In this document: positions 1 through 64,000 of the stretch, piece after piece
How positions within the stretch are numbered: the stretch's first letter is position 1
Layout: the number at the start of each line of letters is the position of its first letter
Assembly (NCBI GenBank): GCA_964247055.1
Contig: OZ176059.1
Span: 930,001-994,000, forward strand
Source: Paragordius varius
Taxonomy: Eukaryota; Animalia; Nematomorpha
DNA length: 64,000 nt
Direction: 5' to 3'
Notes under the pieces: generated by a model
Seen by the model: the letters and a program-made list of their open reading frames with translations, nothing else
The model's database searches: none
What the model was told of the DNA's origin: nothing
Program-made: the position numbers and the translations under genes

Positions 1-509
1 ATAAAATGCAAAAACTAAACTACATACAGTTTGCGATGTATATATACTTTTTGTGAATACAATATTTACATGTTAAGCCAAGGTAAAATAACTTGTGCAG
101 GTTAAATACAAAATTGATACAATCGTTTAACTCATATATAAAAGGTCATCAAAATGGATTCAAATCTAATATATAAATTGGTCTTGTCTAAGGTTAACTA
201 ACTTGATGTATTCTAATCTATCAACCGTTAAAAAATATGGATCGCTTATTAATGCAGTGATTTTTTATCATAACCTGACATCTTCAGACCTGAAACCTAA
301 TCAAATTTCTATTTTATTAGTGAAAACCAAAGAATATAATTTTTATATCAAAATATCATATGTATTTAATGTTATGTGAAACAGATGTATTACAATTTTT
401 GACTATTATTTAACCAAGTGGTCATATTTACAGTCGCGAATGCAATTATAATTATGTTGGAATCTTAATGGTTATTTAAAATCGACAACCCTAACTTTTT
501 GTTACCAAG

Positions 510-751
510 GTTGCGCATGAAGAAGTAGACGAAGGCTTGAAAATTTTAGGCGAAGTTTGGCTTCTACCTTTAAAAAGTTACAACTATATAAAGATTTTTG
601 AATCTTCCCATCTTAATTGTCCGATAAGTATGCTTTTTGAGGATTGTTCTTAGAAATAATATGTTTAGCTATTCAGAGCATATCTATTTATGATTTTAAA
701 GCAATAATCCATAGCCTTAACATTCGCAATAAAACCAGACAAATTAGTTAA
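510..751 (+). CDS. Possible last two exons (510-627, 669-751) of an unidentified gene entering from the left edge
   Basis: The acceptor ctaactttttgttaccaag| has a branch-like CTAAC. The open exon VAHEEVDEGLKILGEVWLLPLKSYNYIKIFESSHLNCPI is followed by a GTATGC donor and a 41-nt intron, then a phase-1 join to TIQSISIYDFKAIIHSLNIRNKTRQIS*. No family recognised and upstream exons unresolved. Confidence 0.35.
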
Positions 752-1469
752 AGATATATTTCACTTTAAAACCTTTTTCATAAGTTTATCTTTTTTTCGT
801 TTAAGACTACTAGTTCCACCCATATACATTTTTTTCGGCTCGTCAATTTTTGTTTAAGGACCATCGTTATAGAATAATATATAAACTAGCGTGCTACGTA
901 GCCCGAGGGCAAATTTTTTGCCTTTATACGCGTATGATCTCAATAATTTTGGCGAAAAATAGCCTCAAAAACATATTGTTGAACGGGTTTAAGGGTATAA
1001 AGGCCTCAATCACATTAAATTTAAACAATTTTACAAATAAATATTATTCAAGAATCTTAGTGTAAAAAAACAGAGCTATTATTGGGTGAAACTTGCAAAA
1101 AAGCTTTATTTAAGATCGGGTATATAAATAATAAAAAAGACATGTATGATTTTGTCTTTATGGAGTAAAGAGGTTTGGCTTACATACATTAGGAAAATTC
1201 CTATATATATATATATATATATATTAATTCATAACCTGTGATGCAGTTGATCACTGTAATCAGTGTAATTTGTCCCTATGGAGTAGGTATATATGGCCTA
1301 CACATAATTGGATTGGAGCCTGCGAAGCCACTATTTAAAAAAGGGCTCAACAAAATTGTGATCCATATATGTGGATTATTTCGAAACATTATTTAATAGT
1401 TATGATCTCATTTCAAACGGTGCTTCTTAGAATTTTTAAAATGTGCATTCATATTAATATATTGTTTAC

Positions 1470-2850
1470 TGGGGTAAAGGCCCCAAAGTGACGTCTGGAA
1501 AAAACCGCTATGCTATAATTTTTACCTTTTTATGGGTATTATTCAAAGCGTTTATTGAACTCGTATGGTTTCTTAAGTTTTTTGAATTAGCTCCAAAACC
1601 ACGCTATTTTTGTATGGCTTCTCAGTTTTAAACCCGTATACCCCTACCCATAGGCCTATATGGAAAAAACGCTGAGTTTTCTTTGTGTTAATAAATATTT
1701 GGAATCATGTTTGATACCGTCGTCTAATGGGTTATAAAAATCTTAGCACTAAATAATCGTTATATGATGACGTATTTTTAGGGCATAAAGGCCCCAAATT
1801 AACGGCTAATAAAAAACGCCTGACCTTACTTTATACCTAGTTACGGGTAATATTTCAATTAATGAGCTCATATGACTTCATAAATAATCTGTAAATTAAC
1901 TCTAAAACAACGCAATTTCAATATAGTGGCGCAGTTTTTGGTGGGTGACCCCTTACCCAAGGGCAGGCATAAAAAAGCGTTGGGCAAAATTTTTGCCTTT
2001 ATATGGGGAATATATGAAATTTTCATGGATTCCATATGTTCTTAAAGTTCTTGGAAATATTCCTACAATACTAAAATATTTGCTATGGCTGCGCATTTTC
2101 AGGGCGTAAACTTTAATTAGCGGCTCCTTAAAATAAAAAATATTTGTTTTTTATGAGGTAATAAATATTTTAAGCCCTTATTGTACTCACATAGTCTCAT
2201 AGGTTTTCTGAAATTTAGCTCTCAAGGCATTCTGTATCCATATGGTGAGTCAGTTTAAGCGGGTAGCGCCCTAACCAGGGGCGAAAAAAAGCGCTATATT
2301 AACATTTTTGCCTTATTCCGGGTAATATCTGGAATCATGATTGATTCCATAAGCTCTCATTGGGATTTTCGAAAAATTGCCTCAAAACCAAAAAGTCATT
2401 CTATGGTGGCGCATTTATTATGGCAAGGGCTTAATTAAGGTGTAATTTAATAAAACCGCTCTACTTATTGCCGTTTTACGGGTAATATTGCAAAACATCA
2501 TTTAATTCATATGGCCTGATAAGCTCAAATTTGCCTCCAAAGTCACGGTGTATCGATATGGTCGGGCAGTTGTAGACGAGTGGCCCCTACCCAGAGGCCA
2601 ATATAAAAAAGACATTCGATAAAAATTTTCGCCTTTATAGGGAAACACCTGGAATCATCATTCATCTCATATGTTCTTAATAGTTTTTAAAAGAATTGCT
2701 TCAAAACTATATATTAGTTCAATGATAGCCCATTTTTAAGGCCGTAAAGGGCCTAATTAACATCTAATTTATAAAAAAGCACGCGACTTATATTTTTCCG
2801 TTTAACAGGGATCACCTGGAATCCTCAATGAATTTTTACGGTCTTACACC
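1470..2850. repeat. Diverged tandem array, ~157-bp monomer organised as a ~315-bp dimer
   Basis: CCCCTACCCA..GG....AAAAAA.GC-type motifs at ~1640, 1950, 2268 and 2583. GGGTAATAT..GGAATCAT..TTCATATG-type motifs recur at ~1530, 1842, 2152, 2474, 2802 and, offset by ~155 bp, at ~1683, 1998, 2313, 2635. Weaker similarity extends back to ~900. Confidence 0.6.
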
Positions 2851-5800
2851 TTGGGCGAATAGATTCAAAAGATTATTTTTGCGGACTTGGTATTTTTGAA
2901 AAAAATGTCAATTTACGAGGTAGAGCGATTAAAAAGAGGTTCTAAATTAAACAGCCGACTATGTTCGCAAAATATGTAATAAAAATCATATTTAAAATCG
3001 AATGCTCCAACACTTTTTACGGAAAATTAAAGGAACAATTTACTTCTCTTTTCAAAAAACCGTTTTTTACACGGGGTGGGCCGAACTGGGGGCCTAACTC
3101 AAAAAAAGGGCGAAGCTACCGTCGGGCATTCATTAATGATTATCTTTTTTGACATTTGGAGTTGAATGGGTCTACCGGTTTTCCGGAAACAGATCAAAAA
3201 AGCCATCATTTTCCATTTTTTAAATATATTATAGATGTGTTGTGTGCGCTTATAATGTGATTTGTCAAAATTTATCTAATTTTATCAGAATACATTAGTT
3301 TTTAGGAAAAAAATTGGTACGTAGCACACACGGAAAATAAATTTAAACGAATTAAACAGCAAGCTGGTTTGGAAAAGAATTTCTTGAGTTGCAAATTAAA
3401 AAATAACAAAAAAACATAAATTTATAAGATTGTGTTTAAATAAGCTTCGACTTATATCAAGTTTTAAAAATGAAAAAATTAGATTATAAACTAAAATCAA
3501 AAGTTCATAGTATTTTGGCACAATTTTTTGGGGGTATTAAAATTTGAAATATATCAATTTTGTTCAAAACGCCTGTTCGCACCATTTTTTTGTAAACCTG
3601 TTGGGTAGAAATACAAATAGAATTTATCCTTTTGAGTAAAATATATAGTGATGTTCTAAAATATATGAAAGCATACATCTTTTACCATTTCAGGTAAGGA
3701 CCAGGTTAATTTAATACTTATATAAAAATATAGCGTTTATGGACAACACTGATATAAAACTTTAGTACACACTCTTTTGCATATTTAAAACCCAATTTTT
3801 ACATTAAGGTTTACATTTTATTTGAAGCTTATAGACACAAAAGCACACATATTTATGCCCCAATTATTCAATTACTAATTTTACCCAATTAATTTAATTT
3901 TAAAGGAAAATTTTTATACTTATAATATGATTAAAAGAATATTTGACCCTAAATTTGGCTTACCATAATATATATATATATATATATATATAAACATCCT
4001 AACTAGAATCAAGACACACAAGTCCCTCAGATAAGCCCAAGCCATGGGTAAATAGAGGTTTTTAAAATTGTGCCCCAAAAATTTTTGAGCTTTCCGGAAA
4101 ACATGTCGGCTTATTTATATTTAATAACAAATATTGCTTATTTACGAATGCGCGGCCTACCTTTTGAATCAGCCTCGGTATTAAGACGCCTAACCGATTT
4201 AAGGACATTTGTGCAAACTAAGTTACCATTTTTGAACCACTCACGTTTTTAGACTATAACAAAAGAATTCAGTTCACTAATTTTTTTATTAGTCGTTGGG
4301 TAAAGCATCGCACTCTGTACGATGCACATAATATTTGGCTTTAAAGCGAATCATTCATGGAATATGATTCATTGTTGCAAAATTTAGCCAGCCCACTTTT
4401 AATATAAGCGGCTGGGTAGGGTAACGCTCTGTGATATTCGCCCTCACATATAATTAATATAGTTTTAAGGTTAATTCTCGTTTTGATATGAGACCGTTTC
4501 TTATCATGGTTTTAAGTATTTGTCGTATTAAATAATCAGCTCTTTTTCGAAAGCGCATGTTTAGGGCTCCGCCCTGTGTAAAATGTGGTACTATTTAAAA
4601 ATCATGGGAATTTTATCTAATCGTCCAGTTAGACATTATAGATTAAATAATAGTTCTTGATATTTCCAGTATAAAAGAAAAAACTTTATTCTATCGGTTT
4701 TTTGTTTCTGCTAGCCAGAGCTCCACCCTCTACAAGACGAGCCATACAAAAATATTGTGGTAAGGCTAAATCCAAGTTATAAGAAAATGTGATATATTGT
4801 TTTCCGTATAAACGCAAATGCAGCGCATTTTTAATATAAAATATAAGGTGACTTTAAAGCTAGCTTCATGAAAATTAATAAAATCATATTGATGTGTATA
4901 AAGGCAAAAATTTTAGTCCGACGCTTTTTTCTATTAACCTATGAGTAGAACTTCACCCTCTGTAAAAAAACCCCATCAATTAGCTTGCTAGCAACTTTAC
5001 AGAAAACCTAGGAGACCACATGGAATAAATATTGATTTTAACATTTCTCGTTCAAAGGCATAATTATTTTTTAAGCGATTTTATATTTCCAGGGTAGTAC
5101 GTCACACTATGATGAATACGCCTCCAAAGGTAAAAATCGTCCCTACGAACTATATATCTATTTTATGGCAGGCAAATACATTATCCAAATTGCCATTGTT
5201 TACTAAGTCATGGCGACGCGACAGAATACAGCTAATATTATTATAAATACATGATAAAATATAAGCGTTTTACTAATGAAAGTAATGGTGGAAATTAATC
5301 ATTTGATTGGCGCATTATATTTTATGGTTTATTTCCCTTATATAGCGTTTGACACACATATTTTTGCGGGGTATGAATATTTATAATTCACTTTAAAAAA
5401 TTTAATAACCCAAAACGTAGTGCACAAAAGAATTTATTAAACATTATGTATTTTATTAGTCCTAAATAACCACAATGGTATTTATTTAACATAGGTCATA
5501 AGATAATGAAGCGCCATCAATTGAATAAATATTGTTGACATTCAATATTTCATATATTATTATATTTAATAAAATATTATTATTTTACCAATAAAATGGT
5601 TATGATATGAAATCGTTTGCACTCTCATATATAAAATGGTCGGTATAGGCTTGGACGAAGTTTGATCGTTTTTGGAAAAATTTAAGTATATGCACAAAAA
5701 AAGCTATTTTTAATCGATGGATAATATACAAAGTGTACTTTATCAAGGGTCATTTTGATTTAATATTGATATGATGTTATATAATATGCAACAAAACATA

Positions 5801-6682
5801 ACTCTATTTTATATATTACTTTGCTATTCAATGCATACTTATAATACTTTTCTGTTATTGATATTTTACGTGAAAAGTTATATACTACGTGACAAGTTTT
5901 AGACTACGTGACTGTTTTATAAATGCACACTCATCATTCTCATTAATTTGTATATGTTAATGCACGATAAAAATGTATAATAAGATCCGTATACATTTCT
6001 CGGAATTAAATATAACCTATATAAACAACAACTTCTTTAAGTCCATTGCATTACTGTGTTTTCCTATTATTGTGTTATAATAAATTATACCCAACTGATA
6101 TTAATCAGGTAAAATCCCAAAAAAATATTTTGGCGGCTATAGTACTTTTAATTTGTTATTTTATAATTTAGTCCAATATGCCTCTAAAAATATAAATTAA
6201 AACTCGAACTTTTTAATGCGTAAATATTATATAAAATAATATTTATTTGGGTTTGCATGTTTTGGAGTTTCTAAACTCGGTTAACACAATTAAAACAACA
6301 TCAACAATATAAAAATTATGAACAAAAACGATTTTGAAGTTTTCATCAAATGTTATCGCAAAGACCTCAATCAATTTTTTTTATTTAAATTATTCATACT
6401 TGAATATGATAATAGATTTTACATGTCCTAGCAAAAAAGTTCATTTGTATTTTTGATGAAAAACGGTGTTCAGCCGCAAAAATCCGATATTTTATTTGGT
6501 AATTAATTTTTACTTTAAGATACGTATCTTATTTATTTTTGGAAATCTCCATAAAACTACAAAATTATTTTAGATATCTGTAAAAATACTTTATTAAAAT
6601 TATACATATATATTAATTGGATTATAAAAAAATATATTAGCTATTAAAAAAATATTATTTTTTTCCGTTTGATTACACACCA

Positions 6683-8203
6683 TTAAAACAAATGTTGCGA
6701 GATTAAAGGCCCATTTTCACGGGCAGTTAAAGTCCATTTCCTTAAACCGTAACATACAATACTAAGCATGATTACAATCGTCCCTACCCAACTTGTCCAA
6801 TGTGGCATGATGTGTTGAAACCATATCTGAAGCAATTGGGAATATATGATGGCAGTTGCATTTAAGGCTGCAACTATGCCAACCCTTTCATGTTGTAATC
6901 CAAGGTATAAAAAAATTTGACTTAGAGTTCCAAACACTGATGCCCCTATCACCAACCATCGATCCATATTGCTGTCATCGTTTGTGTTTGTTGGGCTCAA
7001 GCATGGTGGTAGGCTAAATAGGTGAAGACTAATCCCTATTATACCAAGTAACACGATACCTTGGACCGAAAAATAAAACATATTAACGGCTAGTGGTGTT
7101 TCACGGTTTCTTTTGACGAAAACCATGGAAAACGATATGGTAATGGCCGAAGTTAAAGCAAATACTACCCCTGTAATGGTTGAATCATGTTTTGATGATG
7201 TTGATGATAACGATGAAATTTGATTCTGTTTTTGTTGATTATGGAATACTGAACTATTTGCGATAATTGATGATGGTTGAGTAATGGATGTTTTCGCCAT
7301 TCCAACACCAAATATGGCTTGGGGTCGGGTTATAAATATTACACCAATGATAGTTGTAAGTATGATAGCTATATCAAACGGTTTAACATTCCGTTCCTCA
7401 CGTAAAAATATGGATCCTATAATGATTACAAATAGCGGGGATGTTCGACATATCGCGTTGGCATCTGATATGGGTATATAGTGATAGGAATATACCATAG
7501 CCGTAATACCTATGATTGTCATGATACTACGGAAACTTAATGAACCAAAATCTCCCCAACTATTGGGTAGGAGGGATTGTTTGAAATACAGTAATATCGG
7601 TATACAAGCTAGTAATTGAAATATAAATCGTATAACAGTTATCTCAAGCGGAGATATGGATTTTACATAAGATATGAATAAAGCTGCTATCGAAGTACAC
7701 ACACATTGAACCAAAGTAAATTGAATACCCAATGTTAATGTGATGTATGCCTTAATACCTTGATATAAATGAATGAATTTAGCGTTGAATTTCTTTTGAT
7801 TCGCTAATCCCTTGCTAACTAGCTGCTTTAATTTATGTTTAGCGACATTTTTTTGATATTGTGTTTTGTCAAAATTTTTAAGCGATTGAACATTCTTTGG
7901 GGTGATATTATGGAATATAGGCGAGAAATATGTTGGTTTAGAAGGCGTCCCTAACACATTTTCATCGATATTGTTATTGTTTTTATTAGTAACTAATAAT
8001 GTTATTGGTTTATCGATATGAATTTTTTGGTGCTCTCCTGTGCATTTTAAACTTGAGGTATCAGTTTTTGTATCAAATGATACATTAGTATGGAAAGGAT
8101 CAGGAAGATACTGTAAATTCTTGGAGTCCGATAAAAATCTTTGAACCAAGTTAAAATTATTTTTCATTATCTGTCTTTTATACCCGATGTTTCGCACACT
8201 CAA
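6683..8203 (-). CDS. EamA/DMT-superfamily transporter, SLC35G (TMEM20/TMEM22)-like, single coding exon, 506 aa
   Basis: Uninterrupted 506-codon ORF with ~10 hydrophobic helices in two EamA halves (e.g. SPLEITVIRFIFQLL, YSYHYIPISDANAICRTSPLFVIIIGSIFLRE, GLQHERVGIVAAL). It has a ~150-aa hydrophilic N-terminal extension and a Ser/Gln-rich loop between the halves. The true start Met is uncertain. Confidence 0.9.
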   Translation of the reverse strand: MSVRNIGYKRQIMKNNFNLVQRFLSDSKNLQYLPDPFHTNVSFDTKTDTSSLKCTGEHQKIHIDKPITLLVTNKNNNNIDENVLGTPSKPTYFSPIFHNITPKNVQSLKNFDKTQYQKNVAKHKLKQLVSKGLANQKKFNAKFIHLYQGIKAYITLTLGIQFTLVQCVCTSIAALFISYVKSISPLEITVIRFIFQLLACIPILLYFKQSLLPNSWGDFGSLSFRSIMTIIGITAMVYSYHYIPISDANAICRTSPLFVIIIGSIFLREERNVKPFDIAIILTTIIGVIFITRPQAIFGVGMAKTSITQPSSIIANSSVFHNQQKQNQISSLSSTSSKHDSTITGVVFALTSAITISFSMVFVKRNRETPLAVNMFYFSVQGIVLLGIIGISLHLFSLPPCLSPTNTNDDSNMDRWLVIGASVFGTLSQIFLYLGLQHERVGIVAALNATAIIYSQLLQIWFQHIMPHWTSWVGTIVIMLSIVCYGLRKWTLTARENGPLISQHLF

Positions 8204-8724
8204 TAATTACTAAATATTTATTAAAATATTAAAAAACGGCCATATCATGTGTTTAAAAAATATTTTTATAGTAGTCACATTGTATAAAGGATTTATACGT
8301 TATAGTTCCTTAATTGTTTATTTCATATTTACGACGCACGCCGATAAAGCGCAATTTGTTTAATATTTTTAATCATCATTGTGATCATAACTGTATTTAC
8401 TAAAATCTTTTGGGGTATATGTATTTTCTGGCGGTATGTAATTACATAAGATACTCTTAATTTTGGGTTTTTTCTGTAAATTAAGATATTCATCTCATAT
8501 CTATTTGTGCATTTAGAGTAAAATACCCATCTTTTATCTCTTATGGTGGCGAAAAAAACTTGTACAAATTTTTTTGATTTTATTATTAGCAATTGACGAT
8601 ATTTTGAAAATACTGTGGTGTGAATTTTACCTTGAAGCGTACCCATAGATATATTAAATTTTTATGTAAAATTAACTACTCCTTTCACGTACACACAAAT
8701 GGTCTGAAACAGAAAGGTTAAAAA

Positions 8725-9031
8725 CAGGAGTGTCCAACATAAATGCTATAGCGGGTCGCATTATTAACTTACAAAATCTGCCAGCCCGCTTTTGAAATAG
8801 ATATGGGCATTCATAAATAATTTATTTGGTTTTAAACGTAAGACTAAAAAAATTAAACACAATCGAACAATTTTAACGTTTTTGGCAATTAATTAGGCTT
8901 ATTCAGAAAAAGAATAATTTAAGAAATATCAATTTTACTAGGCCCTTTTAAGCGTATTTTTGCAAATTACAGATCTAAATTTTTTACGGGTTGCAATATA
9001 TCCTCGGACGGCCGCGTGTTTAACACCCTTG
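8725..9031. mobile_element. hAT (Buster/Charlie-type) MITE
   Basis: Ends CAGGAGTGTCCAAC...GTTTAACACCCTTG, GC-rich subterminal GCGGGTCGC/GGCCGCG motifs, and a degenerate 8-bp TSD (GTTAAAAA/GTTTAGAA). Confidence 0.6.
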
Positions 9032-9394
9032 GTTTAGAATATTTCTTTTGAAATCGTTCGAGGTCAACACTTTAAGCGGAATTGGCATAACATCTTTACA
9101 GATATAAATATCGAAGCTATACGCTACAAGCCAAACAATAAAAATAAGAAATGCAAGTAAAGTAACATTTACAACCATTTAATGACTTATTAAAGTAACA
9201 CTTAGTTCAAATATATGAATTAGACAACATGAGCTTTGGGATGATACAAAAAGACTTGATTTAATCCTTTCGCTTAATGAGCCCGACTCAAATGTGTTAT
9301 AGCTTAAAAATTAAGATGAGAAAATGTTGAGCATCACGGTTATTGTGACAAGAGAAAAATTTGAACCATATAACTTAAAAAAATATGGTATAAC

Positions 9395-11745
9395 TAAGGT
9401 GACCAGACGTCCCGCTTTTGGCGGGACAGTCCCGCTTTTTCACACTTTGTCCCGCGTCCCGCTACGTTTTTTAAATGTCCCGCTTTTTCAAGATTATATA
9501 AAAAATATTTTTTTAACACATTTAGATTTTTTATTAATAATTTATTTTTTTTATTCGTTTAAATTTTTTATCATTAGTTATCTTTAAAATCTATATCAAT
9601 TTTAAATTACATTTTTTTATTATTTTTTTCAAATTTATATCATGTGATTATACACTTTGCTTCCTACTCTTACTACCAACATTATCAAAAAGACTAATTA
9701 ATACCACAAATCGGTAGCTTATATAACTTCAGAAAATTAAGGTAATGAAATGTATTTTTATACTAATATTTTAGTTATATTACCTGCCAATCTTATCAAA
9801 AAGACAGATTAATACCAAAAATCGGTAGCTCATACGTTTACTCCAGAAAATTAAGGTAATATTTTTTTAAACTAATATTAGTAAAAAAATATGAGTACAA
9901 AAAAAGATTATAAATTCAACAATGAATTAATCAAAGAATCTTTTATCAAAAAGGGGAATTCACCCTAGCACATGGCGGCACATGATATTACAAAGCATAT
10001 GAAAACATAGAAACATAAAAAATGTTTAGATGTGGCATCATTATCTCACAAAAAGAGCGATTTTTATCGAAAACCAGAAAAGAATTTGGCACTGGCCGAA
10101 GGCGTTTTATCTTTTCACGCGGTTAATCACAATCATTCCTTTAGATCTATGGATTGTACCTCACAGATCCGTACCTTATTCAATAAAAAATTTACATATG
10201 CCCGTACAAAAGCTGAAGTCATTGTATGCAATGTCCTTTCGCCACATGCCTTTTCTGAAATACGAAAAGATTTGCTGAAAATTAATTTCATATCGCTATA
10301 CTCTGCTGCATCAAATCACATGGAAACAAAATTATTTCCCTCTTTAATAAGATATTTTTATCTAGAAACCGGAGTAAAAAATAATAGTTCTATTTCTCTC
10401 GGTGAAAATTCTGACATAATTTTTACTTCAATAATGACTATTCTAAAAAAATATAATTTAAAAACAAAATCATCGCATATTGCGCTAACAACATCAATAC
10501 GAACTTCGGTGGAAAAGCAAGGAGGGGAACTAAAAATATTTTTCATAAATTAGCAGATAATCTTAATCAAAACATTATTGGCGTTGGGTGTGCAGCGCAT
10601 TTACACAACGCTATTCAAACACCTGCTGATTTGATATCCCTAGATATGGAAAATGTAGTTGTTAAAATACATTCCTTTTTTATATACACGGTACACGTTG
10701 AAACGCATAAGGGAATTCTGTCAAAATGCAGAAGTTTATTATCAAAATATGCTTGGATATTGTAAAACTCGTTAGTTAGCTATTCTGCCAGCTATTGAAA
10801 GAATTTTAAAAATGTATGATCCTTTAAAATCCTATTTTTTATCACAGGACAAATGTCCTACAACTTTCGAAAAGTTTTTTGAAAGCGATTTTTCAAAAAT
10901 ATGGTTAGAATCCTTACATAATCAAGCTTGTCTCTTTCAAAATGTTATTGATAGAAGGTGACAAAATTTTGGCAATCAAAGTAGCCATTGAAGTTGGTAA
11001 CCTATAATTCCAATGTCAAGAAAGGTTAGAAAATAATTTTATACCATTAACCACCGCAATATTATAATTAATTTAGAAAAACAAAGCTTAATAAATCGCC
11101 AAGATATCCTGCACCTTATAAAAATGTTTTATACAAACTGTAAAGATTATTAGGAAGACTGGACGGTGCAATCCAATGATCATTGGATATCATTAAAACC
11201 AGAATTTAATTGGTGCGATGTTCAACGATCATTTGATTACATCTGCATCTCCCAAAGATTCCCAAAAAGTAATCTTTCAGAAAAGGATCCTTTTTCTGAA
11301 GAGTTAAAAAATATATTAATAATGACAAACTTAAATTATGGACTACAAAAAATACAGTAGAAAAGAAATTGTTAGAAATATTTCATCATTTGGAAACAAA
11401 CTATGTTCCATACAATATTTTAAAAATTGTAGAATTGGCACTATCTTTACCTACCAACGCTGCTACTGAGCGCGTTTTTTCCACACTAAATCAGGTGTGG
11501 ACATCGGAAAAATCAAATTTGACAAATACTTGTTTAAAAAAGGATGAAAATCTGCTAAAACGCATTCCCTCAAATAAAAAATTATACCAAAAAATAAAAT
11601 ATTTATATATATTTATAATGTATTTGTGTTAAAATTAAATAAATATTACAATAAATTTTTTTGTATAAAAATTTTTGGTTGGACCCCCATGCCCCCCTTT
11701 CTCAGATTTGTCCCGCTTTTTTCTTCAAAAAATCTGGTCACTTTA
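9395..11745 (+). mobile_element. hAT-Blackjack-type DNA transposon, 2351 bp, with a decayed transposase
   Basis: TIRs TAAGGTGACCAGA / TCTGGTCACTTTA, repeated subterminal GTCCCG motifs, and a perfect 8-bp TSD GGTATAAC at 9387-9394 and 11746-11753. Confidence 0.92.
9891..11632 (+). pseudogene. Frameshifted/stop-disrupted hAT transposase
   Basis: Fragments at 10032-10553, 11166-11360 and 11369-11632 lie in different frames. The last carries the hAT C-terminal dimerisation motif LSLPTNAATERVFSTLNQVWTSEKSNL. Confidence 0.85.
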
Positions 11746-14437
11746 GGTATAACCCATATTTATTAAATGTATTTTCAGCCTGCTTATTCTCAAGGCATAT
11801 TAACATGGTCAAATTTTATTCACCTTGACGAATGAACATGACCCTTTAACCAATGAAAATGGAAATTAAAATTATCTAAGCAAAACGCAAAGGGCCAAAT
11901 ATTTTTTTTCGAAAAGACAATCATACTTTCTTAAGCTTGGTGTGGACACAACAAGGTGTTTATGATCTGCTAGAGTTTAAACCATGAAACTATGCAATTT
12001 TTTAATCATCATTGTCAACCCTAAGCAAACAAGTGGTTAGAGATTTTACAAATTTTGATACAAAATAAGTCCTTACCTTTAAAACAGAAAGGTATTCTAA
12101 ACTATAAATATTAAAAATATTTTTAAAATATTTACTCGATGTTACTGATTGGGTTTAAGTTTTAAAAATTTTAAACACAAATAACGAAAAATCATAAAAT
12201 GACTTCTATAAAGTGTTAAATCGTGCTGAATACCCAATTTAATATTACTAAATTATTACAGGTTAAGAAACACTTTATCACTTTTGGGGAGTTTTGCACT
12301 CCAAGAGCTATCTTAATTTCCAAAATCTTGAAAAGTGTCTAAGATATTGGGTCATATTTAAAATATACTTTCTAAAGCCTTTTGGGCACCACAAAGGGTC
12401 GAGTTAAAAATATACTTTCATAAACCTTTTAGACGCGAGAATCAAAAAATCAAAATATTATAAACTGTAAAAAAAACCCCAACTCAAACTTTTTCGGCGT
12501 CATTGTTTTGGATTCTTTATAGCGCCTAATACCATAAGCTAATAAATGTATATCATGAAAAACTAATTAACGGTTAAGCTTTCAAATCACATTTCATCAG
12601 AAACTCTTTTATGTACAATGTTTTTAATCAGCTATTGTTAAATAATTCTCCCATTGACTCTAGAAGTTAGTAAATTATAAAAAAATATAAAGGTTATGCA
12701 CATAAAACCGGAATCGGGTTCAGTTATGATTTGTAATGATTCCTGAATATTATTTATACAGCCTATTTTTAACTTGTTTGTTTATTTGATATGGTATCCT
12801 TGCTACTTTTATGAACTTGTTTGCATCTTAAACCATGAGCAATTACTATAAAAGTTTAAATACATTTCACATATTAATGCCTTAAACCAGCATTATAAAT
12901 ATTTTTATAAATTTTTTTATCAAAATAAATTCATTTTTCAGAATTTCTTTAAGACACCCGGTGCAGTGTGTATCAAATTATTTGAGCCAAACATTTGGTA
13001 CTCTGTGATAAAAACCCTATAATCATTTTATTACAGTCAACACTATTTGCCTAAAAAACATATTGAAAAAATCTAATATCCCTTACACAGTGTACAAAAA
13101 TATATCCAGATGAAATATATATGTTTTGATAGGATGTTTTATGATTATCAAGATGCTTTGGTTTTGGTCGCTACGAGTGACCTAATTATTTACACTTTTG
13201 TGGAAAGGGCTCCATGAAAAAGGCAAAATTCTCATTTGAATGTTAAATGCTTTTTCACGAAATATATCACTTTGTAAATCATAAACTACCTAAAAGGCTA
13301 AACAATATATTTTTAAATTTTTAATATTTTATATACGGGCTTCGAAAGTTCCATTTCATCGCTTTTCTAAAAAGAGCTTGTTTTCTTAAAATAAACGCAA
13401 AATGCCTACATTGCGCGAATTAAATTTTTGATTATGACATAAAAATTTTAACTAGTTTTTTTCAAATATTTTATTTGTAGCATAATATTAAACCGTACCT
13501 CATACCATTCAAGGAATGATGGAAACGGTAACAGAAAAAATACCTTTTCTATAAAATTTAACGCCACCTTCTAGCTATTCAAAATTTTGAATGAAATATT
13601 CGTTCGCCTACACTATATGTTTAATATAAATCGTTTTTTTAAAAAACTCGAGTTACAAGCAAACGAACTTTAAAGTTTTAGCTGTGGAATCATCGCTTCG
13701 TATGGAAAAAGTATTTTGTTTTATATCGTTTCCATCTTTCCCCTATTATGTAATACACCTCCAAAATTTTAGCAAAATGATTTTTTGAGAAAAATATTTC
13801 AGAAAAACGCTTTCTGATGTCAAAATTTCGCATGTATTAAAATTTTTATAATAATGCAATGGTATTTTGCGGTTTTACAACAGATCCATAGAAGGTCGAA
13901 GATAATAAGGACTTTTGACCGTCTAAAAATTAAAATTATGATTGTTTTGCTTTTTATATGTCCTCAATAAGATATTATAGTGTTGTTGAATTAATGCATT
14001 TAGATTTCGCCCAAATAATTTATTTGAGCAAATGTGCGAATTCCGCTTTTTTCTGTTATGTAATACTTACCCCAAAAGTCTAATATTCATATAGTCATCA
14101 AAAATGAGCCATCATAATCTTTTAACCACTTTTTTAGACGCAGCGTTGGTTGAATAAATTATAGCACCAAAAAATTTAAAAAAATTGGCCCACGAAAATA
14201 TAATATTATACAACAGTCTGCATCAAGATATTTTTCCATTAGAATGCCCATATCAACAACGTTTTAAATAGGATTTTTAAAAACTTTAAAATTAAATTTA
14301 TAATTAATTAGATACTTTAAATTTAGCCCTTTTTGATAAAAATACCCCTCAAAAGAAATGAAGTGTATAAAATATCCATATTACTTTGTATCATAACCTT
14401 TTTTTAACCGTTTGGCGTCTGGTATTTAAATTTGAAA

Positions 14438-17400
14438 ATGACCAAAATAAAAGATGCCTCGAATTATGAATTGCAAAGGCAAAAAAACATTGAAGAAAAA
14501 TTGAATTATTTGAAATCTTTGGGCATCAATCAAGTATTATGGCATATTATATTTAGCTTAAAAATCAAATTAAATCTCAATCATCAGAAAGACACAAGGG
14601 GCGACCCCGATTAAGCCAAAGGTAACATTATAACGTTTTCTAACATTTTTCTAGAATACCATTGGCAACTGTTAAAAAACCTGAAGAACTAAGACGTAGT
14701 AACAGACTTCGTCGAAAACCAGCAGAATTTACTGAACTAACAACAAATTTTGAGTACTATACACAACCCGAAACAGTATTACTTTCTTTTGTGTTACCAA
14801 AATTAATTATTAATATATTTATAACTATTTATTACAGTAAAAATTGATATTATGAAGACAAAACGCATAAGCTAATATTTATAACTCTTAAAAATGCATC
14901 TATATTTTTATAATATGATTTTTTTATCATAACCTTCGTTTTAGCTTGCAAAATCAATAGAGATGCAAATCGGCAACACACTCATTTCCTATATTTTTAA
15001 AGCGTAATTATAAGTTTTTATCAAATGTCTGTTTCTTGGTTTTTTCTTTTTAACTCTGTAATTATTTTTAAACAAATATTTTTATTGTTTTTAGCGAGTA
15101 GAACCATTTATAACGCTACAAGATGCCTGTGTTAATGATTTGGAAGTTTATCATGACACAAATGATGATATATCATCAATTAATGATGGAATAAAAGTTA
15201 AAAATGAAAACAACCTTAGCATGATTAATAATGCAGATTTATTAAGCGTTAAAACAAGCAAAAATCATTTAAATCAAACCGAATCCACCATTTTTAAACA
15301 AATTTATGATCCGTTTAAAGCGCTCGTTTCTCAACAAGAAACAAAAACAAAAGTATATTAAATATATATGACCTACGTAAGCATATACCATTTGAACTTA
15401 GTTGATCTTTCAACATATCAAGTTTGTCTTTTAGTTTTAGTGTTTTGTTTTTAATTTTTATCAATCAAATGGTGTATCATTCATCTATTTTATCATTTTT
15501 AGACTATTCTCTTTAAACATAAATTTTAAATCATTATCAACTTTTAATTAAGGAACCGATTATTTTTATTAATTTCCAAAAAATATTTTATAAATCAATA
15601 TGATTTTAGCACTTAGTTAAATATAAACAATTCTGGTTTAATTATATATATTTAAAAACATTTTTTAATAAATAATGTTGAATTGGAAAAATTTAATAGT
15701 AATGAAACTTTCACCAACTTGATGTGTTAAAGACCAACTTAAAGTGTTTAAAGAGCAACTTAAAAAGACCAATTTGAAGTGTTTAAGAACCAACTTGAAA
15801 TGTTCAAGGACCAACTAGAAGTTTTCAAGGACCAACTTGAAATGTTCAAGGACCAACTAGAAGTTTTACAAGGACACTCTAGATATGCAAATGGTATATA
15901 TTAAATGATTACTTATTTTGGACTTTTTATAGACTTGGAATGTTTTTTGACTTAATAATTAAATCCTAAGCTTTTTGTTTAATTTGATTACTAATGTATA
16001 CTTAGATATAAGTTAAAAAAATTTATTCTATATTATATTGTAATTTTTATATGTCTAAAAAATCCGAAAATAGTGGCTTATTTCACATAGTAGGGAAATT
16101 TGCAACACAGTAATGTATGGAAAAAAAGAAAGGAAATAATTGTTTATTTAACATTTTGTTGTTTTTTTCATATACTACTGTGTTACAAATTTTTCTACTA
16201 TAATGTGAAATAAGCAACCATTGTAATGCCTACAGTTTTACAATCAGTTGTTAAAATATTAACAATTGAAAATTTGCCGTAAATGTAAAATCACATTAAA
16301 AATTGAAATTATACGGACAAAACGTAAAAATATATAGACAAATATTTTTTTTAAAAAGACAACCATACTTTTTAAACATTAATATTCCCCAAATAAATTA
16401 ATTAATTACAATTGTAATATACATAATTAATTGTGTTACCAATATACATCTCTTTTATGTACTTTGCTATTTAAAACAATGAGTTAAGTCTCCTAAAATC
16501 AAGATTCATAAACCATGGATGTCTTTTAGAAAAAAATATTGTATTTATATTTTTACTTGTCCGTATAATTTCAATTTTTACTGTAATTTTGAAATTATTA
16601 GCCATTATATTTTACTCAAAACGCAAAAAATTATTTGATTGAATTATGAAAATGTCATAATTTACATTTTTGATTATATTCAACAAAATAAGGTACTTGA
16701 TTGGCCACAGAATGTATAATTTTAACATTGGCCCAATATTATGGATATTTTTATAGTTATTATTTATTTATATATAACACTGGTAAAAAACTTAAAGGGT
16801 AGATAATCATATGTTTACAAAAAAAGAAATATTTCTACCATTTTTTTTATAGTTAACTATTAATTATTATGGATAAATTTTACATATAATACAGAAGAGT
16901 TTTCCACGCTTCAAAATTAAGCCCGAATTCGATGGTTTCATAGAATATGAATTGGACGAGGCAAAAACAACGAAATCAATGTTTAATGATACCAGTTATG
17001 CTACTATGGAGTATATTATATGTTAAAATATACCATTTACAGTTCAAATTCACCCTTGAATAATTTAAATTCACTCCAAAAATAAATTGTGTGTTTTCGA
17101 GCTAACATAACTCATTATAAATATGAAATATATCTTTATGGCTTAGTTTATTATTTATTCAGTATTATATTAATTAATAACAAAATTTTATTTATTAAAA
17201 TTATATAAAATATAGGTATAATTTTTAATCTTAAAAACATGTAATTTATTTGATGGCGAATCTTAATTGTTTAAGGGTTAATTTGAACTGTAAACGGTAT
17301 ATATTGAGAACCTAAAATATTATTTTTAAATTTATAATATGATATATCATTAGTATCATATAAAACACGGTAAAGTAATTTAAATAAAAATTTAAAGCCT

Positions 17401-17618
17401 TTATTTATATATATAAATATATTTATATTTTTTCTTCAGAAATTATATTATTAAAAAATGCTATGTAAATTTTTAAACATTATTTCGGACACAACCTTTG
17501 TAATATAATTTATTATTTAACATATTTACGCAAACTTTACTAAACACGGTAAAAAAAACTAATTTTAAGACAACATATAATCGACATTATTAATTTTTTT
17601 TATTAAATTATCATTGTA

Positions 17619-17668
<50 letters not shown>

Positions 17669-17879
17669 ATTTACAATTCAAATTCACCCTAAAAATATAA
17701 CTCATCATTAATATGAAATATATATTTACGACATAGTTTATTATTTTTTCAGCATTATATTAATTTTAAAAAAAAATAATGGTAATTTTTAATCGTTGAA
17801 AAACACAATTTATTTTATGGTGAATTTGAATTGTTCGAGGGTGAATTTAAATTGTTCAAGGGTGAATTTGAATTGTAAA

Positions 17880-17930
<51 letters not shown>

Positions 17931-20900
17931 TAATAAAATTTTAGAACAAATCCCACATTTTTTAATGATTGGGATATACAATCCGAACAATATCATGTGG
18001 CAAAATGTGTACCGGAGCGTATATATTCAATGTGTTGGTATCCTAATTACTTATCACATGAAAATGAATATGCCTTACTCTCAGTGGGCGATAAAAATGG
18101 ACATATTGGACTTTGGAGAATAGTATATTATTTTTTTGATATTAAAATAGGTTTTTTTTCAATTTTAGGATTTTAAAGAGAGCGTATATTATTTTTTTCA
18201 CATATAAAACAGGTAAATTAATGGTACAGAAATAAGATTTATATTATATATAATATCAAACGTAAATAATGGAAAAACTAATATTTTTTTAGCGAAAAAA
18301 ATCAATTTTTTTTTGCTTTTATAAATATTAACTTATATACTCTAAATGAATATAATCATCGTAGAATTAATTATCAATTATTTTTAAGCCAAAACAATAG
18401 GTTTTTTATATATATATGAAAAAAGAATATCAAAGGTTTTAAAAATTTGATTTACACGTAATATACTTAGTATTGGATCTGACCGGTTACGTATTAGATG
18501 CCGCTTATAAAATCATCACTCCTAAACTTTTAAACCTAAATTACCGATATAAAACTTAAATATAAAGTACTTAATATGATTGTATTTCATTTTTTTAAAA
18601 TTAAATTTACATCAATTGATTGTAGTTTGTTACTAATTTACATCTCTCTCTCTATCTTTATTCTATAATTTACGACCCCCAAAATAGATTATATGCCCAT
18701 CAAGGTTTAAAAATATGGTTTTTTTAAAAAATGATTAATACTATTTTAGCTTTTTTAATATTTTTTTTAATATTTCATTGCTCTATAGCCTCTTACAGTT
18801 CCACAAAAAGATAACGACAAGGGCGATTATATCGATGAAAATATAGAATTACAACAGCCAAATAATGAAAGCGAAAATATTAGTCGAAATAGTAGGGCGG
18901 AACAACGAAAGCTGTTGAAAATTGCTCAAACTAAAGAATATAATAAGCAACATGTTATATTAAGGGCCCATTCAAGGGCTATCGTACAATTAACCTTTTC
19001 ACCCGCTAACCCGAATCAGCTCTTTAGCGGTAGCTATGACGGTTCGGTCCGTTCCACAGATTTAATATCGCAAACTATTACAGAAGTTAGTTAGCTTCTT
19101 CATAGTTCTATTTTAAAAGGTTTTTGGGGTATTACCTCATGGTATTGTTTATAGATGTTTAGAATATTTACAGTTAAATTGCAAAAATTAAAAATATTGT
19201 ATTATCATCATAAATACGCTTAGTTTTAGTATCATATTAAAACAAAACAAATTTTATTGATTAGGATTATAAATAATTTTCAGTCAAAATTGACAAAAAC
19301 ATAAACAGGTTAATATTTTTATACAAAATGTATAAACGTTGTTTCTATATATATCATTTACAGTTCACATTCATCCTAAAATAAATTAAGTGTCTCTAAG
19401 ATAAAAAATCACTCATATTTTTAAATAATAAAACTTTATTAAAATTAAAATAACACTGAAAGAATTATCTATGCCATTTAGATATATTTCATATTAATGA
19501 TGAATTGCATTGCCTTATTTTTAGGATGAATTTGAATTGTTCTGAATTGTTCAAGGGTTAATATAAATTGTAAATGGTATAGATGTATTTAATATTTTTA
19601 TACCTTAAGCAGCACATTTTTCCAAAAAGATTGATTGTGTCTTTTAATTTTTCTTTGAACTTAATTTTTTATGGTTAATATGTAACGTATTGTTTTAGCG
19701 TGGCTAAATAAAGAATATAAAAATGTTAATTGGTATCACACTTGTTATACATTCCACAATCATAATTTATAGGTTATGTGAAAAAAAAAGAGATAAAAAA
19801 TTAGTAGACGGAAAAATAAAATCGTTTTTTACAAGAATAAAAAGCAAAAAGAGTTTAGTAACGTTTTTAACATTTTAAACACGGCTCTAATATAAGCTTT
19901 ATATTTCATAATTTTTTGATTAGGAAATGGTAAAATTCAACTTTTTGTCAACATAATTTATTTTTACATTTTTTGTCTATTGTGGCATAAAAATAATTGA
20001 TTACGTTTATAGCCAAATTAAGCAGCTATTATAAAAAAGGGTTTGTTTAAACCTAATAAACTTATTAACGATTATTGTTAAATTCGTGAAATAGTGATAA
20101 AAGAAAAAATTGCAAAATTGGATATATACCATTTACAATTCAAACTAACCCTTGAACAATTCTAATTCACTTAAAAATATGTTTGTGTTTTCGAGCTGAT
20201 AGAGTTAAACTCATTATTAATATGAAATTTATCTTTATCGTTTAGTTTATTTATTTATTTCAGTATAATTTTAATTTTTAACAAATTTTATTTTGTGTAA
20301 AAAATAATAAAAATATAAAGGTAATTTTTTCATGTTAAAAACACCTAATTTAATTTAGGTGTATTATATACCATTTACAATTCAAATTCACCCTCAAACA
20401 ATTCAAATTCACTCTCAGATAAATTATATATTTTTTATTAAAATATACCTAAAATAAAATTATGTTTTAAATTTAAATTTTTTTAAAAAAATAATAAACT
20501 ATGCTATAAAGATATATTTCATATTTATAATGAATTATATTAGTTCGAAAACATATATTTTATTTTTAGGGTAAATTCGAAATGTTCGAGGGTGAATTCG
20601 AACTGTAAATGGTATATAAAATACAATAAAATTATAACATTTATTAAGAAAATATCATTTTTAGCTAGTATTATATATATATCAAAGTTTTTACAAATTT
20701 TATCCCCAAGTAACTAACTATAAAACAAAACACTAAAAACGAAAAAAAATGACATCATTTTAAAGGTTACGTACTATTTTAATCACATACATAATTTTTT
20801 TCAGGTATATTCAACACCATACGAAAACAACAATTTATGTAAGGGTTTCACCTTTATAGATGCTAATGCCACATCGATACTCGTAACTCAACAAGATGGG

Positions 20901-22566
20901 ACAGTCGCATTGGTTGATTTACGGGAAAATAATACCCTACTAAATAATACAGGGTAGAATGAATTTTTATATTATATATATATACCATTTACAGTTCAAA
21001 TTCACCCTTGAACAATTCAAATTTACCTTTGAACAGTTCAAATTCACCCTTGAACAATTTAAATTCACCCTTCATCAATTTAAATTTACTCTTAAACAAC
21101 TCAAATTCACCCTTGAACAATTCAAATTTACCTTCGAACAATTCAAATCACCTTCGAACATCACCCTTGAACAATTCAAATTCACCCTTGAACAATTCAA
21201 ATTCACCCCTGAACAATTCAATTTACCTTCGAACAATTCAAATTCACCCCTGAACAATTCAAATTCACCCTTGAACAATTTGAATTTACCCTTTAATAAT
21301 TTAAATTTACCCTAAAAATAAATTATGTGTTTTCGGGCAGCTAATATAACTTATCATTAATGAGGAGAAAATATATTCTTATGGCATAGTTTATTTTTTT
21401 TCAGTATATTATATTAATTTTAAACGAAATTTTTTGTTTTAAAAACATATAAAAAATTATAGGTATTTTTAATCTTTAATTAAGGGTGAATTCGAACTGT
21501 AAATGGTATATATATATATATGTGTGTGCAGTCATAAATCATATATTAAATATTTAAATAAAACATAAAAACTAGAAATATTTTTTTGATTTCAAAAATG
21601 TTTTTTAATCAATCCTTAAGTGGAAACGGTTTTTATAAATTAATTAGCTTATGATGATCCTAATGTTTTTATACAAATTTAATATTAGGTCCTATTTTTT
21701 ATAGCAATAATTTTTCTTTGAACATCTCTTCCTTTGAAATTCCTTTTTCTGCCTTATAAAGCCTTAAAAAATATAAAAAAGATATGAAATTTGATCGTAA
21801 TTTTAATGTTTTTGACATGATATATATGATTATAACTTATGAAAATCACAATTTTTTAGATACCCCCCCCCCATCCTCTTTTCCTTTTTTATAAGTCAAA
21901 TTATAGAATCTCCGCATTATGGCACTTTTTTTGAAAAAAACCCATTTTATATCCAACGTTTTTTTTACAGTATTTTTATGTATTATGTTTTTACTGCAAA
22001 ATGATATTATTATAATTATAAATGTGTAATTGTAACAATCAATCATATAATGAAAAATTGTTTATAAACTCTTAAAAGAATAAATTTATTACTAACTACT
22101 ATGAATTAACATTCGCTTTCAAAATATATGTTATATTTTATACACTTTGAATATATAGCAGGCATACGGCTACACAAATATTTCAATGTTCAAATCGGTC
22201 CATGAGATCAATTCAAATGCACCCACATAATTCGCACTTATTTCTAACATCGGCCACTGATGGGTATATATACATATGTATTATATACCATTTACAATTC
22301 AAATTCACCTTTAAACAATTTAGATTGACCCTAAAAATAAATTATGTGTTTTTGGGCTTATGTAACTCATCATAAATATGAAATATATCTCTATGGCATA
22401 GTTTAATATTTTTCTCAGTATTATTTTAAATTAATACAAAATTTCATTTTTAAAAATATAAAAAAATATAAGTGGCTTGGTTATTTTTAATCTTTAATAA
22501 CATGTAAATTATTTAAGGTTAAATTTGAATTTGTTCGAGGGTGAATTTGAATTTGATCGAGGGTGA

Positions 22567-22632
<66 letters not shown>

Positions 22633-25052
22633 TTGCATATATAGCGTAGTTTGTGTTTGGGATATACGTAAAATGTTACATAAAAAAACAACTATTACAT
22701 CAAACGCATCATCATTGTATGGAAAAGCGAATCGTAACAAGTCTCATCACTCCAGTAATTATAGTCCAAAGGTTGGCGGCCTTAAAAATACAAAGGAGGA
22801 ATTGGTAGAACCGTTAATATCTATTCCACATAAGGGAACAGTACATAGTGCACAATGGGACAATAATGAAACACCCCAAACTACTGCGGGCAAACATATT
22901 TTAACCGTGTGCTCAGATAATTACATATATGTTTGGAATGTTTTCAACACAAGCTTAACATCTTACGACAGGGCAGTAAGAAAATATGAAATAAATCAAG
23001 ATTTAGTTGATGTATTTGACAATCATCAAACGTGGAATAATCATGCAAATAGTAATAGCCAAAACAAAAACAATAGTATCAAGAAAAAACGAGGACGAAA
23101 AAATAAGTTAAGCCAATCTAAATTGTTTGACTTGACAGCCACTAAAAAGATGACCGATACTTATAGTGATATAGATGATAATTTGCTAAATTATTACGAG
23201 AATGAACCACCATCTAATGAATTTGATTCACCTAATGAGCTACAACAATCAAATTCACCCGAATCATACGAATTGTTGAGTGCTATTTCGTAAGTTTTTT
23301 TTTATTACAGTCATGTATCCTTTATTTTATCATAAATTTATTTTCTTTCGTTAAATGGGTATATATATTTGTTAAAGAATGGAAAAAAACAAGAGCTCTA
23401 TGGTATTCAACAATATTATATTCATCAAAAAAGTGTAACAATTACCATAGAACTTTTGTTTTTTCCATTCTTTAACAAATATTTATACCCATTTAACGAA
23501 AAAATAAATTTTTGATAAAATAAAGCATACATGACTGTTCTTTTTTTTACAGTAAAATCAAATTTTACAGAGCTAAAGGCGTAAAAATTCAAAAAAGACA
23601 ACCATAATTTTTTATATAAAATTATAATTTTTAAATATATAATTGAATGTGTTACCAGTTTACAAAATTATTTCTTATTATCTAGCAACGTATAACGATA
23701 AGTTTATATTTAAAAAATTAAGATTTAGAAAGTATGGTGTTACCTTGTGTTAAAAATATTTATTTCTGGTTTTTACGTTATATTATACATAACTTCTAAT
23801 TTTTACTAATAGATAAATGTTAGAGGAAAAAGTTTTTGGAAACAAAGGGCCCTCATTATATATTTGCAGATAATGTGGAGATATATAAGCTAACATTATC
23901 ATTTTGATATATATATATATATATATATATTAATATTTTACTTAAATCATATAAAATTTACGTTTTAAATTGGTTTTAAATAGTTTCAAAAGTATATAGT
24001 CAAATAATAACACAGATTCGGAATTTAAAGTTTTTTTTATTATCTATACATTAAATTTTTATTTTATACTATTTTTTTTATTTTCCATCACTTGATTAAC
24101 ACCTTTAAAAGTTTTTTGACTGGTTATTTTTTTACAAATGACGACTGGTGAGATTTAACCCAACTTATGATAATGGTTTGTAATCACCTAGTAATAAAAT
24201 GCCACTTTTATAATCATGATTAAATCGATTAAAACAGACTGTTTTTTATCTAATGTAATATTTGGATAATATACCATTTACAATTAAAATTTACCCTTGA
24301 ACAATTCAAATTCACTCTCGACCATTTAAAATTCACCCTCGAACAATTCAAATTTACCCTAAAAATAAATTATGTATTTTCGGGAAAATATAACTTATCA
24401 TTAATATGAAATATATTTTTACTATATAGTGTATCATTTTTTTAGCATTACATGAATTTTAAACAGAATTTCATGATTTTAAAAATATTATAAAATAAAG
24501 GTAATTTTTAATTTTAAACACATTTAATTTATTTTAGGGGGAATTTGAATTGTTCGAGGGTAAATGAGAATTGTTCAAGGGTGAATTTGAATGCTTCAAG
24601 GGTAAATTCAAATTGTTCAAGAGTGAATTTAAACAGTAAATGGTATATTACAAGACTTGATTCATCCCAACAATTTTTATTGGTATGCGTATTTTGATTA
24701 TTTTTTAAGCGTAATGGTATAGTAGGTAGGGCGTCGGACTCTTACATTGCGTGTCAGAGTTCGAACCCCGAAACTAAGGAATTTTTTTCATTATCACTAT
24801 CAGCCCTGGGCAGGTAGGCGAGTGTTAAAGCAGCCTTTACATGTCCGGATTCAATTTAAGTTTCCTTACCCTTTAATATAAAAAAGGAACTCTAAACTAA
24901 ACATTTTTTATTTTGATTATTTTTTTATTTATCTTTTTTAGTCATGATAATAATACGGGACGTTGGTTAACAACCTTTAAGGGTGTTTGGTGTCCAAATT
25001 CTTCCAATCTATTTGCCATTGGTAGTATGCAATACCCTAGACGAGTAGATAC

Positions 25053-25086
<34 letters not shown>

Positions 25087-25343
25087 AATATATATACATA
25101 TATATATTTTACTATAAAACAATATTCCGATATGGTACAACGAAAAACTTTGTAAATTAAGAAATAAAATAAGTTAAAAATTAACATTTAACAAAAAAAT
25201 TAAAGTAGATATTTATTTTATTCAAATTCGTTTTATAAGTCAAACTTTAGTTAAATATCTCATTTTTGGATAAGATTGATATTTTTACGCATGAACGATT
25301 GGTTGGGTTGTTTTTTTATTTTTTGATTAATTGTATTTTATAA

Positions 25344-25395
<52 letters not shown>

Positions 25396-26353
25396 ATTGA
25401 AATATTTTCTGCCGGAGTTGATGGAAAGTTTAAAAACAAAAACTCTGCCCATGGTAACTTTACAAATTGCATATTATTATATTATGTTTTATTTGATTTT
25501 TAAATCAACAAAAATACCATTTAAAAGAATGAAATACGGCTTAAAAAATATGTTTCACAAATTATTCACATCCATTATTAATATTTTGTGTAATTTTAAA
25601 TTATCTATCTTATTATGTGATTGAAAAAAACATATAAAAAAATACATGAAAACCTATATTGGTAAAATCTTTAGAATCATGACCCCCTTCCCTTTTTTCA
25701 AAAAAATATCATTTTTTCTCATACAAAAAATGTTTAAAATATATATAGATTCATTTACAATAGAAATTAAAATTATAAGGACTAAACTTAATTGAATGGC
25801 GCGTTAAGAAATAGAGATGTATGGTAATTTATGTTACAGTAAAAACTGAAATTATACGGACAAAACCTAATAATATAAAGACAAATATTTTTTAAAAAGA
25901 CAACCATACTTTTAGATTTTTTTCAATATATCTCATTGTTTTTAATGGCAAAGTCTGAAATAGAGAAATATAGTACTAACATAATCAATTCTATATTTTA
26001 CTAACTAAATAGCTTATATGAGAAAAATTAAGGTTTTTTAAAAAGAATGGTTGTAGATAAAAATGTTTATCTTTATATTTTTACGTTTTTTCCTTATTCA
26101 ATTTTTACTCTGTATATTTCGCCATTATTGTAATCACAAAAATTAGATAGAAAAACGTTAAAAATGTCACTTTATATAAAAAAATCGATTACTTATATTT
26201 TATCTCATGTTAGGTCGACTACATCATACATTTCGATCCAATTTGTTGAATTCCATTACATCTGTCAATGTTTTTCATCCAAAACTTCCCTTATTAGCGG
26301 GTGGGAATTCTAGCGGACGAGTTTTTATTTTTTCGCCTCCAATGTCATCATGA
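14438..26353 (+). CDS. WDR76: WD repeat-containing protein 76 (Cmr1/DDB2-related), 13 exons, ~776 aa
   Basis: Exons 14438-14533, 14557-14621, 14655-14775, 15095-15352, 16895-17010, 17945-18122, 18789-19085, 20805-20953, 22159-22263, 22645-23289, 24942-25044, 25396-25453, 26214-26353. All junctions are GT-AG and phase-consistent (2331 nt). Family motifs: NYELQRQKNIEEKLNYLKSLGI, RRSNRLRRK, VPERIYSMCWYP...VGDKNGHIGLW, FSPANPNQLFSGSYDGSVR, HDNNTGRWLTTFKGVW, GSMQYPRRIEIF, FHPKLPLLAGGNSSGRVFIF. Confidence 0.9.
15384..15898. mobile_element. Foldback MITE family B (21-bp unit TTCAAGGACCAACTTGAAATG), copy 1
   Basis: Starts TATACCATTTG and ends CAAATGGTATA. The right arm has ~7-8 tandem 21-mers (15715-15880). 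The internal sequence is homologous to 57155-57720. Confidence 0.75.
16011..16222. mobile_element. Hairpin MITE (family D), second copy at 57951-58105
   Basis: Long inverted arms (GCTTATTTCACA...TTTGCAACACAGTA / TACTGTGTTACAAA...TGTGAAATAAGC). Both copies share the tail AAGCAACCATT.AATGCCTA. Confidence 0.7.
17029..17301. mobile_element. Foldback MITE family A (21-bp unit TTCACCCTCGAACAATTCAAA), copy A1
   Basis: TATACCATTTACAGTTCAAATTCACCC...AATTTGAACTGTAAACGGTATA flanking the conserved ~200-bp AT-rich core. Confidence 0.85.
17663..17886. mobile_element. Foldback MITE family A, copy A2, embedded in a (TA)n tract
   Basis: Same TIRs, with (TA)~22 on both sides (17623-17666 and 17882-17926). 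Confidence 0.85.
19350..19581. mobile_element. Foldback MITE family A, copy A3 (diverged, core reversed)
   Basis: TATATCATTTACAGTTCACATTCATCC...TAAATTGTAAATGGTATA. Confidence 0.75.
20125..20616. mobile_element. Two adjacent family A MITEs (A4 20125-~20366 with truncated right arm; A5 20367-20616)
   Basis: Two TATACCATTTACAATTCAAA starts (20125, 20367) and one complete right end, AACTGTAAATGGTATA, at 20616. Confidence 0.8.
20981..21510. mobile_element. Foldback MITE family A, copy A6, left arm expanded to ~15 units
   Basis: TIR termini are intact. The 21-bp array at 20990-21312 explains the spurious ORFs 20959-21315, 21008-21253 and 21075-21278. Confidence 0.85.
22284..22567. mobile_element. 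Foldback MITE family A, copy A7, right end lost into (TA)n
   Basis: Left TIR and core are intact. The right-arm units run directly into the TA tract 22568-22631. Confidence 0.8.
22568..22631. repeat. (TA)n microsatellite (representative; others near 1203, 3968, 17623, 17882, 23908, 25052, 25350, 31989, 45494, 51464, 58815)
   Basis: Directly visible dinucleotide runs. Confidence 0.95.
23307..23538. mobile_element. ~230-bp near-perfect palindrome (MITE with (T)ACAGT termini)
   Basis: ACAGTCATGTATCCTTTATTTTATC...TTCGTTAAATGGGTATA...AAGAATGGAAAAAA pairs with TTTTTCCATTCTT...TATACCCATTTAACGAA...GATAAAATAAAGCATACATGACTGT. Arms are ~100 bp. Confidence 0.8.
24270..24647. mobile_element. Foldback MITE family A, copy A8 (~4 units left, ~5 right)
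   Basis: Both TIR termini are present and both arms are multimeric. Confidence 0.85.
24709..24860 (+). mobile_element. tRNA-derived SINE-like element / tRNA pseudogene (Lys-CTT-like head)
   Basis: Pol III A-box-like TGGTATAGTAGG and B-box GAGTTCGAACCC. GGTAGGGCGTCGGACTCTTA resembles tRNA-Lys(CTT), but the acceptor and anticodon stems do not pair. A relatively GC-rich body follows. Confidence 0.6.
25835..26114. mobile_element. Tc1/mariner-type MITE (family C), best copy; relatives near 16290-16585, 27420-27500, 27990-28090, 28470-28540, 41650-41930, 47070-47364, 47670-47740, 48055-48130, 50570-50640
   Basis: TA|CAGTAAAAA(C/T)TGAAATTATACGGACAAAA...AAAAGACAACCATACTTT arms of ~85 bp, inverted at the other end. 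TA+CAGT termini are typical of Tc1/mariner. Confidence 0.7.
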
Positions 26354-26453
26354 TATTATGTTTTTATGTTTGTGTGAAATAAAGAAAAAAAAATAAGTGT
26401 TTGTTACGAAATTTATTAAATAAATACTAATAATATCAGATTATTTAATAATC

Positions 26454-26724
26454 TATACCATTTACACATCAAATTCACCCTCGAACAATGTAAATTCACC
26501 CTCGAATTCTTCTCCCCAATATAAATTATCTGGTTTTTAAAATTAAAAATACCTGTATTTTTATATATTTTTAAATGAAATTTTGTTTAAAATTATACGA
26601 AAAATCAATATACTAAGCCATAAAGATATATTTTATATTAATAATGAATTATATTAGCTCGGAAACACATAATTTTTTAGGGTAATTTTGAATTGTAAGG
26701 GTTTTTTGAATTTTAAATGGTATA
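26454..26724. mobile_element. Foldback MITE family A, copy A9, just 3' of WDR76
   Basis: TATACCATTTACACATCAAATTCACCC...TTTTAAATGGTATA, core reversed. Confidence 0.8.
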
Positions 26725-29138
26725 TATAAGTGCATACTCCCATAATGTAATTTTTTTAAATGGATTTCCATTTTTCCGATTTTAAATAATGTTTTATTTA
26801 TATTATCCTACTTTTTGGATATTTATGAGCCATGAGCCAAAAAAATGATACAAAAAATTAATTAAGTATTTCTACCACAATAATAATAGATATTATATAC
26901 TATTAAATAAATTTTAATATTAAAACAAAAGTAGATTCTTAATTTTATTTTTGAAAAGATCATACGGATAATGTAGCAATTTTTTCCCATAATTAAGTTT
27001 TTGTGAAAAAAGTCTCATCTCCTAAAAAGTTATTGTTTGATATCATTGAAATAAAGTATGTTTTAGGAATAAAACTGAGTCCAATATCGGATATAAAAAT
27101 CAATATTAATATAAAATCCATTCGATCAATTAGTTTAGTATTATTATAAAATATTTGTATCAAAAAGGAACCCAGGGTAAAATTAAATGGTTTAATTATT
27201 CGAGCATAATAAAATAAAATGCAATTAAAATTGAAAATACAGACAAAATGTAAAAACATAAAACAAATATATTTTTTCTAAAACCCACTACACATTTTTA
27301 AACCTTAATTTTTACCACATAAAAACTATATAATTACAATTAATAATTAAGAGTTTTCTTTATCTATTGTATTGCAATCTAAAATTTCAAGCACTATTTA
27401 ATCAATCAAGTTTTATGAAAAATATGGTTGTCTTTAAAAAAATATTTGTCATTTAATTTTTACGAATTATCTGTATAATTTTAATTTTTACTGTATGTGG
27501 TATAATTTTGAATGTCAAAAAAATACTTTTTCATGAAATGACTATTTGTATAAATTTCACGCATTCTTAAACAACATGTAGGCAATGTTTGTATATTTAG
27601 TCAAGGACTCTGCTTAAGGGGTAGAGGGCTAAAGAACATTTTAATTTTAAAATATTTCTCCGTAATTGGGACTTATAAACTGTATATACATATATGCGAT
27701 AGTTGAATGAGATTTATTTGTTTACCAAATATGTTTCAATATGACACGATTATGTTTTTGATACGTAAATATGAAATTAAAATAATCTATTATAGCTAAT
27801 AAATATAACTGTAAAAATAGAAATACAGTAATGTAATAAACACAATGAAAATTATTTTTGTTTCCAAAGAATGATCTACATCTACAACTTGGTTTTTTTA
27901 TTATAACTTTTATTTATATGCACGAAATAGAGATTTATATCGGTGTTACAATCAGTTGAATATCTTACAATTGCTAGATAGTGGTTTATATAGGAAAATA
28001 CGGTGTAAAATGTATGGTTGTCTTTGAAAAATTATTTATCTTTTGGGTTTTACCTGTTGCCCTATATCTTCAATTTTTACTGTAATATTTATTTCCGCAA
28101 CACATTATAATAAATAAATTAAGTTGTGCATTTTAGTTTATTAATTATTTTGCCTTTGGTCATGTGAATTTTTATATGAAGCGATGCGTATTATCATCCA
28201 AATTATAAAGCAACGGCTCTAATATTTTCACAGGTAATATTTTTATAGTTTAGTTTGAAACTATCATATACTAGTTTACATAACATTGATTTTGGGTTAT
28301 ATATTAATACTTTTATGTTGATGTCATAACAAAATTTTTGATAATCGCCTATTAAGTGCACATTATTAATTTTAAATGCTTATCAGCGCAATCATTTCAA
28401 TACTCTAACGTTTGTTATTCCATATTAGCTTTCCTTGTTCAGTTGTGGGTGATTATACTTAGTAAAAATTAAAAGTAAACAGACAAAACGTAAAAACTAA
28501 CAGGCAAACATTTTTTTCCAAAGACAACCATACTTTTAAAATCTTATTTTTTTTAATAAATCTCATCTGCAAAATGGTTAATAGAGTTATAATTTGTTAA
28601 TTAAGCTACTCTACATGTTTGGAGATTGCATATTTTGTTAGAAACAGAAATTCCTTTGTAAAATTTTATAAGCGACCCTCATATAGGCTGGTTCGGCAAT
28701 GCTTTCAATCAGATGTGTCCCCACGTGGCCCTCAGAAATATTATGTGCCGCCCGCGAAAAATTTGAACAATTATCAGATAAATACAAAATTTTATAATTT
28801 TCAAAAGCATGCTTTTTAAAAATCTTGGTATAATTGATATATATCTCTTAAACAATTCTTAATAAACTAGCAAAAATTGATAAAATAAAAATATTATTTA
28901 TTAAAATTGTAATTTTTACACAAAAGCAGTCCCCCGGATTTTATTTAGTCAAAATCGGCACGCTAAGCCATTTGTCTTAGAAACCCTCATGTATAAACAT
29001 ATCCTAATAGTAACACCACAATACCATTAAGATTTTATATAATCATGATATAATAAAACTATATTGCATTAAATCATATTTTATGTTTTAAAATTTTTTG
29101 ATTGTTTAACGCATAATTTTTTGACAATATTTGTACAG

Positions 29139-31988
29139 GATAACAAAAATTAAAAAATCAACTTATTGGGTAATCAATCCATCGCATGAAACAAATGTTC
29201 ATTTAGGCATATCTAAGGTCTTTCCTAATGATATCTTGGATATTTATGTGTGTCCCGTTTGACACTTGTCGGAAAAAGGGTATATTATTTAGTTTTTTTC
29301 AGTCATGCGAACGCAAAATTATAAAAATAGTAATAAATTCATTTTTCAGATGTTAGCAAAAATGCAAAAAAGAATATTTTAAATGCAAATAAAATGGGCG
29401 GAGAAATGAAAATGATGACAAATAGTGTTGATGAGAGGAGCAACGTAAAAAAGGATAACCATGAAAGTTTTCCAATTATACCATCATCATCAGGTGGTCC
29501 CCAACAACCTGATCTAACCTCACTAACGCAAACTCTTTTAATGAATAATAAAGGTTATAAACATATTAACATATTAACACTTGATAATGTTTTCAAAAAT
29601 ACAGAGCTGAATTGGCTGTTAAAATATATGTATTAAGATTATTATGGTGTTTGTTCTTTGTCACAAGAATTTAATTTTATATTATACAGTAAAAATTGAA
29701 ATTACACACACAAAACGAAACAACAAGCCAAATGTTTTTTTCATTCACGCTTGATTTATTTAAAGTGCATTTAGAGATGTAATTGCAACACAATAAATTA
29801 TATATTTTATGATTGTAATTAAATAATGTATATATATATATATATTAATTTAAAAAAAACCATGTGTAACTAACATTTACGATTTTTTATCTTCCATTAA
29901 CGACGTTTTAATTTAAATTAATTACTTTTATCTTTTTCAAAATTTCCGCGGTAAAACTTAAAAGTCAACTATAACTAATTTCATTCGAATCATCAAAGAT
30001 AATTAGTCATGAATATTCTCAAAAACATAATTTTTAATATGGAATAAATTCTATTTTCTTCATATAATCCAAAAAATTTTGCTAAAACGGTTTTGTATAT
30101 GAGATTTAAATTTTGTGTTCAGAAAATGTAAATATGGCCCCAATTCAGCAATATAAACCAACGGGCGGTCCACAAACTACTGCAGCGAGCAGTGAATACG
30201 AATACATTTACGAATATGAAGCCGTACCCAACGCAAAAGGACCTAACGCATTTCAAGGTTTGCTTTAGTGTTACATACAGTAAAAATGATATTCGTATAA
30301 AGCAAAACGTAAATACCAAAAGACTATACTAATGTTATTTTTATACTGTATTTTTTTATATTGATATTTTTTAGGGTTGCCAAAAAAAACGGAAATTAAA
30401 TTGATTAAAATTAAATTATATATTTACGATTGTAATATACTAGAAAAAAACGATTAAATATATTATTTTCTAATATTAGCTTCTCTGTTGTAAATGAATA
30501 TAAAAAAACCATTTTTTACATGTTGCACTTCGATTCAAATTGGGGTATCTAAATACCCTGTATATTCAAGTTGTTATTTTTTAAAACTACTGAAAGAAAC
30601 GGCACCAATTTAATTTTATGCCTCTATTTTTATTAAAATTATATAAATAAGCCGAAATATCTAAATAAAATTTATTTTTGAAAAAAAAGTTCTATATTAA
30701 ACTACTTCGACGCCATTTTTATTTTACAACATATTTCCAAAATATCATGTATATTTAATTTCAAACATAAAATTTAAGCAAATTTTTTATTTAAATCACA
30801 TCTAACAATAAAAGAAACAGCAAAATTGGTTTAATTAATGTTATTTTTAAATTTAGCTAAATCAAACATGTCATGTTGACTAATTTTATACGTTTGAGGT
30901 TTCACCTCAAAATAAGTATTTTTAAATGCATTACTTTTATATCTCGGTTCATTAATGTTTATAATTACAAACTTTCGCCATCGTTTCCATTCCTATCATA
31001 TATTTTGAAGTATTTAATTTTAAACAGGTCTGGGGTATCCAAATACCCCAATTCGAATCGAAGGACTGAAATGAATGTGTTGTATCCAAGTTTTAATTGT
31101 TAAAAACCTCAATATATGTATGATATAAAATATAGTTTATAGATTTCATTTGGTATATAGGTGTCACCGAATATGAATACGAATATGAATATTTACCCGA
31201 ATATGAATATCAAAGTATTTTATTATATTTTGTATATATTCATTAGCAACTCTTTTAAGTTGTGAGTAAAACACATATTTTGGTAGCAATTTTATTTCTA
31301 AATAATCTTGGCAGTCTATAATTTTACCCCATTATATAATTTAGCGTTGTTTATTTTACTGTATTAAATTCTAATACATTCATAAGGGATATGCTAGAAA
31401 ATTACATTACTAATACATATTTTTAATCTATAATCAAAAATGGCCCACATTTTGTAATAAAGTGTTAAAATTTTCATATTTTGCGGTTATTTTTATATTT
31501 TATGTATTATAATTTAATATATTTCAGTAGCCAATGTATTATTTCGACAACATTAACATTTTTTAGGCTTTATTTTCTATGTTGTGTTGGTTATAAATAA
31601 ACGCCCTTATTTAAAAAAATAAGAATAATTATAAAAATGGCGAGTTTTTCATTAAATGTTTCCCAATACCATATATATCAATGAAAATTATTATTGGTGA
31701 ATAGCATGATAAAAACGAAAAAATTATAACTTCAAGCCAATTATTTTTCTCTTTGCTGTGTATATGCTATTATATTTTTTAAAAAATGAAATTTTGTTTA
31801 AAATTTAAAATAATACTGAAAAAATAATAAATTATGCCATAAAGATATATTTCATATTGATAATGAGTTATATTAATTCAAAAAACTCATAATATATTTT
31901 CAGGGTGAATTTCAATTGTTCAAGGGTTTTTGAATTGTTCGAGGGTGATTTGAATTGTTTAAGGGTGAATTTGAACTGTAAATGGTAT

Positions 31989-32019
<31 letters not shown>

Positions 32020-32071
32020 CGACGAAGATCCATTATGTTATGAATACGAGTATGAGTATGACACAGCATAA
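29139..32071 (+). CDS. Uncharacterised small protein (~165-185 aa) with three (Glu-Tyr)n blocks; candidate secreted sulfotyrosine-rich protein
   Basis: Phase-consistent GT-AG exons 29350-29553, 30123-30257, 31161-31214 and 32019-32071(TAA) encode DVSKNAKK...SSSGGPQQPDLTSLTQTLLMNNK-ENVNMAPIQQYKPTGGPQTTAASSEYEYIYEYEAVPNAKGPNAFQ-GVTEYEYEYEYLPEYEYQ-NDEDPLCYEYEYEYDTA*. The candidate N-terminal exons 29139-29169 and 29207-29279 (ITKIKKSTYW-AYLRSFLMISWIFMCVPFDTCRKK; in-frame ATG 29228) are less certain. Confidence 0.72.
30526..31096. mobile_element. Non-autonomous element with palindromic subterminal inverted repeats (family E); copies also at 42605-43050, ~49670-50175, 53530-54074
   Basis: Left TTCGATTCAAATTGGGGTATCTAAATACC is the inverse of right GGTATCCAAATACCCCAATTCGAATCGAA. 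All copies share the core and a ~45-bp one-sided tail ending GTATCCAAGTGTTAA or a variant. Confidence 0.75.
31770..31988. mobile_element. Foldback MITE family A, copy A10 (left arm missing)
   Basis: Reversed core plus ~4 units ending GAACTGTAAATGGTAT, followed by (TA)n and the last acceptor of the EY gene. Confidence 0.75.
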
Positions 32072-33714
32072 CTCATCCATTATATTTTGCTTTTTTAGTT
32101 GAATGAGTTGTTTAACTACAAATATTTTTTTCCATATATATTTTTTAACTTATATTACGTACGATAAATAAATATAATTATTTCGTTATTAAAAGTGTAT
32201 ATGTATTTTTTACTAAAGATTATCATTGATAAAGTACCCACCTAATAGATTTTCTAAAATACAAAGCTAAGACTTCCTATTATAAATAATAATAGATGAT
32301 TGGCAAAAACACTTTTTCCTTAGACTTCGTCTATATATTATATAAACAGATCATTTAATAAAGTAATATTTAAGTATTTTTCAATACAGCTGGTGTTATT
32401 ACAAGCTTTCAGCGCCTTAAAAAAGAGGATTTTGGAATAAAGTTCTGGCTAAATCTCTCACATCATTTAAATAAATTTAATTATATCTGGTAAAAATGGG
32501 GAGAAACTCAATAACCCCTATCATATTTGACATTCATCAATAGATAAAATAATCTGATAATTTAGTTTTGCTTTAAAATTTGCGCTGTAAGGCATAAATT
32601 AATGCAAAATAGTTTTTTACGTGCAAGGAAATTTGAATAAAAAGAGACATTAGATAATTGTAACATAAATGATTAAACATCTGGAAAAAAAAGGTAAATG
32701 AAAATTTTAAGGCGGTCCAAAATATGTTGTAAAAAATTAATTTTGATTCGTATGTAGAAATGTAAAACGCTGAGACGAATTTCGAATGTCCTGAGTTAAG
32801 CCGCCCTCTTTGTGGAAGGAGTTTTATAAATAGCAATATCAACTAAAATGTGTTTTAAGGGTTCAAGAAAAAACGTGTAAGTTATTTCTGGTTGAATAAT
32901 GCATATTTTTTATTAAGCAATACGCTGAACATAGAGACGGTCACAATTTTGAATTAATGTTTGTATTTAACCAATCCTCTCGTAAAATGACATTTTTGGC
33001 AAAAAAAAACAAGTTTATATAATTTTTGGCAATTTTAACCCACTGTTAAAGAGATGATATAAAATTCTTAGTGATTTTATCAGTACCTAACACAAAAGCA
33101 AAAATCATAGTCCAGCTCTTTTATAGGCCGCTTGGTATGGCTCTACCTCTGTAAAATGCGCCACTAGAAGAAAATATTTAGAAACACATAAGAGCAGATT
33201 TAAAATTATTACCCTATACGGGCAAAAATTTTAGTCAAAATCTTTTCTAAAATCGTGAAAATGGTCTTTCTGTTAAATACCCACCATGAATTAATAGTCT
33301 GGCTTGTCAGCGACTATCAGTCTATTATTATATTATATGGATTCTAAAATGGCTATTATGCTTCATAAAGGCAATAGTCAAAATGGCCCATTAAATACGC
33401 AAAGATAAAAAAATAAACAGCTTTAAAGCCACTTGTTCAATAATGTATAAAATATTTCCCACAAGTGCTTATTCTATGGCTAGGGTTTCACTTGACGTTA
33501 CAAAGCTCGACATATGAAAATAACGTGACTAAAAAGCAATTGTTAGGAAATTTTTTGAGAACATATGGTTTAAATATTAATTTTAGTTATTTCGCATTTA
33601 AAAATTAGTTGAGTGTTTTTAAGAAATTAACCTGTGAGTAGAATTCCAACCTATGTATAATACGCTTCTATTTTATTGATCACTAATTGTCGACCAAGTC
33701 CACAGGGTATAGAT

Positions 33715-35071
33715 CAGTGGTACTCACCTTTAAAAATTTGAAGGGCCAAATAAAATATATTTTTTTTCGAGGGCCATGAACCTTATAATGGGAAGTATTC
33801 CATAGCTATTTGACACATATGCATATATTTATGCTCTAAATAAGCAAAATGAATTTTTTGCAGATCGCATTTAAATCTAGCTAAAAACTAGTTTTGCACC
33901 ATTTAGTTTAAAAAATTAAGAATTTTAATAATAATATTTATTTTGATATCCAATAATTTTTGACAAATTTGGTTTCGCTACATGACAGGCCAGTTTAAGC
34001 GATTTCTATATGTATTCTTGACATACTTCATTAGTGAATATGCCGCACGTGTAAGTTGAGGAACTTGAGCAAATTAAAATCATTATTAAAATATACGAAT
34101 TTTTCAATGATATGCGCCTGATAAAATCCGAAATGCCTAAATTGCTTATTAATGGATATATCCATAAGCCATGGATTTTCAACGAGTTTTAAGCAATTTT
34201 TAATATTTCTTTATTCTTGAAATGTGAATTTCATCTCATCAGATAAAAATGTTAAATGATTGTCTATTATTAAAATCTCCGCGGTAAATTCCATATTTTC
34301 TATATGAATCGTTTTAAGTGTTGGAAAATTTCTGGGAGAAAGCTATGGACATGATAGATTTTTCTTTTTAGGATAATTCCTTATTTTTATATTTCGTTTC
34401 TCTCCTCATGATTTTCTGGTGATGGATTATAAATTGTCTTAATTTGTATTTTTTTATAATTATGTTGTACTTACATATATGGCAGGTAACAACATTTTTA
34501 TTTAAAACCACAAAGATTTTTTCTTCCCATTCTTTTTTAAAGAACCGATTTTCATCGGATAATTTACGTTTTTTAGTATTAGATGTCATCCTTTGAATTT
34601 ATGTTTAAATATTATGTAAATTTTTTCAAAAAAATAAACTAATTTGAATAATCAAAAAAAGGTCGAAATTTAATTATGTTGGTTTGAATATTTTATGGGA
34701 GAGTTATAAAAAATAAGGTAGGATAACAATGAAAAGAATATGTATATGCAAGTTTGGGTGAAAGGCTTGCTTAAATACAAAAAGGAATGCAATTAAAATT
34801 TCAAAATAGAAAAGAAAATATACAGAAACAAAAACAACGTATACCAAAATTTTGAAATCATTTTAATGTAGGGAAATTATTCTACATTTCAAATTGGGTA
34901 AATAATAAAAATAAAGAAATAAATTAATATTAATTAAGTGAAAATTAGTTTATATGTATTTTAAAAATTCATAAATAAAAAAATAATTTAAGTATCAATA
35001 TGGTCATTGGGCAATTTTAAAGCACTTTTAGGGCCGCATGCGGCCCGCGGGCCGCGGTTTGAGTACCACTG
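33715..35071 (-). mobile_element. Internally deleted hAT-Buster/SPIN-type transposon, 1357 bp
   Basis: TIRs CAGTGGTACTCA / TGAGTACCACTG, subterminal GCGGCCCGCGGGCCGC, and a perfect 8-bp TSD GTATAGAT (NNNTANNN) at 33707-33714 and 35072-35079. ORF 34368-34589 (KRKLSDENRFFKKEWEEKIF...VTCHIC) resembles a Buster transposase N-terminal zinc-finger region. Confidence 0.9.
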
Positions 35072-36368
35072 GTATAGATAGTATCAAAACAATTAAGTTA
35101 TGAAAAAAATTACTTTTAACCTCTTAATATATCAAGTATCCAAAATGATTTAACACCACTAATATATATTATATAATTTATTTTATTTTATATATATATA
35201 ATAAAATAAATATCACTAACAAATAAATATAGAATAATATTTAATAATATATATATGTATGGTATTATAAATGAATGAGTCTTTATATTTATATAAATGA
35301 CATATCAAAAAGTTGATGATTTGATTTTCGTAAAATTATAACAATTATTATTTATGAAACAAATTAACAACTATCAATTGGATATTTTTTGTTAAATTTA
35401 TGAATTTTAAAAAAAATCATGAAAAGTATAATATTTCTGTTAGTGTAAAAGCATACAAACACATGACGTTGACATATGGCATTTGAAATAAAAAACCAGT
35501 CTTAACTTGTATACTAACAGTTAAAACCTAACTATATTAATGTTAAATTCAATGGTTAAGGACAAAGTTTAAATATGAGTTGAATGGATAAAAATTTTTG
35601 AGGATGAGTATAAAGGAATTGTTTTATATAAATGAAAAAAACTTACAATAAATAATAGCACTTAAGTGTTTAATAATAGCCATGACTGAATTTAACTAAA
35701 ATATATTTGTAATTTTTTATAAATTTATATATAATTTAGTCAATAAATGAAAATTATGTATTTGATATATGCGCACACATTCATCATTTGACCAGAAAAA
35801 TTTTATTCAGATTATATTATATGGGCATTGTTAATCTATTTATTTATAATAATATAAACCTGGTCTTCTTTTTTATTTCTTTACACAAAAATATATATAA
35901 AAGTAAATAATTAATAACTTAAAAAAATTTTAAAATTATATTTTGGTAGGTCAAATGTCCATTATTTTAGGATATCGACGCGAAACATAATAAAAAATAT
36001 AAAACACTGTCATATAAGCTAGATATAGATTAAAAGAAACGATCACAAATATGTTTATGTATAAAATATCACCTTGGTTTAATTTTTATATATATAGAAA
36101 TAGCTGAATAGATTTTATATAAATAATGCACTTATGTTGGTTAGGGGTGGCTGGTATTCTAAAGCACACAAGATTTAAAAAAAGCTAATATAAGTTTTTG
36201 TGGAAAAATTGTTGGGAAGGTATTTTTTCTTGTGTTGTTTGGTTCTAACTTTGGAATATGTTTTAGTATGTTAAATGCCTGGAAACGATAAAATTTCACA
36301 ATAAATAGCAATGATTAGATAGATCCCATCAAATACTGTATTATTTTGATTTTTATGGTAAATTCCTA

Positions 36369-39300
36369 TCAAATTTCTTTGTTGGTTGGTGTAGCAGCAG
36401 TATATATTGGTTCAGCTTCACCATAATATGGTTTTACCCCCATGGAATAGTTTAAAACTTTTAGCATTGGGGCAATCTCACCAGCTTTTTCCATCTATTC
36501 ATATATATATTTATATTTATAGCGACACATTGGATAAAGTAATTTAACATTAAAAACAGTCGGACAAATTTTTGGCATATTTTAAGTATAAAATAGTCTA
36601 TAAAAAGAATATTACGCTCAATTAGATTTTTGTGAAAATTTAAAATAATGATATGTACTACGATAAAACCAAGCAAATATCCACAAACACATTTGTAATT
36701 AAAAACAATAAAAAGCTCTTTCCGTGTTTCAAAATTTTAAAACTATTAAACAAGCATCAATTAAACACATTTGTTAATTATGCCTAGATTTCACTTTTTT
36801 TAAACGACTCACAAACGGGCCTGATAATAAATTAATTCGGGCTATATTCTTCAAAATTCATAGTTAATTTACTTTTATTATATAATAAACACACTGTTTA
36901 AGATAATTTATGTAATGTTATACTATTTACTAAAATTCACAATTTATATAACACATACAATGTCTTTTGGCGTATTTGGATCTGTTGCCCAGCTATCAAG
37001 CCCGCGGTAGTTTATTGGTTCGATTACTTGATCACTAGACCGTTCTAACCTATAAATTAAATTTTTTAGCAAAAATTAGCAAATTAAACATAATGTTAAT
37101 TTAAAAACTAAAATAGAGTTATGATCAAAAAACTAATAGAGTTTATGATTTAAAAAACTAAAATCGAGTTAGGATTTAAAACGATTCTTACTTTGAAAGT
37201 GAAACACCATCTGGTTTTCCAACCCATTCATTATGATGCAATACACGCGGGTTCCATGGCACATCTAAAAATTGTAAAATGCTCCGAATCGTTCGATTGG
37301 GTTGTAGAACGAGCTGTTCATAATATACCGGTTTACAAATGGTTGGACCAAGGGTTTGACATATTTGATGCATTTGTTTAATGCCTTTAATTGTAAAAAG
37401 TTACGTTACATGCATGTTATTAAAGGAGGTATATAAAAAGTGTCATGTACCCTTTAATACATAGTAGTTATATAAATAAAAATTTCGACTTTGGATGCTG
37501 CGAATACAAATTAAATTCAAATATTTGTTAAAACAATGTGAAATTTATTAAAATAACACGATATTTGGTCTTATCTTCCGAGTATGTCAAAGCCAACACT
37601 TTAATTGTGCGAAATTTTATCTATAAGCTAAATAAATATATATAAGGAAAGTTAGGCCCATCTTAGTCATATTAAGCAGAGAAAATTTAAAAAAAAAATG
37701 AATTTAACCCTGAAAATGATAGATCTAATATTACCTCTATCCTAAAAATCATTACTTTACTTTTAATTAAAAAGCTCAAAGATGATAACTCATTGAATAT
37801 ATTTAAATGCCAATATACGAAAACAGGCATAAACCATTATTCCACATCCCAAGCGATTGTTTGTAATCATTAATATCCCAACCCGTTATGGTGACTTTGC
37901 GTGTCACCACAGAATGAACTACAGCTCGACCATCTCGAATCATAAAAATGAATTTGGAACGCGGGAAAATGCGATGGACAATATCAGCTGTTTTGAGGAC
38001 AAATGGATCTTTGTTACATAATCGTTTGCGTGCATTCGATAACAAGATAGATTTATAATTATTATTGGTGGTTTCTATGGGGTCAACAGGAGAGTTTACT
38101 AAAAGATTTTGTTCCCCCTTAACAGCTGATTTAAGGGAATTGAGATTACGAATAAAATCTTTGATGTTATTGTTATTGTCGTTGTTAAGCATATCATTTT
38201 CTTTGTTTGCATTTTGTATTGGTGGCTCTAAAATTAGATGATATAAAGCATTACCAGTAATATACCATTTACATTCCAAATTCACCCTCATACAATTTAA
38301 ATTCACCCTCGAACAATTTAAATTCACCCTTGAACAATTCAAATTCACCCTTAATCAATTCAAAGTTACCCTCGAACAATTCAAATTCACCCTCAAACAA
38401 TTCAAATACACCCTTAAACAGAAAATCCACCCTTAAACAATTCAAATACACCCTCGAACAATTCAAATTCACCCTCGAACAATTCAAATTCACCCTCGAA
38501 CAATTCAAATTCACCCTTAAACAATTCAAATTCACCCTCGAACAATTCAACTTCACCATCGAACAATTCAAATTCACCCTCGAACAATTCAAATTCACCC
38601 TTAAACAATTCAAATTCACCCTCGAACAATTCAACTTCACCATCGAACAATTAAAATTCACACTCGAACAATTCAAATTCACCCTTGAACAATTCAAATT
38701 CACTCTTAAACAATTCAAATTTACCCTCGAACAATTCGAATTCACCCTTAAACATTTCAAATTCACCCTTGACCAATTCAAATTCACCCTCGAACAATTA
38801 AAATTCACACTCGAACAATTCAAATTCACAATCGAACAATACAAATTCACCCTCGAACAATTTAAATTCACACTCGAACAATTCAAATTCACCCTCGAAC
38901 AATTTAAATTTACCCTTAAACAATTCAAATTCACCCTAAATATATATTATGTATTTTTATTCTAATATAACTCATCATTAATATGAAATATATTTTTACG
39001 ACATAGTTTATTAATTTTTTTTGCATTATTTTGATTTTAAACAGAATTTTATATTTTAAAAATATTAAAAAATAAATAAAGGTAATTTTTAATGTAGAAA
39101 AACACATAATGTATTTTAGGGTGAATTTAAATTGTTTAAGGGTAAATTTGAACTGAAAATGGTATATATAAAATATTAGCTGTACTAAATTACGGAGCAC
39201 AAGAAGTTAATGAATTTAATTTATATCTATCTAAATGCATTTATCCTAAAAAAATTAGAAAATGTTTTCAGATTGAAAAAACGGAAGTTAGCACATTTTA

Positions 39301-42300
39301 TATAAGAATGATCAGGGGTAAACCAGATTGAGTTACATGGTTTTGGCAATCCCAAAAATGAATAATTTAAAAATGTATACTTAAGTAGCTAAACTTTTAA
39401 GATTTATTTAAATATGATTTACGAGTGTAATATAATACAAATAATTGGCGGCGTTTTACATCGATTAATCTATACGATAATAATTAATAACTTTATCATT
39501 ATCAATAAGAAAAACTCAATTTTTAACAGAACAGCGACGGTTTTAAAAACATTAGGTTTTCCATCCTATGTCGGTATAGAACAGGTAAAATATATTTTTA
39601 CCCTCAAAATATTGAGAAAACATGTTCTAAAATGTGGGATATAAGATATTTTCACCAACTATAATGCCTTTTGCAGTAAGATTTGAATGTATGAAATAAA
39701 ACGTAAGGCGAGGAAAGTTTTACAGAGATTTCCTAATCAAAGTAAAAAATCTGGCTAAGGTGCTTGTCGTTCTAGGGCAAACATTAACGGACACGTCAGT
39801 GATGTATCCATATCCGATTTAAATAAAACCCGTTAAAATCAGAGCTATTTTTAAAATAAGGATCCGGTCTCGTACAATATTGTGGTGGATATGGCAATAT
39901 CGTATGAAAAAATCGCGACAAGTCATTTGCTATCTCAAGATATTAACCACACAGAATCAACCAACCAATGAATAAGTTGTAGAAAAGGACAATAATTCAA
40001 TGCCTACCTCACAGTTAGGTAAAAATATCCCAATTTTTAAAATAAGATTTTAATGAATTTTTATATAGATTTCAAACCTGATAGTATGGAAATGTGTTCT
40101 CTAGGTTATGCTTTTTTCATTCATTTATATTATTTTTTCACCCTGATAATGTATTGGTTATAATTCAATTCTTTTGATTTGATATTAAACATGCAGACAA
40201 GTTTTTGTTACAAATTTACAGATATCGCTGAACGGTTATTTAAAGAAATAATTTTACGAAGTAGTTATAATTAGACTATGTTAAGAAACGGTCTGGAACT
40301 AAACTGTTCTTTTATTAAAATTTTTTTATTAATTTCTTTTTTTAATAACAACCTAACTGAATGTATTTACGCTATGAGTAAGTATACATTGCTACCAAGT
40401 TATTGATTATTGCCAAATAATATATACAACAAAAAGCAGCATTATTGACTTATTTATTTTTTCACTTTTTACTATTATTAGCAGATAATAATTGTTAGCT
40501 GTATAGGCTATTTGGCAATAATTAATAACTTTTAGCAAATATATACTTAAAACTGTATAATTCTCAAATATAGCTTTATATCGTGCATGTTACCAATTTA
40601 AAAGTCTATTCCTTATTTAATACAAAACAATAGATTACGTAAAAAAAAGGCTCACAAAAGATGGTTGTGATTTATGATAAAATGTTAGCCATTTGGTTTA
40701 TAGGTTTTGTCTTTTTATTATGATTTAATTTTTACTCGCTCATTTTAATTTTGTTTTGTCATGTTACCTTGGCAGAACTCAACATTAAAACTAAAATCGC
40801 AATCTATGGAGAAGTTTTATTTACAATATTGTAAAAAGTCGACCCGACTGTAGCAACACACAAACACAATGATAGGATTTACATAATATGGTGGTATCTT
40901 TGTAAAACAATGTTTGCCTTATAGTTTTAGTTTTAGTTATTGTAGTTTTAATTTCAATTTTTACTGTTCATTCTAAACATTTCATTTGTGATAATAAAAT
41001 TCAAATTTTAAATTTATGATATCATACCAAGATTGCCAGGCACAACGTGTCTTTTGTTAAGTCGTGGGCCATTTTTATCATCAGAGTATACATTTTTTGC
41101 TTGGTAGTTTTTCATAGATTTTTCTTCCCCATTAAATCTTACGTAATCATTTGCTTCTTCATAGTGCCCATTTTGATTGAATAAAATGGGGTGGCCCTTC
41201 TTAACATTACCAGTTTCATATTCATTGCCAACATGGTTTAAATTTTGGTTACCATTCAGATTTAGTACATTACTTTCGTAATTATATTTTGCTGGATTCA
41301 TAGAGTTATTGAAATTTTCATCATTGTGAAGTAGGTAGGCATTTTGAGCAGTGGACGGGCCCATAAGGCCACCAAAATCGCCATAATGATTTACATTGCT
41401 AGAATTTATATAATTTTGTCCACCATGTAGTAGTTTGCTATTGCTAATATTGATATTGACATTAACATTAAGCATTGGGGGGGAAGAATGGTTTAGAAAT
41501 GTGTCTTGAACTGAACGTTCCGTTAAAATTGTTAAAATGAAATCGCCGATAGCTGAATCAAGGACCTCATCATCCATCCTGGCTTCTTTTAAACGGTTCC
41601 GTTCTACCTGTAGGTAAGTATTATAAAATTTATAGTAAGGAAAAAGGCAATATTTCCTAATTGAAATTATATGGACAGACAAAATGTAAAAATATTAAGT
41701 TAAAAAAATTTTTTTTAAAAGACTGCTGCTGTACTTTTGTAAATTTTTCTTTTTTAAAAAAATTGCAAATTGTGTAGCAGAGATGTATATTAATAGCACA
41801 ATTAATTATATGTAATTCTGAATTGTAATTAAATATTTATGATAGAAAAATTAAGGTTTAAAAAATTGGTTGAATATTTGTCTCTAGTACTTTACGTTTT
41901 TCCTGTACAAAATTAAGTTTTATTGCATTTGGTTGAGAATTTTTGCATCATGTTTTGACGCTCTACTAAAAATAAATCGATAATAATGGGAAATGGCATA
42001 TATATGCCATCAATATAGCTTATATTTTATATAATGCTCTTCTATAAATACCTGTGTAAAAATGTATACGATACTACAATACATGCAACATATTGCAAAA
42101 TAATTGAGATTTTTAACAATTCCTCATTTAGGGTAGAATTAAGGGGCCGCATTACACTAGGTTTATGTAATTTTTAGCCTTGTTTTAAATTGAATTAATT
42201 TATGATTTTGTTTGTTTTATGTTAACAAAAAAGAAAGTATTTTCATATAGTTTACTGCATTGTCGAACCAAATGTATTATCAATTAAACGAATTTCCAAG

Positions 42301-45064
42301 GCGTGGTACTTCGTTTATATTTGACGACAAAATCTTAAAATTAAAAATTAATATTAGTTAAAAAGTTGTCTCAAATTAAAGGGCTAGTTGGATGGAATAT
42401 ACGGTAATAATAGATTTTTATAAAAAGTAAAGAAATTAAAACTAAAAAAGTATTTTCTAAATATAAATAAATTACAACACATAATATATAAATAAATATA
42501 GTTTAAATTTTTCTTTTAGCCAGACAGTTAAAATGATTGGCGATGCGAATAATATGACAAATTTTATATTTAATTTTATTAAAAATAGGCAATATGTTGA
42601 TTATTACTTCGATTCGAATTAAGGTATCCAAATACCCAATACTAAAAGACTATATTGAAGTTGATATTTTTAATAAACTACTGAAAGAAACGGTAAATTT
42701 ATATTTTCCTTCTACCCTAATAAAAATTTAAATCAGCCAAAATATCTAAATAAAGTTGTTAAAAAAAATTCATATCAAACTGCATCGACGCCATTTTTAT
42801 TTTTTTAATTCTAAAGCTAAAATTCAAGCTAATTTTTTATTTAAATCATATCTAAAATTGATAGAAGAAAAAGTGGTTTATTTTGCATTCTTTTTCAATT
42901 TAGCCGATGAATGTTATATATGTGTAAACTTTTGCCATTTCAATTTTATCCATATTTTTTATAGTTTTTAATTTTAAACAGGCCTGGGGTATCCAACGAA
43001 CCCAATTAGAATCGGGGGACTGATATGAATGTGTTGTATCCAAGTGTTAAAACTCTGAACACATATTTTATAGGCAATACTTTGGTAAAGGGGGTTGGGT
43101 TTATTTTTATACCATTGTTTAGTCGAATATTTAATAACCTAGTTTGTAGCTTAAATTTATCAATTTGGCATATTCTTTTACCTTTAAATTTTTTTTCGGA
43201 TAAAATATCCATGAATTATAATCCACACCTTACAATTAAATTCCCATTATCATTATACATATACATGAAAGTTGATATAATTTATACTTTAAACGAAGTA
43301 TATATTCTAAGGATTAAATTTTTAGAGGGGTGTTTATAGTTTAATGCCTTATGACACCCGTTACTATTCAATAGTCTTACCGTAACGTATAAAAAATAAT
43401 CTATCTTAAATCTTTATCAATAATCATCGAAATTGATCACATACCAAAATATCTTATAGTAAAATGAACTAACCACAATACCTATGAAATCTTTTATCTG
43501 GTGTTATAACTAAATTACGATATACAACAGTGGTACTCACCAAAAAAACTTAAAGGAGCGCAAAAAAACAATTATCTTAACTCAAGGGGCCCATGCACCC
43601 ACCATTATATAATACCGACAAAAAATTCATTTTAAAGTTGTTTAAAACCCTTGCCAGTTATTTATTGTCAAAATAAGGTATATCAAAAAAATTTTTAAAC
43701 GTATATTCAGAGCCCCATAAAAAGAAGTACTTTTAGGACGGCCGCAGTTTGAGTATCACTGAGAATAATATAGCAAGGATGTCCAAAACTTATAATTTCA
43801 CGGGCCCGCATTTTTAACTCTGAAAAACGGCGAACCGCATTTTTTACACGAATAATATAACATTTTATCCAGTTTGCCAAATGAAAAATGGTCCAAAAAA
43901 TATCAATTTTACTAAGATTTTATGAACATATTTTCTGAACTAAAGTATTTCCAAATTTTTCACGTGCAACACAAAGAGTTTCAGAAGGCTGCATGTTAGA
44001 CACTCCTAACTTTGAGTTATTCAAGTTTAAATTTCAAATTTTTAAATGTTAAAAAAAAGTAATACTTTGGAATTTGACCAACTCTTTCGCATAAACAGAA
44101 CGCGTGGAATAACACGCGTTTCCTGACCACACCTCACGTCCGGATGAGCATCTAAAATGGCGCGCATAAGTGTCGTTCCGCTCCGTGGCATTCCGCCCAC
44201 AAAAATGATTGGTATATGTTTTCGAAGTTCATACTTCATACCCTGGGTCTCGATTAAAGCTTTCCGCAAAACTGCCACATTATCTAAGCTAGCTGGTACA
44301 GTATTAACAACAAATGGTTTGTTTTTGTCAACAAAGTTTATATCTTTATTCTTGTTGTCATTATATATTAAATCATTAGGATTATGATTATTATGTATAT
44401 AAGGGGCTTGATTACGCGGGTGAGCGGCATATCTACCAACATCATTTTGCAATAATTTGTTAGCGAGCGATTTTGTAAACGGCTGCGGTAAGTTTTTACT
44501 TTTATTACTGTTGTTGTTAACATATAAATTCATATTATTATTATTATAATTTATGTTGTAATTTTCTTCATCCCATACATCAACATCGTTCCCGCCAACA
44601 TGATTTTCACGGTTATTTTTACGGTTATTCAAAGCTATTGCGTTTGGGTGATGGCGGCCGTTATAACTGGGTAGTCCGGGTCGTCGCCCAAAATTAGCAT
44701 TAGGGTTAGGGTTAGTGTTAGACCATTTCATAGTGAAAAACCACCAAGAGGTTAACCATAAGAGTAAAGTAGCTATAACTAAGTTATATGTCGTTATATT
44801 AAAGTATTTACGTGTTAATAAGTTTGGGCGATATCGACAGGAGGCACTTAGGGGTGCGGACCAACCCCCGACCCCATTATGTAACATGTAAGATGATGAT
44901 TTTATCTTTGTTTGAGTTTTACTATTACCCAATGAACCATTCATGACATAGTTGGGCACAGGCGTTGTAGTTTTTTGCAAATTGTTTGTAAAACCATTGC
45001 TACTATTATTTTCCAAATTATTTTTATCAGGAATGCTTGTTTTCTTTGCTTGATTCGAATCCAT
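36369..45064 (-). CDS. TPST: Protein-tyrosine sulfotransferase (TPST), 6 coding exons, ~793 aa
   Basis: Exons (minus strand) 45064-44066, 41607-41028, 38227-37835, 37384-37192, 37049-36959, 36494-36369, all GT-AG and phase-consistent (2382 nt). Motifs: [98 protein letters not shown]. Signal anchor [20 protein letters not shown]. Confidence 0.93.
38261..39166. mobile_element. Foldback MITE family A, copy A11, left arm expanded to ~31-32 tandem 21-mers
   Basis: TATACCATTTACA at 38261, array to ~38938, conserved core, ~2 right-arm units and GGTATA at 39166. It lies in TPST intron 2 and explains ORFs 38269-38934, 38330-38965 and 38414-38650. Confidence 0.9.
40376..40548. mobile_element. Hairpin MITE family F; copies at 47851-48016, ~50205-50345 and partial ~63795-63910
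   Basis: AAGTATACATTGCTA..AAGTTATT.ATTATTG.CAAA is inverted as TTTGGCAATAATTAATAACTTT.TAGC...TATACTT. Confidence 0.7.
43528..44008. mobile_element. Two adjacent hAT-Buster MITEs (43528-43761 and 43774-~44008) in TPST intron 1
   Basis: CAGTGGTACTCA...TGAGTATCACTG (same termini as the 33715 element) and CAAGGATGTCCAA...TTAGACACTCCT. TSDs not recognisable. Confidence 0.65.
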
Positions 45065-45487
45065 GTTGTTGTTTCATAGGGATTATTGTAAAAAAATTTT
45101 GTTTGATAACTAACTAACTTTGTGTTGTCTGAGTTAATATAACTGTTATCTCCTTAGTTAGTATCCGCCCTTGTATGAGAAAATTCTTTGTTAATGTCAT
45201 TTTTACACAAGTCATACATTCTATGTAATAAAGAGAATTTGGTTTGGGTTGACTTGGCCTGTCTCACATTCGTAATGATATTTCTCCACTAAAACTAAAA
45301 ATTGAATTGAAATTCTATTAATTTAAGATTTATATCAGAATTTATTCTGTTTTTGGAGGCGAGATAAATTACACTGCTAAGATAGATATTCACAAGGCTG
45401 AGAAGCTATACGGACATAAAAATTGGATTATAATATAATATAAGATAAGACGAAAAAAAAAAGTAAAAATGAGACACCTTACGAAAA

Positions 45488-45520
<33 letters not shown>

Positions 45521-48500
45521 TGCATAATCATTAGCCTATATAATGGTAATTCATTTATATATGTACATACACTTATTTGTTAAGTCAACATTTAGATATC
45601 TAGCTATACAAGGGGAGAAGGGCGCCCCCAATGTGAAAAGTAAATACGCTTTCATATAATTTATATATGAGCACTATTTTGCTATTACTTTAAGACGTGT
45701 CAACAATTGAAAAAAAAAGAAAAAATAAAGATAATTTGGCTGTAAAATAAGTGTCTCTTTTTTATTGCTTTAGCAAAAACAATTTTTATAAGGATAAAAT
45801 CGTGAAAAGGTGTATTATAAACATTCATGACTCTCTATACGTTTTTTATACGTTTTTTTTAGCGTAATTTAAAGACTTTTCAATACAAGTTGCAAAATAA
45901 ACTTATATTTTATTTTTATGAGATACGCATTTTAGCCTAATTATTAAATTTATGGGTTGTGTTTTAAAAAACATTTATTTATCCAATCATATAAACCTTT
46001 GTTGAAAGAAGTTCGATATGTTAACTCATCTCCCTCCCCCACCCCAAAAAACGTATATTTTGGCTTCATTTTAAGTTCCACATAGTTTTTAAAAGCAAAT
46101 TTTTAGAAAGGTATGTTGATTTTGAATAGAATATAATAGCAAACAAATTAAAAATTTTTATATTTAATATTAAATAGAACAATGAGAGGAATAATTCCTG
46201 AATTCGAAGTCTAAAAGTATATGCAATAATTTTCATTGATTAAAGCCTTTCAAAATGGTAACACAAAAATTAAGGATTTAAAAATTATATGATAAAATAC
46301 AAAATTTTTATTATATGTTATTACTCGGATATATTAATAAAAATTAAAAAAAAGTTAACTCCCTGCAGCGATATAATAATTTTTGTAATATATACTTTTT
46401 TCACATATTATATAAGGCAAATTAAACACAAATAAAATTGTATTTTTATTTGTCAAAAAAAGTCAGTTAATAATCCAACTAAATTATGTGGCCTATCGCC
46501 AATCTTGATTAAAATTAACTGATAAATTATATTTAGAAGTAAAACACAATCGCAAAACATGAAAACTTTTTATTTCAATTTGCGACATTTTTGGACAAAA
46601 AGTAATTTTAATGTGTTGTTTATATAAAGACACGCTGTGGCACACACGTTCTGAGCTTTTAAAAAAATCAATAATTTCTTATTATAGCGTTTATAGAATT
46701 CAAAGAGACCACCACACTTATTTTTATGTCTTGCTGAAGGAAATGTAATTATATATATGCCTTGTGCAATTTTTTTAATATTTATTATGTAATACTGATT
46801 TTTTTTCATTTGATATTTTGACATTATGGGTTATTTAAGGCTCATAAATGACTTTTTTTTAAATATAAAATAAGGTGTGACAAATCAGGTGATCGAGATA
46901 CACAATAAAAATTTTGATAAGCATAACGCTATAACGCTTAAAATATAATATAAAAAAATTAAACTTTATTTTTCCAATTTTTTATATTAAATTCCCATAC
47001 TGTCACTATAAATCTGCATGAAAAATTTAAAAATATGTTTTTAAATATACAATAATATCTACTACATATTATTATAATAATCGAAATTTTAATATATATT
47101 AGATTAAAGACATATATTTTATTTTAAAAACAACCAGACTTTTTAAATCTATATTTATATCAATGTAACTCATTGTATTGAATGGCAAAGTGTGAAATAG
47201 AGATATATAATACTAACACAATCAATTTTAGATTTTACGATTGTAACTAAAATGCTTATCTGAGAAACATTAAGGTTTTAATAAGTATGGTTGTTGTCTT
47301 TTAGAAAAAAATATTTGTCTTTATATTTTTACCTTTTGTCTGTATAATTTCAATTTTTACTGTATAATAATAATTTTGGTATATATATAAATATGAAAAA
47401 TTTTGTACCTTTAAAATAGTTTAAACTGTAAAATAAATGGAGCCATGTACCGTTCATATATATTATTTGACCGATGAAATAATTATAGCAAATTTTACAG
47501 TTCATAGATATTTTTTTCATTTTCTTATAAAGGGTAATGTCTAAAATAGTTTAAGTACTCTTGAGAACTTAAACACATTGCTGTGCTGAGATGATATTGG
47601 AAAAATCCATTATATATTTTAAGTAATGATAAAAAAAATTTATTTTGGAATTTGCTTAATTTTTTTTAGATATAAAAATCAAAATTATACAGACAAAAGG
47701 CAAAAATAGACAAGTATTTTTTTCTTTTCAAAAGACCCTTTAACTTTTTTCCAACTTAATTTTTAAATTTAAATTATTGCAGGGTACGAAAAGAGTTGCA
47801 AATTGGTAGCACACTCAATTAACTATGGTAAAATTTAATTAAACAGTATTAGTAAGTATACATTGCTAGAAAGTTATTAATTATTGACAAAGAGTAAATA
47901 CAACAAGGAAAGTATTATTTTTTTTCACTTTTTACAATTATTTAGCCAATAATATGCCCTTTGTTGTATTTACTATTTGGCAATAATTAATAACTTTCTA
48001 GCGTTGTATACTTACTCAGACTGTAAACAATTTGAATAGAAAAAATTAAAGTTAAAAAAGTATGGTTGCTTTTATTTTAATTTGAATTTTTACATTTTTC
48101 TTGTATAATTTCAATTTTTACTGTATATATGTATTTAGTGTTGTTAATACATTTATAATTGCGTTTTAATAGCTCTATAATTTTATAATCATAAAATATA
48201 AATGTTCGATCAATATAAAGTAATAAGCTCGCTAAATTATTACAGTTAATACCACACATCATATCTTATTTCCTAGATTATATTTTATAAATTATACTAA
48301 AAGAGGAATGGAATTGCCAGTGTGAGCATTACAAAATGTAAAAATCAATATTTTTCCCCTAACAATAAATTAATATAATAATTGTAAGTTAAGTACACCT
48401 CTCCACAATCATATATAAATAAAAAATATAAATGTAGAAATAAAACCATTTTTTAAACAAGCTACAAATTTTATTATAATATTTATCATTATCGAGATTT

Positions 48501-51462
48501 TTTTGTTGATAAATGCCTATATGTAACTTGGAATTTTTTTTTCGGGTTGATATTAAATATAAATATTAGTAAGATTTATTTATACCTAGGAATTGGGTCT
48601 TTTAGGGCGATAAAAATTATCAAAAATGATCAATTTTTCTATGTAACAACAACTATATTACATTATCTGCTGTGAAACTTTTTTAAGCACAGAATTAATT
48701 TTGAATTTTTATAAATTGTAATGAATAAAAAAATTTGATCTTAAAAGTATTGGTTAATATATATATACATATATATATATATATAATATATTTGATAACT
48801 CTACTAGACTTATAAACTTTTAACATTTTTATTGTTTAAAGATTATTAAAATCATGTAGCTAATTAGTAATAATAATTACTTGGATAGAATGTGATAAGG
48901 AATGATGTGTCATTGTAATTGGTCGGGACCCCAAAAAAAAATTTTACGTAACTTTTTTCCAATACATTTTTTTTACATTTTTTAGATATGAATAAATTTA
49001 TAAAAATAAAAATGATTGTAACAAAATAGAAATACCAATTAAATATAAAGAGGATAGAAAATGAAAATAGATAATTGAGATAGAGATAGCGATATTAGAG
49101 TATTAAAAATATATAAATACAATAAATAATTTACAATAGTAAAGGTTAAATGCCCATCGCTGTTTGTAAAATAATTATAATAGTAATAGAATCAAAATTT
49201 TACAATAATAGTCTACCAATCATTTCTATTTTATATACTATAAGTTTGTGTAAAAATAGCGAAATAACAATAGTGTTGAGATTTATAGTATTAGTAGATA
49301 ATTTAAAAATATATATATATATATAATAAACATTAATTCTAAAACCAAACAGTGGTATTGATTATTTAGAACGCATTCTCATATTTTTATTTATATATCA
49401 GTCATAACGGTCTTTTTTGTCGTTGATTTTTCAATTTTTTCTGTTTTGTTAGTTTACTCGTCTCCTTATATAAAATAATATATTTTGATTAAAAAGAAAA
49501 AAAATACCCTTAAAGTATAAAAAAGTTACAGCTGACCAAATATTTATTTAAGCGCATTTTAACGCGTATTTTTATCATTGGTTTGTGGCGATATTTGTAT
49601 TTTAAGTAAAACAGCCATATTATTGGTTGTATAGATTTTTTAACATATTTATTAACACTTTGTTTTAAATTAGGGTCCAGACTTTATATTAATTGATATT
49701 ATTAAAAACTACTGAATGAAAAGGTCCCAATTTAAATTTATGCCTCTATCTTAATGAAATTATAATATAGAAATATCGAAACAAGATTTATCCACATCAA
49801 TCTATTTCGACGCCATTTTTTTTTCATTTTTTCAAAATATCGTGTTTATTTAATTTTACTAATATATTATTTAAATTACATCTAATATTGATAGAAACAG
49901 AAAAAGTGGTGTTTATTTTGTATTAATTTTATATTCTGCCATGCCATGTCATGTTGACTAATTTACCTTTGGTTTTCTCTTAAAATAACTAATATCAAGT
50001 ATTTTTGAATAAATGTTTTATTTCTGTTCATTAATGTTACATCAGTGCAAACTGTTGCCACGGTTTTAATTGTTTCCATATTTTTTGAAGTAATTGATTT
50101 AACACAGGCCTGGGGTATCCAAAGACCCCAATTTGAATTAAAGGACCGAAATGAATATGATCTATCAAAGTGCAAATAGGGGAAAGAATAAAATAAACAC
50201 ATAGAGTAATTATACATTGCTAGTTTTTCATTCATTATGTCAGACGTAACAATAAAGGGCAATATATTATTATTTTTTAGTTTTTTAAGTTTGTTACTAC
50301 TATTGGCCAATACTATTGTTTCTCGCTGAATAACCTTTCAAGCAATATTTGAAAAGTAACAAGGTATATTTTACCTATACTGTGTTTATTATCACCACAT
50401 ACATTCAAAAGTATTTCTTAGGTTGCAGTAAAAATTATAGAGAGAAAAAAGTCAAAGCTAGATATTAAACTATTATTCCATTTTCGGATATTATTATATA
50501 ATTATAAGTGTCAACATTTTCCCTTACTTTTTATTTTGCGCCTAACATCATAATGAATCAAGGTTCAAAAAGTATGGTGTTTTTTTAAAAAGCATGTTTA
50601 TCTTTTATTTTTAACATTTTGTCTGTATATGTCTGTTTACTGCGTATTGTTAGAATCAAAGCAGTAACCGCTCTCATAATCTAAAGTTTTGTGACAAGGG
50701 CAATTCGTTTGGCTTTCGATTTTTCAATAATCTAAAATCACATGTATTTTAGTTGGTATATTGAGTTAGCTTTATCTAAGTTGTGTGTTATAAAAATGTA
50801 GAATGGTTTCTCTAAAGCAATTTTCGGTAAAAAGATAGGTCCATTTTTCAATTTCAAGATCGAACCTTTATTTTAAATTTAAGCATGTGCAGTCCCATTC
50901 CTTGCAGATAAGCTTTTTGGAAAATCGTGATAAATCCTGTTAATGAAGTAGTATAAAATACACATTCAATTTTATAGATATATAAAATTGCCCTGATTAC
51001 AGCGATTTCCTAATTAAAATTGTCTCTGTGTTCAATCTGTCCCTTGTTAAAATAGGAGGTCTCATTAAACAAGCTACATAAAAATTTCTTTTAAACTAAA
51101 CAAATAAATTTACTATATTTAGTGGGTTGAGTCCCACCAGTGTATATAATATAAAATTTATAAAATATCGCCTCAAAACGTGTTATTAGTATTCATGAGG
51201 CCATATACATATCAGTATTATCAAAATAATTGGCAGTAAATAAAGTTTTTATCAATTGTCTATGGTTATTTTGATTATGTTTAAATTTTTTAAATAATTC
51301 TTTATTTCTCTAAACTTAATATACATTTCAATCAGAGGTGCCCAATTTTAATAAGAAATATTAGCATATTGTTGTAAATAATGAAATACCGAATTTTTAG
51401 CGGGCCGCGTAAATTTCCCTTAATATTTAATAATATTACATTTTAAGATTCCGGAGTCTGAA

Positions 51463-51493
<31 letters not shown>

Positions 51494-54400
51494 TACATAT
51501 CTATATATAATACTTAGAATGTAAAATCGGCCAATTTTATGAAAAATCGGTAGGCCCAATCATATTTTAAAAGTAGAAATTTATAGGTTTTTATAAATGT
51601 TCAGAATATATTCGGACCACTTTTTTATATTGGCTCTTTGATTGATCCCCGTTCCGTGTGAAAATAGGGGTTTTAAAAGGAAAAGTTTCCGAAATATACA
51701 ATTGGCCCACTTTTTTGAATTAACCCCCCGTAGCCGCTTTCTCCGCTAAATGAATTTTTTCTAAAAAAAATTTTTCAACGAAGCGAATTCTGGTCCAAGT
51801 TTAAAAACTATATAAAATCAATTTTGAATACTCTCAGTAAAAAGGAAAAATAACCATATTTTAATTGCCCGCTTGGGGCTGAAACCTCTATGAAATGTGA
51901 TGACAACCTACGATTTGTCATAATACTAAAAGATTGCGGGACTAAAATATGATTATGAAACATTAGATATATAAAGGATTTTTTACAGGTTTGTAAGTTC
52001 TAAAAATATCGACCTAGGACTCGAATTTACATAAAAAACACCTTACTATAAATGAAACAAAAATTAGCTGTAAAAATGTATTCAAAAGCAGTTATTTATA
52101 AAACAAAAAAATTTTGGGCTCTTAAAGTTTGAGATAAGATTTTTGAATTTTTGATTTTTTGCCATAATGCGCTAAAAAGTCTTAAACTTCGTTTTTTAAT
52201 CTTATAAACGTCTAATTACAACTCATTTTGTATTTAATATCGTAATTGGGTAGATATCTCCCCAAATAACTCTTTATACCTTTAGGGTAATTTTATATAC
52301 CAGAGCGATAAAATAAAATGTAAAAAGTATTAAAGCTATTACGACAGTCAGAAAATTAAGCTTTCTTTAGCTAATTGCACGCACCCTTTGTCTTCAAAAA
52401 ATGGAAAATGGTATTTTTTAAAAAGCGCTAATAGAACAGTGATGGTTATGATTAATGAATGGAATTAATTAAAAATCTATCGAATTGCATTTTGCAAATT
52501 CCTAATAATTATTAATTTTAAAATAAGATATCCAGGTATCCAGAAAAGGGTGTGACAGGCTTGCTCCTTACCGTCACTGTGTAAGATATTTGATTCAATT
52601 ATGTAAAATAACCCAATTACACAATCAAATAAATAAGCTGATGAAATACATATTGATATATATATATATATATTCTGATAAAAAAATTATCAGGTTTATC
52701 ATGGTACTTTGGTGTTGGCCCTTACGAGTGATTTAAGAAAGTTGTGGTCCCTTTTGTTATAAGTGCTAAAATCAAAAAATGACAAAATATAAGCACATTT
52801 GTAATAATTTTTTTTGTTAATACTTAGGCTGCATCGCAAGAATATCACTAGAATATATTACAAACTAAAATATAAACGCAAGACAATAATTTCAAAAAGC
52901 TTTAATTTGTAGATGTGGGCTAGTACCAAATTTTTTTGCTCTAAAATGAGTTAGCTCTCTTAAAATAAATTCAAAAAAACCGGAATTACGCGATAAAAAT
53001 TTTAAATATCAGCTAAAATTTTTTAAAAATGCATAGTTAAAAAATTAATTTTTAGCATTTTGTTAAAGCGTACTTCATATAATTTTATGTCATGAAAGAA
53101 ACGGAAGAACGTATTAAAATATCATTAAAATTCGATGATAAGGAACTTTTCTATTGCTTCAAAAGCATGATTAAAATATTCGTTCGTTTTGAAATTTATG
53201 TTTAATCATATTGTGTTTTTCATAAACATTTACCAAAATTTTTGAGCAAACAAACCTTTAACCTAGAACTCCAATGCGATAAAAATGTTTATAATCATCT
53301 AATATAAAAAAGTGTTAAAATGCTATTTTAAAATTTCTTAAACCGTTTTTATTATGAGACATATGAGCAAAATTTTTAAAAAGTATTTTTATGGATATCT
53401 AAATTTAGCCTATATTTAAAATATTTCATGCGCTATCGCAGTTTTGGGTTTATAAGAGAACTAGCCCATTTTAGGGGAGCGTAAAAATTTGCCACTTTCG
53501 GAGGTCACACCTTAAAATTAATTTTTTATCACTTCTATTCAATTTGAGATATCTAAATACCCCAAACTAAATTTAAGTTGAAATTTTAAAAAACTATTGA
53601 AAAAACGGTCCCAATTTAAATTTATGCTTCTGTTATAATAAAAATTATATAAATAAGCCAAAATATCTGAATAAAATTTGGTTTTAAAAAAAGTTCCATA
53701 TCATTATCGCCATTTTTATATTACAACATTTTTGCAATATATCGTGTTTATTCGATTTTTTAGCTAAAATGAGAACTAATTTTTTATTTCAGCACATCTA
53801 ACATTGATAGAGACAGAAAAAGTGGTTTTTATATTTAGCTAATGTAGATATGTCAGGTTAACTAAATTTTTACCTTGTAGTTATACCTATAAATAAGTCA
53901 TATCAAGTATACAATGAAATTTTTTATATATTTTGGTTCATTAATGTTATAAATGTGCAAATTTTTGCCATGGTTATTCACTCCACATTTTTTGAATTTA
54001 AAACAACCTGGGGTGTCCAACTACCCCAAATTGAGTCAAAGGACTAAAATGAATGTCTTGTATCCAAGTGTTAATATCGATTTGCTTTTTATATATTTTT
54101 CATAATGTGGTATTTTTCGGAATAAAGCCTTTCGATTTCACCAAAATATGCGCAATTAGCCATTTTCTGATATGACGGACTTGCCACAAAAGTTAACTTT
54201 CTTTATCTCTCGTGGGTCAAAACCAAAAACTACATGATAATCTTGATACATTAAGGTATATATATCATAAGGAAATTTTTATACCCCCCGATTTTTGATG
54301 CAGTGTTAGGAACGTTAGAAGTTAAATAAAGCAAAAAAGGGCTTTTATATAATACAAAAGAACTAATTAAATATAAACCAAAGCAACTTTAAAAACAGTA

Positions 54401-54756
54401 TAATTAAAGATTGAGCTCTGTGATATAAAACTTTTTAAAAATGTAATTTAAAAGGAAAAAATTTAATGAAGTAATAATAGAAAATGTGTGCGGAGGCGAT
54501 CTCCTTATCTCATGATAAAAAAGTTTTGTATAACATCCCATTTTTTTGTTTTTTACTTAACACAATTTATATTATTTTCCAAAGATTTGGCTTTTTAACA
54601 GTTTTCCAAACATTGCGGTATAAAACCGCCACCGCAAGCAGCATGAAATTACATATTCAGACACATTTCAATAATCGGTTATTGGTAGAATCTTTCCGCA
54701 TATGGAACAAGTTATATAACCAAGGTATATATTGATGGCTAAATTTTAAGATAAGT

Positions 54757-57700
54757 ATGGTTTTGAATTTTGCAAAAAGCGAGAACGAAATTCATTCATT
54801 TGAATGTCAATCTATTAGGAATTTTAATGAGGGTAACCTTACAACCATGAATTGTGATAATTATACCTTCGATGAAGATAAAACTAAGGCTATCAATGAT
54901 TCTCACGAGAATGCCCTCGTTAAATATATTGAAAATAACGACGAAGATTTGGATGATAGTTGTTTTAATGTTTTTTTGTCGGATCGTTTTCGAAACTTTT
55001 GCGGCATTTGTAATGAACCCTATAAAGATCCTCGTATATTATCGTGCTTGCATACATTTTGTTACGCTTGTATTACAAAAAACTTATCTACTGAATTTCT
55101 TGACGAGAATACTAAATCTGAAAAAAATATTGGAAACACAACAGATTATAACGAATACTCAATTAAATGTTTGATATGTTCCCACGTTACTGAAGTTATT
55201 AATTTATATATATTTTGTAAAATGTAATTGGAATAAAATTCTTTTACTATTAGTATATAATAATTTAACTAATTTTTTCTAGATTGAAAATATTTGTATT
55301 GTGATTCAATATTTTAATATGTTTCATGTCAGCTAGATAAAACATTTTTATTAAAAATGTATCTGCAAAATTTATAGATTCCAACTGATAAATTGATTAA
55401 CAATGTGATATCATACTCAGTTTTACCATTAAATTACATGTATTCGCATGACAAACACCATCAGAATACAACTAACGGTGATTGTGAAAATACTGCGACA
55501 GATAACAATAAACTTGTTGAGACATGTGGTGAAAAGAAGCATTTAACCGCAGTGTCAGCTCAAAACTTAGGTTTTTTTTTCAATAAAATGTCACCTTACA
55601 TTTATAAATATGTGTGTTATTTTACCTTTTATGCTGACATAATATGTATTTACATATTGTATTTTTTTCTTGCCAAATATATAATTTTTGGGTTGGGTTT
55701 GACCGCTTATTAATGCATTCATTATTGATATGCACTCTCTTGAAACAAAAAGCAAAAATATATAATATCAAATTTTCGCATTTATTATTAGATAAATTTA
55801 GTAAAAATAATAGTGATCAATTTCATTGGTTACAACACATAATAGAGTTTAGGGTTGATTGGCTCTGTAATAAATGAGTATATTAGCAATCAGATATACG
55901 GGTTATTATTACAGTAAGAATAATAAATGTTTATCACGAAAAAAAAACAAATGAAAAATCCAAAGAAAAAAATGGCACACGGTTAAAAAATATGTTGAAT
56001 TTGTAATTACAGATACAACAGAAAGGATTCATCAACGGTCCTTATATGCTGTATTTTAGATATTTTTTTAACCATGCTAATCATTTTTTTCATTTGGATG
56101 TTCATTTATTTTTTTTTCGTGATAATCATTTATTAGTCTTACTGTGTACCATTTTTCACTTAAAACCAACATTATATAATTGTCTTTGGTTGAAAAAAAT
56201 GTTGTTTTCGACCTAAAAAATGGTATGTTTAAACCACTCAAAAATAATTTAAATACATATGATGATGTGAATAATATCAAATTCACTTTTAACCCCTATT
56301 TGTAAAAAATATTTATCTTGTATGGTTTTTCTTCAAATTTTAGAAAATGATAACAACAATGCAATATGTACTTCAACAAATGCCGAAACCTCAACTGCCA
56401 CACAATGTGTTAATTTACAAAAAAACTTTGAAAATTCTCAATTGCATTACAAAAACCATAATCCCATTATTGGTAAATTTAATTAGTTCTATTTTTGGCA
56501 TCGCAACTTAAATTAATTTGTATGGGTTTTATTTTATCAAACACATGTAGACTAGAGTTATTTCAATAAATATTTGTAATATCTTGTTTTCTATCATCAA
56601 AATGAATTAATACATATATGATGGGCTCAAAACATAATATTTGAACATTTTATAAAAGTATATTCTATAATATATTCGTAAAATTATGTTGTAAATATAT
56701 TATCAAATACTAACTGGATATTAATATTTTAATTTCCACCCAAGTACGTTAATAATAAGAATTGCGGGTTACATAATTTATTAACTTGATAATTTTAAAA
56801 TATATCATTTAAATCATGTGTTTAAATTGGTTTCAATTTTTTCCCAGTTTGTTTTACATATAAATTGATAATATATTTATATTTTTATTGGGGGTATTTA
56901 GAACCTCAAAATCAAACAAAAAATGAATGCTGTGATACTATGAAAGAAACAAATTGTCCCCATCATACTGATCAAAATATAACTCATTGGTGTAACACAT
57001 GTGAGGTATTGTAACATTTACCTAATATTTATTTTTACTAGTAAATTATATATATATCATTCATTATATTTTATTTTATATTTTGTCTTTGGGATTAACT
57101 TTTAAATTAGGGGGGTGTTCAACACTAATGACTTTGCTGGTCACATTTACAAAATATACCATTTGCACTTTAAGAGTGTCCTTGAACACTTCAAGTTGGT
57201 CCTTAAAAATTTCAAGTTGGTCCTTAAACACTTTAAGTTGGTCCTTTGACTTTTTTGTTTGGTTTTTACTTTTTTTTATCAATCAAATCGTATATCATTC
57301 ATCGATTTTATCATTTTAACCCATTTTTCATAATATTACATAATTTTTAATCAATATTAACTGTTAATTGTATATTTTCATTAATTTTTCAAAAATATAT
57401 TTAGATATATATAAGATTTTAACACGTAATTAAAATAATTTTGTTGCAAAATTAGTTTGAAACAAAAAAGAGGTTTTTCAATAAATTTTGAATGAATAAA
57501 TGTAAAATAAATAAGGAAAATTAGAGTAAAAAAATAAATGCAAAATTTATGGTATTAAAATTTAAAAATTTTAAGGATCAACTTGAATTGTTCACCCAAC
57601 TTAAAATGTTTAAGGACCAATTTGTAATGTTCAAGGACTAACCTGAAATTTTTAAGGACCAACTTGAAGTGTTCAAGGACCAACTTGAAATGTTAAAGGA

Positions 57701-60700
57701 CACTCTTGAAGATAGGTATATATGGCCATTAACAATTACCTGATTTTCAACGTAAGACTTACCTATTTATTTTAACGATTTTGTCTACTTCATTGCCAAA
57801 AAAATTTTAGAATAAATTTAATGAGAAATTTTGTTTCACATAAGCAATTTTTAAACTAAGTAATTTTTTGCGGACTGCGTGTTGGATATCCTGTTGTAAA
57901 TGTTTTATAACAAAAAATGATGGTGTTTTATGTTATTACAGTGTGCATATTAGTGGTTGCTTATTATACACTATAATAGTTGGGCAATTTGTAGCACAGT
58001 AGTGTATGGAAAAATAAAATTTTATTTGACATTTTGTTTAGTTTTTCCCATACACTCCTGTGTTGCAAATTACCCAACTATTATAGTGTGAAATAAGCAA
58101 CCATTAAAATGCCTAATCTATAATAAATTTTATTTTTTAACATTATAAAAAGATTTCACTATGTACTTTGTGTTTAAACAAGACTACTCGTATGGCCGAT
58201 TCACCTACAATAACAACGCTCCCGAATAGTGATGCCGAAATTTGTGAAATAGGTTTGTATATTTTATTGAATATTTTATAATCATTTGATTTTCCCCCAA
58301 AATTAATAATTTAGACGTAGTTTTATATAAAAATAAAAACGGGTTTCTAATAATAAAAAAACTTTTAATATAATTTATTCATAACTTTTTCGTTTTTTGT
58401 GTCCTAGTTTACTTTTGGGTTAGTTTGATATCCCAGAGTTCATTTTTGTAATACCTCAGCACTTTACCTAACAAATTTAAACTTATATTAATGTTGAATA
58501 TATAAAATAAAATAAATGTTAACTATTTTAATGTTTAATAAATAAAATTAAAAATTACAAATTATGGTATAAACATTGTTTAAAATGATAAGTTTTAAAG
58601 TTGTTAAATATGATTGGAAAAAGGATGAATTCGGTTGGAAAAGTCAATATTTTCCTCTTTGATGTAGTTTTGTATACCACACCGATTTGAAATATAAATA
58701 TCTCAAAAAAGTTTGAGATGGGGACTTAAAATTTTCATTTTTAAATAATGTGCCTAAAAGGCTTAAGAGATAACATATTTTTAAGTTTGGCTTAATATCT
58801 TAAATACTTTTTTGATATATATATATATATATATATCAAATCACTCTGGGATAAAATTTACCCCAGAATGTAATGGAGTGCTAAAAAATAAAATTAAATA
58901 AACTTTAACAATATTTTCAACGAGAACGAATATATTTATGTAATAATAATTAAAAACTCTTGTAAAAATTATTTGAAACTACACTGTTTGCAAAATACTT
59001 TACACATGCATGGTAGTATCTTTTTCAACTGTAAATTTTGAATATAGTTTAGTTTTAAATAAATTTTACTGGAATTATATCTCTATATTTGTTTTGTTTT
59101 TGCTTTTATACTGCAAATCGAAATTTAGATTCTAAAAGCCCCATGGAAACTCAACCAATTGGTAATAACATCTTACAAAATTTGGCACACAAAGATCATG
59201 ATGTAGTATCATACGAATTATCGCCACTTTATAAAACCAATTCCAATCCTAATACTTTAAATGATGTTGATGATAATATAATTGATAACTGTGATAAAAA
59301 TATTACCCAACCTAAATTAACCGAAAAATTTGAAATTAGCCATATTGTGAGTATGAGAGACATCGCAACAAATAAAGTTTATTTTTACGCCATTTTTATT
59401 CATAATTGAGTTTTATTGTCCTTAGTATGCGGATGGTAAAAACAAAGTTTTTTGCCTATTATTTAAACCAGGAGTGCCTGTCGAACACGAGATCCACGAA
59501 AGATTTGGAGCATAGTTTGCAAAAATATGCAACATTAATTTGTAGTTACATTGATAATTACCAAATAATTTTTTAAATAAGTCTTATCCCATTGGCAAAA
59601 GCTAGAAGAAAAAATTTGTTATACTATGTTTGAAATCTAATAAATTATATATGAATCCCCATATATATTTTTATTTCATTGCGGCCCGCGAAGCTTATTG
59701 TTTTGGGCATCCCTGATTTAAACAATTTATAAAATTAGGATTTTCTATTTTTTTAAAAAAAATATTAGTTTATTTGGCAAAATTATTTATATCTAATTAA
59801 ATTATTAAATTAATATATAGATGCAACATTTGGATACTAAAATTATACCAATGTGTGAAAATAATTTACTTGGTGTCGATACCCAATACGCTGAGTATAA
59901 GAAATGTGTTACGGATTGGAAGAATAATCTACATTCCTTCATTGATTGGTAATATAAATAGCATTTTTAAAAATGTTTCATTTTTTACAACCTTTTTTGA
60001 AATGTTTTGGGGTGATTTATAATATTTAAAATAAGTTTTAAAAAATTGTGTTTATATATATATATATAATGGATTGATTATAATTTTTTCTGTTAATTAT
60101 CCCATAGATAAATAAATTTAAACATTATTTATAATTTTCCAATAAAATGAAAGTCAATTTTAAGAAATGTAATTTATTCATTTTATCACAAAAATTTACC
60201 GTAATAATATTAACACACCTTACATTATTGTAATCATTGGGGAGAGGTTTGGGGTTATATATTGAAATTTAATAAACTTGAACCGGTATTTTTTAAAATA
60301 AACGGTATTATATACAATGTTTTTAGCTATAATATTTTTTATTCATATAATTAAATATAGTAAATGTGATTTTGTCACTTGATATCTGGCTAATTACTTA
60401 ATTTTAACACTCTAAAGTTATATGCTTTTTATTAAGTGCCATATTATATTATCCATTTTTAATATATAAATTGGGTCCTTATATCATCCAATAAAAAATC
60501 AAAATTTAATTATGTTTAAAAAATGATTTTAAACCTACAAAAGTTAATTTTAATAACACATTGGAAACCACTTCCAAATTTTTTTGGATCGTTATCGAAT
60601 AATAATTTGGCTGTAAGTTTTATTATTTTATTAATTTTAACCATTTATATAGTTATTTTAATGGTTTGTTTGAGCAACTTTCTTACCAACATGAAACACA

Positions 60701-63700
60701 GGAGCTTAATATAATGGATTTGATACACAACATGAAAAAATTAGTGGAATGCTTTGAGGATAGGTAAGTTTTTTTTATATATTTTGAAATAACGTTCATT
60801 TAATATAATGTATGTAGTTTATTTTGAAAATCATTTTTTATGTCGAATCAATAGGGGAAATTCTAAAATTAATACTCATATACTTGACAGTGTTTGTGAC
60901 TCACAATTTTCACATCACTCATTCAATTTCTTTGAGCTAATTCAAATTTTTAATAGTGTTTATCAATCAGTATATTTTTTAAACTGTCATTTTTGGTTTT
61001 TTACAGTTTGAAATTTGTGAACGAAATTATTGAATCGACGACTAGTTTGCCCAATCAAATTGAAACGATTAGTCCAATCATAATTAATCGTCTGCGTTAT
61101 CTTTGTTCGCAATCAGACGATATGAATAATACATCTTTGTCTATGAATAAATTGGATTGTTTAAATGGAAAAAATAATAAGTATAAAGATGTTATAAATA
61201 TGAATGTCTTCAAAGATTTTAATGGATCATTTAAAAATCTATCTACTAATCATTTTACCCAAATTTTGGATTCTTACTATAAAATTTCCGTTTCTGATAT
61301 TCCTGTCACAATTACTAAAGATAAACTAACGGGCATTATAGAAAATTTTACATATGCTCACAACTCACAATGTGATTCTAGTAAATCTCAACTATTTAAA
61401 TACGATGATTTACTGAATGCTAATAATCTAGCTGCCAGTAACGCAAATATATCATCTTTTGATTATTCTAATAACGCCACTTTTAATAAACCTCCTTGTC
61501 AAAGTATTATTACAACTAATATTTACAACTCAACATCTACCTCCTTACTTAGCAATACTATTTATACAACTACCAATTCTGTATTTACACATGAATTATA
61601 TACTCTTTCTCATATCTCCGAAACTAAAAAATACAACAATGATAACTTTAAAGATGATTTTTATTTATCGTACACTTTAGATAGCAATGAATGCCCCAAG
61701 GATGTTATTAAAGGTCAATCAGGTTTTTATATATAATTATTTTTTATATTTGCTTTTTACATCATCTTTTATGGTAACCGATAATTTTTATGCAATCTTA
61801 CCTGCGCTATTATTGCAAAGTAGCTGGATAATAAATAATCATTTCAATAATCTTTACAGTATTAATTATTTGAGTGTTATTTTTTTAAACGCTATTCTTG
61901 TTTAAATTTTATATTTTACATAAATTTTAAAACTTTTATCCGCATCCAATAGGAGGAATAAAACAAAGCAGCAACAATGATAAAATTATAGAAACTTCAT
62001 CAATTAATTTGAATAATGATAATAATAAACCGAGTATATCTCCAAATAACGCATCCACACAAGTTGTCGTTGAACAAGTCCAACACCAAAGTATTGGAGA
62101 GGGCCATCAATTTGCTGATGTGGAAAATACTGTTAATACCATCAATACCAACATTGATTCCATATTTTTAAATCATGACATTTATAATGGTGAAAAAGAG
62201 AATAAAGGCATGAAAGCGGATGCAAATATAGATAATGGTGATGATAGTAATCACACTACTACCATAACCGATGATTTATTTAAAAAATTTATTACAATGG
62301 CAAAAAGCAATAATGCAAGTACCAATATGAGTACCGATGATGTCGGTTCAATCGATACTCCGTCCATGGATATCATGGGTATTTATATTTCAAAGAATCT
62401 TTACCCATTTTTGAATATATTAGGGACAAATTTATGATAAATACTATACATTCAATATATATACATTTTCTTAATTTTAACACATTTTGCCATAAAAATC
62501 CTTTTCCTTAATAATAGGTGTGTCTTTTGTTTGTGGGAAAATGTTAAATTAAAAAAATGAATATACAACATATTCATCATGGTGCAATATTATTTGGTTA
62601 ATTATTTTTTAATATTTTTATGCTCAATTAAATGTTGTCTGTTTTGAAATATAAATAATTATTTTAATTGAATTATTTTTTTGGTTTCAATCATAGAGAA
62701 GGATACCTGTACTCTTAATGGTTTCCCCAAAGTTGAAAATGGATTAAATGATGAATTCGCTTCCCAATTGATGGATAATTATAATCAATTGTTGGATAAT
62801 CCGTTGGCACAAAAAATGGTAAATTATATTTCTTGTGCAATATTTTTTATACGATAAATACGACAAAATGTCTCCATCTTTGTTTTATAAGCAGAAGAAA
62901 TTAAGTTTTTATAAGAATGGAATTTGACTTTAAAATAATTTGGTATGCTTGGGTGTCTATGGTTGTTTTCCTTCCTTAAAAGCCAATTTTTGTTTCCCCC
63001 ACCCTTAAATAGTAAAGACCAATTTAAGGACATTTTTAACAATCGTTTATATATCCATCGTAACCGTCGAATATGTTGTTGACAAGTTAAATTTATAATA
63101 ATTGTATGAAAAAGGCTATTCAACCATTTTTAAACAGGGTAAAAAGTTTTCAAATAGAATAATATATGACTCTTGCATTGAATGTGTTTTACCTATAGAT
63201 TTTGCAATTACTTGCTGCATCCACCACCACGACAAAAAACAGTGATAATGATATCAATAACGAAACGCATAATAGCAAAGGTACAACCACCAATGTTGAT
63301 AATATGACGACGGAAAAATGTGAAAATCAGTTATTGCCCTATAATCAGGACATTTTTGGAAATAATGCAGCAACAATCCTTAATCCACGTTCAAATATGA
63401 ATGTATCTTCCTCTGCTAATATCGTTGAGAATGGTATGGATATAAATGGCATAAATAAAGTCAACACGTTGAATAGAAATTTGGAATATATAAATGATAA
63501 TAGTTGCGTCAATAATATGGATAGTAAACTCAAATATAATGATAATAATAATGATAACGAAAATACGATAAATGCTGACAAAGAAGTTAATTCCATTACA
63601 CCGATTGATGGATGCATTAATGCCAACAATTCGGCCATAGCTCAAATATATGCTAATTTATTGGCTGCTGGTGCAACGTTTCCTCAAATTAATAGTATGT

Positions 63701-63732
63701 CATTTAATCTTGGATATGATAAAATAGTCTAA
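54757..63732 (+). CDS. TRIM-like RING/B-box2/coiled-coil protein with a long Asn/Ser-rich C-terminal region (~1070 aa; may continue beyond the window)
   Basis: Exons 54757-55194, 55378-55570, 56344-56472, 56902-57005, 58153-58252, 59129-59346, 59821-59948, 60653-60763, 61007-61713 (or 61722), 61953-62378, 62697-62818, 63199-63732, phase-consistent. C3HC4 RING CGIC...CLHTFCYAC...CLIC; B-box2 CPHH-x8-CNTC-x4-CTLC...HKDH; helical segment after it. Start and end are uncertain. Confidence 0.8.
57155..57720. mobile_element. Foldback MITE family B, copy 2 (TRIM intron)
   Basis: TATACCATTTGCAC...AGGTATA, with ~4 units in the left arm and ~6-7 in the right. Explains ORFs 57076-57282 and 57083-57319. 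Confidence 0.8.
59469..59715. mobile_element. hAT-Buster MITE, 247 bp
   Basis: CAGGAGTGCC...GGGCATCCCTG, with a perfect 8-bp TSD ATTTAAAC (NNNTANNN) at 59461-59468 and 59716-59723. Confidence 0.85.
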
Positions 63733-64000
63733 TTCATTTTAAAAAAATCAGAATGTATAAATAAAAAACATATATATATATATGTATTCACTAAATATTG
63801 CCAGTTAAATGTGCATCAATTGCTTACAGTCAATTTTTTTGCTTTTTCCACCTATTAGCCAATAATATTGCTTTTTTTATATATGTTACCTGCCAATATA
63901 TAATTAAATAAAAAATTAACAATTAAAGACGAGAAAAATTAGTAATTAAATGGTGTTTTTATTTTAAAGAAATAGGAGAGAGTGATAAAAATATAACACA

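Follow-up and report, generated by a model that had tools for sequence, protein, structure and literature searches.

The substrate rules of tyrosylprotein sulfotransferase (TPST) have been summarised, and a peptide of PSGL-1, ATEYEYLDYDFL, which is a standard TPST substrate, is listed as such together with poly(Glu6,Ala3,Tyr1) (PMC6272617). Among the madanin/hirudin-type anticoagulants of parasites, two sulfated tyrosines raise the activity of tick madanin about 1000-fold (PMC10951654). In Xanthomonas, the gene of a tyrosine-sulfated peptide adjoins the gene of its sulfotransferase in the 5-kb raxX-raxSTAB cluster (PMC6637879). Here we analyse a window of 64,000 nt, the whole stretch studied, from contig OZ176059.1 of the hairworm Paragordius varius (positions 930,001-994,000), in which a predicted small gene encoding a protein with Glu-Tyr repeats (Glu-Tyr gene) converges on a TPST gene.

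Exon C (EYEYEYEYLPEYEY) shares with the PSGL-1 N-terminus a Glu-Tyr-Glu-Tyr run with Leu and Pro after it, and in both the surroundings are acidic, disordered, free of basic residues and contain Pro. However, PSGL-1 has three tyrosines there against 14 in the Glu-Tyr tail, shows no homology to the Glu-Tyr protein past this low-complexity motif and has a proven topology, that of a type I membrane mucin, whereas for the Glu-Tyr protein a topology can only be predicted. The madanin/hirudin-type anticoagulants are likewise small, disordered and acidic, and they owe their activity to sulfotyrosines made by TPST, but they have only 1-3 of these together with a protease-binding segment, and no homology is seen; hairworms do not feed on blood. 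Copolymers of the poly(Glu6,Ala3,Tyr1) type, which are generic TPST substrates (PMC6272617), share the dense Glu-flanked tyrosines but are synthetic, random and of far lower Tyr density than the tail. Because Glu/Tyr copolymers serve tyrosine kinases equally well, composition by itself cannot decide which enzyme acts. With raxX-raxSTAB the locus shares gene adjacency, but the former is bacterial, is organised like an operon, has a transporter of its own and uses an unrelated sulfotransferase, whereas the latter consists of convergent eukaryotic genes with no common promoter and no conserved linkage.

Exon structure and coding evidence

The minimal coding sequence of the Glu-Tyr gene (29394-32071, plus strand) consists of four exons, A to D (Table 1), which sum to 402 nt or about 133 codons and have AG/GT borders, phase-1 introns throughout (three of three) and one consistent frame down to the TAA. 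The initial annotation had joined four small exons in frame into an EY-tailed protein, and the borders, phases and stop were all verified on the sequence, as were its two GGPQ motifs. The first of these lies in the hydrophilic product of exon A, rich in Ser, Thr, Pro, Gly and Gln, and the second in exon B, where it is followed by EYEYIYEYE and AVPNAKGPNAFQ. Two of the four donors at the Glu-Tyr gene have T at +3, which counts against the gene model; the same base is used by the donor of TPST exon 3, whose borders are set by homology. Little weight attaches to the AATAAA downstream of exon D, because at the local base composition this hexamer would be expected by chance about once per 360 nt.

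Table 1. Features of the Glu-Tyr/TPST locus in window coordinates (slash, splice border)
Feature	Position	Strand	Remarks
Upstream piece of the initial annotation	29139-29169	+	ITKIKKSTYW; joined by 37-nt GT-AG intron 29170-29206; speculative
Candidate 5' exon	29228-29279	+	MISWIFMCVPFDTCRKK; phase-1 donor AGG/GTATAT; weak
Exon A	29394-29553	+	phase-1 donor AAAG/GTTATA; border AATAATAAAG/gttata
Exon B	30123-30257	+	acceptor ttttgtgttcag/, donor CAAG/GTTTGC; both ends phase 1; starts AAAATG, ends TTTCAAG/gtttgc
Miniature transposon	30528-31063		31-nt terminal inverted repeats; fills most of intron 2
Exon C	31161-31214	+	54-nt micro-exon coding VTEYEYEYEYLPEYEYQ; acceptor ggtatatag/GTGTCACC, donor CAAA/GTATTT (TATCAAA/gtattt); both ends phase 1
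Minisatellite copy and (TA)13	31902-32015		short copy of dispersed ~20-21-nt unit; directly 5' of exon D acceptor; high repeat depth
Exon D	32019-32071	+	codes DEDPLCYEYEYEYDTA; acceptor tatatattag/ACGACG; end GCATAA; stop TAA 32069-32071
AATAAA	32167-32172	+	3' of exon D stop
Transposon remnant	33700-35080		terminal inverted repeats; in spacer between the two stop codons (sequence reading)
ZBED/hAT-like ORF	34368-34589	-	inside transposon remnant
TPST exon 6	36369-36494	-	stop TGA 36369-36371
TPST exon 5	36959-37049	-	part of the TPST gene
TPST exon 4	37192-37384	-	human TPST2 2.2e-17
TPST exon 3, conserved part	37835-38030	-	RLCNKDPF..., 3'-PB motif; donor G/GTTTAT; tick TPST 8w5z 7.7e-27
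TPST exon 2, conserved part	41515-41607	-	31 residues
TPST exon 1	44066-45064	-	PF13469 7.7e-16; human TPST2 8.8e-23; donor AAA/GTATTA

The exons look coding. GC is 0.37 in exon A and 0.43 in exon B (local peak 0.53) against 0.21-0.23 in the introns; the GC islands match the proposed exons exactly, and exons A and B are unique amid AT-rich, repeat-filled surroundings. The codon log-odds of exon A are +21.8 in the proposed frame, against -46 and -29 for the two remaining frames, and the +21.8 is matched by one of 90 open non-coding segments of 53 codons, while exon B scores +16.7, reached by two of 173 null segments from open non-coding frames. Both scores fall within the top 1-2% of such frames, the other frames being negative or much lower. 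Exon B is single-copy in the 110.6-Mb genome. In a second, separately labelled DNA run, exon B is identical and exon B together with the start of exon C shows 0-1 differences; because this run carries both, the locus is not an assembly artefact. Searches of exon B against proteins (1.8 billion representatives) returned no match except one spurious repeat translation, and no protein of 44-173 aa shared words with exon A. A search of 20000-50000 for tRNAs and Rfam families likewise gave no match. We conclude that the locus probably contains a real, lineage-restricted and unannotated small plus-strand gene, whose product is predicted to be intrinsically disordered.

The Glu-Tyr tail and the N-terminus

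Counted exon by exon, the C-terminal 56 residues contain 14 Tyr, 17 Glu/Asp and one basic residue, the acidic and tyrosine figures being those first reported. Glu occupies position -1 of 12 of the 14 tyrosines, and within +/-5 of every one there are 2-5 acidic residues and none that are basic. As far as the predicted sequence goes, the tail is an unusually dense candidate TPST substrate, as had been proposed, in which all tyrosines fit the published site rules (PMC6272617). Variation is mainly at third codon positions, again in agreement with the initial annotation: the tail uses GAA 12 and GAG 2 times, TAT 9 and TAC 5 times, a choice that agrees with known coding sequence of the window (GAA:GAG 50:15, TAT:TAC 50:20), and repeat units differ by synonymous changes or swaps of whole codons (Ile, Leu-Pro), unlike random decay. 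The three tail exons look like old duplicates, which is suggested because the DNA likeness of exons B and C stops at their EY-coding part. In the 110.6-Mb genome, GARTAYGARTAYGARTAY, the DNA coding for (Glu-Tyr)3, has seven matches at five loci, three of the seven at the Glu-Tyr gene; the wider pattern (Asp/Glu-Tyr)3 has ten matches at eight loci, which is not above the reversed-pattern control. Within 1.9 kb, the Glu-Tyr gene holds two separate (Glu-Tyr)3 runs plus EYEYIYEYE, and this clustering is not due to chance.

Perhaps one to three tiny 5' exons are to be added to the minimal coding sequence. The ATG at 29394 lies in the context AAAATGG (A at -3, G at +4), and 5' of it the frame of exon A also remains open as far as an acceptor at 29349/29350. 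The candidate 5' exon would reach exon A via one 70-nt intron or via micro-introns of 23 and 20 nt; its codon score is neutral (+0.14), with 626 of 1974 null segments equal or better. About 120 nt 5' of exon A, and in a phase compatible with it, lies a hydrophobic stretch, SFLMISWIFMCVPF. The hydrophobic N-terminal candidate lacks a good -3/-1 cleavage site, and when random non-coding anchors were used as decoys, 17% yielded an equivalent hydrophobic path. The upstream piece in Table 1 has no ATG of its own and could start only if a 54-nt intron (29085-29138) divided an ATG into AT/G. Translation from 29394, the best start codon, would give an N-terminus that is hydrophilic and lacks a signal peptide. 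The basic and hydrophobic N-terminus placed at 29139 was not confirmed, and the reading of the product as a secretory precursor was not supported.

The TPST gene and its proximity

The neighbour had been called a tyrosylprotein sulfotransferase, and it is a genuine one: the gene (45064-36369, minus strand, about 8.7 kb) is intact and is the only TPST in the genome. Exon 1 encodes an Asn-rich N-terminal extension, a signal-anchor-like hydrophobic stretch, the 5'-PSB motif GGMPRSGTT and the catalytic-Glu motif CGQETR. Beyond the conserved part of exon 2, the open frame runs on to 41014 as an Asn-rich insert, all or some of which may belong to the exon. The best structural match of exon 3 is tick TPST 8w5z, of the kind described in PMC10951654.

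The convergent stop codons, said to be 4.3 kb apart, are separated by 4298 nt as measured. A true enzyme-substrate pair, its adjacency maintained by co-regulation or by co-inheritance as a unit, would be a special case of the sulfated product discussed below and is in our view distinctly improbable. TPST is single-copy, no such locus found in the genome searches is as dense as the EY tail, and with 5-8 (Asp/Glu-Tyr)3 loci in 110.6 Mb only about 0.001 would be expected to lie 5 kb or less from the 8.7-kb TPST gene; raxX-raxSTAB provides a bacterial precedent (PMC6637879). However, this chance of about 1e-3 is post hoc, drawn from a whole-genome scan, a transposon remnant separates the two genes, and because of their convergent orientation they share no promoter. 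The expected synteny in a relative was not seen: within 10 kb on either side of the Gordionus TPST there is no EY exon, nor any other neighbour in common. Acidic Tyr clusters in frames that look coding also sit on other contigs or chromosomes, which means that a substrate of TPST does not have to be linked to its gene; no such linkage is known to us for any TPST substrate in animals. Most likely, the position of the Glu-Tyr gene 4.3 kb from TPST is a coincidence. Taken as a whole, the initial annotation is supported as to the TPST neighbour, the tail that fits TPST rules and the coding-looking exons, but not as to secretion, expression, the N-terminus and synteny.

Competing explanations

Our leading explanation, held tentatively and at less than even confidence, is that the gene is real and its product secreted and sulfated. 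The Glu-Tyr gene would be transcribed and spliced, and its protein, with a Ser/Thr/Pro/Gly/Gln-rich N-terminal half bearing both GGPQ motifs and a C-terminal tail of mostly Glu-preceded tyrosines, would enter the secretory pathway. In the trans-Golgi, the single TPST of the animal would move sulfate from PAPS onto most tail tyrosines. The outcome would be a polyanionic cluster of sulfotyrosines, either secreted or bound to the surface, that multiplies the PSGL-1/madanin-type motif and may bind basic surfaces of partner proteins. It is unlikely that there is no gene at all, only degenerate GAATAY hexamer repeats that were broken by transposons and lie by chance near two open GC-richer segments, with splice sites and frame accidental in AT-rich DNA. 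Consistent with this, no contig from three runs under the same species label, putatively RNA (their nature is guessed, and no control gene was included), covered 26600-32500; exons A and B have no homologues found; at 31169-31210 and 32039-32061, TRF reports arrays of period 6; most of introns 2 and 3 is transposon or minisatellite, with read depth in the thousands over 30343-31130 in one DNA run; and AG, GT and AATAAA are common at this base composition. Against it, hexamer runs are rare (five loci genome-wide, not above the reversed-pattern control), and because of this rarity three one-strand runs within 1.9 kb need a cause. Moreover, outside their repeats exons A and B reach their high coding composition in a single frame, the one that links the EY runs, and both the exact match of GC islands to exons and the codon-wise differences between repeat units argue for a gene.

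Somewhat unlikely, too, is a real gene starting at 29394 with a cytosolic or nuclear product, whose EY tail would be beyond the reach of TPST and would serve as a multi-site tyrosine-kinase substrate, a phosphotyrosine docking scaffold or an acidic aromatic disordered region, TPST being irrelevant. The context of this ATG, the coding-like composition that begins there and the hydrophilic N-terminus all favour such a product, and Glu/Tyr copolymers are the classic generic tyrosine-kinase substrate. Yet the frame stays open upstream to the good acceptor at 29350, with the hydrophobic stretch in compatible phase beyond; phase-1 introns and a mucin-like Ser/Thr/Pro linker may, as a weak pointer, be commoner in secreted proteins; and, on reading the sequence, YEYI and YEYL stand 24 residues apart, with no evident spacing of the SH2 or ITAM type. 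Highly improbable, in our estimate, is a secreted structural protein of the cuticle, egg string or adhesive matrix, with tyrosines cross-linked by peroxidase to di- or trityrosine and sulfation incidental or absent. The protein is dense in tyrosine, and ecdysozoan cuticles are known to contain tyrosine cross-links, but known matrix proteins of the cross-linked kind tend to be rich in Gly/Tyr or Pro/Tyr and not strictly Glu-Tyr, and the objections to secretion of the sulfated product apply here too. Also in favour of a structural role, C. elegans requires TPST-1 to organise its cuticle and to secrete collagen (PMC8869759).

Exon model and coding character of the probable Glu-Tyr gene

Positions 29100-32200 were read directly and the exon model of the initial annotation was rebuilt from them. 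The proposed four-exon splicing was recovered, with AG acceptors and GT donors, in what is here called the EY gene. Its exons sum to 402 nt, all introns are phase 1, and the frame closes at a TAA codon (32069-32071). An exon-by-exon count of the tail (last 56 positions) gives the 14 Tyr and 17 Glu/Asp stated initially, together with a single basic residue. Of the two GGPQ motifs claimed, one is in exon A and one in exon B. The repeat units had been said to vary at third codon positions, and they do, the other differences being replacements of whole codons. The tail uses GAA 12 times, GAG twice, TAT nine times and TAC five times; known CDS in the window (~1900 codons) have GAA:GAG of 50:15 and TAT:TAC of 50:20. 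The sequence-level observation is confirmed.

Coordinates of the genes, exons, elements and loci discussed in the text
Feature	Position	Strand	Remark
EY exon A	29394-29553	+	
EY exon B	30123-30257	+	
EY exon C	31161-31214	+	
EY exon D	32019-32071	+	
TPST exon 1	44066-45064	-	homology mapping
TPST exon 2	from 41607	-	homology mapping
TPST exon 3	to 37835	-	homology mapping
TPST exon 4	37192-37384	-	homology mapping
TPST exon 5	36959-37049	-	homology mapping
TPST exon 6	36369-36494	-	homology mapping
Candidate Asn-rich insert in TPST	41014-41682 and 37835-38348	-	...ILTILTER to RLCNKDPF...
WD-repeat-like gene	22541-26353	+	ends 26353
EamA-type transporter	6683-8203	-	PF00892, 1e-26
RING-finger gene	54757-55227	+	
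GC-rich island (0.53)	28600-28830		dispersed repeat
Miniature inverted-repeat element	30528-31063		31-nt ends, GGGGTATC[T/C]AAATACCCC core
Relatives of this element	42900-43043, 49963-50310		
Transposon remnant	33700-35080		bounded by CAGTGGTACTCA / TGAGTACCACTG
ZBED/hAT-like ORF	34368-34589	-	inside the remnant
GC-rich palindrome	35035-35060		
21-nt minisatellite CAAATTCACCCTCGAACAATT	38277-38937		31.6 copies, TPST intron
Short copies of CAAATTCACCCTCGAACAATT	31902-31979, 20959-21315, 26470-26500		often beside (TA)n
L002, EYEYEY exon	G000:C1:7220851-7226868	-	exon ...DEDVNNKIKRQVEYEYEYAPVNDDRIHQ
L003, EYEYEY frame	G000:C3:11629807-11635824	-	ends ...SWFREEYEYEYKNLLQKV
L007, acidic Tyr cluster ADYEYEYEEYYVEE	C1:4394188		long open frame
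L008, acidic Tyr cluster PEDEYDEYDYEYDDE	C2:12833782		long open frame; after Cys-containing segment
L009, D/N/Y-rich runs	C6:4147017		long open frame

Exons A and B stand out as GC islands (0.37 and 0.43, peak 0.53) against 0.21-0.23 in the introns, in an assembly of 110.6 Mb and 44 contigs with a G+C content of ~25%. Using a codon log-odds score trained on the known CDS of the window versus its non-coding DNA, exon A scored +21.8, a value equalled by one of 90 open 53-codon non-coding segments, and exon B scored +16.7, reached by two of 173 null segments. In its two alternative frames exon A has strongly negative scores, and exon B scores far lower (+5.7 and -14.7) than in the proposed frame. 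Two of the donors, GTTATA and GTTTGC, carry T at +3, which is acceptable here because exon 3 of the neighbouring tyrosylprotein sulfotransferase (TPST) gene, whose borders are set by homology, ends in G|GTTTAT. The EY gene is at present a well-formed prediction, and we consider it likely that the locus is a real gene.

The Glu-Tyr clustering may be assessed against chance and against neutral repeats. The pattern GARTAYGARTAYGARTAY has seven matches at five loci genome-wide, three of the seven being in the EY gene, and the wider (Asp/Glu-Tyr)3 pattern has 10 matches at eight loci, with no excess over the reversed control. One (Asp/Glu-Tyr)3 run alone can be put down to chance. The same does not hold for EYEYIYEYE and two separate runs together on a single strand over 1.9 kb, and the clustering is not a common repeat either. 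A neutral hexanucleotide microsatellite was rejected as the source of the runs because they occur at only five loci genome-wide and differ at third positions or by whole codons; Tandem Repeats Finder (TRF) gave the EY hexamer arrays a match of 66-82%. DNA similarity between the EY exons is restricted to their EY-coding parts, which fits an old exon duplication of which only the coding part would have been kept. Exon B is present in one copy in the whole genome, and the high read depth in the locus falls on introns. A miniature transposon whose inverted ends are 31 nt long makes up most of intron 2, and the 3' end of intron 3 consists of a dispersed minisatellite followed by (TA)13. Elsewhere, EYEYEY is found in a 175-residue open frame resembling a glycosyltransferase (L003), where it is incidental to an ordinary enzyme.

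Searches for relatives and transcripts of the EY gene came back empty within their scope. With exon B as query, phmmer returned a single match (P0001) among 1.8 billion representatives, which is a translated tandem repeat and was rejected as a homologue. Word-based searches with exon A, first among proteins of 44-140 aa and next among those of 54-173 aa, returned nothing, the ESM Atlas gave no usable match to exon B, and a full-text literature search for EYEYEY retrieved only designed peptides and unrelated strings. The blanks obtained with exons A and B are weak evidence, because the queries were short, low-complexity single exons. Overall, no EY homologue was found elsewhere with single short exons as queries and with one other hairworm genome covered at its TPST locus. 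In a second DNA run with another organism label, exon B and the first part of exon C were recovered with 0-1 differences; the unique parts of this run (X3, 'organism B') are essentially identical to the window and carry no comparative signal. Three runs with the same species label (X4-X6, 19-30 million letters each), their RNA status guessed and no control gene included, yielded no contig on 26600-32500, and none of the listed runs is recorded as RNA. Taken together, the EY feature is real and very probably a small unannotated orphan gene.

The convergent tyrosylprotein sulfotransferase gene

The neighbour had been annotated as a TPST gene, and Pfam, human and tick structures and the alignment with the hairworm Gordionus sp. 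place this beyond reasonable doubt. PF13469 matches three exons (7.7e-16 for exon 1), and matches to the structures of human TPST1/2 and of tick TPST range from 1e-17 to 1e-27. The 5'-phosphosulfate-binding motif GxPRSGTT is present, in a region aligning to human TPST2 (E 8.8e-23), as is the catalytic-Glu motif CGxETR, with CGQETR aligned to human CGEETR. The 3'-phosphate-binding motif RDGRxxxHS is present as RDGRAVVHS, in a segment identical to tick TPST 8w5z (E 7.7e-27). The best protein match is Gordionus sp. TPST, with 72% identity over the conserved core, other matches being from scattered animal phyla, which agrees with a horsehair-worm origin of the genome. Residues 133-478 of the Gordionus protein can be aligned to one exon after another; all borders are GT-AG, and the frame is free of internal stops. 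The catalytic domain is complete and its frame unbroken, apart from the extent of a low-complexity insert in exons 2 and 3. A hydrophobic stretch near the N-terminus, a candidate type II signal anchor, aligns with the Gordionus anchor region. The gene is single-copy, because a whole-genome search with Gordionus TPST matches these exons only.

The candidate insert in the catalytic domain is Asn-rich, and Gordionus TPST has a shorter one (~65 residues) at the same site. In addition, ~270 Asn-rich residues including the presumed membrane anchor (exon 1) precede the catalytic core; human TPST has ~60.

The tail as a candidate sulfation substrate and the question of secretion

By the published rules, a TPST site has acidic residues no more than five positions away, position -1 is acidic or neutral, and basic residues are absent nearby (PMC6272617). 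Each of the 14 tail tyrosines has between two and five acidic neighbours within ±5 and no basic one, and Glu stands at -1 of 12 of them. All 14 qualify, and the initial proposal that the tail is a fitting TPST substrate holds at this level; judged by composition, TPST would act on it. The PSGL-1 peptide ATEYEYLDYDFL is among the listed substrates of the enzyme, as is poly(Glu6,Ala3,Tyr1) (PMC6272617). The tail resembles a multiplied PSGL-1-type motif (PMC6272617) or a madanin-type sulfotyrosine motif (PMC10951654), but is homologous to neither. Published accounts describe sulfotyrosine clusters of up to about four sites in a short span (PMC9372746, PMC6272617).

The enzyme-substrate reading is chemically reasonable and would depend on expression of the predicted gene and secretion of its product. 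TPST acts in the trans-Golgi lumen (PMC8869759), and therefore sulfation of the tail depends wholly on secretion. The best start codon is at 29394 (context AAAATGG), where coding-like composition begins, and the resulting N-terminus is hydrophilic. The rival reading is a cytosolic product starting there, with the tail serving as a tyrosine-kinase substrate; the tail resembles a generic poly(Glu,Tyr) tyrosine-kinase substrate just as closely. Another possibility is that the tail tyrosines are cross-linked by peroxidase within a matrix, and C. elegans TPST-1 is required for cuticle organisation (PMC8869759).

A candidate signal for entry into the secretory pathway lies upstream of 29394. The frame of exon A stays open to a good acceptor at 29350, and a hydrophobic stretch in compatible phase is available, either MISWIFMCVPF or, with the 37-nt intron of the initial annotation, SFLMISWIFMCVPF. 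This candidate exon has a neutral codon score and no good -3/-1 cleavage site, and the longer N-terminal version proposed initially (from 29139) lacks an ATG unless a 54-nt intron interrupts the start codon. In a decoy test requiring an upstream ATG path with a 12-residue hydrophobic window and at most three short introns, an equally hydrophobic path was found at 17% of random non-coding anchors in the window. Tiny introns may also occur elsewhere in this genome: beside another EYEYEY exon (L002), a 24-nt GT-AG segment, GTAATACTTATATTTAATTATTAG, joins the exon to the preceding open frame and is a candidate intron. Extended 5' models of the EY gene are therefore unproven yet not absurd. Given a real gene, we rate secretion of its product at slightly short of an even chance.

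Several other readings of the N-terminus were rejected. A first exon at 28665-28769, in a GC island with a third 'GPQ', falls in a dispersed repeat and has no usable donor; the island as a whole has at least 19 copies at 74-89% identity and is not an exon. The ORF at 28014, the strongest hydrophobic start, is part of a repeated element and offers no donor in phase 1. N-myristoylation of MGGEMK was rejected because of Lys at a position where the PROSITE pattern needs Ser, Thr, Ala, Gly, Cys or Asn.

Linkage of the two genes

The genes are convergent and, as first reported, close together, the EY stop being 4298 nt from the TPST stop (TGA, 36369-36371), with a transposon remnant in between. Given one 8.7-kb gene and five to eight loci in 110.6 Mb, about 0.001 (Asp/Glu-Tyr)3 loci are expected within 5 kb of TPST, a striking figure but an estimate made post hoc from a genome-wide scan. 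The convergent orientation and the intervening remnant speak against a functional link, as do the relative's locus and the unlinked clusters described next. The linkage is absent at the Gordionus TPST locus (L006, located through P0122; one genome): examined to 10 kb on either side, it has neither an EY run nor an acidic Tyr cluster, and nothing there matches exons A-D. The same interval holds none of the other neighbours in the window, and neither the WD-repeat-like gene, the EamA-type transporter nor the RING-finger gene is near Gordionus TPST, so the loss of shared gene order is general at this locus. Within the P. varius genome, unlinked acidic Tyr clusters are found in long coding-looking frames at L007, L008 and L009. 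Because such clusters sit on other contigs, the likely TPST substrates are dispersed, like those of other animals. For a sulfotransferase gene linked to that of its substrate, a single precedent was found, the bacterial raxX-raxSTAB cluster (PMC6637879).

The EY-TPST gene pair is probably a coincidence, and a functional pairing appears very unlikely. We would likewise give little credence to the full scenario, a lineage-specific EY gene kept beside the sole TPST, with a secreted product bearing as many as 14 sulfotyrosines within 56 residues; the two genes would then form the first enzyme-substrate pair for tyrosine sulfation known from an animal. Were the pairing true, the product would serve as a heparin-like polyanion made of protein, directed for example against protease or immune cascades of the insect host, or made for the worm's own matrix, and no animal precedent would exist for its linkage to the gene of the modifying enzyme. 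Expression and secretion, if they occur, would make the tail an extreme case of natural clustered tyrosine sulfation, with 14 sites. The tail would then offer a ready-made model substrate for studying TPST processivity over many sites, and the protein would be a candidate effector or matrix component, secreted by a member of a phylum whose molecular biology has hardly been studied. If the tail is sulfated, we know of no denser natural TPST substrate. A cytosolic product would be a naturally occurring kinase substrate of the poly(Glu,Tyr) type, likewise unusual.

No tRNA or Rfam family fits as the source of the GC islands in the spacer. The remnant there contains a ZBED/hAT-like ORF, and a GC-rich palindrome lies near one of its ends. 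The miniature inverted-repeat element is found in introns of both the EY gene and TPST. The CAAATTCACCCTCGAACAATT minisatellite has a very high copy number in a DNA run.
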